From positions 4,092,001-4,156,000 of the forward strand of contig NW_025963879.1 in the NCBI RefSeq assembly GCF_023055435.1: a stretch of 64,000 nt of DNA, read 5' to 3'. Source of the DNA: Haliotis rufescens. Taxonomy: Eukaryota. The position numbers and the translations under genes are program-made. Below, piece by piece: positions 1-64,000 of the stretch (position 1 is the stretch's first letter; every line of letters begins with the position of its first letter). The notes beneath the pieces are model-generated. The model worked only from the letters and a program-made list of their open reading frames with translations. It was not told the origin of the DNA and did not search any database.

Positions 1-1318
1 TATGTCACTGACTTCACCGATGATTGTCATCACTACCCTTGTGTGTACATGACAGGCTTCTCTTCTCCAGTATAACAATATCTACTCTACTGTATAAACA
101 TTGCCTCTTACTTGTATATGAAGCCTGCAACCTCGGGGAAACGTGGTACTTGTCATGTATGCTAAACGGAACAAAATGCACTCACTAACCTTTATGATTA
201 TTCGTGTTCTCTATATCAGATGTCATTTTTTTTATCTAACAATGCATATTTTACTGATAAAAGTTCATTATTTACATTAGTAGCTCCGAGTAAAAGCCGG
301 GCCTCGCGCTCAGTTTAACAAGGGAGAGAACTCCATCATATCATTGTACAGAGAAAATAAAAGTTGTGTATGGAGGTCCACATTGGATAAAAAGAGGACA
401 TAATTCTACCAATCACATAGTATGATAGTGCTAGAGATATGTGGTTTGTCCAGACAAGTGCAAAGACAGCACAAGTAACATTCTAAATGTGTTATCAGTA
501 ATAGGTATTCAATGCATATTTACCGAAAGGTAAGAGAAAAATATTCTAAAAGTCAACAACAAAATATCAGAAATGATATTCTAAGATTCTAAAAAAATTG
601 GATGACAATAATTTGTCACAAAATTGAAAAATGTTAAAAGTCAACAATAAATATATAAAAAGCATTCTTAATATGCCCAAAGTATGTATTTATCTTTTGG
701 CTTCTAGTGAAGAACGTATTTCTAAGTTTGGCATTATGGCCCTTATGATCTCCCAATAGATTCTTGGCACAGAACGGGAAAAAATGTGCGGACTACGTAA
801 CTTCCGTTACCTTATTAGTTGCCATAAATATGCAGATGATCTAGTTCAGGTAGATAGAGAAAGTTTTCTTGGGGAACTGCTTTGGCCATTGATAGATGGG
901 GGTAAGGCAATATCAAAAAGGATGCCAGAAGTAAGTATCAACACGTTAATAACTCCTTACTTACAGCAGACGGAACATTCCGAGGAAGTTGAAATTGTTT
1001 ACGAAGTGAGCACTTCCTGGTTACTGATTTGCATTAACAGACAGCCACTAAGAGGCAATCACAAATGCCGTGATATATGATGTATACTTGCCAACCACAC
1101 TCTGTATATCACTTGCTTGATAACGGTGTTTAAACCTACACTGAAACGTCGCTCTTAATTGTAATAAAGAAGTTGTCCATCCATAAATTCTCATCCTTAC
1201 TTAGTACTCCAACTTCTAAATGCCTATCAAAGAAGTGACTAAAGTATGTTGGAGGTAATTCAAGTGAATTTGAAAAAAAGCAATATAGCTTCATGCGAGA
1301 CACAAGCTGCTGGTTCGA

Positions 1319-1519
1319 NNNNNNNNNNNNNNNNNNNNNNNNNNNNNNNNNNNNNNNNNNNNNNNNNNNNNNNNNNNNNNNNNNNNNNNNNNNNNNNNNN
1401 NNNNNNNNNNNNNNNNNNNNNNNNNNNNNNNNNNNNNNNNNNNNNNNNNNNNNNNNNNNNNNNNNNNNNNNNNNNNNNNNNNNNNNNNNNNNNNNNNNNN
1501 NNNNNNNNNNNNNNNNNNN
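1319..1519. other. Assembly gap (N run)
   Basis: About 200 consecutive N. Confidence 0.99.
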
Positions 1520-2431
1520 TAGCTTACTTGACCGCGACATGATCGAAAACTGAACCATAGGGCAATGTTGTCAATACCGTGAGTCCAGGTTTTTTCAGCC
1601 CACATAATGCAAAGGTCACTGGATGCTCATTAACTAGTAATCTAATAAACCGCTAACACCGATACCTTTTCTGTAATGCACTGCCAAACAGGGAATCTCT
1701 TTCACACTTCTGCCCGAAACATAACCTTCCAGTTTTCGCGCTTGTCAATTTCACGCTCAAAATACCTCGCTAATTTACGCCTTTGGAAGCTCTATATTAT
1801 TATTTCCACGATACACGTGATTCCTTTTTGATGCTCGCAATGTTAGGCTCGTAAATTTATAGACTGGTACATTGTCCTTCTAGCAACTGCACATTGTGGT
1901 GATGAGCGCAAGCGCCCTATGGCAGGCAAACCAGACTAGTAACTATAGACTGGTTTGTCTGCTCTAATGCGCTTATGCTCCTCGGGGTATTTACAAGTAC
2001 AGTGAATACACGTCCTTTATTGTGCCCTTTATTGTCACTGTTTTGTCTGTCCACCTGACAAAAACAACAGTGACACTCTCGACAACTTCAACTTGTTTAT
2101 TCGTAGCTTGGATATTGCGAGTAGCGTCTCGCGAATTTGATTCCTTGAATCCGACTATGATAAGCACGTTTTTATGTAACCAGGATGTGACGCCTTGTTT
2201 TTATCCTTGTCTACTCACAATATTTTATTTTGTTAATAAAGATTACCATTACAATTGGATTAAAGATAAGAACATAATTGATTGAACAATTGGTTTTAAA
2301 ACTGCACTGTACTTTTACAGCATTGTCAGATGTGTGAGGAAAGGTATGAGATATAGGCTACTTGTGCAGTTAATGTGGCAATTGCCAACGTCGAGATTGG
2401 GGTACAAACTTCTATAGTAAAGTCAAAGTCC

Positions 2432-2568
2432 AAGGTTCGAGATAACGCATTTTAATCTCGAAGTTTGATATAAGGGTGCAAATTTATACGTATTTATATA
2501 CTGAGGCTGTCGGGATCGGATAAATAGGTTCGAGATATCGGTACATTCGAGATATCGAGGTTCGACTG
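2432..2568. mobile_element. pogo/Tigger-like MITE fragment (one terminus)
   Basis: Repeated TTCGAGATA motifs ending in TTCGAGATATCGAGGTTCGACTG, whose reverse complement CAGTCGAACCTCGATATCTCGAA resembles pogo-type TIRs. The other end was not found. Confidence 0.45.
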
Positions 2569-2714
2569 AACTTACAACTATAGCCCAATGTAATAAAATA
2601 TTACCTTCAGTGGATTTGGGCACACCAGTGTGTTATCCTTCTGATACCCATACTATATGCTTCTGCAGAAAGACTATTCTTAATATGTTGCTTCGTCATC
2701 TCTCATGTTTGTCA

Positions 2715-2977
2715 GACCCGCGAAGATCTGGGTTAGAATTGGTCTTCAGCAACACATGCTTGTCGTAAGAGGCGACTATGCTTGTTGTAAGAGGCGACGA
2801 ACGGGATCGGGTGGTCAAGCTCGCTGACTTGGTTGATGCATGTCACTGATTCACAATTGTGAAGATCGATGCTCATGATGTCAATCACTGGATTGTATGG
2901 TCCAGATTCGATCATTTACAGACCGACGTCATATAGCTGGAATATTGATGAGTCCTGCGTTAAACAACAAACAAACA
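2715..2977 (+). mobile_element. Bipartite non-autonomous non-LTR retroposon (LINE-5'-like head plus LINE-3'-like tail), copy 1
   Basis: Colinear with 24346-24605(-). Head GACCCGCGAAGATCTGGGTTAGAATT..TGTCGTAAGAGGCGAC resembles the LINE 5'UTR at 14060-14127. Tail GCTGGAATATTG..GCGTTAAACAACAAACAAAC. Confidence 0.8.
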
Positions 2978-3242
2978 GCTTTCATCTGCAAAAAATATTA
3001 GAAATCATGAATTCATCATCTGTGACTAAGGTGCCATCTGCGATATACTGTACAATACAGTACAATAATTATAGAGAAAGATTCATCAGGCGGTGTATGC
3101 GTAATACTTAATAATATTAATATATATTTATGAACAGTGCTTAAAATAATGAATACAGAGAAGGCAAAAAGTACGTATTCATTAAATATCAAATTCACAT
3201 AATCATGAAAAATGCCTATATGTGTGTTTTAGTTTAGAAATT

Positions 3243-3493
3243 TGTCCAAATTGACTCGTTCCTGCTTTTGGAAAGGTGTGAGCAACCTGGGAATCCATCG
3301 TGCAGACACCTTATGCATGTTTAAATTGTCATGGATGATTTTTTCCACAGACCCTACACTGATCTTGACATCTTGTGCTAACTGGCGAACAGTTATACGT
3401 CGGTCTGCCAATATGGCGGTCTCCACTTGATGGATAGTGTCCTCATCAATGGCTGAATGGGGGCGACCAGGAATGGCAGCTGTTTCCACAGAT
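3243..3493 (-). mobile_element. Internal mariner fragment, identical copy of 4423-4673
   Basis: 251-bp match, flanked by a 136-bp direct repeat (3104-3239 and 3492-3627). Confidence 0.9.
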
Positions 3494-3716
3494 ACTTAAT
3501 AATATTAATATATATTTATGAACAGTGCTTAAAATAATGAATACAGAGAAGGCAAAAAGTACGTATTCATTAAATATCAAATTCACATAATCATGAAAAA
3601 TGCCTATATGTGTGTTTTAGTTTAGAACTGTTATAAATAAGCTGTTCTATACAGAGTCAATTAATTGTAGTGAATGCACTAACTGACCGTGAGTTTAGCC
3701 GCATATGTGAAACATA

Positions 3717-4999
3717 CGAGGGGTGTTCATTAAAGATTTCCCCTGACCCACTTCCGATGGACCTAGTGGAATGAAACTTGGCATAGGTATTAATCTTTCT
3801 CCACATAGGAACCACCAAGAGTTACACACTTCTCTCATCGTTTTATACAACTATTGAGACCTCGCTTGTAAAAGCCCTCATTTTGCGTCTCAAACCAGGA
3901 CTTGACTTCAGAAATCAGTGTTTATCATCTGTGAAACGTTTAGCCTTCAAAAATGACTTCATTGTTGGAAAGAGGTGGAAGTCAGATGGTGCAAGGTCAG
4001 GAGAGTAAGGAGGATGTGGAAGGATTTCATAGCCACAGGACCGCGCTTCTGTCTCGGCAACATGAGAGTTGTGTACTGGAGCATTGTCTTGCAGGAGACG
4101 GACACCCTTGGTCAGCATGCCACTCCTCTTAAGCTTGATAGCGTCCCGCAATTTCCGCAGCAGTGAAGCATAATAAGCTCCTGTAATTGTGGTACCCTTT
4201 GCCAAGAAATCCATCATCACTACTCCGTGCTGGTCCCAAAACACCGTGAGCATGACCTTGCTTGCAGAGGGTTGGACACGTGCCTTCTTTGGGGGTGGTG
4301 ACTCCACATGCTTCCATTGCATCGACTGAACTTTAGTCTCAGGATCATAGTGATGGACCCATGTTTCATCCTGTGTGATAAGTCTGTCAAAAAGGTTTGC
4401 CTTTGGGGGGGGGGGGGGCACATGTCCAAATTGACTCGTTCCTGCTTTTGGAAAGGTGTGAGCAACCTGGGAATCCATCGTGCAGACACCTTATGCATGT
4501 TTAAATTGTCATGGATGATTTTTTCCACAGACCCTACACTGATCTTGACATCTTGTGCTAACTGGCGAACAGTTATACGTCGGTCTGCCAATATGGCGGT
4601 CTCCACTTGATGGATAGTGTCCTCATCAATGGCTGAATGGGGGCGACCAGGAATGGCAGCTGTTTCCACAGATGTCCGACCACACTTGAACTGGCGATGC
4701 CAGTGTTTAACAACGTCATATGATGGGGCATCTTCCCCATAAGTTGCTTTCATTTCATCGAAAGTTTCTTTTGGTGTGCGACCTTTCAAATAAAAAAACC
4801 TAATCACTGCTTGGTATTCTACTGGCTCCGTTGTCACACCCTACTCGATCATTACACCTGTAAAAGTGGTAAGATTAATAGTTCGGTGCTGGAAATTCAG
4901 ACATAACCCATAGATACACGTATCATTACGCATGTGAAATTTCAACCAAATATGATAACCCTAAGTGGTTTAGGGGAAATCTTTAATGAACACCCCTCG
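3717..4999 (-). mobile_element. Mariner (DD34D) transposon, full length, transposase frameshifted
   Basis: Perfect 28-bp TIRs CGAGGGGTGTTCATTAAAGATTTCCCCT with TA on both sides. Motifs WIPRLL, TQDETW, LQDNAPVH and YSPDLAPSDFHLF are split over ORFs 4220-4837 and 3915-4478, with the shift at the G14 run 4405-4418. Confidence 0.96.
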
Positions 5000-5500
5000 T
5001 AAAATATCTTGTGTGCGGTGGTCAGTTAGTGCATTCACTACAATTAATTTACTTTAAGAATAGTAATATTAGTTTACCGATATAGGTTGATTAATATATA
5101 TTTTCTAATAGGAATTTGGTGTTAGAAGAAAGCTATGACAAAGCCCTCGGTTTACTCTCACTTTGCCAGCAGGCTGCGGAGATTAACTTGTACGGTCCAG
5201 TGCCTTGCCAGCTATAGCCTGTTCTGATTATCTGAGCTTCTTGATGACTAAGCTGTGACCCACTGTGAGCCAAACTGAACTAGTGAAGTGAACTGTGTTC
5301 AGCTTAACAGATATGGCTTAATTATTTGATGTGAACATAAATCACTGTTTACTATACTTTTCCAAACAGACAAATTGAGCGAGTTTAAAATAACGGGTAT
5401 ATACACTGTATATATATATGGAGGTGCCATCCGCGAAATGCAATAAATGCGAAGCGGACGTAAAACCTATAAATCAGTCAGTCAGAGGTGCCATTTGAAA

Positions 5501-6148
5501 ATGTATTGCAAAATGGCAAATGCACAGGTAAACGTTAAGTTCATCCCTATTTCGCGAGGTGGACAGAGTTTAGTGAATGGTGGACATAAGTTCAGAGTCA
5601 AGACAAGAAGACGAGACACAGTGCACTGGAGGTGTTGTAAGGCTGGATGTCCTGCAACCATCAACACTGCCAACAATCTCATCACCGCCTACAGGAACAT
5701 CCATAACCATCTTCAAGAAGAGTTGAACAGTAAGTGTAACAAATTTTCAGTTTCTACTGTTACCATCTGGTGATATCTTTGTTTTTTGTTTGTGTTGTAG
5801 CTTCCATTAAAGCAATTATGGGTAGAGGGTGGTGAAAGACTCATTTGGAACCACCATGATACCATCGGCCCTAGAACAACTAACCACGTCGAGGGATGGC
5901 ATTCCAAGATGTCGAAGCTCGCTGCCTGTCACCCGAACGTATACAAGTCCATCAACATGATCAAGAATGAACAAAACTTTACAGAAGTGACCATCACGCA
6001 GTAACATAACGGTGGCACACTGAGACCAAGGAAGAAGAAGTACCACCAGCTGGAAGACAAACTAGACAGAGAGAAGAGACTGCTCGCAGCTGGTGTTAAA
6101 TCTCCCATCGAGTATGGTGATGCTGTATCTCACCTTGTCGGACTCTAA
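5501..6148 (+). pseudogene. Internally deleted FLYWCH-MULE (Mutator-like) transposase remnant
   Basis: FLYWCH-type segment (GHKFRVK..HWRCCKAGCPATI..HNH) followed by MULE C-terminal WNHHDTIGPRTTNHVEGWHSK..HPNVY. Most of the DDE core is missing and there is an in-frame stop. A 17-bp inverted repeat lies at ~5155 and ~6483. Confidence 0.75.
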
Positions 6149-7499
6149 GTGATTTTGCTGTAGCCAGACATAAATTTGGTAAGCTAAATTGTATTAGATT
6201 GTCTTGAAAATTTGTACATCTGAACATAAATGGATTTTTTAATTAATAATGAATACTACTGTATTATATTGTCTTGAAAATTTGTACATCTGTATATAAA
6301 TGTAATTTTTAATTAATAATTAATATAAACCTATACTACTACATACATTTTTTGTGTTATATCTACCTAGACAGGCTGTAGTTTGGCTATAGTCAGTCAG
6401 TAAAAGTGAAACAGTCTATAGTGTTAATCCCCGTTGTTGTAGGGATTATCACGGGCTACTGATGTTTAAACTAGAATAATAGCTGCTGGCAAAGTGAGAA
6501 CACCCCCATAATAGATATGGTAAAGTATGGACGTAATCATTTCTGGTCACTGCAGCTGTGAGACAGTGACCCATCATGCAAGTCTGCCCAGCCTGGCTGA
6601 CACAAAGGGTCACACCATCAGGGAACCAGTGATTAGTGTGTCAACTTCACGTCCACACACTTAGTCAGTCCGACTGTCACATAAGGGTCGGTTAGGCAAC
6701 CTACTTGAATAAATTCTTAAATAATGACACAACCATCCACTGTTACAGCCGATCAACCGCTGACACCTTGGATGTTGTGATCTTTAGTTATGTGACGTAA
6801 TGAAGGCCTCAGTTGTATATATACGGCGGTCGGTGGTAGCAAACTTCGTGTGCGACATACGCTTGCAGTCGGAAAGCGCAAGTAAGTAAGGAAGCAAACT
6901 TCACTCTACTTCTACCGATTAAACGCCATCAACTCAGCAGCCATCTCTGTTCTTCAAGGTAAGACACTATTGACTTAAATTTTAACTTATTCTGTCAGCT
7001 ACGATCTTAATACGTTAGGTGTAGGTTAGATCTATTTCGACTATATCGTAGCGTTGGGGAAATTATCATTGACTTAATATCCAGACAATACTCCCTCTCG
7101 CGAACGTATATTTTTGTATATTAGTATACTAGTTGCACGGTAACATCCAAATATGAGTAAGTGTACCAATGTCAAAAACTTGTATATTCCTACATTCAGT
7201 GACACCTACTCATATCAATGATTTGCCTGCAACTTATAGTAGCAATGAAAAATGAGTCGGTTCCAACATTATATTATATTGATTGTTATAACGATATGTT
7301 GTTAAACATCCACGCATGACAGCGTGTACTGTTTTCTACTAGACATATTTTATCGTAATAAATGCCTATTAATAACCATCTGTTCACCCTTAAAATACAA
7401 CGTATTGTTTATCTATACAGTCATGTCATTATCTGTTGTACACCGATTATATAATAAAATCATACGTGTTGTACACGTATCGAATTACATGTATAACTT

Positions 7500-7893
7500 A
7501 AAGCCCATTTCACCTCATATAACCAGGTATACGATAAACCCCATTTCACCTCACCTAACCACGTATACGTTAAACCCCATTTCACCTCACCTAACCACGT
7601 ATACGTTAAACCCCATTTCACCTCACCTAACCACGTATACGTTAAACCCCATTTCACCCCACCTAACCACGTATACGTTAAACCCCATTTCACCTCACCT
7701 AACCACGTATACGTTAAACCCCATTTCACCCCACCTAACCACGTATACGTTAAACCCCATTTCACCTCACCTAACCACGTATACGTTAAACCCCATTTCA
7801 CCCCACCTAACCACGTATACGTTAAACCCCATTTCACCTCAACTAGCCACGTATACGCTAAACCCCATTTCACCTCACCTAACAACGTATACG
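7500..7893. repeat. 36-bp minisatellite (~11 copies)
   Basis: Unit AAACCCCATTTCACCTCACCTAACCACGTATACGTT. Confidence 0.97.
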
Positions 7894-8579
7894 GACTAGA
7901 ATCCTAATAGGAAGAGAGGTAAGTTGTGCATTACCTGTTTGCGATATATATATAGTATTTGACTGTAAATCTATGAACACCAACACTCGCTTGAAATAAT
8001 TACTTCTGTAACCCTTGAAATAGGGTGAGTGAGTGAGTTAAGATTTATAGTCACATCGGCAATATTTCAGCCATATCGTGACTAAATCAAGTTGGACAGT
8101 AATAATACATAAATATAGACATTAAAATCTGTCGACAAAGGACAGTAAAAACACTAGACCATCACAGATGTAGATTGTAAAACTAGCATAACATAATAAA
8201 ATTTGTAACAATTCATAACAATACACAATAAAAATGGGCTATAGATCACCAATAGCCAAAGGTAGGACACCATACTAGGTACCATGGGGACTTACGATAC
8301 TTCTGCTACCTACATGGTAACCCAGCAGGATTTACACCATCGCTCTGGCTACTGGTGATTGTCAGCAAGTTTAAGCCAAATCAGTTAAAAACAACAAGAA
8401 TTCTACGATTAAAAACATGGAAAATGAAAAATACTTTGAATGAAAATAGGACTTATGTACCCTCTCAGGGGGACAATTATTTTACGCTACTTCAACCCCC
8501 TTTGAAGGTACAGCCACTAACAATCACAGTTATATAATCATTTTACCAAATTAAAAGCACATACTTTTTACAATACATA

Positions 8580-11500
8580 TCAAAATGTATCAATCAATTC
8601 TATTTCTTTTAAAAAAGCAATAATTAAATGAAAACTTACCTTAAAAAGATCCTTCATAGATGAAACCTGGAAATAGTTGTCCCTTGTGATGGAAAAATCA
8701 ACACAGTCAAGCAGGACATGCTTGACTGTGATTCTTTCATCACAAGGGATACAGAATGGAGGATCCTCACCTTTTAACAAATATTCATGAGTATAACGAG
8801 AATGGCCAATACGACATCGTCTTAATACGACTTCTTCAAATCTGGACTGACAGCCCAAGTAGGTATAACCAATATCTGCTTTAATTGCATGTAATTTATT
8901 TATACCCACTTGAGTGTCCCACTTCTTCTGCATTAGGTCTTTGATATAGGATCTAATAACAGGTTTATAGTCACTGTATGGTAGTAGAAGTGGTGTCACA
9001 GATTTGTTGAGAGCTGCCTTTGCTGCAGCATCAGCCATAGTGTTACCCGTGATTCCAACATGACTGGGCAACCAGCAAAAGACGATGTCGTATTGGCCAG
9101 TAGCAAGGTCATTATACAATTCTAAAATATCTAAAATGAATGGATTATGCGAAGAGCTAGATTTGATTGCCTGTAGACACGATAATGAATCTGAAAAGAT
9201 GATGAACCGTTTACAACCGTACTGTTTTTGGATATATTCCAAAGCAGTTAATATTGCCTTGGCTTCAGCAGTGAAAATGGAGCTATGGTCTGGTAAGCGA
9301 GATGAGACGGTTTTGGATCCAATGACAGCAGCACTAGAGACTGTGCTGCCGTCCTTGGATCCATCTGTAAAAATAGAACGATGGGATTCGTATTTAGCTC
9401 TAACTTGTAAATATTCTTGCTGATATACTAATTGATTTGTGTCTTGTTTTTTAAATTGTGTGAGTGTCAAGTCCACCTCCGGTCTGACAAGTTGCCAAGA
9501 AGGGGAAGACAGAAGCCTGAAAGGAGAAATATTATCTAAATCAATATGTGCAGCTGTAATGTGGGGTTTAATCCGAATGCCTAGTGGTGGGACCAGCTTA
9601 GGCTTACTATGAAAAAAGTCTTCGTAATGGGGTTGAAATATACAGTTATATGCAGGGTTTAACGGGTTAGAACGTAATTTTGCAATATATTGAAGCGATA
9701 ATTTGATACGCCGCTGCTTTAACGATGGTTCATCAGCTTCTACATATAAGCTTTCCACAGGAGACGTTCGAAAGGCGCCAAGACAAAGTCTTAGGCCCTG
9801 ATGGTGAATAGAATCTAATTTTTGTAAATTGCTCTTACAGGCTCCACCATAAACGATGGAGCCATAATCTAATTTAGAGCGGATTAGAGACCGATACAAG
9901 TGTAGGAGAGTTGACTGATCACCTCCCCACTTCGTGTTGGCAACAACTTTCAACAAATCTAGAGCCTTCAAGCATTTAGTTTTAAGATAGTTAATATGCG
10001 GCTTAAAAGTTAAATGGTGATCGAAAATGAGACCCAGGAACTTGGCCTCTTCTACAACCTTGATAGGAGTGCCATGTAAAAATAGTTCTGGATCTTTGTG
10101 GTGCTTGTATTTTCTACAAAAATGAATACAATTGGTCTTAGCTTTTGAAAACCTAAAACCATTTTCAAGACACCATTTTTCGATTTTCTTGAGACATAGC
10201 TGTAACTGTCTCTCGATGGTACGTATATTTTTACCACGACATGAAATATTAAAATCGTCCACAAAAAGTGAACCATCAATGGAATCATTTAAAACCTTTG
10301 ACAGACTATCAATCTTTATGCTAAACAGAGTTACAGACAAAATACTGCCTTGTGGGACACCCTGATCCTGATTATAATGGTCAGACAGGGTGGAACCCAC
10401 ACGAACCTGAAATTGTCGGTCTGTTAAAAATTGGGATATAAATTGAGGCAAACGGCCTCTTAACCCCAAATTATGTAGATCTTTTAAAATACCATGCTTC
10501 CAAGTGGTATCATACGCTTTTTCTAAATCAAAAAAGATTGATACTGCATGCTGATTATTTACAATTGCATTTTTGACAAAGGATTCTAAACGTACCAGAT
10601 GGTCAATGGTACTTCTATTCTGACGGAAACCACATTGTATGTTACTTATAAGATTATTAGTTTCCAAGTACCAAACCAGTCGATTATTTACCATTCGCTC
10701 CATGGTTTTGCACACACAGCTAGTTAGTGATATTGGTCTATAATTAGATGCATCACTATGGTCCCTACCAGGTTTAGGTATGGGGACAACTATAGCATTA
10801 CGCCAAGAAGTAGGAAAATTTCCTGACATCCATATCTGATCAAATATGTAAAGAAGCGTCTCTAAACATGAATTAGGTAAATGCTTCAGGAGTTGATAAT
10901 GAATATTATCATTTCCCGTTGCAGTGTCGTGCGCTTGACCAAGTGCAGTATTTAGCTCGTGGAGCGAAAATACCTCATTATAATCTTCTCCATTTTGAGA
11001 AGTAAAATCAATCCTCTTCTTTTCCTGTTGTTTCTGATAAGTTTGAAACTTGGGATCATAATTTGTCGATGAAGAGTGTTTGGCCAGCGTCTCGCCCAAT
11101 TTATTAGCAATGTCCACTTTATCTGTTAATAAATGGTCACCTTCCTTGAGATGGTGGACAGTCGATTTTGAGCCTTTACCTTTAATTTTTGCAATCATGT
11201 TCCACACCTTGGATATCGGCGTGCGAGAATTTATTTTAGAGACATAATTTCTCCAAGACTTACGCTTATTCTGTTTGAACGTACGGCGGGCCTTGGCATT
11301 TGTGATTTTAACATGATCCAAATTATGTACAGTTGGATGTCGGCGGAAATATTTCTCCGCTTTTTTCCAACACTTTCTAGCCTGTTTGCATTCTAGATCA
11401 AACCATGGTTTTCGAATGTGTGGATTTGCAGAGGACTTAGGAATAGTTATCACAGCAATTTCATCAGAGAACAACTGAATAGGGTCGGTAACAGTTCTGA

Positions 11501-12257
11501 ACATATCCGGTGTCAATCTATCGGTACAGAGTTCCTGAAAAGAAGGCCAGTTTGCCTTGGTAAAATTCCACCTAGATGTAGGTGGAACATCAGTTGGATT
11601 ATTCGCTGTTAATATTGAGGGAAAATGGTCGCTGCCATACAAGTCATCATGGACCGACCACGTAAATTCGTTTAATAGATTTGAATCTGTTAGTGACAGA
11701 TCTAAAGCAGAATAGGTTCCAGTAGCGGGATGTAAATAAGTATTTGATCCATCATTGTAAATGCATAAATTGTTATCAGAAATAAAATCTTCAAGTACTC
11801 TTCCCTTTTGATTAACGTTAACACTTCCCCATAATGGGTTATGGCCGTTTAAATCACCCACAATCATGCAAGGCTTAGGGAGTTGATCGTATAAGGATTG
11901 AAGATCCGATCTCTGAAGCACAGAGGAAGGAGAAATATACAAAGAACACAGGGTAAATGTAATGTGCAAAGTCAAGCGCACTGCAACAGCCTGAAGATTG
12001 GTATGAGGTGAAACAGGGCTGTGGATCACTCCCTGCTTCACCAAAACAGTAGATCCTCCAGTAGCTTTAGCCCCTGGTGGAGAAAAGGAGTGATACGAAC
12101 TGTACCAACGCAAATCAAAGTTGTCAGTCTCTTTGAGATATGTCTCCTGGAGACATATTGCTGATGGCGTAAAATCTTGAATTAATAAATGTAATTCATT
12201 AAAATTGGTCCTGAGACCTCTGCAATTCCACTGAATCAAGTTGAGGGAGCCACTCAT
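8580..12257 (-). CDS. LINE ORF2: AP endonuclease - reverse transcriptase - RNase H - CCHC (1225 aa)
   Basis: QWNCRGL, CLQET, GDLNGH and SDHFP (APE). YRPISL, DLEKAYD, GVPQGSILS and LFVDD (RT). IFTDGSK and WLPSHVGITGNTMAD (RNase H). CIPC..HVLLDC. Confidence 0.97.
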   Translation of the reverse strand: MSGSLNLIQWNCRGLRTNFNELHLLIQDFTPSAICLQETYLKETDNFDLRWYSSYHSFSPPGAKATGGSTVLVKQGVIHSPVSPHTNLQAVAVRLTLHITFTLCSLYISPSSVLQRSDLQSLYDQLPKPCMIVGDLNGHNPLWGSVNVNQKGRVLEDFISDNNLCIYNDGSNTYLHPATGTYSALDLSLTDSNLLNEFTWSVHDDLYGSDHFPSILTANNPTDVPPTSRWNFTKANWPSFQELCTDRLTPDMFRTVTDPIQLFSDEIAVITIPKSSANPHIRKPWFDLECKQARKCWKKAEKYFRRHPTVHNLDHVKITNAKARRTFKQNKRKSWRNYVSKINSRTPISKVWNMIAKIKGKGSKSTVHHLKEGDHLLTDKVDIANKLGETLAKHSSSTNYDPKFQTYQKQQEKKRIDFTSQNGEDYNEVFSLHELNTALGQAHDTATGNDNIHYQLLKHLPNSCLETLLYIFDQIWMSGNFPTSWRNAIVVPIPKPGRDHSDASNYRPISLTSCVCKTMERMVNNRLVWYLETNNLISNIQCGFRQNRSTIDHLVRLESFVKNAIVNNQHAVSIFFDLEKAYDTTWKHGILKDLHNLGLRGRLPQFISQFLTDRQFQVRVGSTLSDHYNQDQGVPQGSILSVTLFSIKIDSLSKVLNDSIDGSLFVDDFNISCRGKNIRTIERQLQLCLKKIEKWCLENGFRFSKAKTNCIHFCRKYKHHKDPELFLHGTPIKVVEEAKFLGLIFDHHLTFKPHINYLKTKCLKALDLLKVVANTKWGGDQSTLLHLYRSLIRSKLDYGSIVYGGACKSNLQKLDSIHHQGLRLCLGAFRTSPVESLYVEADEPSLKQRRIKLSLQYIAKLRSNPLNPAYNCIFQPHYEDFFHSKPKLVPPLGIRIKPHITAAHIDLDNISPFRLLSSPSWQLVRPEVDLTLTQFKKQDTNQLVYQQEYLQVRAKYESHRSIFTDGSKDGSTVSSAAVIGSKTVSSRLPDHSSIFTAEAKAILTALEYIQKQYGCKRFIIFSDSLSCLQAIKSSSSHNPFILDILELYNDLATGQYDIVFCWLPSHVGITGNTMADAAAKAALNKSVTPLLLPYSDYKPVIRSYIKDLMQKKWDTQVGINKLHAIKADIGYTYLGCQSRFEEVVLRRCRIGHSRYTHEYLLKGEDPPFCIPCDERITVKHVLLDCVDFSITRDNYFQVSSMKDLFKVSFHLIIAFLKEIELIDTF

Positions 12258-13519
12258 GGAGGCTCAACTGGGGATCTTGGTCGTGTGGAATGGTCACGCC
12301 CATGTACAGGGTGTGAAGGAGTGACGTCCATATCAAGTGGATCAAACGGATTATGAACCTTTACAGTAGGATCTAAAGGTTGGGGCACCTCCAAATGCTG
12401 GAGAGTCCTGGCCTGTTTTTTTAACTGTTTCTTTTTCTTTTTCTTTTGGTTAACTGTCTCAACTTCTTGCTCAGATGTTGGTTCAGAGGTTGGTTCAGAT
12501 GGGCCTTGTGTTGGCATTTCTGTCTGAGACGCAGATGAACTGGTCTGTGAAGGTGGTGGCATAGGTGTATCACCAAGTGTGACCCGTTGATCAGTCACCC
12601 AAGATATGTCTGTTTGACAGGAAATGGATTTTGTCGTTACCTTGGGAACGGGAACAGAAGAAAGTGCAGCAGAATATGAGACAGTAGGATTTTGACTAGG
12701 ATTGGGAAGTAATTTTTTCGCTTCAGAAAAAGAGATATTGTTTGTGTGTTTAATTTTGAGGAGTGTTGACTGATATTCAAATTTTGGGCAGGACTTTGAC
12801 GATGCCAAATGTTGTCCATCACAGTTGGCACACTTGATGTCATTGGTGCACTCAGGGTTCTCATGAGCCCCACTGCAACGAAGGCATACATTATTGCGGG
12901 TGCAGGTGTTGGCACCATGGCCAAACTGTTGGCACTTAAAACATCTGAGTGGGTTAGGGATATATACCTCAACACCAATGTTAAAGTAGCCAGCTTTTAT
13001 TGATGTTGGAATAGCAGAAAGTCTAAAGGTGAACAGATATGTATTTGTTTTGATGACATTGTTGTCCTGTTTTCTCGTGAAACTTTTCACGGAGGTAACT
13101 CCTTGATGTGTCAATGCTGCTGCAATTTCGTCTTCTGTCATGTCAGACAGACACTTCGCTCGGTCTCGAACAATTCCTCTGCAGGAGTTTAGAGATTTGT
13201 GCACTGAAACAACAACCTGGGTGTTAACAAACTGCTGGAGACCCAGCAGATTGACAGATTGTTGTCTCCGTGCACACTCGACAAGAAGTGAACCATTTCT
13301 GAGACGAGTTACATTTTTTACCTCTCCACAGACACTCTGAATGCCCTTGGAGACAGCAAAAGGATTAAGTTTGAGAGGATTTCCATCAGAAGAAGATATG
13401 ACTATAAACCTTGGCCAAGAATTAGCAACATCTTGAGAGACATCTTCATCAGATGACAAAGAGTCCACATGACGACGTTTATTGGTTTTCAATGAACCAG
13501 AATTTGGGTTTTGTGACAT
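12254..13519 (-). CDS. LINE ORF1, gag-like nucleic-acid-binding protein with zinc knuckles
   Basis: PNPLRCFKCQQFGHGANTC, CLRCSGAH and CANCDGQH..C. First in-frame ATG is at 13519. The stop overlaps the ORF2 start (ATGA). Confidence 0.93.
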   Translation of the reverse strand: MSQNPNSGSLKTNKRRHVDSLSSDEDVSQDVANSWPRFIVISSSDGNPLKLNPFAVSKGIQSVCGEVKNVTRLRNGSLLVECARRQQSVNLLGLQQFVNTQVVVSVHKSLNSCRGIVRDRAKCLSDMTEDEIAAALTHQGVTSVKSFTRKQDNNVIKTNTYLFTFRLSAIPTSIKAGYFNIGVEVYIPNPLRCFKCQQFGHGANTCTRNNVCLRCSGAHENPECTNDIKCANCDGQHLASSKSCPKFEYQSTLLKIKHTNNISFSEAKKLLPNPSQNPTVSYSAALSSVPVPKVTTKSISCQTDISWVTDQRVTLGDTPMPPPSQTSSSASQTEMPTQGPSEPTSEPTSEQEVETVNQKKKKKKQLKKQARTLQHLEVPQPLDPTVKVHNPFDPLDMDVTPSHPVHGRDHSTRPRSPVEPP

Positions 13520-14127
13520 GGTGTGAGAATAAAATTCGGCACCCCTGATCCCCACCCACCATGGAGTGTCAATAAAAAACGATGCCGCAGAGGAAGCCAG
13601 TCTACAACATCAGGGCTACAGGGGTGTTATACTCCAGCAAATACAACACGAATAGCTAAATTTGTCTACCAAAAGAAATGCCCTGCTGGTTCGGCCCATG
13701 ACAGAACAATGGAGACATATAGAATTCGGAGGTTGACATCACCAGATTGGCCCATGAGCCACCGCCTTCTGGCATAGGACTCTAGGCAAGAATTAGAATT
13801 GCATAATTGGGATAACATAATTCATCATAGAAAATGGAGTATTATGATGTATCAAACGTGACAGTTTGCCATGCTCAGGGCATGACGTGACCAGCCGATT
13901 GATAGAACCGGGCCCATTCTACCACCCGTCTAGGTGAAGTAAGGGTCGAAGTGGCGTGTTGGGCAAAAGGAACACCGGTTCCTGGCTCCATTGCCCTCAA
14001 CCACCAGAATCCCGTCCTCCACCGACACAGGGGCGCAACCCACGGCAAACAGGTTGCCCAATTCGGTCGCCTTTTACGACCAGCAATGGGGTGCTGTGGA
14101 CAAATTCTACCCCGAGTCCACACGGGG

Positions 14128-14185
14128 GAAGAGCTATTAGCGCCACCCAGCACTCACCACGAGGAGGTTGCTCTTCACGAGTGCC
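14128..14185 (-). ncRNA. HDV-like self-cleaving ribozyme (minimal P4) at LINE 5' end
   Basis: P1 GGCACUC/GAGUGCU (G1.U wobble), P2 GAAGAGC/GCUCUUC, P3 ACC/GGU, L3 UCCUCGU, P1.1 CC/GG, J4/2 GCUAA. Confidence 0.88.
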
Positions 14186-15800
14186 CTTGAAATAGGGAAC
14201 AAGAGACTGTGGAAATACACACCCGGACACACGTCCAACACCAACCTTTCTTCATCTACACCGAACTCACTCACTCTCTATTTAGATCATGAATTTTAGT
14301 TTCTATAAAAAAAATTCAACCACAGAATTTAATCAATAAGGAATTCGATTTCGAAAAATGGCTTTTTCATTGGGAAGTGGTCAGCGGTGCTTGACCACCT
14401 GATCCAGGAAATATTACCTACTACTAGCACAGAGTTGTTACATCCATGATTTAATTTGATGTATGATGATTCCTCTATTGTTATCCCTGACTTTATCATG
14501 GGGGTGCATAAAGATAAATGTTCACAGCACCTGTGCTTAGCTTGTGCTAAATCTATACAACAGTAAATTAGCCTTAGTATAATAATATAAATTAATGTAA
14601 TTCCCAACATGTATAGGGGTAGAATACAACATACCTGATTTCCTACAAAGGTTGCACCTCACATGTCAAGGTGTATAATCTGTAACTGTTGGAATACGTT
14701 ACATCCAGCGTCACTGGAATGTACATCGTGCATTGTTACATGCAGACTGGACACTGGATACATGCCCAACACAGGTATTCCTTCCTATTAAGAAGCCTTA
14801 CTCGGAATGTTTAATTGTATAATTCAGTGTGAAAGTTTTCTGAAGTTGGGCGAAAGTGATATTTTCATTGCAGTGAACACAACACTTGATATTTAATTGT
14901 AGTGAGCATGACACTTCGACGGAACTATTGTCATACAAAGGTTTCCTCCCCGCAAATTGTCTCCCTTTAGCCCATACACAAACTGTTGACTTTCTATTTA
15001 CGTAAGTTCCACATTGACAAGGCAATATAATGAAAGATGATCATTTATGGAGTTAATGTCGCTTCTTGCCGTTTGTTATTCTCTTGGAAATGTTTCGCTA
15101 CATTTCTCATTTAACTCGTCAATCGAGACTGTTCATTTGGCAAAGCGCCATTTTTGTTACTTGACAAGCGTGTATTCCTTTGCTTCCAACAACGGTCTTG
15201 TAGCTTTCACGAATGGTTTTTGTTGAAGTTGATGTTGTTTATAATCATACCATTTCCAAATGTAGGATAAATAATTTTAGTGGCCTCAAATATTTGTTAT
15301 TACCTTTTGTTTATTTTCATTAAGATTTTTTAAACAACTACTCGTAACAAACGTCCATCTAAAGAGAATTTACGTTTCGATTTTCTTAGGCATTTGGAAT
15401 GAAAAATAAAATCCGGTAGACATATATGATGAATAAGATGTTCCATACACATGAAATATTCTCTTTATTCTGGGAGACTGAAACCGATAGTAAATGAAAA
15501 TTGGCCGGATTCGAGTAGTCTATTTTCGTTCAGTTGGTGAGGGCGTTATTGCTTCAAATCCTGATGCGCAACTTTATATTAATTATACTTTAATTCCAAC
15601 CAAACGGATCACCACAAGAATACAACTACTTGACAATACCTACTGCATAGTAACTATATATACAATAAGTCAAACACTATATATGATAAGCTGTTATTGT
15701 TACAGTTATCACCTCATGGAAATAACCCCAACTACAAAAGACATTTGCTATATTACCCGAAAAACGTAAATATGATGTGAAATAACCCTTCAATGCGTGC

Positions 15801-15919
15801 TGCCCTTGACAAGGTCATAGTTTGTCGGGAAAAGTCACAATGACCTATGACCTTCACCTTACAGAGCCGGCGAGTTTAGTCTTTACTTTCAATAATTCCT
15901 ACATACCAATAACACGCAA
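15801..15919. promoter_or_regulatory. Cluster of nuclear-receptor half sites (perfect DR1) and an XRE-like site
   Basis: TGACCTaTGACCT at 15841-15853 followed by TCACCT. TGCCCT-n5-AGGTCA at 15801-15817. CACGCAA (TTGCGTG) at 15913-15919. Confidence 0.4.
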
Positions 15920-16677
15920 GAATGACGGAAGTGCATCTGTTTTCCACATTGCCGTGCTACTGTTCAATGCAGTGCTTACACATATCATCGTACGTGCTAG
16001 CCAGCGGGAGAGAGGACGGGAGGGCGAATGCAATGCTCTCAGGGAACCTGCATGCTATCCGTGAATCCGGAGACTGAGGAAACCCGTGGTGAGTGATAAT
16101 ATCAACATTGGATATTTCTCAAATATTTTGTCAAATATCGACAAACACCATTATCCTCTGTGTTGTTCAAATGTGTTCTGGACACGCGCTGTACTGAGGA
16201 AGTCGTCATTATTTCAATTCATTAACCGCGAAAGCTGTAATTTTCCCCGCTGATCAGGCAAGGGTAGTCTGTCTGATTTGTTTTTACAAAATGTCTGTAC
16301 ATAAAAGCATTGATTAGTCATTTTCAGTTAATTATTAACCTCGCCATAATTTCGAAGAAATGCACCCAAACTAAGACGTTGATCTGTCTTGTATATGATA
16401 TGGAATTATAGAATATTATCTTTTATATACCTACTTGCATATACATACAGCTCGTACGGCGACTGTTACATAATCATATTTAAGCGACTCTAATGGGAAA
16501 TAACCAGTGGGGGCTGAATGTGTGTTAGTCATCATCTCGTGTTGAAGCTCATGTGATTGGCAGGCTGAAGGAAGGTCAGATCAATCCGTCATACTGCTTG
16601 GCGATATATGTCCCAGTCAACAAAACAAATAAAATGTAACTACTGGACACAGACAGTTCTATTAAGGAAGACCTTAA

Positions 16678-18290
16678 AGGGGCACTGATCTAAATCCATT
16701 CCCCCGGGACTGGTTGTTGCCTTTGTTATTGCTTTTCCCCGCGAGTACCCGGATGATATAGCAGAAATCTAGATTAGACTAGTTCGCGACCTGTGCTGCG
16801 CCATTCGTAAGCGCATTTGTCACTTTTATTGATAGTATCCGGGCGTATGGTCACATTGATCAACAAAATGAAATACAGTTTTGGAAATAATAAGGAAATG
16901 TAGGTATCGGTAATGGTGACGAAGTCACTTGCTTGGGAATTGTTCGATTCTCGTTTGCACTATTTTACCTTGCAACACAAAGTAAACATTTCACCTGAGC
17001 ATTGCTTATTCTATCGTGTGTATATTTGTAAAGTCAAAATGTGTAACATTTTCACTTAGGAAATTTATTAAACGCCTAAATATTCAGTGAACTGACTGAA
17101 AAATAAGTATTATTATGATAACGAATTCCGATTTATTTAGGATGTTAGGATGAAGTAAATTTCTATATTGCTTGGTGTATAATGCTAGCATAATTAATCT
17201 ATTGTGATGTTTGTAAGCCCTTTGGAACGTCCTAATCATTTTTAGTCAATCTGTTAAATAAATGGACCGATTTTTTCAATGTATTTGTAAAATATTTAGC
17301 CATTTTATAAATTGCCTGAGTGAATCACATATACACGCTTACAAATGAAAAGACCTCGTGAAAACAACGTCTATCGCGCATCGAAGAACTTCCCAACCAA
17401 GACTAAGAGGAACAAGAATAATTTTGTTCAATGCTACAACAAATGAATGAAAACAAAATGCAACTATCATATAAATATATATATAGCGTTTCGGGTTATT
17501 ATAACCCGTGTTCTTTTTTCAACTGATCACTCAGTTTGTTTCAGTTGTTTCACATAGGTGTCAAGTCCCAAAGGTCAGCCGAGAAAGCCCACGTGACAAC
17601 TATTTTAATAATGTCCACGGTTCTTTACAAAGTTAGATAGAAATGAGCAATCACTCAACGTATTATCGGTTTACCCTTTGAACAAAGTATGTTGTTTTTA
17701 CAAAGGCACTTGAAGTCATGATGTAAGTGTAATCCGTCTGCTTTAGTAAACCTACACATCTAAACACTTACTTTTGACATATATCCACTGGGCAAGACAA
17801 CGGTGATTAATCAGTCAACGTACTTTTCTGTTGATCCTTTGATGGCTAGGAATCATCCGTTGATTTACAAAAAAGTAAATCAACTGAGCATTCATCTCTT
17901 GCTGGGCTGGCTGCCACGTGCATTACACATAACACATAACACACATTTCACCTCACTTTAAATCTGGATTTGGATTGAATAATTACCCAAGACACAATGC
18001 CAAATGGGAACCTTTATCGGCTATTCTGAGTGGTGCTACCACTAATTATACCTGTAATAAATTCATTAACTGAGCATCAAGTGAATGACGACAAATACAC
18101 ATGTGTAGGGTTATACCAGAAAACATGGATGACAACAAGGGAGTAGTAATCGTATTATCCACGCAATCCGAAATCCGAAAATGCTTTCACTGCAGGGATA
18201 CTTTTTTATTATCAAACTATAACCATCAGGCGTATTTTCTAAATAACGACATCCGATGAGCTACTACAGAAGCCAGAAATCAGTGCCCCT
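16678..18290. mobile_element. Non-autonomous TTAA-flanked DNA transposon (Kolobok-like)
   Basis: TTAA-AGGGGCACTGAT ... ATCAGTGCCCCT-TTAA, no ORF. Confidence 0.65.
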
Positions 18291-19502
18291 TTAACTGGAC
18301 CGTAGGGGCCGTTATGTTAATATGCAAATTACTGGTGTGGCCAAGGAACGCAACTCCACACAACGGAATGCGACCCCAGATGACTGAGATGTTTGCTCTG
18401 TAGTAAACGGGTTAACTTGTACTTACTTAGTCGAACACAACCAAACTTTTAAATAAAGTTGTCCTTGCTCGACATGTGACATTATTGACTTTGGACTTTT
18501 TGCTACTTTTTCTTCGGTTAGAAGAACGAGTCCTCCCTTTTCTGACAACTTATGTGTATTTGTTCATTTCGTGCAGGCTCGTAAGAACGGGTGGGTGGGG
18601 GGGGGGGGGGGGGGGGGTAAAGGGGGTTGAGAGGCTTAGCACACACACACAAGCACACACAAGCACACACACACACATCGATACACTGTTAGAAGCACGA
18701 CAATTTAGGATTTCTTTGTCTGTTTCTATCACAAGTTCTGAGTGCTGTTGTTTTAGACTTGTTTAAATAATCGTCAAATGTAATTACTTAACATGAAAGG
18801 TTTCGAAACTGTCGCTAACCACAACATTGTAACCTACCTTTCTTATTAGCATGCATGCGTGCTGCTTGAAATCCATATGTATGAGCTGTATTTAATTAAT
18901 CTTTAGGTAAGATCATATAGAAAAACTAATTCTGGAAAAAACAAGTTCGAGCAGTTGCCCCTCAATTACCAAAAAAAACATGAAACCAATGTGTTCAACT
19001 CCAACACATGGTATGTCGCTTCACAAGAACTTTCAAAATGAAATACAGTTTAATGCTAAGGTTTCTTTCAAGGAATTGTTTCCATGCAACCTGTCATGCC
19101 CCGTCTTTTGGTGACATTGTAGACTAAACAACTCATATACTGACAGCAGGCAATCTACCAGTAAGGATAGTAAATTTCGTGTTGACTAACCTTGTGGACG
19201 CTGTTACTAATTACGTTACTAGAGTTCACTAGACATTTGTCTTAGTATAGTACGTGATATACATCTTCATAAGGGTGGTTACAGAATGGACAGAATGTAT
19301 TCTCCATTGCCGCCTTTGAATCCAAATCTAGCTGTTCTAATGCTAAAAGCATGTACATTGCATCAACATTTCGTTAAGATTCGACGGAGATGCACTGATG
19401 TTTTTGCATGAGACAAGTCTCAGATACAATAGAACTTTTGAAATCAGAATGAAAATGTACACAATTTGATTTTCGTACACTCATGAACCATTCTGGTTGA
19501 TA

Positions 19503-20920
19503 CGAGGGCTTGTCAAAAAGTTCTGAGCCTAACAGAAAAAAACCGAACAGCAATTTTCAACATAATCTCCCTGCTTTTCAATGCACTTGTCATATCGATA
19601 TTGAAACTATTCAAGTCAGGAAGAAGTTTTCTGAAGCCACCCTGAAAAACCCATTACGTGCAGCTTTGAGGTCATCGTTGTCGTCATAGCGCTTTCCACG
19701 AAGGTGTTCTTTCAGTCAAGGAAACAGGTGGAAATCACTTGGTGCCAGGTCTCGCGAGTATGGAGGGTGAAGAAGTTCATCGAACCCATATGTCGCACAT
19801 CAATTCGAGAAGAGGCACTGTCATGAAGTAGTAGAACTCCAGCAGTCAGCATTCCTCGCCGCTTTTCTTTGATAGAATCTGTCAGGCGATGAAGCAAATC
19901 AGCACTGTAGGCACTGGTAATCGTCTTTTGACTTTCTAAGTAATCAACAAGGACCACACCCTTTAACGGCCATAACTTTCTTCACTGATCTTGAAGACTT
20001 GAATTTCTTTTGTGCTGGAGAAGTGGAATCTCTTTTTGAATTTGACGAAATCCTCCTCAATTAGCTCTAAATTTTCTCTGGTATAGTCAGATTTTTTTCC
20101 CTTACGAGCAGAATTTAGAAACTTTGGTGACGTCAATCCATTATTTTTCAGGAATGGAGAGCTGTTTGTCAACTGTACATACTCTTGAACCAACATTTCC
20201 ACTTGGAATAGACGGAACTATTTTATATATAGTGAATTATTTCATATTTTGCCGAAAACATTTTTCGCCGGGGAGGGGGTGTCGAAGCCGCATTGTTTCA
20301 TTTGAGAACGTGTAATTGTCAACCTGATCAGGTACGGCGGCACATGAAGGTATGGTGTGAAATTAACTATTAAATATTTTCATAATTTTGCACAATGCTT
20401 AAAAGCTCAAAATGATATGTATATATTTTGTGTTAGAGCAGGTTACCTACGACAATGTTCATATTTATAGCATTTAGATAAACCTTTGACGAGAAAAAAC
20501 AAATAAGGTAATATAAATATCCCTATCCCTTTTGTAAGGAGTGGAGAGTTACTCGGACATTCCCCTCTGTGTATACGTTTTTCTATCTTCTTAAAGTTGA
20601 CGGACGTCCAAACCTCGGATCAAATTCAAGGTTTGTTCTCCAAGTCCTTACGTTGGAATAGTTAGGGCACTTATCCCCATACACTTGTGATATGCGGTCA
20701 TGAATGTGTTGATGACTGCTCGGTACTCGTTCTTTTCCATTTCTTTTTCCATTTTGGCCCCTATCACGTTCAACTGGCAGTCACTAATATACAAACGTTC
20801 TCATCAGACCAAATACACTTGCAATGAACAACTCAAATAATGTACTACACTGACTAGTTCACTTTGTTATGGCCCTTAGTTGAAAGTTAGTCAGGTATAT
20901 AATTCTTTCACCAGCCCTCG
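19503..20920 (-). mobile_element. Degenerate mariner element
   Basis: TA-CGAGGGCT... and ...AGCCCTCG-TA termini. Remnant peptide IKEKRRGMLTAGVLLLHD and a disrupted LAPSDFHLF motif. Confidence 0.8.
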
Positions 20921-21541
20921 TACAGATCTCTACACCTTGGCTTAATATTATTCAGAAATACCCCTCTGTCACCTACACCTTGTGCAAGCCAGACATGCCC
21001 CAATACATATACCGCCCCGATTGTTTCAATATCATGGGTCCGTGTTCATGGTTGTTGGGTTGGAGAAATCCATGTCGAAATCCAGTCGAGCCTGGGTTGT
21101 CAAAGGGGCATCATATCCATTATTCCCGGTAAGGGATGTTTGTTGGGCTCGGCTCAAAGCTGATCTTGGTTAGGTCAGACTGTTGTCAGATGGGCAACAG
21201 TGGAAACTAGTCCCAGTAAGGGACCTTGAATTTATATTTAACAGAACCAACTGTTAACAAAAGCAAACAATATGTCTCCACTGTTTGGGAGACGATTGTT
21301 AATACATTTGTATATACTTATGGGTTAATTAAAGGTGTAAAAGTTAATTTTGTCTTGTCATTTTGGATGGTTAACTAATCATCACTTCAGTTGTTGGTAG
21401 TCGAAAAGCCACGTTCAAACAACAGTTTTGTGGTTATATTACTTGGTAAGAAATGTCTTACGCTGAATATGCGGGCACACACATTTTTATTTATTTCTGA
21501 ATGCAAACATTTTCCTGTTTTCATACAGACCTATTCAGAAG

Positions 21542-23532
21542 ATGATTGCAGTTCTCCTGGTTGTTGTAGTGGGTGTACTGACAGTTATCTCGCTTATTTT
21601 GAAACACCTGGATGGCAGACGATATCTTCAGATTCCCGCCGCGCCTCGTCGCCTACCGTTTATTGGGAATGCCTTCAATATGGACATGTCTCAAGCACAT
21701 TTAGTATTGACAGAACTGGCGCAACAGCTTGGTCCAATATTCCGTATTAGGATTTTTAAGGAAGAAATAGTTGTTCTGAATGATTATGACACAATAACAG
21801 AGGCCCTCGTCACAAACGGACGAGACTTTGCAGGTCGTCCTCCTATGGCAAGGACCGAAGAGGCAGGTAGATCCTCCCAGTCCATCGTCTGGCAGACGTA
21901 CACCCCAAAGCTTGTATTCCTACGCAAAGAAGTACACAAGTGTCTCAAGATGTACGGGTCTGGTTTTGAGACGTTGGAGGAGAAAAGTGCTCCTGAAATA
22001 GCCCATCTGGTTGATGTCATCGAACAGACAGAAGGCCAGTCATTTGACCCATGGAATAGTGTCTATGACGCGGTATCCTGCATCATGCTTAGTTTGGTAA
22101 GAACGTGTGTGAACGACTGACGCTTGATAGAGACGTTTATAGGCCTACCTATATAGTTGTGTATGTGTTTGCAAATGTCTTTATAAAGTGAGCGCATTGT
22201 GAACTGCTTTGATTTCAGTTGCATCACACCCTGACAGATTAGTGTACGAGGGGTTAAGTGAGTGAGTGAGTAAATATTGCTTTAAGCCTCATCAGTATTG
22301 CAGCTATTGTGCGAGGGGTTTAGAGTATGAGATTCTCACGGCATGGTCAACGTCCACAATGCTGCAGACGAGGTTCGATGCCTCAGACTACAAGGCTACT
22401 CCTCGTCACAAACATTCAGCAAATGCTCGGTTTTTATGATATTACAAGTATTATCAGTTCCAAATGATGATCCTACATAATAACGTAACAGATATGTGAC
22501 ACGTCTGTCTTTCCTGTCCTTTTCAGATTCTAGGAACTTCAAACAAGTTGTCGGTCCCATGTCGACGGAAGCTGCAAGAGATTAATTTCCTTTTTAACAC
22601 AACATTCGGTTCCGGTAGTGCTCGTTGGATGGACTTACTGCCCTGGGCAAAGTTTTTCCGTTTTGAAGAACATCAAAAACTTCAGGAGGCCTTAAAACTG
22701 AGGGATGATTTCTGGACTAACGAAATAATATTGCAGGTAAGTGAGAGTACTTGGATATAATCTGTTGTCTGTTTATAATAATAAAGCGACAAAACCCTTT
22801 CCATATCCAATAGAAATCTCTGCATAAAGCAGAGTCGATTGCACGATTCCGACTATACCACGAGAATGTGTTTATAAATCACTATCAATTAGTAATGGAT
22901 GTGTAGAATTTGGTGTGAAGTTCAAGATCATTCAATGTAATTAAGCAGAACAGCTATTACTATAATGGTCCCACTGACACTGAAGAGTTGAAACACTTTA
23001 TACAGTATATGTCAATGCGTATATGAAACATGAGAGATTAAAGATCAAAGATGTTTCCAGACACGGGTATGGTGCTGACAAACCACGGATCACAATCCCT
23101 GATCCTGGCACATCTAATGGAGACATCACTGAACAGCGATTAGAAGCATTCGAACACTGTGCCACCTGTGACATTGAATACATCCACCTCATTTCCCATA
23201 GAAATCAAGATCATAATAGCAAAATCATATTAACTGTAATACTACTGATGAAACTTGTTACATAGGGTCGGGTGAAGTTATAAGGCCAACTTCTCACAAC
23301 AGTATCCGATATGGAGGTGCTCATGTATCCCATGTATTTTCATATTTTCAGGGAATATATCAAGGCGTTGTTAGAAGGATGTTATTTTTTGCCGAGAGCA
23401 AGGGTGAATCTGAATACGACATATCCGAGAACACGGCAAAAGAAGTGTTCACAAATCTGATATTAGCAGGTATGGCTCACTCTATAGCGTAAGTCCTTAA
23501 CTCTTCTCCCTTTTAGAAAGTTCCAAGAAAAC

Positions 23533-23590
<58 letters not shown>

Positions 23591-26500
23591 TGTAACAACA
23601 AGTACCATTAACGTCTTTTCGTATGATGCGGCCGTGGATCGATCGCCCGATCTTCTACGCATGCTCTCGGGGCAGACGCTCTACCATAAGACCACGGTCG
23701 CGGTCCTTTGTCTTTGAAGCCATTGAGACCTTACATATTCAGGCTATTTCACAACCATGCATACAGCCTACTTCCTATACCTCAACACGATTCGGTTAAC
23801 TGGATGAATAAGCGTAGACACACATGACCACTACAAAAGTGATGTATTCGACAAGAGTGAAGCTCCCTGTATTATTGGCTTATTAGATTTTGATAACCTT
23901 TGTCCGTGATGTCTCATTAGTTTCCATCCTCTGTGTGCTACCTCCTACTACTCTACAACTATTGAATAGGTTATCTGCTGTACTTGCAGGGACCGACACG
24001 ACCGCTACTTCTCTGACCTGTCTTCTCCTGTTCCTTCTCCATCACCCGGATGTACAGACCAAGCTGCACACTGAGTTAATGGAGGTTGTGGGGCCAGGGC
24101 GTCTGGCCAATCTGTCGGACAAACAGAACATGCCCTACACTCAGGCCACACTATGGGAACTCTTAAGGATCATTGGCCATGTGCCCCTTTCTGTTCCACA
24201 CTACACCCTCTCAGACACTAGCATACAGGGGAAACATGTTCCTGCAAATACAACAGTGAGTTCCTTGCTCATGTAACAACATACTTTTCCTGTTATAACC
24301 AACCTGACACCAGTCAGACAAGGCGACTGCCTTTGCAATTGAAGATTTTAGTTTTGTAAGTTGTTTAACGCCGCACTCAGCAACATTCCACCTATATGTT
24401 CGCGGCCTGTAAATATTCGAGTCTGGACCAGTGATTGACATCATGAGCATAGATCAACGCGATTGGGACCGATGACATGCATCAACCAAGTCAGCGTGTC
24501 TGACCACCCGATCTCGTTAGTCGCCTCTTACGACAAGGATAGTCGCCTTTTACGACAAGCATGGGTTGCTTTATAGACCTATTCTACCCGGGATCTTCAC
24601 GGGTCGCAATTGAAGAAATTAGCTAAACCGAATATGATGCAATTGAAGAAAATAGCTACACCGAATATGATTGTGTCTCCTTTACCCATTCCTGACCATG
24701 TGATTACTTTACCCATTTCTTGCCATGTATCTCCTTTACCCATTCCTTGCCATGTCTCTCCTTTACCGAATTCCTTGCCATGTGTCTCCTTCATTCCTTG
24801 CCATGTATTCCTTTTCCCATTCCTGACCATGTATCTCCTTAACCAATTCCTTGCCATGTCTCTCCTTTACCCATTCCTTGCCATGTCTCTCCTTTACCCA
24901 TCCCTTGCCATGTGTCTCCTTTACCCATAACTTGCCATGTATTCCTTTACCCATTCCTGACCATGTATCTCCTTAACCAATTCCTTGCCATGTCTCTCCT
25001 TTACCCATCCCTTGCCATGTGTCTCCTTTACCGAATTCCTTGCCATGTATTCCTTTACCCATTCCTTGCCATGTATCTCCTTTACCCATTCCTTGCCATG
25101 TATTCCTTTACCCATTCCTTGCCATGTATCTCCTTTACCCATTCCTTGCCATGTCTCTCCTTTACCCATCCCTTGCCATGTGTCTCCTTTACCCATTCCT
25201 TGCCATGTATTCCTTTACCCATTCCTGACCATGTATCTCCTTAACCAATTCCTTGCCATGTGTCTCCTTTACCGATTCCTTGCCATGTCTTTCCTTTAAC
25301 CATTCCTTGCCATGTCTTTCCTTTAACCATTCCTTGCCATGTCTCTCCTTTACCCATTCCTTGCTATGTCTCTCCTTTACCAATCCCTTGCCATGTGTCT
25401 CCTTTACCCATCCCTTGCCATATGTCTCCTTTACCCATTCTTTGCCATGTCTCTCCTTTACCCATCCCTTGCCATGTCTCTCCTTTACCCATTCTTTGAC
25501 ATGTATCTCCTTAACCCATTCCTTGCCATGTATCTCCTTTTACCATTATTTGCCATGTATCTCCTTTACCAATTTCTTGCCATGTCTCTCCTTTACCCAT
25601 TCCTTGACATGTCTCTCCTTTACCCATTCCTTGCCATTTCTCCCCTTTACCCATTCTTTGCCATGTGTCTCCTTTACCCCTTCTTTGACATGTGTCTCCT
25701 TTACCCATTTCTTCTCATGTATCTCCTTTACCCATTCCTTGCCATGTCTCTCCTTTACCCATTCTTTGACATGTATCTCCTTTACCCATTCCTCGCTATG
25801 TATCTCCTTTATCCATTCCTTGCCATGTATCTCCTTTACCCATTCCTTGCCATGTCTCTCCTTTACCCATCCCTTGCCATGTGTCTCCTTTACCCATTCC
25901 TTGCCATGTATTCCTTTACCCATTCCTGACCATGTATCTCCTTAACCAATTCCTTGCCATGTGTCTCCTTTACCCATTCCTTGCCATGTATTCCTTTACC
26001 CATTCCTTGCCATGTCTCTCCTTTACCCATTCCTTGCCATGTCTCTCCTTTACCCATTCCTTGCCATGTGTCTCCTTTACCCATCCCTTGCCATGTGTCT
26101 CCTTTACCCATCCCTTGCCATGTGTCTCCTTAACCCATTCTTTGACATGTCTCTCCTTTACCCATCCCTTGCCATGTCTCTCCTTTACCCATTCCTTGCC
26201 ATGTATCTCCTTTACCCATTATTTGCCATGTATCTCCTTTACCTATCCCTTGCCATGTATTCCTTTACCCATTCCTTGCCATGTCTCTCCTTTACCCATT
26301 CCTTGCCATGTCTCTCCTTTACCCATCCCTTGCCATGTATCTCCTTTACCCATTCTTTGACATGTATCTCCTTTACCCATTCCTTGCTATGTATCTCCTT
26401 AACCCATTCTTTGCCATGTCTCTCCTTAGCCCATTCCTTGCCTTGTATCTCCTTAACCCATTCTTTGCCATGTCTCTCCTTTACCCATTCCTTGCCAAGT

Positions 26501-29124
26501 GTCTCCTTTACCCATTCCTTGCCAAGTGTCTCCTTTACCCATCTTTGCCATGTGTCTCCTTTACCTATTCCGTGCCATGTGACTCCTTAACCCATTCCTT
26601 GCCATGTCTCTCCTTTACCAATTCCTTGCCATGTGTCTCCTTTACCCATTCCTTGCCATGTGTCTCCTTTACCCATTCCGTGCCATGTGTCTCCTTTACC
26701 CATCCCTTGCCATGTGTCTCCTTTACCCATCCCTTGCCATGTCTCTCCTTTACCCATTCCTTGCCATGTGTCTCCTTTACCCATTCCTTGCCAAGTGTCT
26801 CCTTTACCCATTCCTTGCCAAGTGTCTCCTTTACCCATCTTTGCCATGTGTCTCCTTTACCTATTCCGTGCCATGTGACTCCTTAACCCATTCCTTGCCA
26901 TGTCTCTCCTTTACCAATTCCTTGCCATGTGTCTCCTTTACCCATTCCTTGCCATGTGTCTCCTTTACCCATTCCGTGCCATGTGTCTCCTTTACCCATC
27001 CCTTGCCATGTGTCTCCTTTACCCATCCCTTGCCATGTGTCTCCTTTACCCATTCCTTGCCATGTATTCCTTTACCCATTCCTGACCATGTATCTCCTTA
27101 ACCAATTCCTTGCTATGTGTCTCCTTTACCCATTCCTTGCCATGTCTTTCCTTTAACCATTCCTTGCCATGTGTCTCCTTTACCAATTCCTTGCCATGTC
27201 TCTCCTTTACCCATTCCGTGCCATGTGTCTCCTTTACCCATCTTTGCCATGTATCTCCTTAACCAATTCCTTGCCATGTGTCTCCTTTACCCATTCCTTG
27301 CCATGTCTTTCCTTTAACCATTCCTTGCCATGTCTCTCCTTTACCCATTCCTTGCCAGGTCTCTCCTTTACCCATTCCTTGCCATGTGTCTCCTTTACTC
27401 ATCCCTTGCCATGTGTCTCCTTTACACATTCCTTGCCATATGTCTCCTTTACCCATTCCTGACCATGTATCTCCTTAACCAATTCCTTGCCATGTCTCTC
27501 CTTTACCCATCCCTTGCCATGTGTCTCCTTTACCCATTCCTTGCCATGTATTCCTTTACCCATTCCTTGCCATGTATCTCCTTTACCCATTCCTTGCCAT
27601 GTATTCCTTTACCCATTCCTTGCCATGTATCTCCTTTACCCATTCCTTGCCATGTCTCTCCTTTACCCATCCCTTGCCATGTGTCTCCTTTACCCATTCC
27701 TTGCCATGTATTCCTTTACCCATTCCTGACCATGTATCTCCTTAACCAATTCCTTGCCATGTGTCTCCTTTACCCATTCCTTGCCATGTCTTTCCTTTAA
27801 CCATTCCTTGCCATGTCTCTCCTTTACTCATTCCTTGCCATGTCTCTCCTTTACCCATTCCTTGCCATGTGTCTCCTTTACCCATCCCTTGCCATGTGTC
27901 TCCTTTACCCATCCCTTGCCATATGTCTCCTTTACCCATTCTTTGCCATGTCTCTCCTTTACCCATCCCTTGCCATGTCTCTCCTTTACCCATTCCTTGC
28001 CATGTGTCTCCTTTACCCATTCCTTGCCATGTGTCTCCTTTACCCATCCCTTGCCATGTGTCTTCTTAACCCATTCCTTGTTATCAAAGGTGCTTAAAAC
28101 CGGGTTTCATTTTTAAAATGAGTGATCACCACGAAGACCAACTCTCGGTGGTGACAAAGTATAATATTACGCCTTGGCAGTCTGGTGGTAGGTCTTTGTT
28201 ATCCATAACCTTTGTTATCCGGTGTCATGGTTTTACACATGTTTTCACGTGTCTGTCATATTGAAAAATGCGGTTCGCTTCCTGACTCACCTAATTTGTG
28301 CTGAAGGTATACATTAACCTATGGGCCCTGCTACATGACGCCACCTTCTGGGAGAGTCCGTGGGAGTTCCGCCCTGAGAGGTTCCTAGACAGTACCCATA
28401 GACTCCTGCCACCTAGTCACCCATCCAGACGCAGGTAATTTGCTTGTGTGTTTCATCGTCCTATGTATTCCTGCGGATGGAACTCTGATAGCCATCGAAT
28501 GTTCTGCCTAGCATGATCAGCATAATGGCTCCGATATTTGACGATCTGTTCACTTGATCCCTGTGGGGAATCTGGTGCAGGTTCCCAGGGTTCCATACTA
28601 TCGGGACCAATTACGAGATGAGGTTGATTGTGCCCGTTAATGAAGCTATGAAATAATTCAAAATTCACAAAAGTTCCTGTGACATTGAATAAGATTTAAT
28701 GCAAAGTTATGTTTTTACCCTTTTCACGAACGCCTGGTGTCAGCACTGATTTTCAGTGATCCATTCATATAATCTTTCACCCCTATTTTGCCCATTTATA
28801 CTAAATATTGGTAAGAAGTTTGCATTCAGTATGGATGGAAAGGAATGGATGCCAGATTGGGTGCGTGTGTTCTGTATGTTTTTGTGTTTTCTTTACTTCA
28901 GAATGTTGGCATTTGGGGCTGGTCGCAGGGTTTGTCTAGGAGAGGCAATGGCCAAGAACAGACTCTTCTTGTTCGTGACAGCGTTGATCCAGAACTTCCA
29001 GTTTGAGCCAGTAGAGGGCGAGTCCTTACCAGATGCCGACCCTCGGACCTTTGAGATGGGGCTTGTGCTTCACCCTCACAAGTTCAAGTTGTGTGCTAAG
29101 TCAAGACGTTCCTCGCCCCTATAA
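21542..29124 (+). CDS. Cytochrome P450, clan 2 (CYP17/CYP21/CYP1-like), 6 coding exons, 499 aa
   Basis: Exons 21542-22096, 22527-22736, 23352-23469, 23990-24255, 28307-28434 and 28902-29124. All introns are GT-AG with consistent phases, total 1500 nt. N-terminal TM anchor, LPFIGN, FAGRP, I-helix AGTDTT, ELLR, PERF, heme motif [10 protein letters not shown]. Confidence 0.95.
23537..23705 (-). mobile_element. Truncated tRNA-derived SINE (Meta-domain type) with (CA)n tail, in CYP intron 3
   Basis: Reverse complement matches 57938-58050 (..CATACGAAAAGACGTTAATGGTACTTGTTG). Confidence 0.65.
24346..24605 (-). mobile_element. Bipartite non-autonomous non-LTR retroposon, copy 2, in CYP intron 4
   Basis: 11-bp TSD GCAATTGAAGA (24335-24345 and 24606-24616). 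Homologous to 2715-2977. Confidence 0.85.
24672..28082. repeat. 27-bp minisatellite array (~3.4 kb) in CYP intron 4
   Basis: Unit CCCATTCCTTGCCATGTGTCTCCTTTA with 25/26-bp variants. It accounts for all the repetitive ORFs in this region. Confidence 0.98.
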
Positions 29125-29877
29125 ACACAGGAAGTCAGCTAGCGATCAAATCTTCTCAGTTCAGCATTGCAATGGACAACTTATATGTTGGAGATTGCCT
29201 CCATTTAAGAAGTAAAACTGTAGTGTTCACAATATATGAACTAAGGTGAACAAAGGAAACCAATACAAAGTATATGTCTCATTCTGAGGCTGAGGTTCTA
29301 TCAAACAGTGAAATGTGCATTTCTGGGTAAAGACGATGATTGCCTACAGTTGAATATTGGCCTCCTCTGTACAAGGCATTGTACAGGTCAACATGTTTAT
29401 GCGAGTTCGATAAAACAGAAAATCAGTTATGACTTTTTAGTGTTTTTTTATTGTGTTTGTGAATTTGTACGTGTCTCTATACGCCAGACACCACAGACAA
29501 GGGACACTTTAAATGGGCTGCACTCGATTTGTTCACCTAGAGAACCAAACTTGAACCATCATAAATGATACATTTCTACATGTAAGCACATAGCATGATT
29601 AAACAGACTGACGGTAGTTGATGCAAGACGATTGCAAGTTGGCGCTCTTCCGAAAGGAGTTACTACAGACAGGAACCCAATCAAATTCGCCCCAGTACTC
29701 CATGCTTGTAATAACAAAATGTAGACGGGATGACAATGTGTCAACAACTGGTTGTTGTAATCATTGGACACTGCTCAATGAATAACTGGTTTCCTTCTGT
29801 CCAGACTGACTTCTTCCAGTCTCTCACCAATCGGATATCCTCTTTGATCACATAGCTCTGACCAATGGTCAAGATGA

Positions 29878-30029
29878 ATATGGTTTTACGCCACTTTTAG
29901 CAATATTCCAGCAATACCACGGCGGGGGATACCAGGAATGGGCTTCACACATTGTACCCATGTAGGGAACGAACCCGGGTCTTCGGCGTGACGAGTGAGC
30001 GCTTTAATCTTTAGCTACTCCACTGCCCC
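29878..30029 (-). mobile_element. Short tRNA-derived SINE with I/Nimb-type 3' end
   Basis: GGGGCAGTGGAGTAGC..GGTTCGTTCCC (A/B box-like), then GCTGGAATATTGCTAAAAGTGGCGTAAAACCA. Homologous to 51003-51094. Confidence 0.8.
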
Positions 30030-30688
30030 GTGAATACGAGAATTACTGAATGCAAAGGGTATGTATAAAGAATGACAACCATAGTGTAAAGGTTTGGGTT
30101 TGTAGTTTCTGGCCGCTGCACGTCCTTACATTGAACAAAACTGTGAACCAAGGAGTATTTGCGTTCTGACTATTTACTAAAACAATCATCACCATAAGGT
30201 TCGCCGGTTTCTGATTGGAAAACGTTTGAAGCGAGTGCAAAATACACATAGTAAAATAAGTTCACATTTAGTCAAGTGGCAGGGTCAACCTTTTATAAAA
30301 TAATATTCACGTTTGACCTCTTTCAACTTGGAAAAGGAATCAGGAACACTACCGACACTGTATGAAGAGATTATGCAGTCTTAATACTGTTTGTCAACAG
30401 CAAGCTTGTGTCAATTATTGATGACTTACAGGGGTTCATTGTCACGAAGCTCGATAACAGACTCGACTTGGTGTGGTGTGCGGGGTCTCGGGGGCCTCCA
30501 GTCCGACACCTGTACAAACTGCCGTTCCGTGCGAGACGATATAATGCTGTAACTCACAAGGCAGTGAGGGGTTTTCCGATTCCCGGACCCGAGTCTTTCC
30601 AGACATGCCCGCACTGTCGCTCGGGCATACAAGAATTAACACAACGCCTGGTTTCAGGTCTTTGAAAGGCATTTAGAAGTGATACACA

Positions 30689-30810
30689 TAAGGAAGAGAA
30701 TGTATGGATGTCAACTTCGGAGTATATGCTTACTCCTTCATCAGGTGATTCTGGCAGCAAGCAGGAGTGAGCATATACAAGAAGTTGACATCCATACATT
30801 CTCTTCCTTA
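30689..30810. repeat. Isolated hairpin / foldback (~48-bp stem)
   Basis: TAAGGAAGAGAATGTATGGATGTCAACTTC and its exact reverse complement, plus an inner imperfect stem. Confidence 0.9.
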
Positions 30811-31052
30811 ACGACTGGTTTGATGCATAAGATTCATTCAGTCCACGCACAACAGAACCAAATGGACATGTCAGGCTAGTTATGGAATAGACAAGTTGAG
30901 GCAAGCGACACACGCCCGCTTCGGCCAACACCACCTGAGGGGGACTTGTTAAAAAGCTTATCACTTGATTGTCCTATATTTTTGTCGTGATGGGACAATC
31001 CAGTCCCCGGTCATGACTTGGCTGTTGTCGACCGATACACACCAGGTTTAAC

Positions 31053-32392
31053 TATACTGAACTACAAAAGTTCCTGTGACATTGAATAAGATTTAAAGCA
31101 AGGTTTGTTTTTTACCAAATCTGAAACAATTTAGGTTTGCAACAGATAAAAAAAAACTCCTGTAAGTGTTCAAATGGTTTAATTTGCCATCCTGACTTCA
31201 GATAATGCGTGATTTCATAAAAAAAACACATGAACATGCCAAAATGTCAATTTACAAATCAATAGCGTGTGTCCACCTCTGGTTGCGATGCAAGCAACAC
31301 ATCTTAGTCTCATGGAATGGACCAAGCGTCGCACAAAGTCTTGTGGGATATCTGTCCATATCTGCTGGAGCATGTTTCGAAGTTCCTGGAGTGTCTCTAA
31401 AACACGTGCTTGGACGTCGAAGGCGCCGATCCATCTCATCCCACATGTGCTCGATTGGTGAGAGATCAGGGGAGCGAGCCGGCCAGGGGATAACATTCAC
31501 GTTGTTTTGTTGAAGAGAGCAATATGAGGCCGGGCGTTGTCATGTTGAAAGGTAATGCCTGGGCCATGACGACGCAAAAACGGTAGAACAACAGGGCCGA
31601 TGATCTCATCGCGGTAGCACTGTCCATTGAGATTTGAGAAAACGAGACTCGTCAGTGAATAGAACTTGTCCCCACTGCATGGCCGTCCAGCGTAGACGCG
31701 TAGTCTGCACCACTGTAGACGTGCTTGACGGTGATTTCCTATCAAAATGGGACGTCTGGCGGGTCTTCTTGCGAGAATGCCTGCACATTTGAGGCGACGA
31801 CGTACGGTTTGTGAAGATATTCGTCGAAGGCCAGGGATGCTTCTTGCAGTCACTGTTGCTGGCTGGAATCGATTTCGTAGGCGTGTTGTTCGAATCCAGT
31901 TGTCTTGTCGATTATTGGTTACGCGTGGCCTGCCACTCCGAGGATGGTCTCTGACTGCATTCGTCTGTTGCCAACGTTGCCATAACAAATGGTGTTTCTG
32001 TTGACGTTAAATTGTCTTGCAACATCACGTTGACTCGATCCTGCTTCAAGCATAACAATGGCTCGCAGACGCTCATTTTCTGACAGGCGTGGCATTTCGT
32101 AATGTTGAATAATTGCGTCATTTTGTTGTTTTTTCTGAGTGGTTGTTGTCAGCATGTTGCTAAACAATGCATATGAAATCCCGTTGACGCACGTTTTAAT
32201 ACCCATTTTGGGCAAGTGAAATGCATGGGGCTTGCATAAAAGTCAACTTTTGCATGGAATGCATGCTTTTCCGTAGCAGTTGCGTTTTTGTGACTTCATT
32301 CCATACATGTACTACAATATTGAAAACCAAACTTTACTTGTTTGAAAAATACACTAAAATATTGGTGTCACGGGAACTTTTGTTGTTGAGTA
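31053..32392 (-). mobile_element. Degenerate Tc1-like transposon
   Basis: Imperfect TIRs (CAAAAGTTCCTGTGACA / TGTCACGGGAACTTTTG). Peptides MPRLSENERLRAI, RSGRPRVT, VLFTDESRF, FQHDNARPH and WPARSPDLSPIEHMWD. A solo terminus copy lies at ~28666-28720. Confidence 0.9.
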
Positions 32393-32587
32393 TATATATT
32401 TATTCCGAAGTTACATAATGCATCTTTCAATACATATTAATTAATACATCTCCTCGACTTGAAGGTCGTGATTCACAATTTGCACGTGCATGTTCATGCA
32501 CGGCGCACAATTTGGATGTTTGCGTGTTTGTTGGGGGTATGATATTCACACACGTTTTTTGGTTTAAGCGTTAAAACCGCTTACGCA

Positions 32588-33400
32588 ATGCCAAGGCTTG
32601 CTGAAAATCAACGTCTACGCGCCGTGGGTATGCTGCAAACAGGAATGGCGCAAAAAAAAGTTATTTTAATGTTCATATTATCTCTTTGGAGACGTTATTT
32701 ATTGCAGGGCAACACTCTTGACTTGCAATGGGACGGTAGTCCACGTGTGACGTCACTTCAACAAGACAATTATATTCGGTTGGTGCATCTGTGGAATGGG
32801 TACCCAACTGCCACATAAAGAGCTCGGACAATTCCTGGGTTGAGACCAAACAGAGGCAGAACAGTACGCAGCCGATTGAGGGATCACAACATCCGTCTCC
32901 AGCGTTCAGCGATGTGTCCAATTTTGCTTCCATGTCGCCGTCAGCAATGCCTAGCTTGTTGCAGACAACATGTGAGGTTCAGAAGACAAGACCGGAACAG
33001 CAGACTGTTTACAGATGATTCCAGGTTTTGAATGTGCACAGCACACAATGCTTGTTGGGGTTATCAAGTGCTCATAAAAATACTTTTGTTAAACCGTAAA
33101 TGACACTTACCCGATGCCACGACTTGCTGAAAATAAACGTTTACACACTGTGGGTATGCTGAAAACAGGTCCAGGTTTCCTCTTGACAGCTCTGATGCTC
33201 GTGCAAGGGTCTGTCTACAAGCGTCCAGGAGAACGTTTTAGCAATGCTTGCGTTACTCAATGCCGTCAGTTTGGGGTGGAAGTCTACTGGTATGGGGTGG
33301 CATCACAGCTCGTTTTAGGACATGTCGATCGGTCTCCTTTTACCAGGTATGGTTTTCTCAATGAATTGGTTATGATAAATCATTGGTCAGGCGAATGACC
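32588..33400 (+). pseudogene. Tc1-like transposase remnants (second family, rearranged)
   Basis: MPRLAENQRLRAVGMLQTG (occurs twice), GSPRVTS, TVRSRLR, LFTDDSRF. Confidence 0.8.
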
Positions 33401-34336
33401 AAATATTATGTTATTTTAATTAACAATACATTTATACCACTTTATATGAAGTGCAGTTATTTTTTTCTGCTAGTATATGAAGACTAACACAGTCTCTGTG
33501 GAATCTCAGCAAAATATAAAAATGCTCAGATGTAGCTTGGGACCAGGACCGAATGCGTCATTCAATGAGAAATGCTTGTACCTGCTCGTTGCAGATTCAT
33601 TTGATTCATTTGATTCATTCTGTGATACTTTGGAAATATACCCTCTTTTCTCAAATTCAGAGATTACCTGCCTGGGTAAAGCATTTGTCTTTGTTAAACA
33701 TTGTTTCAGTGCTGACAAGTCTTTGGAATGCCATGTCATGGTTATATGGCACCTCATTTCCATGGTAATCCTTCCTAGTAACGATTCTTCCTAAACACTA
33801 GTTGTTGCGCAGTGGAACTGAATATTTGAGCGCGGTTTAACTTAAAATGAAAACTAATCTAAAATTTGTATGACTAACCTTTTTTGAATGAAACCAGGAA
33901 CTAAACGTGATAACCTATTAAAAACTATGAAGATCTATAAGGAACTAAACGTGATTACCTGTTATTATGTGAAGGAAAGATGAATAAACCTCAAATGAAA
34001 GAAATTAAATGCTAATTCTAACAGTTACTCATAAGAGAGTCTTAACACTGTCTAACGCCATGTCTAACGCCATGTCTAACACCATCTGTCTAACCATCTC
34101 TGACCATCTCTGACCATCTAACTAACGAACTCTCTAACGAACTCTGACCAACTAACTAACCGATGCGCGCTACCGCCTTATATTTGCTCACAACCCTCAC
34201 ATTTCACGTGCAGTCACAGCCATACTTTGGTGTGTTCAGGCGATGCGATCGTTATGCATCGGGTGCGTTTTGGAGAACAGATTCTTTATTTAAAACTAAC
34301 ACGAGTGCACGTGAAGCGCGATCTATAGGCTCCGGG

Positions 34337-36097
34337 AGTTCGGTCTTGACTGCCGTCGAGTTCGGACATCTTTTGCTTCTCAGCAACTTGTCTAGTGTTA
34401 TACAGCACACTTGACTGTTTATGATACTTCCTCTTTGGTTCTTTTGGCTTTTGATTTCTCTTGTGTTGGAGTGCATTCAACCTTTTCATTTCTATTTGGT
34501 GTTTGCTGATTGTTACAGTCAGTTGTTGGGGATTGTCCTCGACAATGGCTGACAACAGAATGGAATGTGAGGAAGGATTTAAAGTGGTGGCTTCAGGGAG
34601 GAAGCGAATCGGCCGTATTCCAGATGGTACTTCTAAAAAAGCCTGTGTTGCCAAGCAACCAAATACTGTCCCTCCTACTGCAAGGTCTGATCTTACTTTT
34701 GTCTTTGATGAGCCAGCGCGGGTCAAATCAACCACTGTTATCTTCAAAGCCGATGTAGATGAATATGATGATGGTTCACCGACCCTCTGTCAACTTATGA
34801 CACAGCGTGCTTTGGCTAGAGCCTTGGCTAAGATCACTACAGAAATAGTCAGTGTTAAGCGGATGGCCAGGGGAGATGTTAGTGTCACTGCAAAAACCGT
34901 TGAGGCTGCCAAAACACTTTTGCAAGTCACAGAACTTGATGAACATTTTGTCACCCCTCATGAGCCTGAATCCTTAATGAGAACACGTGGAGTCATCTAT
35001 GGTATTGATCTGGATATTGAGATGAATGAAATTGAGGACGAGTTGAAACCTGTGTTACCTCTAATGTGCTCTGCTGTGCGTCTGACTCGTGGGCCTGATA
35101 AAGTTCCCACCAAATCTGTTCTTCTTACATTTACTGGCCAGTCTTTACCGGATCATGTTGTCATTTTCTTCCAGAGATTTCCAATCCGGATATATGTTCC
35201 TCCTGCTCTTCGATGCTTCAAGTGTCAGTCCTTTGGGCATGTCTCTGCTAAGTGTAGAAGCACTCATCATGTGTGCGCTAAATGTGGAGGGAAGCACAAA
35301 TACGAGGAGTGCAATGAAAGTTCCCTTAAATGTAAGAACTGTGGTGGTGCACACTCTGCGGCATATAAAGGTTGCATTAAATACCAGGAAGCTGTCCAGA
35401 TTCAGAAAGTCCGAGTGGAGGGTAAGTTGTCTTATTCTCAGGCTGTTCGACAGGTGCGTGGAGATTTTGATGTCGCTCAGGTTCCAGCAGTCCCTAAACC
35501 ACCTCCTGCAGCTAAACCACTGTCTCAGGTTGTTACAATTTTAGATGTTGTGTCTTCTCCAGTCATGGTGTCTGCTAGTACTCAGACTGAGACTCTTGAA
35601 GTTGAATGTCAGACTGATCCTGTTGTTGACATCATGCCTGAATCATCTTGCAAACCTCTATTTAACAATGTCTCTCCTGTTGACTTTCTCAACTTTGTTA
35701 TTTGTATAGTTGCTAATCTTGGCACTACTCGTGCATTCAAGTCTGATGGTCTTCAGACGATAGCGTCAGCTGCCCAGTCCCTCTTGGGGTTAAGATTGTC
35801 CCCTGATGATCTGACGAGCATGGTTAAGGGTCAACAATGGAAGTCTTAATCCATCCTTCTTATGGATCTCTTGATGCTAGATCACTCAGTGCTAACGGTC
35901 CAGGATTTAAAGTTTGTATTAAGTTTTGACCCAGATGTTTTGTCTTCAGGAGACATTCTTAACTCCTAACCTAAAGCGTGTGGCAGTTTCAATACTATAT
36001 GAACTATCTAGGTACTTAGCAAACCTTTATTATGGGCAAGGTGTACATGGGCCTAGTTGCCCGAACACCTATAAAACTTTCTAAAAAAAATCAATCA
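34337..36097 (+). mobile_element. ORF1-only non-autonomous non-LTR element inserted in the BEL LTR
   Basis: 16-bp TSD ATCTATAGGCTCCGGG (34321-34336 and 36098-36113), 3' hairpin and A8(TCAA)n tail. Only a decayed stub of ORF2 remains. Confidence 0.92.
34545..35849 (+). CDS. LINE ORF1-type gag-like zinc-knuckle protein (434 aa)
   Basis: YVPPALRCFKCQSFGHVSAKC, CAKCGGKH..C, CKNCGGAHSAAYKGC. Open frame starting at ACAATGG. Confidence 0.9.
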   Translation: MADNRMECEEGFKVVASGRKRIGRIPDGTSKKACVAKQPNTVPPTARSDLTFVFDEPARVKSTTVIFKADVDEYDDGSPTLCQLMTQRALARALAKITTEIVSVKRMARGDVSVTAKTVEAAKTLLQVTELDEHFVTPHEPESLMRTRGVIYGIDLDIEMNEIEDELKPVLPLMCSAVRLTRGPDKVPTKSVLLTFTGQSLPDHVVIFFQRFPIRIYVPPALRCFKCQSFGHVSAKCRSTHHVCAKCGGKHKYEECNESSLKCKNCGGAHSAAYKGCIKYQEAVQIQKVRVEGKLSYSQAVRQVRGDFDVAQVPAVPKPPPAAKPLSQVVTILDVVSSPVMVSASTQTETLEVECQTDPVVDIMPESSCKPLFNNVSPVDFLNFVICIVANLGTTRAFKSDGLQTIASAAQSLLGLRLSPDDLTSMVKGQQWKS

Positions 36098-36248
36098 ATC
36101 TATAGGCTCCGGGTGCGTTTTAGAGCTCAGTTTTAATGAATAGACATGTCTATCATGAAAACCGACTAAACTTAGAAGAAACTGAAAGGAAACTGAATCT
36201 ATGAGTATGTACATTTGTTGCTGTTATCCAATTTGACAATTTCAGAAC

Positions 36249-39186
36249 TCAACTCCATTCAAGAGGGCAGACCTTCGTGATAGGTCTTTTCAAGACTGTT
36301 TTGCCAACTTTAACATCAAGAACACGTACGTGATCATCCTTTCCAGGATACCTTTTGAGAACTCTGCCAAGAGGCCAAACTCCACGAGGAGTATCTGGAG
36401 ATACCACAATGATCCATGCCGACACTCTACACAATCTCTTCCAACTTGAAAATCTAGATGGCGCTAATCTCCAAGAGATTGGATCAGACTTAGTAAACAT
36501 GGCGATGTTTATTTGAGAAGGCTTCTTCAGTTCTGATGTCTCAGTATTGTCCATGTCAATGGTCTGCTTCGGCCATTCGGTTTCATCATGTGTCACAAAT
36601 TCAGGTCCATTCAGCCATTTCTGTGTCAAAAGTGCTTCAGCGTCTACACCTCTACTAAGAATGTCTGCAGCATTCAGTTTGGATGGTACGTATTTCCACT
36701 GACTGATGTTTGTATGCTCCTGTATGAATCCAATCCTATTTGCTACAAATGGCTTAAAACATCGACTCCGTCTTTTGATCCACCACAGTACGTTCTGGCT
36801 GTCTGACCATAGCGTTGCACGCTGCAAAGGTAATTCTAATGCCTTTGTTATAGCCAGTAACAGTCGTACACCCAGAACTGCCGCAAGCAGCTCCAATCGA
36901 GGCATACTAACTGCCTTGAGGGGAGCAACATGGCACTTGGAAGCAACTAAATAACTACACTTCGTGTCATCTTCACGAGTGGTTACTAAATATACCACAG
37001 CTCCAAATGCTGCCTCTGAAGCATCTACAAATGTGTGTAACTTCATCTTTGAAGTATCTAAGCTAACCTCAAGCCCCCTTGGGATTTTAACAGAACACAA
37101 CTTTTCAATTTCAAGATACCAAGACCATGCTTTTTGTTCCAGATCTGGACTGAGGGTTTCATCCCAGTTAACACCGGATATCCACATTTCTTGCAGAAGA
37201 ACCCTTGCCCTAATGATGAATGGACCTAAGAACCCAAGAGGATCAAACAGCTTAGCAGTTTCTTTCAAGAAGTTCCTCTTAGTCATCTTGATATCATGCT
37301 TTAAGGACATGAAAGAAAATCTAAACTCATCTGATTCTGCATTCCACAGTAAGCCCAGTGCTTTAACAGATGGCAATTCACTCATTTGAATATTAATCTC
37401 TTTCAATCTATCCTCTTCTGGTATTTCTTGGAGAACTTGCACGGAATTGGAAACCCACTTACGAGCGTGCATACCTGCTGTACTCCACAGCTGTTGCAGC
37501 TGTTTGTAAAGCTCTATAGCTTTGCTATTTGTGTCAACGGAATCCATATTGTCATCCATATATGTTGACTTTTCCACGGTTGCTGCAGCCAATGGAAGTT
37601 CTTTCTCCATGGACTTAGCATGTTCTTGAGTGATATACTGAGCTAAAAAGGGGGAACAATTTAGTCAAAACACAACCTTTGAGAACTCAAATACATCTGA
37701 CTTTTTGTTCCAATCCATAGACCTCCAAAGAAATCTTAGATACGGACGGTCATCCTGAGCGACTTCAATTTGAAGGTACATTTCAGCAATATCGCAAATG
37801 ATTGCAACAGGATGTTTGCGAAAACGAAGCAAGATCTCAAATAGATCATTCTGGAGTTTTGGTCCTTGATGAATGACATCATTTAAAGATATGCCTTTAT
37901 TCTTTGCAGATGCGTCAAATACGATTCTCACCTTTGTTGTACTTCTGTCTGGTTTAATGACTGGAAAAGGTGGTAAGTACCATTTACTTTGATCTATTTC
38001 TGTTTCAGGTACTTTTCTGATATAACCATTTTCAGGTATTGTTCTATGACTTCATTGTAGGCTCCTGAAATCGTTTGATCCTTTGACAACTTCTTTTCTA
38101 AATTAAGAAGACGATTGTATGCCATGTCATAATTGTTTTTCTGATTCTCGTGACCCTCCTTCCATGGAATGCCAACCTGATATTTGTCTGTTCTACAGTC
38201 TTAACTGCATCATTCTCATCCATGCTTCTAATCGATGTCAAACCTGAAATGCTTTCAGACTCCCAAAATGAGTGAATCAAAGACTCAATATCTGTATCTG
38301 CGATCGCTTCTATTTCTGTATTTCTGATGAAGAAGGAACCTGCTCCATGTGTTGTTTTGTCTGAACCTGATACAGCATCAACACAGGTCCAACCTAAGGG
38401 TGTCAACCGAGCCACAGGCTCTCCTTGAGCTCCACGGACCTCTTTAAGAGAGGAATGCAGCTCTAAATAATCCATACCTAACAGGATGTCAACTCTTGGA
38501 CGAGAACTTACCTTTGGAAATTTTATTTTCGTCAAATGTGGCCATTCCTTGGCATGTTTTCGCCAATCAATGACTTCCATTCTACCTGTTAATTTGGTAG
38601 TTGTCAAAGCTGTGATGTTTATGTCAACTGAACCATCAGTACTTTCTAAGCCGATATCAATTAGCATACTATCAAATATTTCCTGTTTGTCATTGAGGAC
38701 ATTGACTGACACTTGCTGTGTCTGACCTTGAACGCCAAGTTCTGCTGCTACATCCTCGTTGATGTAAGTATACGTGCTGGCATCATCCAGCAAGGCATTA
38801 ACCATCATTCTGTGCTGACCATTCTTAAGGATAACAGGAACTGTCCTAAGTGCAAGGTAATGACCTTCCTGCTTAGAAGTTGCCATGGTGATTGTTTCTG
38901 ACCTACCTGCTTGTGGTGTTCTTGTTGTGTGTTTCATCTCTACATTACCACTGTCGGCCCTAGCACTGCTTGTAACTTTGGTTTGATCATGAAGTAACCT
39001 GTTATGATTTGCTTTACAGCCATCAATCCCACATTTCAAAACTCTGCTACACGATCTTCCCAGATGACCGATATCAAGGCAACGAAAGCATAAATCTAAC
39101 TGTTTTGCCCTTTCCCAGCGTTTAGGTAGGTCAATAGATTTCAACTCTATGCAATCTGAAGTGTCATGATCTGCTTCATGACACAC
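36249..39186 (-). pseudogene. BEL/Pao pol remnants (Zn knuckle, aspartic protease, RT, RNase H; integrase core deleted)
   Basis: CFRCLDIGH, ALLDDAS, RIVFDAS, DIAEMYLQ, YMDD, FDPLG, HTFVDAS, PRLELLAA, NAADILSRG, then directly WPLGRV..KRPITKVCPLE. Confidence 0.9.
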
Positions 39187-39278
39187 ATGACATTGCCTTG
39201 CCCTAGTTTTATTATGTGTGATTGCAAATGTTCCTTTCTTAGAACTATCTCTCTTGTCTGTTGTCTTTGACCTATCAG

Positions 39279-40568
39279 CTATTCCATGTTTAATCCTGAA
39301 GCTATCGTTTGGAACTCTGCTTCTTGCAGAATATATTCCATAAGCGTCTCAACAGACTCTTGTCTTTGGTGCTCAAATAACCATCTGTGGAACTGAGTAA
39401 TCATAGGCTCATTCATTTTCTTAACCAGTAGTGAATACAAACATCCACTACCAAGTTCCTCTATTTTATCAGATTCCCTCAGACTGACTACAGCTACATC
39501 AAGCATGTCCGCAAATTTGTCCATATCCTTAGCATTCCCTAATCGTATTGGCTTGAAATTGTATATTTCTTCCAATTGTAATGCTACCTGGCGTCTCTTG
39601 CCGCCATATTTTCTGTCCAATCTCTCCAAGGCTACATCATAGACCGAAGCACTGTGACTTAGCCTTGCAACTATGTGTGCTGCTTCTCCAGACAGGTACT
39701 GCTTCAATTGCAGAAGTTTATATTCATTGGTGGCTGGAGCTTTATCAACACATACCATGAAAGCAGACTTCCAGCCTTCATATTCTCTGACATCGCCAGA
39801 AAATACTGGAATGGAAACTCTCTTCAATTGATTCCACATGTCTTCACCTAAATTGTGTTGCCTAGATGACTGATCTGAAGTTGTATAACAACCTTTTGTG
39901 TTATCTGGGACTGGTGTCCGTTTCATATCCATATTTGACCTTTGTTGAAAATGGCCTAAATTGAACGAAGCATGTTTGTAACCTTGGTTACTGATTTGTC
40001 CAGTGCCATCACTGTCCAAGTCTGCATCATGCAACAAACCTTTACAGCTATCTTGCGACCGATTCGCATCAACTTGACATGACCTTAACATTTCTGACTG
40101 AATGCTTTTTGCGTCCGAACTAACATGTGATCTGTTCTTAAGAAATGCTTCAGCCTTATCAAGGGCAAGTTCAATTTCATCTTCAACAGTTTCTATCTCC
40201 TTACTAGTTTTCTGAACTTTCTCTAGGTAACCAGCCCAGTTGTAAGCTTCCAGATATTCCACTATGAGACCTATAGCCTTGCTCTGCAGAAAACTTACCT
40301 GATCAATTAGACTCCTAATTGTCTTACGATCTGGTGCCTCAAGTTCAACTAAATTCAGCAATTTGTTCTTTGATTTTGTCAAAGCTGACTTTGAAATAGT
40401 TTTCTGATGCTTAAGTTTAGCTATCTTTAGCTCAAGTTCAGAAGTGTTCTGTTTAAGTCCTACGTCTGAAGAAGCGTACTGTTTCAGCACTACGTCTGAA
40501 GAAGTATCCTTTTCTATTTCCGCCTTACTCGCAGACCCTAACTGTGACATACTGCTTGCATGTAACAA
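39279..40568 (-). pseudogene. BEL/Pao gag region (DUF1759-like)
   Basis: LKRVSIPVFSGDVREYEGWKSAF..KLLQLKQYLSGEA..ERLDRKYG. Frameshifted relative to the downstream ORFs. Confidence 0.85.
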
Positions 40569-43500
40569 TTAGCTATACCTAATGCTAATCTAAACTAACA
40601 AAAGCCTAATACAAAACTAAAATATTCTAACCAGAGAAACCACGCTCTGCTACCAAATGTTGCGCAGTGGAACTGAATATTTGAGCGTGGTTTAACTTAA
40701 AATGAAAACTAATCTAAAATTTGTATGACTTACCTTTTTTGAATGAAACCAGGAACTAAACGTGATAACCTATTAAAAAACTATGAAGATCTATAAGGAA
40801 CTAAACGTGATTACCTGTTATTATGTGAAGGAAAGATGAATAAACCTCAAATGAAAGAAATTAAATGCTAATTCTAACAGTTACTCCTAAGGGAGTCTTA
40901 ACACTGTCTAACGCTATGTCTAACGCCATCTGTCTAACCATCTCTGACCATCTAACTAACGAACTCTCTAACGAATTCTGACCAACTAACTAACCGATGC
41001 GTGCTACCGCCTTATATTTGCTCACAACCCTCACATTTCACGTGCAGTCACAGCCATACTTTGGTGTGTTCAGGCGATGCGATCGTTATGCATCGGGTGC
41101 GTTTTGGAGAACAGATTCTTTATTTAAAACTAACACGAGTGCACGTGAAGCGCGATCTATAGGCTCCGGGTGCGTTTTGGAGCTCATTTCTAATGAACAG
41201 ACATGTCTTCAGAACACTAGTAATCCATGTGCTTTCTCTAGCGATCATTTCTCATTTGTACTCAGAATTAGTTTAGGATTATTTACTTCCTGAATCTCCC
41301 AAACGGTTCTCACTGGTGAAGATACCTTGGCATTAATACCTTGTGTATGATATACATATAAACAATGCATTTGTAAACTAAACTAAATGGTCTATAATGA
41401 TAATACAAGTCCACCCATGAGGAGTCCTTTCAGCAATTGGATCACCATAGGATCAAACGACTGGTGAAGCTGTATGTAATCAATTTCTATCAAGAGATTT
41501 ACTTGTGGATTCTATCCAACAACTTGGAAATGATACCATACATTGGCAGACCAGGCAGAGAGGATTGATCAGCTTGGGCTTATTTGATAAAACCAGCTGA
41601 CAATATTCTTGACAATCTTGTCTACTGTACAATACATCACACAGAATGGTTATCTCATTTGTTTGTCAAGGTTAACTTACTCACATCACCTCCTCCATGG
41701 GTTGGTCATATTATCACAAACACACATTTTTTCCATTTTGGGGAATCAAACTTCCAAAACCCCTTATCAATATCTGACAACAATGTTTGTGAAATAATTT
41801 ACATGTAACAGTTTGAGTGAGTACAAGCAAACAAATACAACATATTCACATTACATCCTTTACTATTGTTACCCAATATCTGTATTTTGTATTTTGTTCA
41901 AAGTCAAGAGTACCCTGGACTGTTTTTCGATACTGGTATATAATTGTTTTTACATAAAGTAACTGTTAATTACTTTAATAATGTGTTTCATGAACACAAA
42001 GCCCATACCTTACATGCCTGCCTTAAACTAGAAAATACATGCAACAGTAGTGACCTTCATGTGTATTGAAAATAATGAACTCTTGGCAGAAGCTGCATAA
42101 TGTCCTCACCATGTTTAAAGGTACATCTATCGCCTCAGTCAGCAGTATTTGTTTACTACATAAACACAGAAGTACAAAACATGACATCATGTAGATTCAG
42201 TGTTTCACTCAACCATGAAAGTGTCTGTAGTGTCAACACTATTCCATTGATCCAACACTTGCTGTGCCAGCGACAGCAATATTTACCATTCCCATTTATT
42301 TATAACATAAATGTTATGTATTCCTTGAATGAAATAAATTAAATACGATGACAACACGAAAGATATTTTGTTCTTGCACAACAATACGCATCTACCAATA
42401 ATATATTCTCCTGGTCATATATGGCTTCTTGGCTGAGAGAAACACTGAGAGTTTATTCATTTCAAAGAATGTCCTTCAAATAACAAGTTCATAGTCAATT
42501 TACTTCTGACAAATACATGGCAAAACAAATAATACAGAAGTCCTGTACAATTCAATAGAATGAAATCTAACTGAACATGAAATGAACGATGATGTATCTG
42601 GTCACACTTTACAATAATCCCATCTTGGAATAATACATACAATACTGAGACCTACTTGTCCCCATCCATACCCCTGCCCACACACACACACTTTCCCACA
42701 CCCACACCCACACCCACACACACACACACACACACACAGAGTGTTATTACCAAATACACAAAAAGCTGTACATAAACTGTGGGAAATTTGCCAACTTTTC
42801 AATATACATATTGGTAAATGGCAAACAAAAGCACATCAGCATCAATATGTGCCTTGCAGGAAACATTTGACAAGCAGGAACTATACGGCCATGAGAGGTC
42901 TCTCTGCTTTCATGAATGCTTTCAATCAGATGAAACTGACTATATTCAAAATTAATATGCATACCTATTGTATATGACTGAACACAGGAATACTGACATA
43001 ATCATGACAATAAAACTCTCTAGCAATTTTGATTGAATATCAGGGATGTTTACCAGAACTTTAATGATAATACTTAGAAAGGAGCATAGACTTATTTTTA
43101 AAAACTATATTCTGATATCGCTGAGAAGGCTCCACCATCTAGTAAACATATTTCAGAGCTGAGCACAATCATAACTATCCTTGAAAACAGTGTCCGATTT
43201 ACAGTTCCTTACAAATAGTCAAAAATCATTTTGGTGGTCCAGGTTGACGTGCTTACTGCAAACAATCACCCCTGGTGCAGCGGTGATTTAGCATAACAGC
43301 ACTGAAACAGGCTCATTTGCTTATCATGTGACTGCACTATTCTCTTGTTTGTAAACAAATGCTCTTATTCTGAAATCAGTACAGACTGGCCTAAGGCAAG
43401 ACTTTCAGAGCGTATTTCATATTGTTTAGCATAATTATATAGATATGCTACTACAACTGCAACAGTGAGGTGCATGACAATATATCTTTATACATCAAAG

Positions 43501-45236
43501 TGACTGTATCACTAGCTCTCCATAGGGCTTGGATGACAGCATGTGTAGCCGTACAACCAATGTATACAAAGGATAAGTACGCAAAATGGAAATAGTTTTT
43601 CACGTTTTAAGGTATTTTCTCTATGAAAGTTAACCATCACATACATGTTTAATTGTTTATATATTGTCAAAATGAAACATTAAATATGCAATATCTTGAA
43701 TGAACTGTGTCAGATGTGACAAATTGTCACATGGTGCTGGCCTGGTGGCAGAGGTACTATGCTGTGCGGCATGGAACTCTGGGTAGGAGAGTGACAAAAC
43801 AATCTGGCTGAATATTTTCCTGCTGCCGAAAAGTTGAAAATTCACATTGTGTCATGTGATTATGACCTCTGCATATAGATATGGCATAGGATGAGGGCCC
43901 CATGAGGATAAGTGGTAATTACACTACATCGCTAACACATTTAAACACTGTAATTGGACATGTTGGAAGCACATAATGAAAATTTACTTACTGAATAGCC
44001 ACCGTAACTACAGCACATAGTCAAGCATATATATATATGTACTCTAAACAATTAAAACAGTATCTAGGAATACATTAAAATATGGAAGCTGTCATTAACA
44101 GATACAAGGAGTTTTTACAATGCCATGTCATAATTTTACCTCAGCATATTCAGGGAAGGGCAGGCAGTTACTGAAATGACTGGTTACCCAATCTGATCCA
44201 GCAAGAACAGCATGAGCCATCATTGCCAGATTTCTTTTCATATTATTTACTAAGTACACAAGTAATACATGTGCTTAACTTGTCATCTAATGAAGTCATT
44301 CCTTGACGCTAGTCAGCTTCCAAAAGAATCCTAAAGAGCTCCTAAACAGACTTAGTACAATTGTACATGAAAATAAAATGTTTGTTACTGGGCAGTCAGT
44401 TACTATGGTTACATGCCCTGGCTACTGTAAATGATCTGTAATATGCACAAGTAAATATAGATATGTCAATTTACGGATTTAGTTCCAGGTACTTATTAAG
44501 ATTTCCTACAGATTGATCTAGGAGTTGGTCAGGAGGCGCTTCATACGGACAGTGGGGTAAATGTAAATATTCACTAAGGCCAGACACACTTATTTCCCGG
44601 TGTAACAGGGGGGCATACTCCATAGTTTGCAAGAGTAAATAAACCAAAATGTTGTATGATTAAAAATGTGCTTTGTTAACATCTTTTGGTTTGTTCTTTT
44701 GCTGTTTTATTTCTTCATGTTTTTAGAAATGTAGCTAAAAATCAACATGCTCAACTCTGAAATTGTTTTCTGTGTTCTTAATTTGCCTTGTGCCTCTTGG
44801 CATATTGACAGAAAAAAGCGATCAAAGCACAAAAATTAAATTGGTCTGGCCTCATTTATGCAAAAATGGACGTTTAGTATTGTTATTAATTATACTATTG
44901 CCGTTGTGTACATTTGTTTGTTTTTACATGCACATGTATGTGCGCTGGAGTCCAAAATGACAAACCTGGATATGATTAGCCAATGTCCCTGGACATAGAG
45001 ACTTGTTTTGTAACAACAATGATTTACTGCAAATGCATTTTCTAAAAACCTAGACTTATCAAAATTGTCACTCAATGATTCAAAAGGCAGTGAGCAAGGT
45101 AAGTGGACTTTTGACACTCTAGAAAGACAAGAATCAGAAAATCAAAAATCTAATAATCATTAATAACAGTGTAGTTTCACTGCAGCACTTTCTGCATGCT
45201 TTGTACATCGCTCTAATCACTGTTGTATGGATAAGG

Positions 45237-47234
45237 CTACTCCACTTGTGCTACATATTGTATAACCCCTTGGCTGTTGATCTCTGCATACTGGACCCGT
45301 GCTACAATGGGCACTCCGTCGACAGTAGAGAATATTTGTGTCTCTCCTTGATTCTCATCAGCACACACTGCAGCTATGTTAGCCACTGTTTGAAGTGTTG
45401 CCTGAGTCATTATATCAGCACCTGCAACAACCGCATTCTCCTCTTCGTGGTAGTCGGATATCCTGTGTTTCTTGGTAGGAGGCTCACCAAGACTGTGCTG
45501 CTTTAACATATGTTCCTTGAGTTTATCATACCGTGTTGTTGAGAAGTTGCACTGTTCACAGCTGTGTGGTCGGTCATCTGAATGTAACAGCATATGCCTC
45601 TTCATGTTCTTTATAAGAGAAAAGCTGTGACCACATATCTCACACTGGTGGGGCTTTTCATGAGTGTGAGTAAGCATGTGGTATTTCAAATTCTGTCGTT
45701 TTGTTGCTTCAAAGCCACATCCTTCAAAGTCACATTTAAACGTCTCTCCTGTATGGATCAATCTGTGAGCTTTCAGTTGACTTTTATGTGCTGTTGCAAA
45801 CCCACAAATATCACATAAGTGATCCTTTGTAACACTGTGAGTGATCATGTGGTTTTTTAAGGCATGTTTCCATTTGAACCCTGCTGCACACAAACTGCAA
45901 ACAAACGGTTTATCCTCTCTGTGTTTTGGTAAGTGTGTATTTAACTGGGTTCTACTTTTAAATTTGATATCACAGAACTTGCAAAAATATGGTGTTGGAC
46001 CGTCATGTTTAACTAAATGCGCTTTAAAATCTTCTTCTGATTCTGCCTTGTAGTCACAAAAACTACAGATGTTCTCAGCATGAAGATGTTTCTTCTTGTG
46101 TTCAGCCAGGACTTTTACACGTTTGGCTTTAAAATCACATTTGTCACATGTATAATTTCTCCCTTTTGACATGAAATTAGCATCATCTTCTTTCTTTTCC
46201 TCATTGTCTTCATTTTCTTCAGCACCTTTGTTTTCACAGTTCCTTGATTCTTTTTCAATCTTGATTACCTTATTTGCACTTCTCCGTGCCCTTTTCAGTG
46301 GATGCATGATGAAATCAGATCTGAATCGAGGACCTCTACTATTTCTCAGACGAGCACTAGTCCTGGTAGATGTGAGGTATGAGGTGATTGGCCTCTTTCC
46401 ACGGGTTCTCCTCATTGTACTCTGATTGTTTTCATTCTCATCTATATCTTCTTCCACACCTTCAGCGGTTTCTTCATTGTTTTGATCTGTGTCATTTTGA
46501 CTTTCTCTCTCTTTTTCTGCATCCTCTTCATCAGCCATGAGACTAATGAAGGCAGAAAAGTCATCATCAGACTCCTCTTCTTTTTTACTTTTTCGAGGTC
46601 TACCTCTTCCCCGTTTCTTTGCCTGTTTTATGCTACGTTCAACTTTGATTTCATTTGACCTTGCAGTGGCTGCTGGTTGCAATACTATTGCATCTCTAAT
46701 TTCAGTCTTGATATCATTAGCATTGTTTGCAATAGTAGAGGTTCCAACATCCACTTTAGAATACTTAAAACTTGTATCATTGGCAGGAATTACCTTGTGC
46801 CCCCTAAATCCACTTTGGAAATGTTCACAAAAGTTTGTCAGGTGTTCCATTTGCATTATCTTCGATATCTCGAGGACTTGAGTAAGGATCCGAAGGTTAA
46901 GACAGATGTTGCTTGTGTACATAAAGTCAACCACTTTTCTAACAGCTTCTCCATATCCACTGTCTCCATCACTGCCATCTATGTGAATTTCAATGACCTG
47001 AGGAGTTTTTTGAGAAAATGCACGCGGCAGGTCTTGTCCCTGTCCCAGAAAAGATCCAAAATATGGACTTGCTGCGGCCAAAACGTTAGAATGGGCAAAT
47101 ATTTCTTCCCCACAAACACGGAGCAATACATCACAAAATCGAGATGCCGTCCTTTGATCGTGTAATGCTTTTAAAATTCCTTCAAGTCGGTGTTTATCAA
47201 CGAGGGACGCACTATCTTCTACAAGCGTCGCCAT
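45237..47234 (-). CDS. BTB/POZ + AT-hook + 8 C2H2 zinc-finger transcription factor (ZBTB24-like architecture), single coding exon, 665 aa
   Basis: FCDVLLRV..AHSNVLAAASPYF (BTB), KRGRGRPRK (AT-hook), eight C2H2 fingers. Start AAAATGG (MATLVEDS) is preferred over the upstream ATG. Confidence 0.93.
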   Translation of the reverse strand: MATLVEDSASLVDKHRLEGILKALHDQRTASRFCDVLLRVCGEEIFAHSNVLAAASPYFGSFLGQGQDLPRAFSQKTPQVIEIHIDGSDGDSGYGEAVRKVVDFMYTSNICLNLRILTQVLEISKIMQMEHLTNFCEHFQSGFRGHKVIPANDTSFKYSKVDVGTSTIANNANDIKTEIRDAIVLQPAATARSNEIKVERSIKQAKKRGRGRPRKSKKEEESDDDFSAFISLMADEEDAEKERESQNDTDQNNEETAEGVEEDIDENENNQSTMRRTRGKRPITSYLTSTRTSARLRNSRGPRFRSDFIMHPLKRARRSANKVIKIEKESRNCENKGAEENEDNEEKKEDDANFMSKGRNYTCDKCDFKAKRVKVLAEHKKKHLHAENICSFCDYKAESEEDFKAHLVKHDGPTPYFCKFCDIKFKSRTQLNTHLPKHREDKPFVCSLCAAGFKWKHALKNHMITHSVTKDHLCDICGFATAHKSQLKAHRLIHTGETFKCDFEGCGFEATKRQNLKYHMLTHTHEKPHQCEICGHSFSLIKNMKRHMLLHSDDRPHSCEQCNFSTTRYDKLKEHMLKQHSLGEPPTKKHRISDYHEEENAVVAGADIMTQATLQTVANIAAVCADENQGETQIFSTVDGVPIVARVQYAEINSQGVIQYVAQVE

Positions 47235-47572
47235 TTTGAAGGGAGGGAACGTTCTTAAAATTTGATTGGAGAAAATTATACCACTGATGACGTGAGAGCA
47301 TGTAACTGAATGATTATGGATGTATATTAAATTTGTATTTAACGATGGTGGATGATAGGTGTGCACGTTAGTATTTTTTGAGCAAATATTATTATCAAAA
47401 GACATCTAAATAGGAACGGAATGGTCCCTTATATTTCTGCGGACCGACCGGAAGTTTGGGTTCGCGATTGACAAGTCCAATATCATCGTGATCTAAACAG
47501 GACAATACAGAAGTTACCTTATAGCTGATAACTGTTTGGTTTCAAGTATGTGGGAATTTTGAGTATGCCAAT
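47235..47572. promoter_or_regulatory. Putative bidirectional promoter
   Basis: 338 bp between divergent ATGs. ETS site CCGGAAGT at 47448-47455, TGACGT CRE-like site at ~47288, ATTGG box at ~47265, YY1-like AAAATGGCG over the ZBTB start. Confidence 0.7.
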
Positions 47573-50500
47573 ATGTCATTTCTGAAGAAGTTTGGCCAAA
47601 GAAGCAGAGAAAGAGCTTTCACAGATCGTGCAAATCGAGAACAGGATCCAGATTCTGTGCTTGCAGACGACGATGATCGAGATCCTTTTTCCGTGAACAT
47701 CACTGGTACACTTGACCTTACGATACCTGATGACGAGTCGAACAACGCTACAACACCTACATATGGTAATTTACTTGTCGTTACGGACCTTCATTAATTC
47801 ATGATTTGTTTTCAATTTCAGTAGCAATTTCTGAAATGATATATAATCTTGCTCGCGGATCGGTAGATACTGTGACACTGATCGGTAGAAAATGTAGGAT
47901 TTTGAGATATTTTGAGGAAAACTAGGCTGTGTCTGGTCAGGATAGACTATTTTTTTCTTTTGTTTGTTTTGACTGATGACGGTAGTATTATGAAGAAGTA
48001 AGATAAACTTTGCCTTAGAATTATAATGAAGGGAAGGCATCTTATCAATCTCATTAAAATTAGATCTTACACTCCGATAATCTGCGTGAAGTTCCAAGGA
48101 CAACTCCAAATGAGGCTGTGTTGGGTGAATCTTCTAATCAACCAATCAGCATCAAGGCATGTGATTTCTCAGAACAAGTAAGCGATTCATTCAGACAAGC
48201 ATATCTGATTTCTGTATCTCAGAATCTATTGTGATTTGGAAGCTTTGATTGCAAAGAAAGCAGCACCGATATATTGTTGTGAATATTGTATACATCCTGT
48301 AATTTCTGAAAAGCGTGTGCTATGGAGGATATAAATGCTGAGATTGAAATTTCAGAATTTTGGTGGTAAAGAAATGAAGGCCAATTGTTTTTAGAAAGTT
48401 GACATCTGATTTGCTCCAGAACCCACGTGTCCTTCATTTTGATGAGGCAGTCACCTTCTATGGATAGTATGGATGTCCCTTTCTAGTTTGAGTCAATCTC
48501 ATTAAAATCAGATCTTCATTCATGCTACCGCTAAACAAAGATCTGAGGACATTCAATTAAGGGTCAAGCCTGAATGACCTAGACCAATGAAATGCCCTAA
48601 CATGAAGTTGGCATTAGCCACTCAAAAAGCAGCTTTCTCCAGCTATATGGGGCACTTGTTTCAAACTGGCTATTTCACTTTGAAATATATTCTGGCAAAT
48701 TCTTGATTCAAAATTTGAAAACAGGACAAATGAATATTATTGATGTCTAATTGATGGCTGAGATTGTCTGGTAGTACTTCCCATTGGCAATGCACAGTCT
48801 CTTCCGTTCCAAGGTTTATCTGTTTGAAGCGAGTGATAGACGATGGTTTTGACAGAGTCAGAATCATATAACTATGATTTGGAATACCTTGTGTTAACCT
48901 TTATGAGGTTGCATGATTAGAAAATACATTCCGAATGTCACTCTCCTGGTCTGGTAAGTAAAGCTCTAAATGATCAGATGGAGGTCATTCTGACGTGACC
49001 CGTAATGGGATGTCTTCATATCTTTGTTTAGTGGTAGTGAGAACTATGATCTGAATTTAGTGAGTCTTAATTTGAGTTAACCTCAAATGGTAACTCATTT
49101 ACCTCAGTAAATCTGTCACTGGCCTACACAGTCAAAGCAGGATTAGACCATGTCTTTAACATGTTAAACCAACATTTTCATTAAGGTTGACAATTTTTCG
49201 ATTTTGGTTCATAAAATGTGTTTATATTATTATTTATACATAGCATATATTTCTGGTGTAGTTGTAGCAGGGTAGTGGAAGACCATTTGAATAAAACTGC
49301 TAACACACCTATATTTTATGTACTAACTAGTCTCTGCAATCTTGTCTTTGCAACAAAGATTTGAACAAACTCTTTGTAAATAACACTACCTTGTTATGCT
49401 TATTTTGATCTTTCTCAAAACTAATAAACTTTGGATAGAAATCCCTTATTCCATCAGTTAAGGGGAAGCAACTCTATATTATGGCAATATTCTGAACTTT
49501 GGATACAGATCACAAGGAGAGCAGAAATAATTTATCTTGAAAGTCCTGAATTACAATTTCTAAGATGCAGTAAAGTGCACTTTTTGATAATGAGTTGACA
49601 TCATGGTAAAAATAATTGGGTTTCAGATGTGAGAAATGTATTATTTGCTAGCGGCTTTTCATATGTATGGATTTCCCAAGATGTGGGAGATCCACAGTTA
49701 TTTCTCTATTCATTTAAGCATAAACTAAAGGATATATTTTATCAACAGTGGCACCAAAGTATTTCTGAATCACTTTATCTTAGCAATTACAGCAAAGTAA
49801 AATCATTGTTACAAACTGAAAGATATTTAACTTGTTTAAATGATAAAAGTTTAATCAGAGATTTATTATAAACTTAGAATTTCATTGCACAATTTTAATG
49901 TAAATGTATGTCGCAGGTCCAAAGACGGTGATATTGTGAACTCTATTTGTACACACTGTTCATCTGGAGAAGTAGAGGATGAATACCATGTAGAGGATGA
50001 ATACCATGTCCCCATTTGAAACATATTCCCATTTAAGGTATAAATTTCTCCCAATGTTGCAAGGTATTTTTAAAGACCGTCAGTTAATGATAAATCTGCT
50101 AAACTCTGAAATTCCTGATATGATCCATGCTGTTTCTGTATTCGTGAAACATGTCTTTACAATGAGGAATGTGTAACTAGATTTAAAATCTAATCATGTA
50201 CATCATCTGCATTGTACTATGGGTCTTGATGCCTAAATTACTGAATAAACTGTCTGTCTGTCGGTCTGATATCATGACGCTGTTCAAAGTACTTCCCGCA
50301 TGATCTTAAGTATCCTTGGTAACATTGTTCTTGCATTACTCTTAAGCAAGATGGCACATCCACATCAATTATCAATCAGTGTAATAGTTTCTTTAAACTT
50401 GTCAAATAATTGAATGTTATTCCCTGAAATATGGCATGATGATGTCAACCATCTTTCATACCAGGGAGTTATGCCAGACATATTCAAACCACTGTGTTCG

Positions 50501-53500
50501 TGCCACAGTAGCTACAAAGTTTCCCTAGGCAGGCGTTGGTGCCCTAGGAATTATGTCTGTCTCTGGACACTGGAAAAAGCATTTTTTCAAACATTTCATA
50601 ACCAGGTGTGCACCTATTGCTCAGTGTAGGGCATTTAGCAACATACTGCAGTCAAATAAAACAGCTCTTCCTTCACCAAGTTCGTCTCATGGCGACCAAT
50701 ACATCATATTAGTGGCTAACATTAGTGGGGGAAACAAAGTTGCAACTTTTGTAACAGAAAACACCTCAACTCACAAGAACCAGTGACACAGAATGTCTAT
50801 GTTGGCATCTGTTAGCTTGGTCATCATGTGATTTAAGTTAAGCAAATTAATCAATAAACAGAGCTTTAAACCCTTCTCATTGCTTGATAGGTTTATAAAT
50901 AATCATACACTGAACGGATTATATGTGATTTAGTTAACTATAAACTACCCTTTTGTGTGGTGTTGTATTATGTTTATTACATACTGTGTCTCTTATAGTA
51001 ACGTACAATGTGTGAAGCCCATTTCAGGTGTCCCCCGCCGTGATATTGCTGGAATATAGCTAAAAGCGGTGTAAAACCATACTCACTCACTCACTTAAAG
51101 GGCAAGTTCACACGGAAATTAACCTATTTTTCTTGTACTTTTTCCACATTAAAAGTGATAACCTAGAAGTGTCAAAGACAAAAATATAAAAATATCACAA
51201 TTAATTAACATATTTTTCGCATTAAAACGATTTATATTTTTCACATTTACCAAGTGTTCTATTTCCACAACAAAAACACCATGGCTTATGCCCCTTGCAA
51301 TATGACGTCATTGGTGCCAATTGATAAACATTATGACGTCATCATGCTTTGTTAGAGCCGCTTCACGTGGTGTAGGTACAGGTGTGTGATTCTAGCGTCT
51401 CAGATGCCAGCCAGCATAGTGTTATGCTGAGTCACCACTGCGCCGGAGTGTGTCGTAGGCCATGTTGTTTTACCGCAAACTGGTACTTGATATCTTTTGC
51501 GTTGAGAATAGACAGGGACCCAGTTGAATTGGCACCAATTACGTCATAATCTAAGGGGGATAACTCAGGCCTGTTTAGCTCGAAAAACGAAGGCCTCATA
51601 ACGGCATATCATTTTCACACTATTGTGAGCTTCCTACTTTCACTGTGAAAAAAATGAGTGTATATTTTCAAACACAGATACTAATTAATTCTAAAATTGC
51701 GTTTTGTTTAGAAAAAGAAAGAAAGTGATTTTTGCGTGTACACTTCCCCTTTAAAACAAGGGTGGAGGCAAGTTGGTTGAACAGCCTGCCAGTTCAAGGA
51801 TTTTCAATTTACAGCATTGTCTATTACTGATTTTATTTTAAACCTATCTGCAATAAAGCACAAGGTTAGCATTACATTCAGCATCTTAGCAAAGTAATAA
51901 AGTTTGTTCTACCCCCATGTGTAGTATAAAGTATGGTTTTGCCCTGAACTAATGTAACGTCAATGCTTTAACTATAATAATACTAAAACTATACTTTATT
52001 ACACTACGCTTGGGGGTAGAGCGAACTTTATTTCTTAGTTAGATGTGCAGTGCTGACAAGTCGGCACCATTGCAAGTAACAAATGAGTTGATTAGTTTCA
52101 AGTTAGGTGTTGATAATTTGAACTTATTTGTCAGTTTGACTTTTAACTGTTGCAGATGCTCAGTCCCCACACTTGTTGCCTCTCAATGTTGATCCACCAG
52201 GGACTGTCCATGTTGCATTTGAAGTGACATCCGCTGAGGTTATTAAAGATCAAAGATCCAGCTATGTTGTAAGTCGGTAGTAGAAATAGTTTTTGAGATG
52301 AGATAGCCAGTACTGCTATGTTAAATGCTACATCAGCAAGTTCTTGTTTTTGTGTTGAGTGTGTCTGTAGATGGGATGTGTGTCAGAGAGTGTTCCCAGG
52401 AGTAGGAATGTAACAATATATAATGAAGTATCGCAGTTGTTTGCCCTATGATAGTAATATGTCAACAGGAATTTATATATACCAATAGTATCATCGATAA
52501 TCTGCATAACAATCAATAGTCTCAATAGTTACAATTAGAAATAAAGGACGAGTGGGAGTTGTTTATCATACAATAAAACACTGAAGGGGCAAAAAGCCAT
52601 GAGTGGTGCAGGATATTTTAATAATGAGGACCCCCTCAATGGAATCTGACCTCCGCAATGTCGGACAAGTCCATTTTATGCACAGGTGGGTATTTCCCAC
52701 ATTTTACAATCTTCCCGTCGATTACCTGTACCTTTTCTCCCAATACGGATTGTCATATCTCTCCCGCTTTTGGATGTGACCATTTGGCCGTAGCGTTTAT
52801 CTGCGTTGCCCAGGTACATCTGTGGGGAACAACTCTGTAGACTCTCCCCTCTCAAAAAAAATGTTGCCCAGTATACGACATCATCAAGTTGCGTGTGCAT
52901 GTTTGAGTCTCCAGAAATGACGTCATAACAGAACAGTGTTTTATTGTGAAATAAACTACCCTTCTTTCTTCATTGTTCTTTGCAAATTATCGTGTAGCTA
53001 TCTTATATTAATAAGTAAGGCATATATTATTCGCTTCAAATCTGCCTGAGTGGTTGGTTAGCAAGGATTACAACAACTTCAGATTAGAGGTACTTTCCTT
53101 GGGTTTGAGTAATGACATGGCTGAAAATATCCATCTTTGAAATTGTCATTAATACTTTGTTCATTTCTATTTCATTGATTTATTTTATTATCAAGCCTTA
53201 AAGTTGGTTTCCTACCAATGCTATACAATCACAATAGTAAAATTAGCCCCAATAGTGAGCCCTACCAAAGAGTATACCTGTTTCTCCTGCAGCTTGAATA
53301 TGTTACATGATGATTAGATTATCATGACTATTAGACTATATTAGTAACCCCATTGTTGACATTATATACTAGCATATATTGCCTTGTGGTGTCAGAGCAG
53401 ATGTCGAAATTATAAACAATGTCAATAATGCCAGGGGCATAAAGTCATATGACTTATAGATCAGGTTCACCTTCAGAATACTTGATATTCATCTGCCATG

Positions 53501-56500
53501 GTTTTGTATGTTACTTATAAATATAGCAGAATACGACAGCATGACTTTTTTTTATAATAGGGCAATGAAACTCAAAATAAGCAGAAAAATGCCACCACTT
53601 GCATTTGTAGTGTTTCATGTGAACACACCTTAGAACTGAATATCAAAGCAATTCATCAACATTGAAAATCGGACTTTGAAATATTCCTAAAACATAATGG
53701 CATGTGGCTACCTCATCAGTGACATCCATTTGGGACTTATTTAAACAAACACATATTGGAAACTAAAAATGACATTTCCTTACGATAGCATTTATTTCAA
53801 GTTGTGTGTGTGGGTGTGTGCGTTAAGCCCCCCAAACCCCGTTATTTTTGTGAGGCAGCTAAAAATGGTGGCAAAGAAACTTAGAAACCGGTTCTAAGGA
53901 AGGAGCTTGTGCACATTCGTTACCAATATGGCGAAAGGTATCTGATATTCTGTATTCTAGACCTAGTAAGTAGGCAAAATGAGAAGAAAATGGATAGCAA
54001 CTACTTCTATTCTTTGTCAAATTGCGATCCATAAAAAGTGTCATGTATTCATCTAATATAGTTTATTGAGATGTTTATCTTATCAAACATATTTGCAAGG
54101 AATGTTTGGCTCACTTTAGTTCATTCAAGAATATGCCCAGTCACCTGTCTAGGTTTGTTACTGAAGGCTCTTTAGACACCCTATGGGAAGCTGAACAGCA
54201 TGAACAGACTGATGTGGAGCAGTATTGCTGCATGATGTGGAGCATGTTCAAAGCACATGGTATGAATGTGACAAGGTAGGAACACAATGTCACAATATTA
54301 ATGTCTGAAACTTAATATAATTATTTTTATTTACTGCTTGTTCTTGACAGAGAAGAGCTGTGTGGGGTCTTGCTGAAGAAAAAGTTGTTCCAACTGGTTG
54401 TGTGGTTTAGCCCATCACACAGCTCCCACTTGACCATGGAAGTGATGACGTCACTGATCAGCACATTACTGCTGTCACCTCAAGAGAACAGTCAGCTGTT
54501 TGAGCTCTCAGCTGTTATGCATTTGAATCCTTTGCGTGTTGTAACAACACTATTGTTCTTGTGAATTATACTCTTCTCATGGTTTGTGTCTTCTATATTT
54601 CATAAGACTTTTACCATTACTTTAATATTTAATGCTTGATGGTGGCTTTTTATCACGGTAAATATCAGCCACATGTTGATCCAATTAGCCATTTTGATTT
54701 CATTGCGTGGTCACGTTTCTTTTGTGTCATGCAGTCTGTATTGTTTGTGTTGCTTGGTATTTCAATTTATTTATGGTATATTATTGTTATTAAAATGGTG
54801 GTTTTTCGCGTTCCTTTTGTAAGCTTATTATTAAACCCACAGGGTTGGGATTGAGATTATAGAATACACAATGGGTTTGAGAACACATTGTGATTACACC
54901 TCTGCTATCATTGCAGATACATGCTACGTTGTACCAAGTGCCATGGTAATAAGTCTGTGTGGGATCCTTATCCTTTGTGATTGAACTGTACTGACATCTG
55001 CTCCACGGCTACTAAGTGTAGCGTTTGTCTCCCACTTTCTTACACAGTGATCTCCAGGTATCTTGGAAACAACAGACACAACAGGCCTGTAAACTTGAAG
55101 ATGTCACTCCCACCAGTCACGGTCTCCTCCTCTTGAGGTGAGAAGCCTCCAGTTTCCACTCCTTTTTTGTGCAGCTTCGTTGGAGATATCGTCTACTACT
55201 TCCTCCCCTGCTCAGATGCTGACTTCCATTTTAAAGACATCCCTTACACTGTTGACTCCTCTACCCTCTGTGCTGATATACTCTTCTTTGACTACTACGA
55301 TGACACTAGACTTGGTGCCGACGACTCTGCGATCATCAACTGTCAGCTTATTCGGACCTGCAGCTTTTCATCCAGCACCTCCATAGGTGCCCTATATGGA
55401 TCCATCCTGGCCTCGGTTCCCAGCTCCTCTAGTACCTCTGTCTTCTGCAACGCTGTCGGCACCCCTGGCACCTCAGGTCTCAGTGACGCTCCCGGCGCCT
55501 CAGACGGCGCCTCCTGTAGATTTTGGTGGTGCCCTGACAGTCCACTCTACCTGCTCTGAGAGTTCTGCCTATCCTGGCTCCTCATTACATCGTAGTTGTC
55601 AAATTGTCATGCTCTAGATGCTGTTCCTGGAGCCGATCTCCTGTTCAGCACTCTGAGGAATATCTCTCTGGTTCATTGTAAGGCTCATATGTCCTGGCTT
55701 ACGAAGGCTCTCCCCTGGACATGAACACTCACCTCGGCCTTAATCAAGATGCCGACTGGTTAACAGACTGCCTAGCTGAAGTTGCTCTGTCTTAGGGACC
55801 CAATGTTGACAAAAAATAAACCATCTGGTGTCACCCCATGCCTCCAGATCCAATGAGCAAGGATATGATTGCGGCCTTAGATGAGGACTTCTCCAAGTTG
55901 TCTCTCACTCCCTCTTTCAAAGCACCACAATGCAAAGAAAGATGGCATTCCGAACCACGCCTTTGACATGTCACATCTTAGATGACGACCTTCACTGTAT
56001 GACGAGATCTAAACGTACTCACGTGGATGAAACAGCTGGTCTTTTTGTAACAGAGGCCATGCTGGGACTGTTCTCATAGCAGGAGCAGGGACCACAAGGG
56101 CAAATGATGAAGCGATGGACACCAATGACTGGGAACTCCCATCCTGTTGTTGAAACTCCTGCATGTGGGAGACTAGGGCACGATTGGCAGAGTTGGGACA
56201 TCCTGGGGGACCCATGCGTCACCAACATCCTGCGCTAGAGATATTGGCTCTCACTGAGCAACTACCCACCTCTGATGTTGTCATCTGTGGCAGATGCCTA
56301 CCCCCCCTACTCAACAGCAGCTACACCTCACAAACAACAACATGCTGCCAGAGGCCATAGAGATTTACACTCCCCGGCAAAAACACCAGGCTTCAACTCC
56401 CTAATATTCCTTGTCCCCAAGAACGTCTCGGACTTACTCAGAATAATTTCCACATGTCTGCATTAAGGCTGGTTAAGTCCAAAATCCAGGCCAACGATTC

Positions 56501-58176
56501 ACTGATCAGCCTCGACATCCAGGACGATTACTTATGTGCCGATCCATCCCAGATACAAGAAATTCCTCTGTTTCTCATCTTCAATGGTATCCATTATCAA
56601 TGGGCAGTGCTCCCATTTGGCATTTTCAGCTATATACATGCATCACCAAAACGAGAGCCACCTTCCTCGACCTGAGGAACATTCAATTTGAGGAGTATAT
56701 AGACAATTGCTTCCTGAACCACCAGAACATGGCAACTCTCATCCTCCACAGGGATTTTACTCATCAGCTGGGTTGGATCTTCAACATGCAGAAGTCGGAG
56801 CTCATGCCTTCGTTCAACCTGCAATTAATAGGCGGCCTCTTCCAGACCAACCTAGATCTCCTCTTTGTCCAGGGTCCTTCCAAAGAATAGATCGACCCAG
56901 AGCCTTCCTCTGATTTTGATAGCTCTTGGTGGCCAGCAAGGGGCTGCTTCGTGGATCACAAGAAGATGTCTTCCATCAAGGCCCTCAAACTGCCAGGTTG
57001 GCCCAACATGTTGATCCATCCTCACAGCAGGCTGCCTTACCCATCTCCGGACAGGTTTCATCTTTACATCTGCAAAGAGCCCTAAGGGCCAAAGGTTACT
57101 TGGCAAGGGCAGCGAAGTCAATCATCTCTATGGCGACAAGTGGCGCTCTTATGAGAGTTTCTGCAAGGAGAAACACCAGGATCTCCCCTCTGTGTTGCCC
57201 TAATTCTTGCCTGAATTCCGGACACAGTCTTCGCCTGCCACTACCTATGAGACGTTAATTTGAATACGTGGAAGGCACTCAGAGCTTTAGCCCTTTGGTG
57301 GTTGCCCAGCAAATCACCTCCCTGAAGTGCCATTGACTCTTCCCAATGATGGGGGCCGACCTTTCGACCTCTCTGGTGCATGTCACCCAGACTAGAAGGT
57401 TTATATGCTACGTCCATGGCCTCGGTACGTCGATCTATTCTCCCGTCAGTAGGAAGGAGTGTGATAACCACTCTAAGTTCCCTGAGGGAGCTTTCATCCC
57501 TGACTTTGACCCTCCCTCACATCTTGGGATGAATCAAGTTGCTGATTGGATGGAGGATAGGTTGGCTTGTATAGTGCCATCTCCAAGACCAGACGTGGAC
57601 AAGGACACAATCTGGTCCCACCAAATGTCCATTCCTTCAGATCCTATGTTAACAGTTCTCATCTCGGCGCTCGATGAGGACTTTGCGAAGCTCTCACTCA
57701 CTCTGTCTTTTAAAGAACTTAGTTATCAGCAGGATGACTTCCTGGTTCACTTATTTGGTGTGGTTAATGGCACGACCTTCAATTGAATGACCCATTCATC
57801 GAAGCCTGTGATGATCCGCATGCCCGATACTCGACTGTCCCTCAACAACTCTGGAAATTCTACGTTTTCTTAAGCCCCCCTCAACTCTTGCCTCGTCCTT
57901 GACGGCTATTGATCAGGACTAACCCTAATAGGATCGAGACTGCCTCCGTGGTCTAGTGGTAGAGCGCCCGCCCGGAGAGCAGGTCCAGGGTTCGATCCCC
58001 AGCCGCGTCATACCAAAAGACGTTAATAGATGGTACTTGTTGTTACCCTGTCTGGCGCTCAACATTAAGGGCTAAAACAAGGACTGATTGGTTCGGAGTT
58101 AGTATACTGTGTCTGAGTGGGGTATTCATGTTAAACTGCAGCATGGTATCTCTGTGCTAGCACTATAAATCGGCAT

Positions 58177-58242
<66 letters not shown>

Positions 58243-61239
58243 AGTCTGTGAAATCAGGGGACTCTCCACTCCTCCTCTCTGCTGTCTTAGACATTCAGCT
58301 TCTTCCAATTTGGTAGACCTTCTCGACCTGCACTTCCTAGTTCAACACATTCCAGGGTGCCGGAACGTGTTGGCGTATGCGGTGTCCTGACTGGACAGGG
58401 TGGCTCCCACAGAATGGAAGTTACATCCTGAGGTTTTCACCATGATTTGCCGACGGATCGACCATCTCAGCAGTGACCTATTTGCCATAGTCAAAACATC
58501 CAGCTGTGTAATTAATCAGTCCAGTTCAGGATCCGCAAGCACTGGCGATCGATGCTCTCAGCGTTCACTGTGAAGGATTAAAAGCATACGCTTTTCCACC
58601 TCTGGTACTCCTTCCCAGGGTTTTACAAAAGATCAGGGAAACTCAGAACCTAGTTCTGATTTTGGTCGCACCTTGGTGACTGGGGAGAAGTTGGTTTGTT
58701 GAGCTCAGAAATCTTGCCAGGGATGATCCTCTTGAACTTACGGTTTGGCCATACCTACTGCTCCACCCACACAGCAGGTTACTGCATCCTACCCCCGACA
58801 GGTTTCGTCTGCACGCTTGGTACATAAGAAGAGAACCTTAAGTGTCAAGGGCTACTCATTGAGGGCGGCCAAGGCCATAGCCTTGGCACATAGTCCTTCC
58901 ACACAAGGGCTTCACCCCAATTTGAATTTTTATTCTTCCTACGCAGCCATAGTCACCTCAGAGGCTCTACTATTTTAACTATTTTTATGACCTCATCAAG
59001 AAAAAGTTGTTTTTTTTCCCCCTGGCTATGGCAGCTCGGATTAGCAAGCTACATGCCTTAGACGTCTACAGTGTCTGGTGTGAACATGGAGCTCATGTGG
59101 CCATTCATCTTTGGCTCTGCTGGGATTTCATTGCCAAGAATCAACTCCCTGCGCAGACAGGTCATTCACCATCTCTCCCATCTCATCGATCATGGGATTA
59201 GAAGATGAAAGGGAACTTTTGTAATGCCAAGTGCGTGATTTGCGATGTTTCTTCAGACATTCGAAAACACAATGTTCAGGAAACGCTTTTTTATGCCAGT
59301 TTTTCCTACTTCGCAGACAGAGGTTAACTGTAATACTATCTCCATTTGGCTGCAGGCAGTCATTCTCCAGGCATAAGAAGCGGATTGTAAGCAAATAACC
59401 ATTGCATGGCTCTCCATAGCAACTGCTTCATCAAGTCTATTATGGAAGGGTGTATTTAGTGCACTGATACCGTCTTTGCCAGCCATTATCTACGTGATGT
59501 GGCCTTAGAGGATGTTGCTGGCGTCCATAGTTTTGGTCTCTTGGTGGTGGCACAACATGTCACAAACCCCTGACGTCATTGATTCTCTCAGACCTGCAAG
59601 CTGGCCCATTGAACTCTCTGTTTTTTGTGAGCCCAGATTAGAGGGTTCACATGCTTTCTGAATTAGCTTGGTAGGTGAGTTTTAGATTCTGGCTCACGCT
59701 TTTTTCTATTACTGTTCCTTTACATGGGTTTCTCGTTTTCTTCACTCTCTCGTTTTCCTTCTGACAGGAATGGTCATTGTCATCGCTCAGGCTGCTGCAC
59801 TGGTTACTGCACTGGTTACTTGGACCTTGACAAGGATTTACTTGGGATCACATCAGAAGATATGCCCTCCTCCGTACCGTCTGATGAAGATGCTTTAAGG
59901 AGTGATGCTGGATAAGTTAAAAAAATTAGTAAAATCTAAATATTTTTTACATTTGTACATATACTTATCATGCATTACTTTGTCTAAGTGCCCTCCTGTC
60001 GCAGTGCTACCTCCCCCTCAAAGTCGTCAGATGTGTACGTTCTAAAGCAGTAATGTGCTCATACAGGACATCGCCACTTCCAGGTCACATGGCAGCTGTG
60101 GCAGCTGTGGGTACTGCTACGCTACTGGTTGGAGCAACTTCTTCAGCAGCTGCCCCTCTCACACCTTCATCTTTCTGTAAAAAAACCCAGCAATAAATGC
60201 ATTAAGGAGTAATGCAGGATAGATATACAAATGTAAAAAATATTTAGATTTTACTTATATTAAGTTTCAGTCATTAATATTGTGACATTGTGTTCCTACC
60301 TTGTCACATTCATACCATGTGCTTTGAACATGCTCCACATCATGCAGCAATACTGCTCCACATCAGTCTGTTCATGCTGTTCAGCTTCCCATATATATTA
60401 AGATTGAATGGATCTTCTTCCACAAAGGAACATTTACTAGAATGGAATTGAAAAGACAGCATTTTTGTCAACTTACTTACAAATTACTGCAACCTAGGAT
60501 AAGATGAGTTAACATGTGCTTGACGATTCATAACCATGGTAACCTGAATTCACCAACATTGTTTCAGTTATACACAATCCTGGTATCCAGCAGCTCTGGC
60601 GTGGAAAGGTTGCCAACCACGGTTGACCGTAGATATTCAGACTTTGAGAAACTCAACTCAGTACTTAAAAAAAAGCACCCCCACATTATGGAAGATGTAT
60701 CTTTTCCAAGGAAATTGTTAGTTGGTAATTTTAGCAGTGAAACCATTGCACATCGGAGCAGATCCTTTGAGCAATATCTAAGCCATGTGTTTTCAGTTTA
60801 CGAGTTGCGGTACTCAAATGAATTGGCAGCATTTTTCTACCTTAACGATGCAAAAGAAGGATACTCATTGTTATGCAGTGAACAATATCTGGAAGCAATT
60901 TCTCTGTTTGAGAAATGTCTACCTGTGTGTGAAAAACTGTATGGTGGTGGTCATCTAAGAGTTGTCTCCCTTCTGCATGCCTTGGTTGTGTGTTATCATG
61001 CAATAGAGAAACTGAACAAGGCTCAGAAGTATGCCGAGGTTGCACTAAAGAGCACCAATGACCCAGTGGTGGATGAACCCAGTATTGCCCTCATCAAACT
61101 GTCCATCCGTCTGTGCTGGTCTTTGGGCAAGGACAAACAAGACCTTGAGAAGAGGCTACAGGAGTTAAAGGCCAGGAAGATCAATGTGGATAATGTGCCC
61201 GATCTGAAGGATATTGTCAAACTGAACACATTGGTCTGA
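47573..61239 (+). CDS. SNX21: Sorting nexin 20/21-like (PX domain + helical PXB/TPR-like region), 3 exons, 325 aa
   Basis: Exons 47573-47765, 52156-52268 and 60568-61239, GT-AG, phases 1 and 0. AFEVTSAEVIKD..SYVLYTI, RRYSDFEKL, FPRKLLVGNFSSETIAHRSRSFEQYL. Confidence 0.88.
49600..50262 (+). mobile_element. 5'-truncated, decayed LINE 3' fragment
   Basis: NWVSDVRNVLFASGFSYVW-like peptide, CTHC..EVEDEYH zinc finger remnant, AATAAA followed by a (CTGT)n tail. Confidence 0.7.
51003..51094 (+). mobile_element. 5'-truncated SINE copy with (ACTC)n tail
   Basis: Matches the 3' half of 29878-30029(-). Confidence 0.8.
51099..51750. mobile_element. TTAA-flanked MITE (Kolobok-like)
   Basis: TTAA-AGGGCAAGTTCACACG ... 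CGTGTACACTTCCCCT-TTAA, with an internal inverted repeat at ~51286-51322 and ~51527-51562. Confidence 0.7.
54182..54320 (+). repeat. Left arm of 139-bp inverted repeat
   Basis: Reverse complement of 60255-60393 with one mismatch. Confidence 0.97.
54321..60254 (+). mobile_element. Decayed DIRS-type tyrosine-recombinase retrotransposon in SNX intron 2
   Basis: Diverged ITRs at ~54325-54472 and ~60046-60200. ICR-like 59928-59978 is complementary to 60208-60255. RT remnants SLDIQD, YQWAVLPFG, YIDN; RNase H HIPGCRNVLA; methyltransferase-like DLFA..YAFPP; recombinase ARISKLHAL..FASHYLRD. Confidence 0.85.
57938..58238 (+). mobile_element. tRNA-derived SINE (Meta-domain type) with (CA)n tail, nested in DIRS
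   Basis: A box TGGTCTAGTGGT, B box GGTTCGATCCC, then GTCATACCAAAAGAC..TGGTACTTGTTG..CATTAAGGG core. Confidence 0.8.
60255..60393 (-). repeat. Right arm of 139-bp inverted repeat
   Basis: Reverse complement of 54182-54320 with one mismatch. Confidence 0.97.
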
Positions 61240-64000
61240 TTAAAGATGCTATGCCTTTTAATGATTTATTGTTGTTAAAAATGTTTTGATTATTTTCATT
61301 GATGTTAAATTATTACAGAGATAATACAATTTATTATGTTTAGAAAATGGCAACAATTGTTCCATTTCATTCCATATGTATTTGGTATGAATGCTGAAGT
61401 ATGGCATGTCTAACTGTAAATGCAGATTGACATTTGTTATTTCCCTTTGATGTAGCTAACCATAAGCAGTTAATATATTCAGGATCTGACAGATTGAGTA
61501 TGGTTATCTGATTGAGTGTAATCTGTGTGATCTAAAAGCAATGAAGTGTTGGTACATGTATGACAAGTATATTTTATGTAAACATTGCGTTTTAATCATC
61601 AATGAAATGATATTTTGATATTTAAGAAATAAACGACCAGGGGGAGTTGTTTGTTGTACAATAAAATACTGCATGGAATATAAACGAGGGGCATCTATTT
61701 CTTATACATGATACCAACATTATTTACAGCCTCTTAAAGAATGTCAATAAACTTTACAATTTATCGCGTAGCTATCTTATATTATTTGATAACGCATGTA
61801 CATTCTGTGGTATAACATAATTTGTTAAATATATGCATTGTTGTATATTTACTGTTTTGTGTATCATATCTGTAAATTAGACATTGTTAGAGCTGGTACA
61901 TGCAACCTAGTACTTCTATCTGCAGTCACAAGACCACACAAGCCCAGCCTTAAGTCTGCAGTTGGAAATAAAGACATTTAGGAAAATATACTTTAAGCCT
62001 GCAGATGTCTAATCGCAATTATTGGATTATTGCTAACTGGAATGATAGATTGGGATACCAGGATATCCACCACCCATGGCTGTCCACGTTGATAAGATTT
62101 GCTAAACAAACTATTGTGTATACATATGTGCATTCAAGTGGTTACAGAGTTATTTCCCTTTGACCATAAACCGTGGTTGCAGATTTCCGACGTCCCAAAC
62201 ATATTCTCCGCAAGCAATGAAGAACTTTAACCTGCGAATATTGGGAAAAGTTACCTGGTAAAGTCTATGATTATATGAAACGAACAGTAAATTAAGTTGC
62301 CATGTAAATTAGGCTTGTGTTTTTTGAGACATGGGCACTTCTAATGTGGTGTAGTAGCCCCCGATGTTATGCTGAAGTCTCATTTCCTTGATGATTACTT
62401 AATTTGTTTCGTGTCCGACTCATATGCAAGCTTTGTACAGATATCCACAACCTCCTGACAGTAGGCTGACTGAGGTTGGTACAAGTGGGATTATTTGTAC
62501 TCCCATGATGACCCCAGATAGTGATGTACATGTGGCTTGTGAAGGGATACCAGCATGAAGATAACACCTTGTGACTGCAGGACTTTCAGTGAAAAATTTA
62601 ATTTTATACTCATTTACTAAATATACTTTTATTTTGTCCTTGTTGACTCTTAACTCAGTATATCTGGCTGTTCTTGCCTGTTTCACCATTTTGCATATCT
62701 GCTGGTTTTGTTCTTTGTTTACTGTGCAACTCAAGTTGTTTTTCACCAATATCTTTAATGTTCTTTCCTTAATATTTTTCACCAGTATTGTTGCAGAAAG
62801 ATGATTAAAGTTAATATTGAGTATTGACCGATACCAGTAATGTTCTGATTTCCCTACATGCAGGTATTTCAATAATAGAAGATGTATTTGCCAAGTTTGC
62901 TTATAACAATTAACATTGTCTTGTTTAAGAAATGCACATTTGATTTTTTTACAATGAGCATGTACAAAAACCATGTCATTGCATCACAAATGGATGACAG
63001 ACCCGCAGTCATCCTGAAGCTGTGAATCACTGGTTGTACTTGTACAGTATATATTGTTTCTTGAATTTTAAACACATTGTTAATGATTCCAGATCTGAAG
63101 ATGATGAAATGGGTTAGGGAAGATTTGTTTTGTTTTGTTGATATGCTTCTAAGTTCAATGAAGACTGTTTCTGCTTCTGTTTGCAAGGCAGCAGTGACTT
63201 CCATTGTGCCCCTTTGGACAGTGTCCTCTCACATTATGTTGAAAACATCTACATGGATATATTCAAAACTTCATTGTTTTGCATAACCATGATTAATATA
63301 ATCTTGACAATTTCTCTGGGAATAGTGTTTGATGGCATGGTCAATTGTACATGGCTTAAATTTTATTGCGTGCCTTTGAAAATGGGACTATTATATCACC
63401 ATGCACTGCATTATTTGCAGTATATATACAGTCACATACCAGTATATATGATGATCTTCCAAAATCTGTCTTAGGAGCTGACCATTTAATATTATATTCC
63501 CCCCAAATTCATGAAAAAAATAATGATGCTTCAGACAGTTGAAAAAAAATAAAATAAATAAGCTGCCATAAAAATTACATTGTTGCAAGGTGTTTTTACT
63601 CTTTTTTTAAATCAGGCTAATAGATATCTAGTTTTGTTGCTGTAGCTGAAAAAGTATCTCATCTTGATGCAAAATGCCAGGCCCCACCAGAATATCAAAT
63701 GGTCAGCAGTCCCTTACATGATGCCGGGATGCATATTGGCACTACCAGGGTATCTGTCACTGAGGCTGATGGTAAAGGTACCCTGGGGGATGGTTAAATT
63801 TCAGTCCTTAGAAGTTATCAATATTCGGGCTGGTATGGTACATGTTAAGTTGCACCATGCGTGATGTCTTCGGTAGATTCTAAATCTGATTAGATGTCAT
63901 GTGGGGTTACATTTATAAGACATGGCGCAAGCCACAAGAAGACCAGTAAAACCAAGCATATTTCAGTTTGTGTAAATAAACTATAAATATCTTTATCCAG

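Follow-up and report, generated by a model that had tools for sequence, protein, structure and literature searches.

The window, a 64,000-nucleotide stretch of the Haliotis rufescens genome (contig NW_025963879.1 of assembly GCF_023055435.1), contains a retrotransposon insert in a BEL/Pao element on the minus strand, whose 3' LTR it interrupts near the U3 end (Table 1). The insert comprises a 5' UTR, an open ORF1, a remnant of an ORF2 endonuclease and a 3' region ending in a short repeat tail, and the other LTR of the same host element retains the corresponding empty site. Elsewhere, the window harbors a second, unrelated I-group LINE, ORFs resembling a mariner-type transposase, a skewed tandem array and three host-like ORFs.

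Table 1. Features of the insert, its BEL/Pao host element and the remainder of the window.
Feature	Position	Strand	Remarks
Mariner-type transposase pieces	3915-4753	-	Two overlapping ORFs, resemblance judged by eye
Second I-group LINE, unrelated	8580-13519	-	Both ORFs open (421 aa, 1225 aa; endonuclease, RT, RNase H)
Cytochrome P450-like exon	21542-22120	+	Host-like ORF, judged by eye
CT-rich tandem array	24500-28100		Strongly skewed, long repetitive ORFs
BEL/Pao host element	33803-41208	-	LTRs 94% alike, coding region in several pieces
3' LTR of BEL/Pao host	33803-36151	-	Interrupted by the insert
Short tandem repeats	34040-34160		Inside the BEL/Pao LTR
CACGTG in host LTR	34205-34210	+	-132 from the insert
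GCGTTT in host LTR	34265-34270	+	-72 from the insert
Direct repeat, left TSD copy	34321-34336	+	16 bp, ATCTATAGGCTCCGGG
Insert (form B copy)	34337-36097	+	1761 bp
5' UTR	34337-34544	+	Begins AGTTC
Predicted 5'-terminal RNA hairpin	34338-34367	+	104-nt fold, z -1.9; 3' arm includes GGAC
DPE-like motif GGACA	34364-34368	+	+28 to +32
ORF1	34545-35849	+	434 aa, open
ORF2 endonuclease stub	35837-35971	+	Frameshifted
Form B deletion junction	35971-35972	+	268 bp shorter than form A, ~3.6 kb shorter than parent
Last ORF2 codons, 3' UTR and (AATC)n tail	35972-36097	+	Common to parent
3' stem-loop	36039-36070	+	Inside 58-nt conserved block
Direct repeat, right TSD copy	36098-36113	+	16 bp, ATCTATAGGCTCCGGG
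5' LTR of BEL/Pao host	40658-41208	-	With empty site
Empty site	41155-41170		In the 5' LTR of the host
BTB/zinc-finger protein	45237-47405	-	Host-like ORF, judged by eye
PX-domain protein	60514-61239	+	Host-like ORF, judged by eye

The preliminary description of this locus had proposed an ORF1-only "half-LINE" that transposed as a unit and had an Inr/DPE-like internal promoter, and most of its anatomy was borne out: the ORF1 frame is intact, the endonuclease stub contains the motifs DARSLSANG, DPDV and LQETFL (distributed over three different reading frames), and the predicted fold agrees with the proposed 3' hairpin, the stability of which is ordinary (z -1.6; 13 of 200 shuffles fold equally well). 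The insert length and the 16-bp repeat were likewise recovered, but the true target-site duplication (TSD) is probably only 12-13 bp, given the overlap between its first ATC and the (AATC)n tail and a possibly untemplated terminal G. A 13-bp TSD flanks a sister insertion at the same LTR site.

A genome search in which 40 of 222 candidates were scored returned many near-full-length copies, and the family comprises three forms: a 5.45-kb parent LINE, form A of ~2030 bp, and the 1761-bp form B present in the window. Form A joins parent position 1964 to position 5318, in frame and across a 4-bp TTAA overlap, which rules out splicing as the origin of this junction. Form B lacks a further 268 bp without any overlap at its junction and carries A-type changes in the stub and tail; judged by these shared changes, it is a secondary deletion nested in form A. 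The ORF1-only unit is real, but the window copy represents this second deletion rather than the commoner form A. Junction patterns matched 29 form A and 7 form B copies, and alignment added five form A copies (L020, L049, L062, L071 and L075), giving at least 34 of form A and 41 deleted copies in all, 34 of them 5'-complete and 7 truncated. Six of the seven truncated copies (including L055-L059) constitute a decayed form A cluster within 0.4 Mb on one contig (C46) and probably go back to a single old insertion that was duplicated locally. All 45 matches to the 5' end were retrieved and comprise 29 deleted copies, 14 parents (one classed by position only) and 2 unclassified copies. Among 58 further 3' ends, drawn from 100 listed among 130 matches, 3 are deleted, 7 are too short to call and 48 are 5'-truncated parent-type. 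Many of these 48 belong to an older subfamily (L061-L117), which combines a different tail with the same 3' hairpin and is represented by truncated copies only.

TSDs differ between copies, with a family mode of 12-13 bp (18 of 25 automatic calls; the automatic calls for L014 and L018 are probably wrong). As the preliminary description had anticipated, many independently retrotransposed copies share one deletion junction and have different TSDs, excluding a one-off deletion in a single copy. DNA-level duplication, or carriage by the host LTR element, is a highly improbable source of these copies: some pairs do have common flanks (L032/L043, L040/L047 and L031/L053, besides the six decayed copies on C46), but the differing TSDs and flanks refute duplication for most copies. 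The flanks of L001 and L004 are 89-92% alike versus 99% for the elements themselves, and the empty second LTR of the host element in the window argues against carriage.

The common 3' end led, as predicted, to a parent element, a co-resident I-group LINE with ~90% identity to the derivative in the same genome; the derivative keeps both ends of this LINE and has its ORF2 deleted. Parent copy L032 and its duplicate L043 contain an open ORF2 of 1279 codons encoding endonuclease, RT and RNase H, located behind a broken ORF1, and no parent with both ORFs intact was found among the parents retrieved. An ORF1 of at least 420 aa is present in 6 of 7 form B copies, 12 of 24 form A copies and 1 of 13 parents. 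Recent parent activity is evident from the truncated copy L118, which is 99% identical to L032. This young copy lies tail-to-tail with the form B copy L005, ~120 bp away at the same LTR end (G000:C290). The second LINE in the window was ruled out as the partner, with only 36% (ORF2) and 26% (ORF1) identity and another 3' end.

The parent encodes ORF1 followed by an ORF2 with endonuclease, RT and RNase H, the last of which is a trait of the I group. Named best matches of its RT/RNase H are fish, arthropod and mollusc proteins at 41-56% identity. The TSD mode agrees with the range of 10-15 bp, peaking at 12-13 bp, given for Nimb-2_DR of the Nimb clade in the available text of PMC4245944. Domain order, TSD length and fish homologues together indicate that the parent is likely an I-group LINE of the Nimb clade. 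An origin as HAL1 proper, from the L1 clade, was rejected, as the parent possesses RNase H, a C-terminal zinc-finger-like motif and an (AATC)n tail; animal L1 elements lack RNase H and end in poly(A).

Domains predicted for the ORF1 protein (ORF1p) are two of the RRM type, three zinc knuckles and, at the C-terminus, a three-helix domain. A comparison of the C-terminus with the ESM Atlas gave no usable match. ORF1p is 98% identical to proteins labelled Haliotis rufescens at NCBI, and at least eight near-identical products are annotated as uncharacterised host proteins; the protein belongs to an ordinary large family of 14,996 representatives. Selection was assessed in an alignment of 30 deleted copies and 13 parents, from which the rearranged L044 was left out. 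Common variants were those present in at least 3 of 28 main-clade copies, absent from the basal deleted copies L039 and L041 and present in at most 1 of 13 parents; these counts, taken from existing copies, exclude variants of sampled parents but not those of unsampled ones. Common variants in ORF1 comprise 13 synonymous and 11 non-synonymous changes (omega 0.27, binomial p=0.0014), compared with 6 and 20 in the ORF2 stub (omega 1.03; ORF1 versus stub, p=0.04), and private variants in ORF1 comprise 49 and 138 (omega 0.89). Every shared frameshifting deletion in the coding sequence maps to the stub, and ORF1 has none. The dN/dS check on ORF1 proposed in the preliminary description thus came out as expected, and the counts, a signal of 24 changes, support purifying selection on ORF1 after the deletion alongside neutral decay of the stub. 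This maintenance of ORF1 after ORF2 loss carries the caveat that recombination with the parent could bring in already-selected ORF1 sequence.

Phylogenetic analyses provide evidence of such recombination. In the stub tree, 24 form A copies constitute one clade (100/100), whereas the tree of the 5' UTR and ORF1 rejects a single clade for the 30 deleted copies (AU p=5e-5). In L028, the first ~1.4 kb are of parent type and the remainder is of deleted type, the switch falling near the end of ORF1; L005, L016 and L021 have a common short 5' patch at parent-diagnostic sites; and the first ~170 nt of the window copy carry a haplotype other than that of its form B sisters. On the evidence of these alignments, the half containing the promoter and ORF1 has repeatedly been swapped with parent copies. 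Template switching between co-packaged RNAs is the likely cause of the mosaics, with gene conversion as an alternative. A 122-bp extra segment in L028 was considered as a scar of template switching and rejected, as it is a SINE with its own TSD. Since the copies are young and recombination re-imports functional parent ORF1, ORF1 might instead be a mere passenger in a short element. The discordant trees and the parent-type 5' patches of the four mosaic copies would fit this explanation, as would the placement of ~13 of 26 shared stub changes, and hardly any ORF1 changes, at the base of the main clade. However, within-clade ORF1 changes absent from the sampled parents favor synonymous sites (13/291 versus 11/924), within-clade stub changes (13/303, by hand count) accumulate at about the rate of ORF1 synonymous sites, and the fact that recombinants which acquired a fresh ORF1 have succeeded repeatedly is in itself suggestive of selection for ORF1, leaving the passenger explanation improbable. 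ORF1 has accordingly been kept both by selection and by re-import.

At the 3' end, the 58-nt block containing the stem-loop differs between the window copy and parent L032 at only 1 of 58 positions, versus 7 of 47 just upstream, which is consistent with recognition by the parent ORF2 protein (ORF2p). Because the derivative lacks an RT but has fresh TSDs and a conserved 3' block, it has presumably been moved in trans by parent ORF2p. No run labelled RNA was listed for the element; contigs of presumed-RNA runs cover ORF1 and the form A stub, each deletion junction appears in one unlabelled sequencing run, and one small-RNA run contains 6 reads. A reciprocal arrangement has also been considered, in which the short element acts as a partial helper, supplying ORF1p in trans to parents with a dead ORF1 and an open ORF2, so that the two complement each other. 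The location of the only open ORF2 found (L032/L043) behind a broken ORF1 and the open ORF1 of 18 deleted copies would suit such an exchange, but one assembly misses polymorphic intact parents, and ORF1p of TRE5-A worked poorly in trans in the available text of PMC3159450; mutual complementation accordingly seems rather unlikely.

The preliminary description placed GGACA at the downstream promoter element (DPE) position of an element starting with AGTTC. Both features are present, but GGACA is private to the window copy, and 40 of 45 5'-complete copies read GGACG at +28 to +32. With GGACGT at +28, the abalone family matches the first six letters of RGACGTGY, the downstream motif of Drosophila LINEs, at the expected place (as given in the available part of PMC2377424). 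A five-letter DPE pattern at one fixed place has a chance expectation of ~0.017. A G directly precedes the start in 41 of 45 5'-complete copies, with 0-2 extra G between TSD and start, and the extra G is likely derived from an mRNA cap. From its position and composition, the Inr/DPE-like motif is a candidate internal promoter. Alternatively, GGAC at +28 may owe its retention not to a DPE role but to an RNA hairpin at the 5' terminus, of which it would be the 3' arm, given that GTTC at +2 to +5 pairs with GGAC at +28 to +31 in the predicted fold. The weak fold score and the agreement with the Drosophila motif make this the less likely option, and a search of Rfam gave no match at E<=1 and recognised no ribozyme. 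The two roles are nevertheless mutually compatible.

The flanks of independent copies match each other, revealing a preference for the starts of other transposons. The BEL/Pao LTR family of the window (40 genome matches) received 4 insertions, a second LTR family (35 matches) 2 and a Tc1 family (500 matches) 3, against an expectation of 1e-4 to 1e-3 insertions per host family under the assumption of a 150-bp oriented window. In each of the three host families, the LINE lies near the host 5' end and points away from the host coding strand. Pfam scans within 1.5 kb upstream covered all 93 ORFs of at least 75 aa at 27 loci and the two longest ORFs per strand at 20 loci (45 distinct loci). Of the 45 loci, 12 have transposon domains on the divergent strand (8 Tc1/HTH, 2 BEL gag, 1 endonuclease and 1 mid-RT fragment), and none has them on the same strand. 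The Tc1 hosts struck, in the upstream flanks of L003 and L010, have fully open transposase frames of 352 and 343 aa, compared with 0 of 5 unhit copies inspected, hinting that active Tc1 copies are preferred as targets. In the head-to-tail dimers L012/L018 and L016/L021, one copy (L012 and L016, respectively) inserted directly at, or immediately ahead of, an older copy's 5' end.

In an unbiased 6-mer scan of the 250 bp upstream, the top-ranking word was GCGTTT (21 of 45 versus 40 of 1018 background windows, p=3e-16), followed by CACGTG-type words. With windows picked after seeing the data, either motif occurs 50-200 bp away in 29 of 47 full-length copies, versus 115 of 2036 background windows; removal of repeated hosts leaves 20 of 38, so that roughly half of the full-length copies carry neither motif. 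Motifs accompany 7 of 15 parents and 20 of 30 deleted forms, versus 6 of 54 truncated copies. Insertion facing the 5' end of a target at a preferred position and orientation, as in TRE5-type elements, thus characterizes about half of the full-length copies, and this positional and oriented bias is common to parent and derivative. No cut-site (TSD) consensus, no TATA enrichment on either strand and no tRNA gene in 49 loci were found. Tx1-clade LINEs insert into other transposons at one target sequence, and Tf1 of fission yeast is an LTR element that inserts beside Pol II promoters; the abalone family differs from the former in lacking a cut-site consensus and using several unrelated hosts, and from the latter in not being an LTR element.

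Tethering by ORF1p or a host factor is a likely mechanism for this bias. Germline chromatin that is accessible at active transposon promoters could produce it as well, as could the loss of full-length insertions from other sites, in keeping with the lack of a cut-site consensus, the spread of distances over ~50-200 bp and the scarcity of motifs in truncated copies, an outcome not expected from simple targeting at the first nick; truncated copies do nonetheless show divergent transposon domains at 6 of 53 loci versus a single same-strand case (one self-hit discounted). Such passive causes accord poorly with the strict orientation, as GCGTTT occurs upstream 21 times versus 3 for its reverse complement and a mirrored test gives 2 of 37, in line with the one-sided distribution of domains. 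Furthermore, 20 of 26 GCGTTT matches lie within 50-100 bp, the distance is similar for insertions just inside and just outside LTR ends (L011, L005), and the same bond was struck by three insertions in one LTR family and by two in Tc1. Chromatin or removal is consequently a serious but less probable explanation than tethering. A more specific and tentative version of tethering holds that ORF1p docks on a factor at a GCGTTT/E-box module of BEL/Pao, Tc1 and LINE starts, placing full-length copies head-to-head 50-200 bp away, where the bare core promoter would use the host's germline activators; ORF1 would then be kept and re-captured as an aiming device.

ORF1-only LINEs are known from HAL1 (L1 clade), HeT-A (Jockey) and Ag-Sponge (CR1), as listed in the available text of PMC5786205 and PMC5753468. 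Like these, the abalone derivative keeps the two ends of an autonomous LINE, has ORF1 as its sole product and has been amplified as a unit; unlike them, it descends from an RNase H-bearing I-group LINE, a clade absent from that list in the text available, its parent is co-resident and continues to trade 5' halves with the derivative, and the derivative exists in two nested deletion forms. The Dictyostelium element TRE5-A.2 is an ORF2-deleted element with a cis-preferring ORF1, moved in trans and targeted head-to-head, and TRE5-A provides experimental precedent for ORF1 cis preference combined with ORF2 acting in trans (available text of PMC3159450). The abalone family resembles TRE5-A.2 in its retained ORF1, deleted ORF2, structured 3' end and oriented insertion with the 5' end toward the target, making TRE5-A.2, by analogy, the closest working model. 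However, TRE5-A relies on TFIIIB/C to insert ~50 bp ahead of tRNA genes (PMC3159450, text available), whereas the abalone targets are the 5' ends of unrelated transposons over a wider window. Zebrafish Nimb-2_DR of the Nimb clade shares the ORF1/ORF2 structure and TSD range, but neither an ORF1-only form nor a target preference is described for it in the available part of PMC4245944. Internal-deletion derivatives of R2 have been described (PMC3414825, text available), and Nimbus is recorded in gastropods with no non-autonomous form mentioned in the available text of PMC11203168. The literature searched contained no ORF1-only Nimb element or such targeting, although subscription papers, Repbase entries and bioRxiv supplements may hold such families.

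Collectively, the junction-sharing copies, the selection on ORF1 and the I-group parent support the reading of the insert as a member of an ORF1-only half-LINE family, an I-group analogue of HAL1, with a probability of roughly 0.9. The fuller mechanism, in which a young ORF1-only I-group derivative combines its own promoter, self-made ORF1p, borrowed ORF2p and oriented targeting, is also probable, with somewhat lower confidence. One in-frame deletion generated form A and a second, 268-bp deletion form B. Pol II would start at the first A and yield a capped transcript from the element's own 5' end, and self-made ORF1p would coat its own RNA, with a cis preference as in TRE5-A. Parent endonuclease and RT would be borrowed in trans via the conserved 3' stem-loop. 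Insertion is biased to positions head-to-head with the starts of other transposons and would be guided by proteins bound there. Owing to its short length, the derivative nearly always inserts whole, with its promoter and ORF1 retained, and this is a likely reason for its excess over the parent among 5'-complete copies.

As ORF1-only LINEs are already known, the oriented targeting is the more interesting part of this system, and the re-import of ORF1 adds to its interest. A young parent/derivative pair in one genome makes the question of why half-LINEs keep ORF1 testable, and recombination with the parent represents a second route of ORF1 maintenance beside measurable selection. The oriented, non-sequence-specific preference points to a promoter module common to several transposon classes and to a safe-haven strategy.

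What the first reader, a model, noticed from the sequence alone, without database searches (positions are those of the whole stretch)
54182..60393. Old DIRS element sits in the exact centre of a palindrome with near-identical arms
Seen: arms 54182-54320 and 60255-60393 are 138/139 identical and abut the DIRS ends. Removing the DIRS leaves a spacer-less 278-bp palindrome (..CTTAATATAA|TTATATTAAG..), with TTAT at both junctions and TA at the outer ends. The DIRS ORFs are shattered and its own ITRs are visibly diverged, so the arms look much younger than the thing they enclose. Inference: (a) arm-to-arm gene conversion or selection for a long pre-mRNA stem that loops out ~6 kb just 174 nt before SNX exon 3; (b) a young TA-flanked foldback transposon carrying a dead DIRS as cargo; or (c) recombinase targeting of cruciform DNA.
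Basis: partly seen in the sequence, partly recalled or inferred. Interest (0 to 1): 0.7.

Follow-up and report, generated by a model that had tools for sequence, protein, structure and literature searches.

The report
Mirror copy flanking dead abalone retrotransposons
Two near-identical mirror-image 139-base arms flank a pair of dead jumping-gene remnants inside an abalone intron; the second arm is likely a DNA-repair copy of the first, made after the jumping genes landed and probably touched up once since, and nothing yet shows that it has a function.

Summary
The arms are real (138/139) and both outer junctions also occur in a sister species, so this is not mis-assembly. They are not a young transposon: the arm is a fragment of an old repeat (8 other copies, 72-82%) whose homology runs past the left arm only, so the right arm is the local copy. 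The enclosed 'DIRS' is two different DIRS1-like remnants fused, so its terminal-repeat divergence is no clock; both remnants are still old. It sits 2-5 bases off the centre of a 20-bp AT-rich palindrome; 0 of 39 related copies have flanking arms. Best reading: after insertion, a break at the right end primed on the other half of the split palindrome 5.9 kb away and copied about 130 bases (0.55; an inversion variant adds 0.18). A derived base shared by both arms of this species points to later arm-to-arm conversion, so 'long palindrome first' stays open (0.17). The arm changes between species at the neutral rate; RNA function is untested. The scan noted a similar fold-back scar in another genome. 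One-locus example of known processes; interest 0.3.

The parts
47573..47764 (+). SNX21-like gene, first coding exon (approximate ends from tblastn)
   Evidence: P0001 residues 1-64, 100%
52155..52271 (+). SNX21-like gene, second coding exon (approximate ends); the intron that holds the feature starts behind it
   Evidence: P0001 residues 65-103
54177..54319 (+). Fragment of an old dispersed repeat; cut off at its AT-rich run, the family's continuation is missing from the window
   Evidence: 8 other copies at 72-82%; homology through 54177-54181; continuation not found in the window
54182..54320 (+). Left arm (the original; template of the copy)
   Evidence: derived T at 54304 against A in 4 of 5 family copies
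54311..54322 (.). Left part of the 20-bp AT-rich palindrome that the DIRS insertion split
   Evidence: rebuilt target site has perfect 10-bp arms, no spacer; the 8-mer at 54311 has its nearest other copies on this strand at 20941 and 62768
54323..57431 (+). DIRS1-like remnant alpha: left terminal repeat (about 27 nt missing at 54328/54329), gag, RT, MT-region and YR remnants
   Evidence: its 5' end is 80-90% like one subfamily and 69-76% like the other
57438..60255 (+). DIRS1-like remnant beta: gag part, MT region, YR, internal complementary region, right terminal repeat
   Evidence: its 3' end is 79-85% like the other subfamily
57938..58239 (+). Dispersed repeat with a tRNA-like head (by eye) and a CA tail inserted in remnant beta
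   Evidence: two 73-74% copies in L007; ARAGORN finds no tRNA gene
59890..59979 (+). Internal complementary region of remnant beta; predicts the terminus TACTA followed by ATT
   Evidence: 49 of 58 columns complementary to 60208-60261
60255..60393 (-). Right arm (inverted copy of the left arm)
   Evidence: stops short of the family homology that continues beyond the left arm; keeps the family base at the one mismatch
60256..60264 (+). Inner copy of the 9-bp direct repeat
60394..60402 (+). Outer copy of the 9-bp direct repeat = right part of the split palindrome; first base T here, A in organism B
60568..61239 (+). SNX21-like gene, last coding exon (PX and TPR domains), intact

Best explanation
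The right arm is likely a one-off DNA-repair copy of the left flank, made after two DIRS1-like elements had split a 20-bp AT-rich palindrome in this intron, and the arms were probably homogenised at least once afterwards. Steps: (1, shown) the left arm is part of an old repeat and the right arm stops where a copy would. (2, shown by the family's junction rule) the DIRS target was a perfect 20-bp palindrome, whose halves now lie at the two ends, 5.9 kb apart and inverted. (3, inferred) a break just right of the DIRS left a 3' end ending in ATATTAAG; on the resected strand it folded back to CTTAATAT at the left junction, possibly helped by the partly complementary terminal repeats next to it, and a polymerase copied about 130 nt of flank. 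(4, inferred) the new end was joined to the other broken end, which left the 8-9-bp direct repeat around the copy. (5, shown) both outer junctions exist in organism B, about 1.8% diverged, so the event predates that split. (6, inferred) a later conversion or template switch in this species' lineage copied at least one new base from one arm to the other, so arm identity understates the age. No function is shown; the arms would pair in the pre-mRNA as a by-product.
For: Arm is not a young family. Left-only continuation of family homology. Direct repeat at 60256-60264 and 60394-60402. 28 of 31 copies with an intact TTAC end continue TA, and this copy's own internal complementary region predicts A, yet the inner junction reads TACT-T (the base expected from copying the left junction), while organism B has the canonical A just outside the arm. 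0 of 39 two-ended copies have flanking arms (best score 12 against 136 here). The remnants are old: internal region against terminus 5/54 mismatches against 1/139 in the arms (Fisher p=0.007); no copy closer than 84% over 300 bp among 60 loci. Terminal repeats of similar length and spacing decay with age in this genome (Spearman 0.84 over 40 copies; all 16 old copies at 65-88%), so long-term upkeep by conversion is not the rule. Yeast precedent: fold-back insertions of 10 to over 150 bp primed by an imperfect 10-bp inverted microhomology and joined with 0-5 bp homology (PMC11724301, section 15 read). Left and right junction regions pair better than shuffles (-79.7 against -21.8 +/- 4.0 kcal/mol).
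Against: The loop is 5.9 kb against 41 nt in the yeast case. No allele without the right arm was found, so the order of events is inferred. Evidence of conversion weakens the clock and helps the palindrome-first rival. An inversion with a one-sided inverted duplication gives the same final sequence, and the 27-nt loss next to the left junction would suit a breakpoint there. Replication template switches in which the return point precedes the departure point were not seen in human-chimp data (PMC5453318, passages), so the model needs break repair, not a plain fork switch. The junction-base argument rests on one base in one contig of organism B, and base 60394 seems to have a third state in run X11 (inferred from contig ends).
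Confidence: 0.55

Rival explanations
1. Inversion variant: the DIRS block first lay in the opposite orientation and was flipped, after insertion, by one long template switch between the palindrome halves (order 3-1-2-4) or by a staggered left break, which duplicated the 139-bp left flank in inverted form.
For: Gives the same final sequence and explains the direct repeat without re-copying. Order 3-1-2-4 makes an inverted repeat around an inverted spacer and is 23% of short events in human-chimp (PMC5453318, passages). One-sided inverted duplications of 46 bp to 1.9 kb are common at fly inversion breakpoints (PMC1885836, passages). The 27-nt loss sits 6 bases inside the left junction.
Against: Needs a 6-kb switched tract or two breaks; needs the non-canonical T at the inner right junction to be a separate change (1 of 31 copies shows it).
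Confidence: 0.18
2. Palindrome first: a short-range fold-back made a spacer-less 278-bp palindrome, the DIRS elements integrated near its AT-rich centre (perhaps a cruciform), and repeated arm-to-arm conversion has kept the arms alike since.
For: Short-range fold-back is the commoner event; junction anatomy allows it; conversion after the species split is indicated at 54274 and, indirectly, at a second unlisted site in the outer 30 bases (counts of other letters and contig ends).
Against: Needs upkeep over several times the species-split time, whereas 16 of 16 old copies show terminal repeats decayed to 65-88%; the 54304/60271 mismatch appears to predate the split and was not repaired; depth of the arm contig in organism B (1.3-1.5 times single copy) fits arms that differ at 1-2 more sites; 0 of 39 copies and 0 of 22 targets show long palindromes.
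Confidence: 0.17
3. The arm pair is kept by selection because the 138-bp pre-mRNA stem loops out 5.9 kb of sense-strand DIRS sequence and protects splicing or prevents early polyadenylation of the SNX21-like transcript (an overlay on any origin).
For: Both arms lie in one intron, 174 nt from the acceptor; predicted duplex -258.6 kcal/mol, which follows from the identity alone; five AATAAA/ATTAAA hexamers lie in the loop; present in two species.
Against: Arm sequence changes between species at the neutral rate (2/139 against 31/1684, p=1.0); the arms in organism B probably differ from each other; no exon lies between the arms.
Confidence: 0.07
4. RNA-templated variant: the same primer annealed to the gene's own pre-mRNA and a reverse transcriptase made the copy, staggered nicks giving the 9-bp repeat.
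For: The template strand is the sense strand of the SNX21-like intron, so the product would be the same; the repeat length resembles a target duplication (recalled, no call).
Against: No poly(A) or other retroposition mark in the sequence; DNA fold-back needs no extra enzyme.
Confidence: 0.04
5. A young TA-flanked foldback transposon carrying dead DIRS cargo, independent insertions of a young repeat, or mis-assembly.
For: Near-identical inverted ends around 5.9 kb. A nearby control shows that such pairs can arise from a high-copy repeat (L092).
Against: Only two copies above 82% (the search scores best candidates only, 10 of 10 here); left TA lies inside the old repeat; the alpha/beta junction has no second copy among 40 scored candidates; runs X8 and X11 give an arm contig at 2.3-2.8 times flank depth that stops one base before the mismatch, and right-junction contigs exist in X8, X11 and X15.
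Confidence: 0.02

Closest known systems
Fold-back templated inverted insertions at double-strand breaks (yeast; PMC11724301, abstract and section 15 read)
   Same: Inverted copy of nearby flank, about 10-bp inverted microhomology at the priming junction, little or no homology at the return junction, length within the reported 10 to over 150 bp.
   Different: Loop of 5.9 kb instead of 41 nt; the two halves of the priming repeat were separated by transposon insertion; a fixed germline event inferred from sequence, not induced.
Four-point template switch model, type 3-1-2-4 (PMC5453318, passages read)
   Same: Creates an inverted repeat from one event; the inversion variant here has this order.
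   Different: Described for short-range events; the fold-back reading here needs the return to precede the departure, an order not observed there.
Inverted duplications at inversion breakpoints by staggered breaks (Drosophila; PMC1885836, passages read)
   Same: One-sided inverted duplication of 46 bp to 1.9 kb of flank around an inner segment.
   Different: An inversion is not shown here; the inner segment is only 5.9 kb of dead retrotransposon.
DIRS1-like retrotransposons (PMC3266345 and PMC7192593, passages read)
   Same: Inverted terminal repeats, internal complementary region, right extension, ATT-type junction, no target duplication, RT/RNase H and tyrosine recombinase in relatives; reported tendency of DIRS-1 to insert into existing copies fits the two-piece build.
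   Different: Two fused, decayed remnants rather than one element; flanking arms are not a family trait (0 of 39).
Template switching or conversion that repairs stems (PMC8794818, abstract read); arm-to-arm conversion in sex-chromosome palindromes (recalled; 10.1101/710046 seen as a search listing only)
   Same: A change present in both arms of one lineage.
   Different: Arms of 139 bp with a 5.9-kb spacer and no known function; evidence is one seen site and one inferred site.

Membership tests
DIRS1-like retrotransposon (enclosed DNA) | Inverted terminal repeats | tested here: met
   108 of 149 aligned bases complementary, but the two ends come from different subfamilies; young relatives 93-99%
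DIRS1-like retrotransposon (enclosed DNA) | Internal complementary region matching both termini, ATT-type junction | tested here: met
   definition from PMC3266345 passages
DIRS1-like retrotransposon (enclosed DNA) | RT, RNase H and tyrosine recombinase coding regions | tested here: met
   No direct Pfam hit in the window's fragments; broken frames match P0028 (RVT_1) and ORFs of L145/L146 with RVT_1, RT_RNaseH and Phage_integrase; the RNase H part itself is not matched in the window
DIRS1-like retrotransposon (enclosed DNA) | One element from end to end | tested here: not met
   gag, MT-region and YR remnants occur twice, 62-71% alike, joined at 57431-57438
Foldback or Tc1/mariner-type TIR transposon | Dispersed family with near-identical ends | tested here: not met
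Foldback or Tc1/mariner-type TIR transposon | Target site duplication outside both ends | tested here: not met
   left TA is inside the old repeat
Fold-back templated inverted insertion | Insert is an inverted copy of local DNA with donor left in place | tested here: met
Fold-back templated inverted insertion | Inverted microhomology at the priming junction | tested here: met
   8 of 8, split 20-bp palindrome
Fold-back templated inverted insertion | Pre-event allele lacking only the insert | tested here: inconclusive
   organism B already has both outer junctions; organism C run covers only 53936-54099; no abalone allele in metagenome contigs
Inversion with staggered-break duplication | Inner segment reversed against the ancestral allele | not testable with these tools
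   no outgroup assembly; short-read contigs cannot orient the spacer across 139-bp arms
Arm-to-arm gene conversion | Derived change shared by both arms in one lineage | tested here: inconclusive
   54274: A in both arms here, G in organism B's arm contig and in 4 of 6 family copies; a back-change would hit such a site with about 12/136 chance or less; organism B's right arm was not read separately
Functional intronic RNA stem | Pairing in vivo, editing, small RNAs or a splicing effect | not testable with these tools
   no run on record as RNA among the holders

The most novel reading that the evidence does not exclude
A DIRS tyrosine recombinase integrated into the centre of a 278-bp cruciform-forming palindrome, and the separated arms have since been kept paired by repeated conversion under selection for a pre-mRNA stem that loops 5.9 kb of sense-strand retrotransposon out of the SNX21-like intron: a host 'clamp' that neutralises an intronic insertion.
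Probability: 0.07. Interest if true: 0.65.

Novelty: new member of a known kind. Interest (0 to 1): 0.3.

Why it matters
If the best reading holds, it is a natural germline example of fold-back repair across a 5.9-kb loop: a transposon that splits a short palindrome leaves matching primer and template at its two ends, and one repair event then grows a long inverted repeat outward. That is a route to new long double-stranded intron RNA and a warning that near-identical arms around a transposon need not be transposon ends, and that arm identity is a poor clock once conversion acts. It is a single locus with no shown function. If the novel case held, it would give the first hint of structure-guided DIRS integration (the recombinase's specificity is stated to be untested in PMC7192593, passage) and of a host stem that tames an insertion.

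Tried and rejected
DIRS integration makes or seeks long palindromes as a habit: rejected (0 of 39 two-ended copies taken from 60 fetched loci; the other 21 loci were dropped because only one end, or no clear pair of ends, lay within 10 kb). Terminal-repeat divergence of this copy as a clock (108/149): dropped after the two-piece build was found. A second example of arms among the 60 loci: 22 near-perfect inverted pairs, 20 are terminal repeats of young DIRS copies, one is a local hairpin (L089, not followed), one is two copies of a high-copy repeat (L092). Pfam on the window's and young copies' open frames and on X-read-through frames: no informative hit; PDB sequence search and a pairwise comparison: nothing. 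Small RNA: run X21 laid 0 reads, which is no test; no RNA holder is on record. Run X12 has no contig over the right outer junction, at 3-7-fold depth: uninformative. Metagenome search for an outgroup allele gave one unrelated 36% match. No second haplotype of the right flank in the assembly. DIRS's own cDNA fold-back as the source: rejected by reasoning, it would extend the left end from the right, the opposite polarity. Literature: searches listed no paper on a templated inverted copy flanking a DIRS element or on DIRS integration at palindrome centres (listings only; subscription journals are not covered; no supplements were read). Earlier notes near this place: none.

Full report
Observation. 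The arms 54182-54320 and 60255-60393 are 138/139 complementary, the mismatch being 54304/60271; they are the longest inverted pair in the window. The last exon's protein is identical to P0001, which its source names a sorting nexin-21-like protein of Haliotis rufescens; its coding exons map to about 47573-47764, 52155-52271 and 60568-61239, so the feature fills most of an 8.3-kb intron and ends 174 nt before the acceptor.

Not mis-assembly. In runs X8 and X11 of this species the arm forms one contig, 60272-60393, at 2.75 and 2.26 times flank depth, ending one base before the mismatch, and separate contigs run from the arm's outer end into the right flank; X12 holds the left-arm version. X8 shares a sample with a possible source of the assembly; X11 and X12 are not so marked. 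In organism B (runs X15, X16) the left flank contig ends at 54211 and, in X15, the right flank contig starts at 60364, the mirror position, so both outer junctions exist; the DIRS remnants there are orthologous, 18 differences in 972 bases. The inner right junction was not among the listed contigs (tables cut, high-copy words), and no long reads were available.

What the arm is. A genome search gives the two arms and 8 other copies at 72-82%. Family homology continues through 54177-54181 on the left in 5 of 5 copies that reach there and not on the right; the family's continuation past the inner end is absent from the window. At the mismatch the right arm keeps the base of 4 of 5 family copies. 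So the left arm is an old repeat fragment in place and the right arm is a local inverted copy. The right flank is single-copy.

What lies between. Terminal repeats, an internal complementary region and RT and recombinase remnants make it DIRS1-like (definition in PMC3266345, passages). But gag, MT-region and YR remnants occur twice, 62-71% alike; the 5' end matches one subfamily at 80-90% and the 3' end another at 79-85%; and none of 40 scored candidates shares the join at 57431-57438. I infer two head-to-tail insertions at one site followed by a deletion; DIRS-1 is reported to insert into existing copies (PMC7192593, passage). Both pieces are still old: 5 of 54 aligned bases differ between the internal region and its own terminus, against 1 of 139 in the arms (p=0.007), and no fetched copy is closer than 84% over 300 bases.

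Junctions. Family copies begin at ATT plus a T run and end in TACTA plus a trinucleotide. By this rule the element starts at 54323, and joining the left flank to the outer right flank (from 60395) rebuilds a perfect 20-bp palindrome, while 0 of 22 other rebuilt targets exceed 7-bp arms. The insertion is 2-5 bases off its centre. TATATTAAG is directly repeated at 60256-60264 and 60394-60402. The inner right junction reads TACT-T where 28 of 31 copies and this copy's own internal region give TACT-A; organism B has that A just outside the arm. This is what an arm inserted into the finished DIRS terminus would leave, though it rests on single bases. None of 39 two-ended copies has flanking arms.

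Age and conversion. The arm differs between species at 2/139, like flank and DIRS (31/1684, p=1.0); one mismatch between arms is compatible with an origin near the split (p=0.27) and not with 9% or 16% neutral divergence (3e-5, 8e-10). However, at 54274 both arms here carry A while organism B's arm contig has G, the family majority; only 12 of 136 scored arm sites differ from the family majority, so a chance back-change is unlikely. The counts of other letters (3 against either arm) imply that organism B's left arm shares the T at 54304 and that a further difference lies in the outer 30 bases, shared by both of its arms; this second point is indirect. Depth of that contig, 1.3-1.5 times single copy, fits arms that still differ at one or two more sites. 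I read this as one conversion tract in this species' lineage. Against long-term upkeep, terminal-repeat identity tracks copy age over 40 copies (rho 0.84) and all 16 old copies have decayed to 65-88%. In X11 the arm contig is one base longer at the outer end and the flank contig one base shorter, which suggests a 140-bp arm pair in that animal (inferred).

Mechanism. Most likely a break just right of the DIRS, fold-back of the 3' end to the other half of the split palindrome, about 130 nt of synthesis and end joining, as in yeast fold-back insertions (PMC11724301, section 15) but across 5.9 kb (0.55). A flip of the DIRS block with one-sided duplication gives the same sequence (PMC5453318 passages; PMC1885836 passages) (0.18). 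Both place the arm after the insertion. Palindrome-first with repeated conversion is weaker but open (0.17). Selection for an RNA stem has no support and no test (0.07 as an overlay). Small inverted triplications (PMC13334657, abstract) and stem-repairing template switches (PMC8794818, abstract) are related known processes.

Verdict. A real, two-species, single-locus repair scar with a hint of later conversion; a new member of a known kind with an unusual geometry. Earlier AI notes describe a fold-back scar in another genome and arm homogenisation elsewhere in this one; I did not check them and they are not evidence. Interest 0.3.

Noticed in passing
window 57431-57438: Join between two DIRS1-like remnants of different subfamilies; no other copy of the join among 40 scored candidates.
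   Followed up: yes
window 60394: Base just outside the right arm is T here and in X8, A in organism B, and apparently a third base in X11 that would lengthen the inverted repeat by one (inferred from contig ends).
   Followed up: partly
window 54328-54329: About 27 nt of the left terminal repeat, including a small hairpin, are missing; organism B's contig crosses this place without a gap.
   Followed up: partly
window 57938-58239: Dispersed repeat with tRNA-like head (by eye) and CA tail inside remnant beta; two copies in L007; not called by ARAGORN.
   Followed up: partly
window 33803-34336 and 40658-41170: Direct repeats of about 530 bp, 95-99% alike in pieces, 6.85 kb apart, starting near TGTTG: LTR-like pair.
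   Followed up: no
window 3104-3627 and 4423-4673: Perfect direct repeats of 136 bp and 251 bp: very recent duplication or an assembly feature.
   Followed up: no
window 24650 to beyond 26350; 7416-7965: A 27-bp minisatellite with over 100 units and a 36-bp tandem array.
   Followed up: no
window 53990-54052: Piece of a hairpin-like dispersed repeat; a longer copy of it interrupts the arm's family member in L007.
   Followed up: no
L058-L085 (23 loci): Young DIRS1-like subfamily, 96-100% alike at the 3' end, with near-perfect terminal repeats but, in the copies checked (L067, L068, L084), no open frame above 223 codons: likely non-autonomous.
   Followed up: partly
L010:1-458 and 2218-2679; L089:1973-2056: A 462-bp inverted pair at 87% and an 84-bp near-perfect hairpin.
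   Followed up: no
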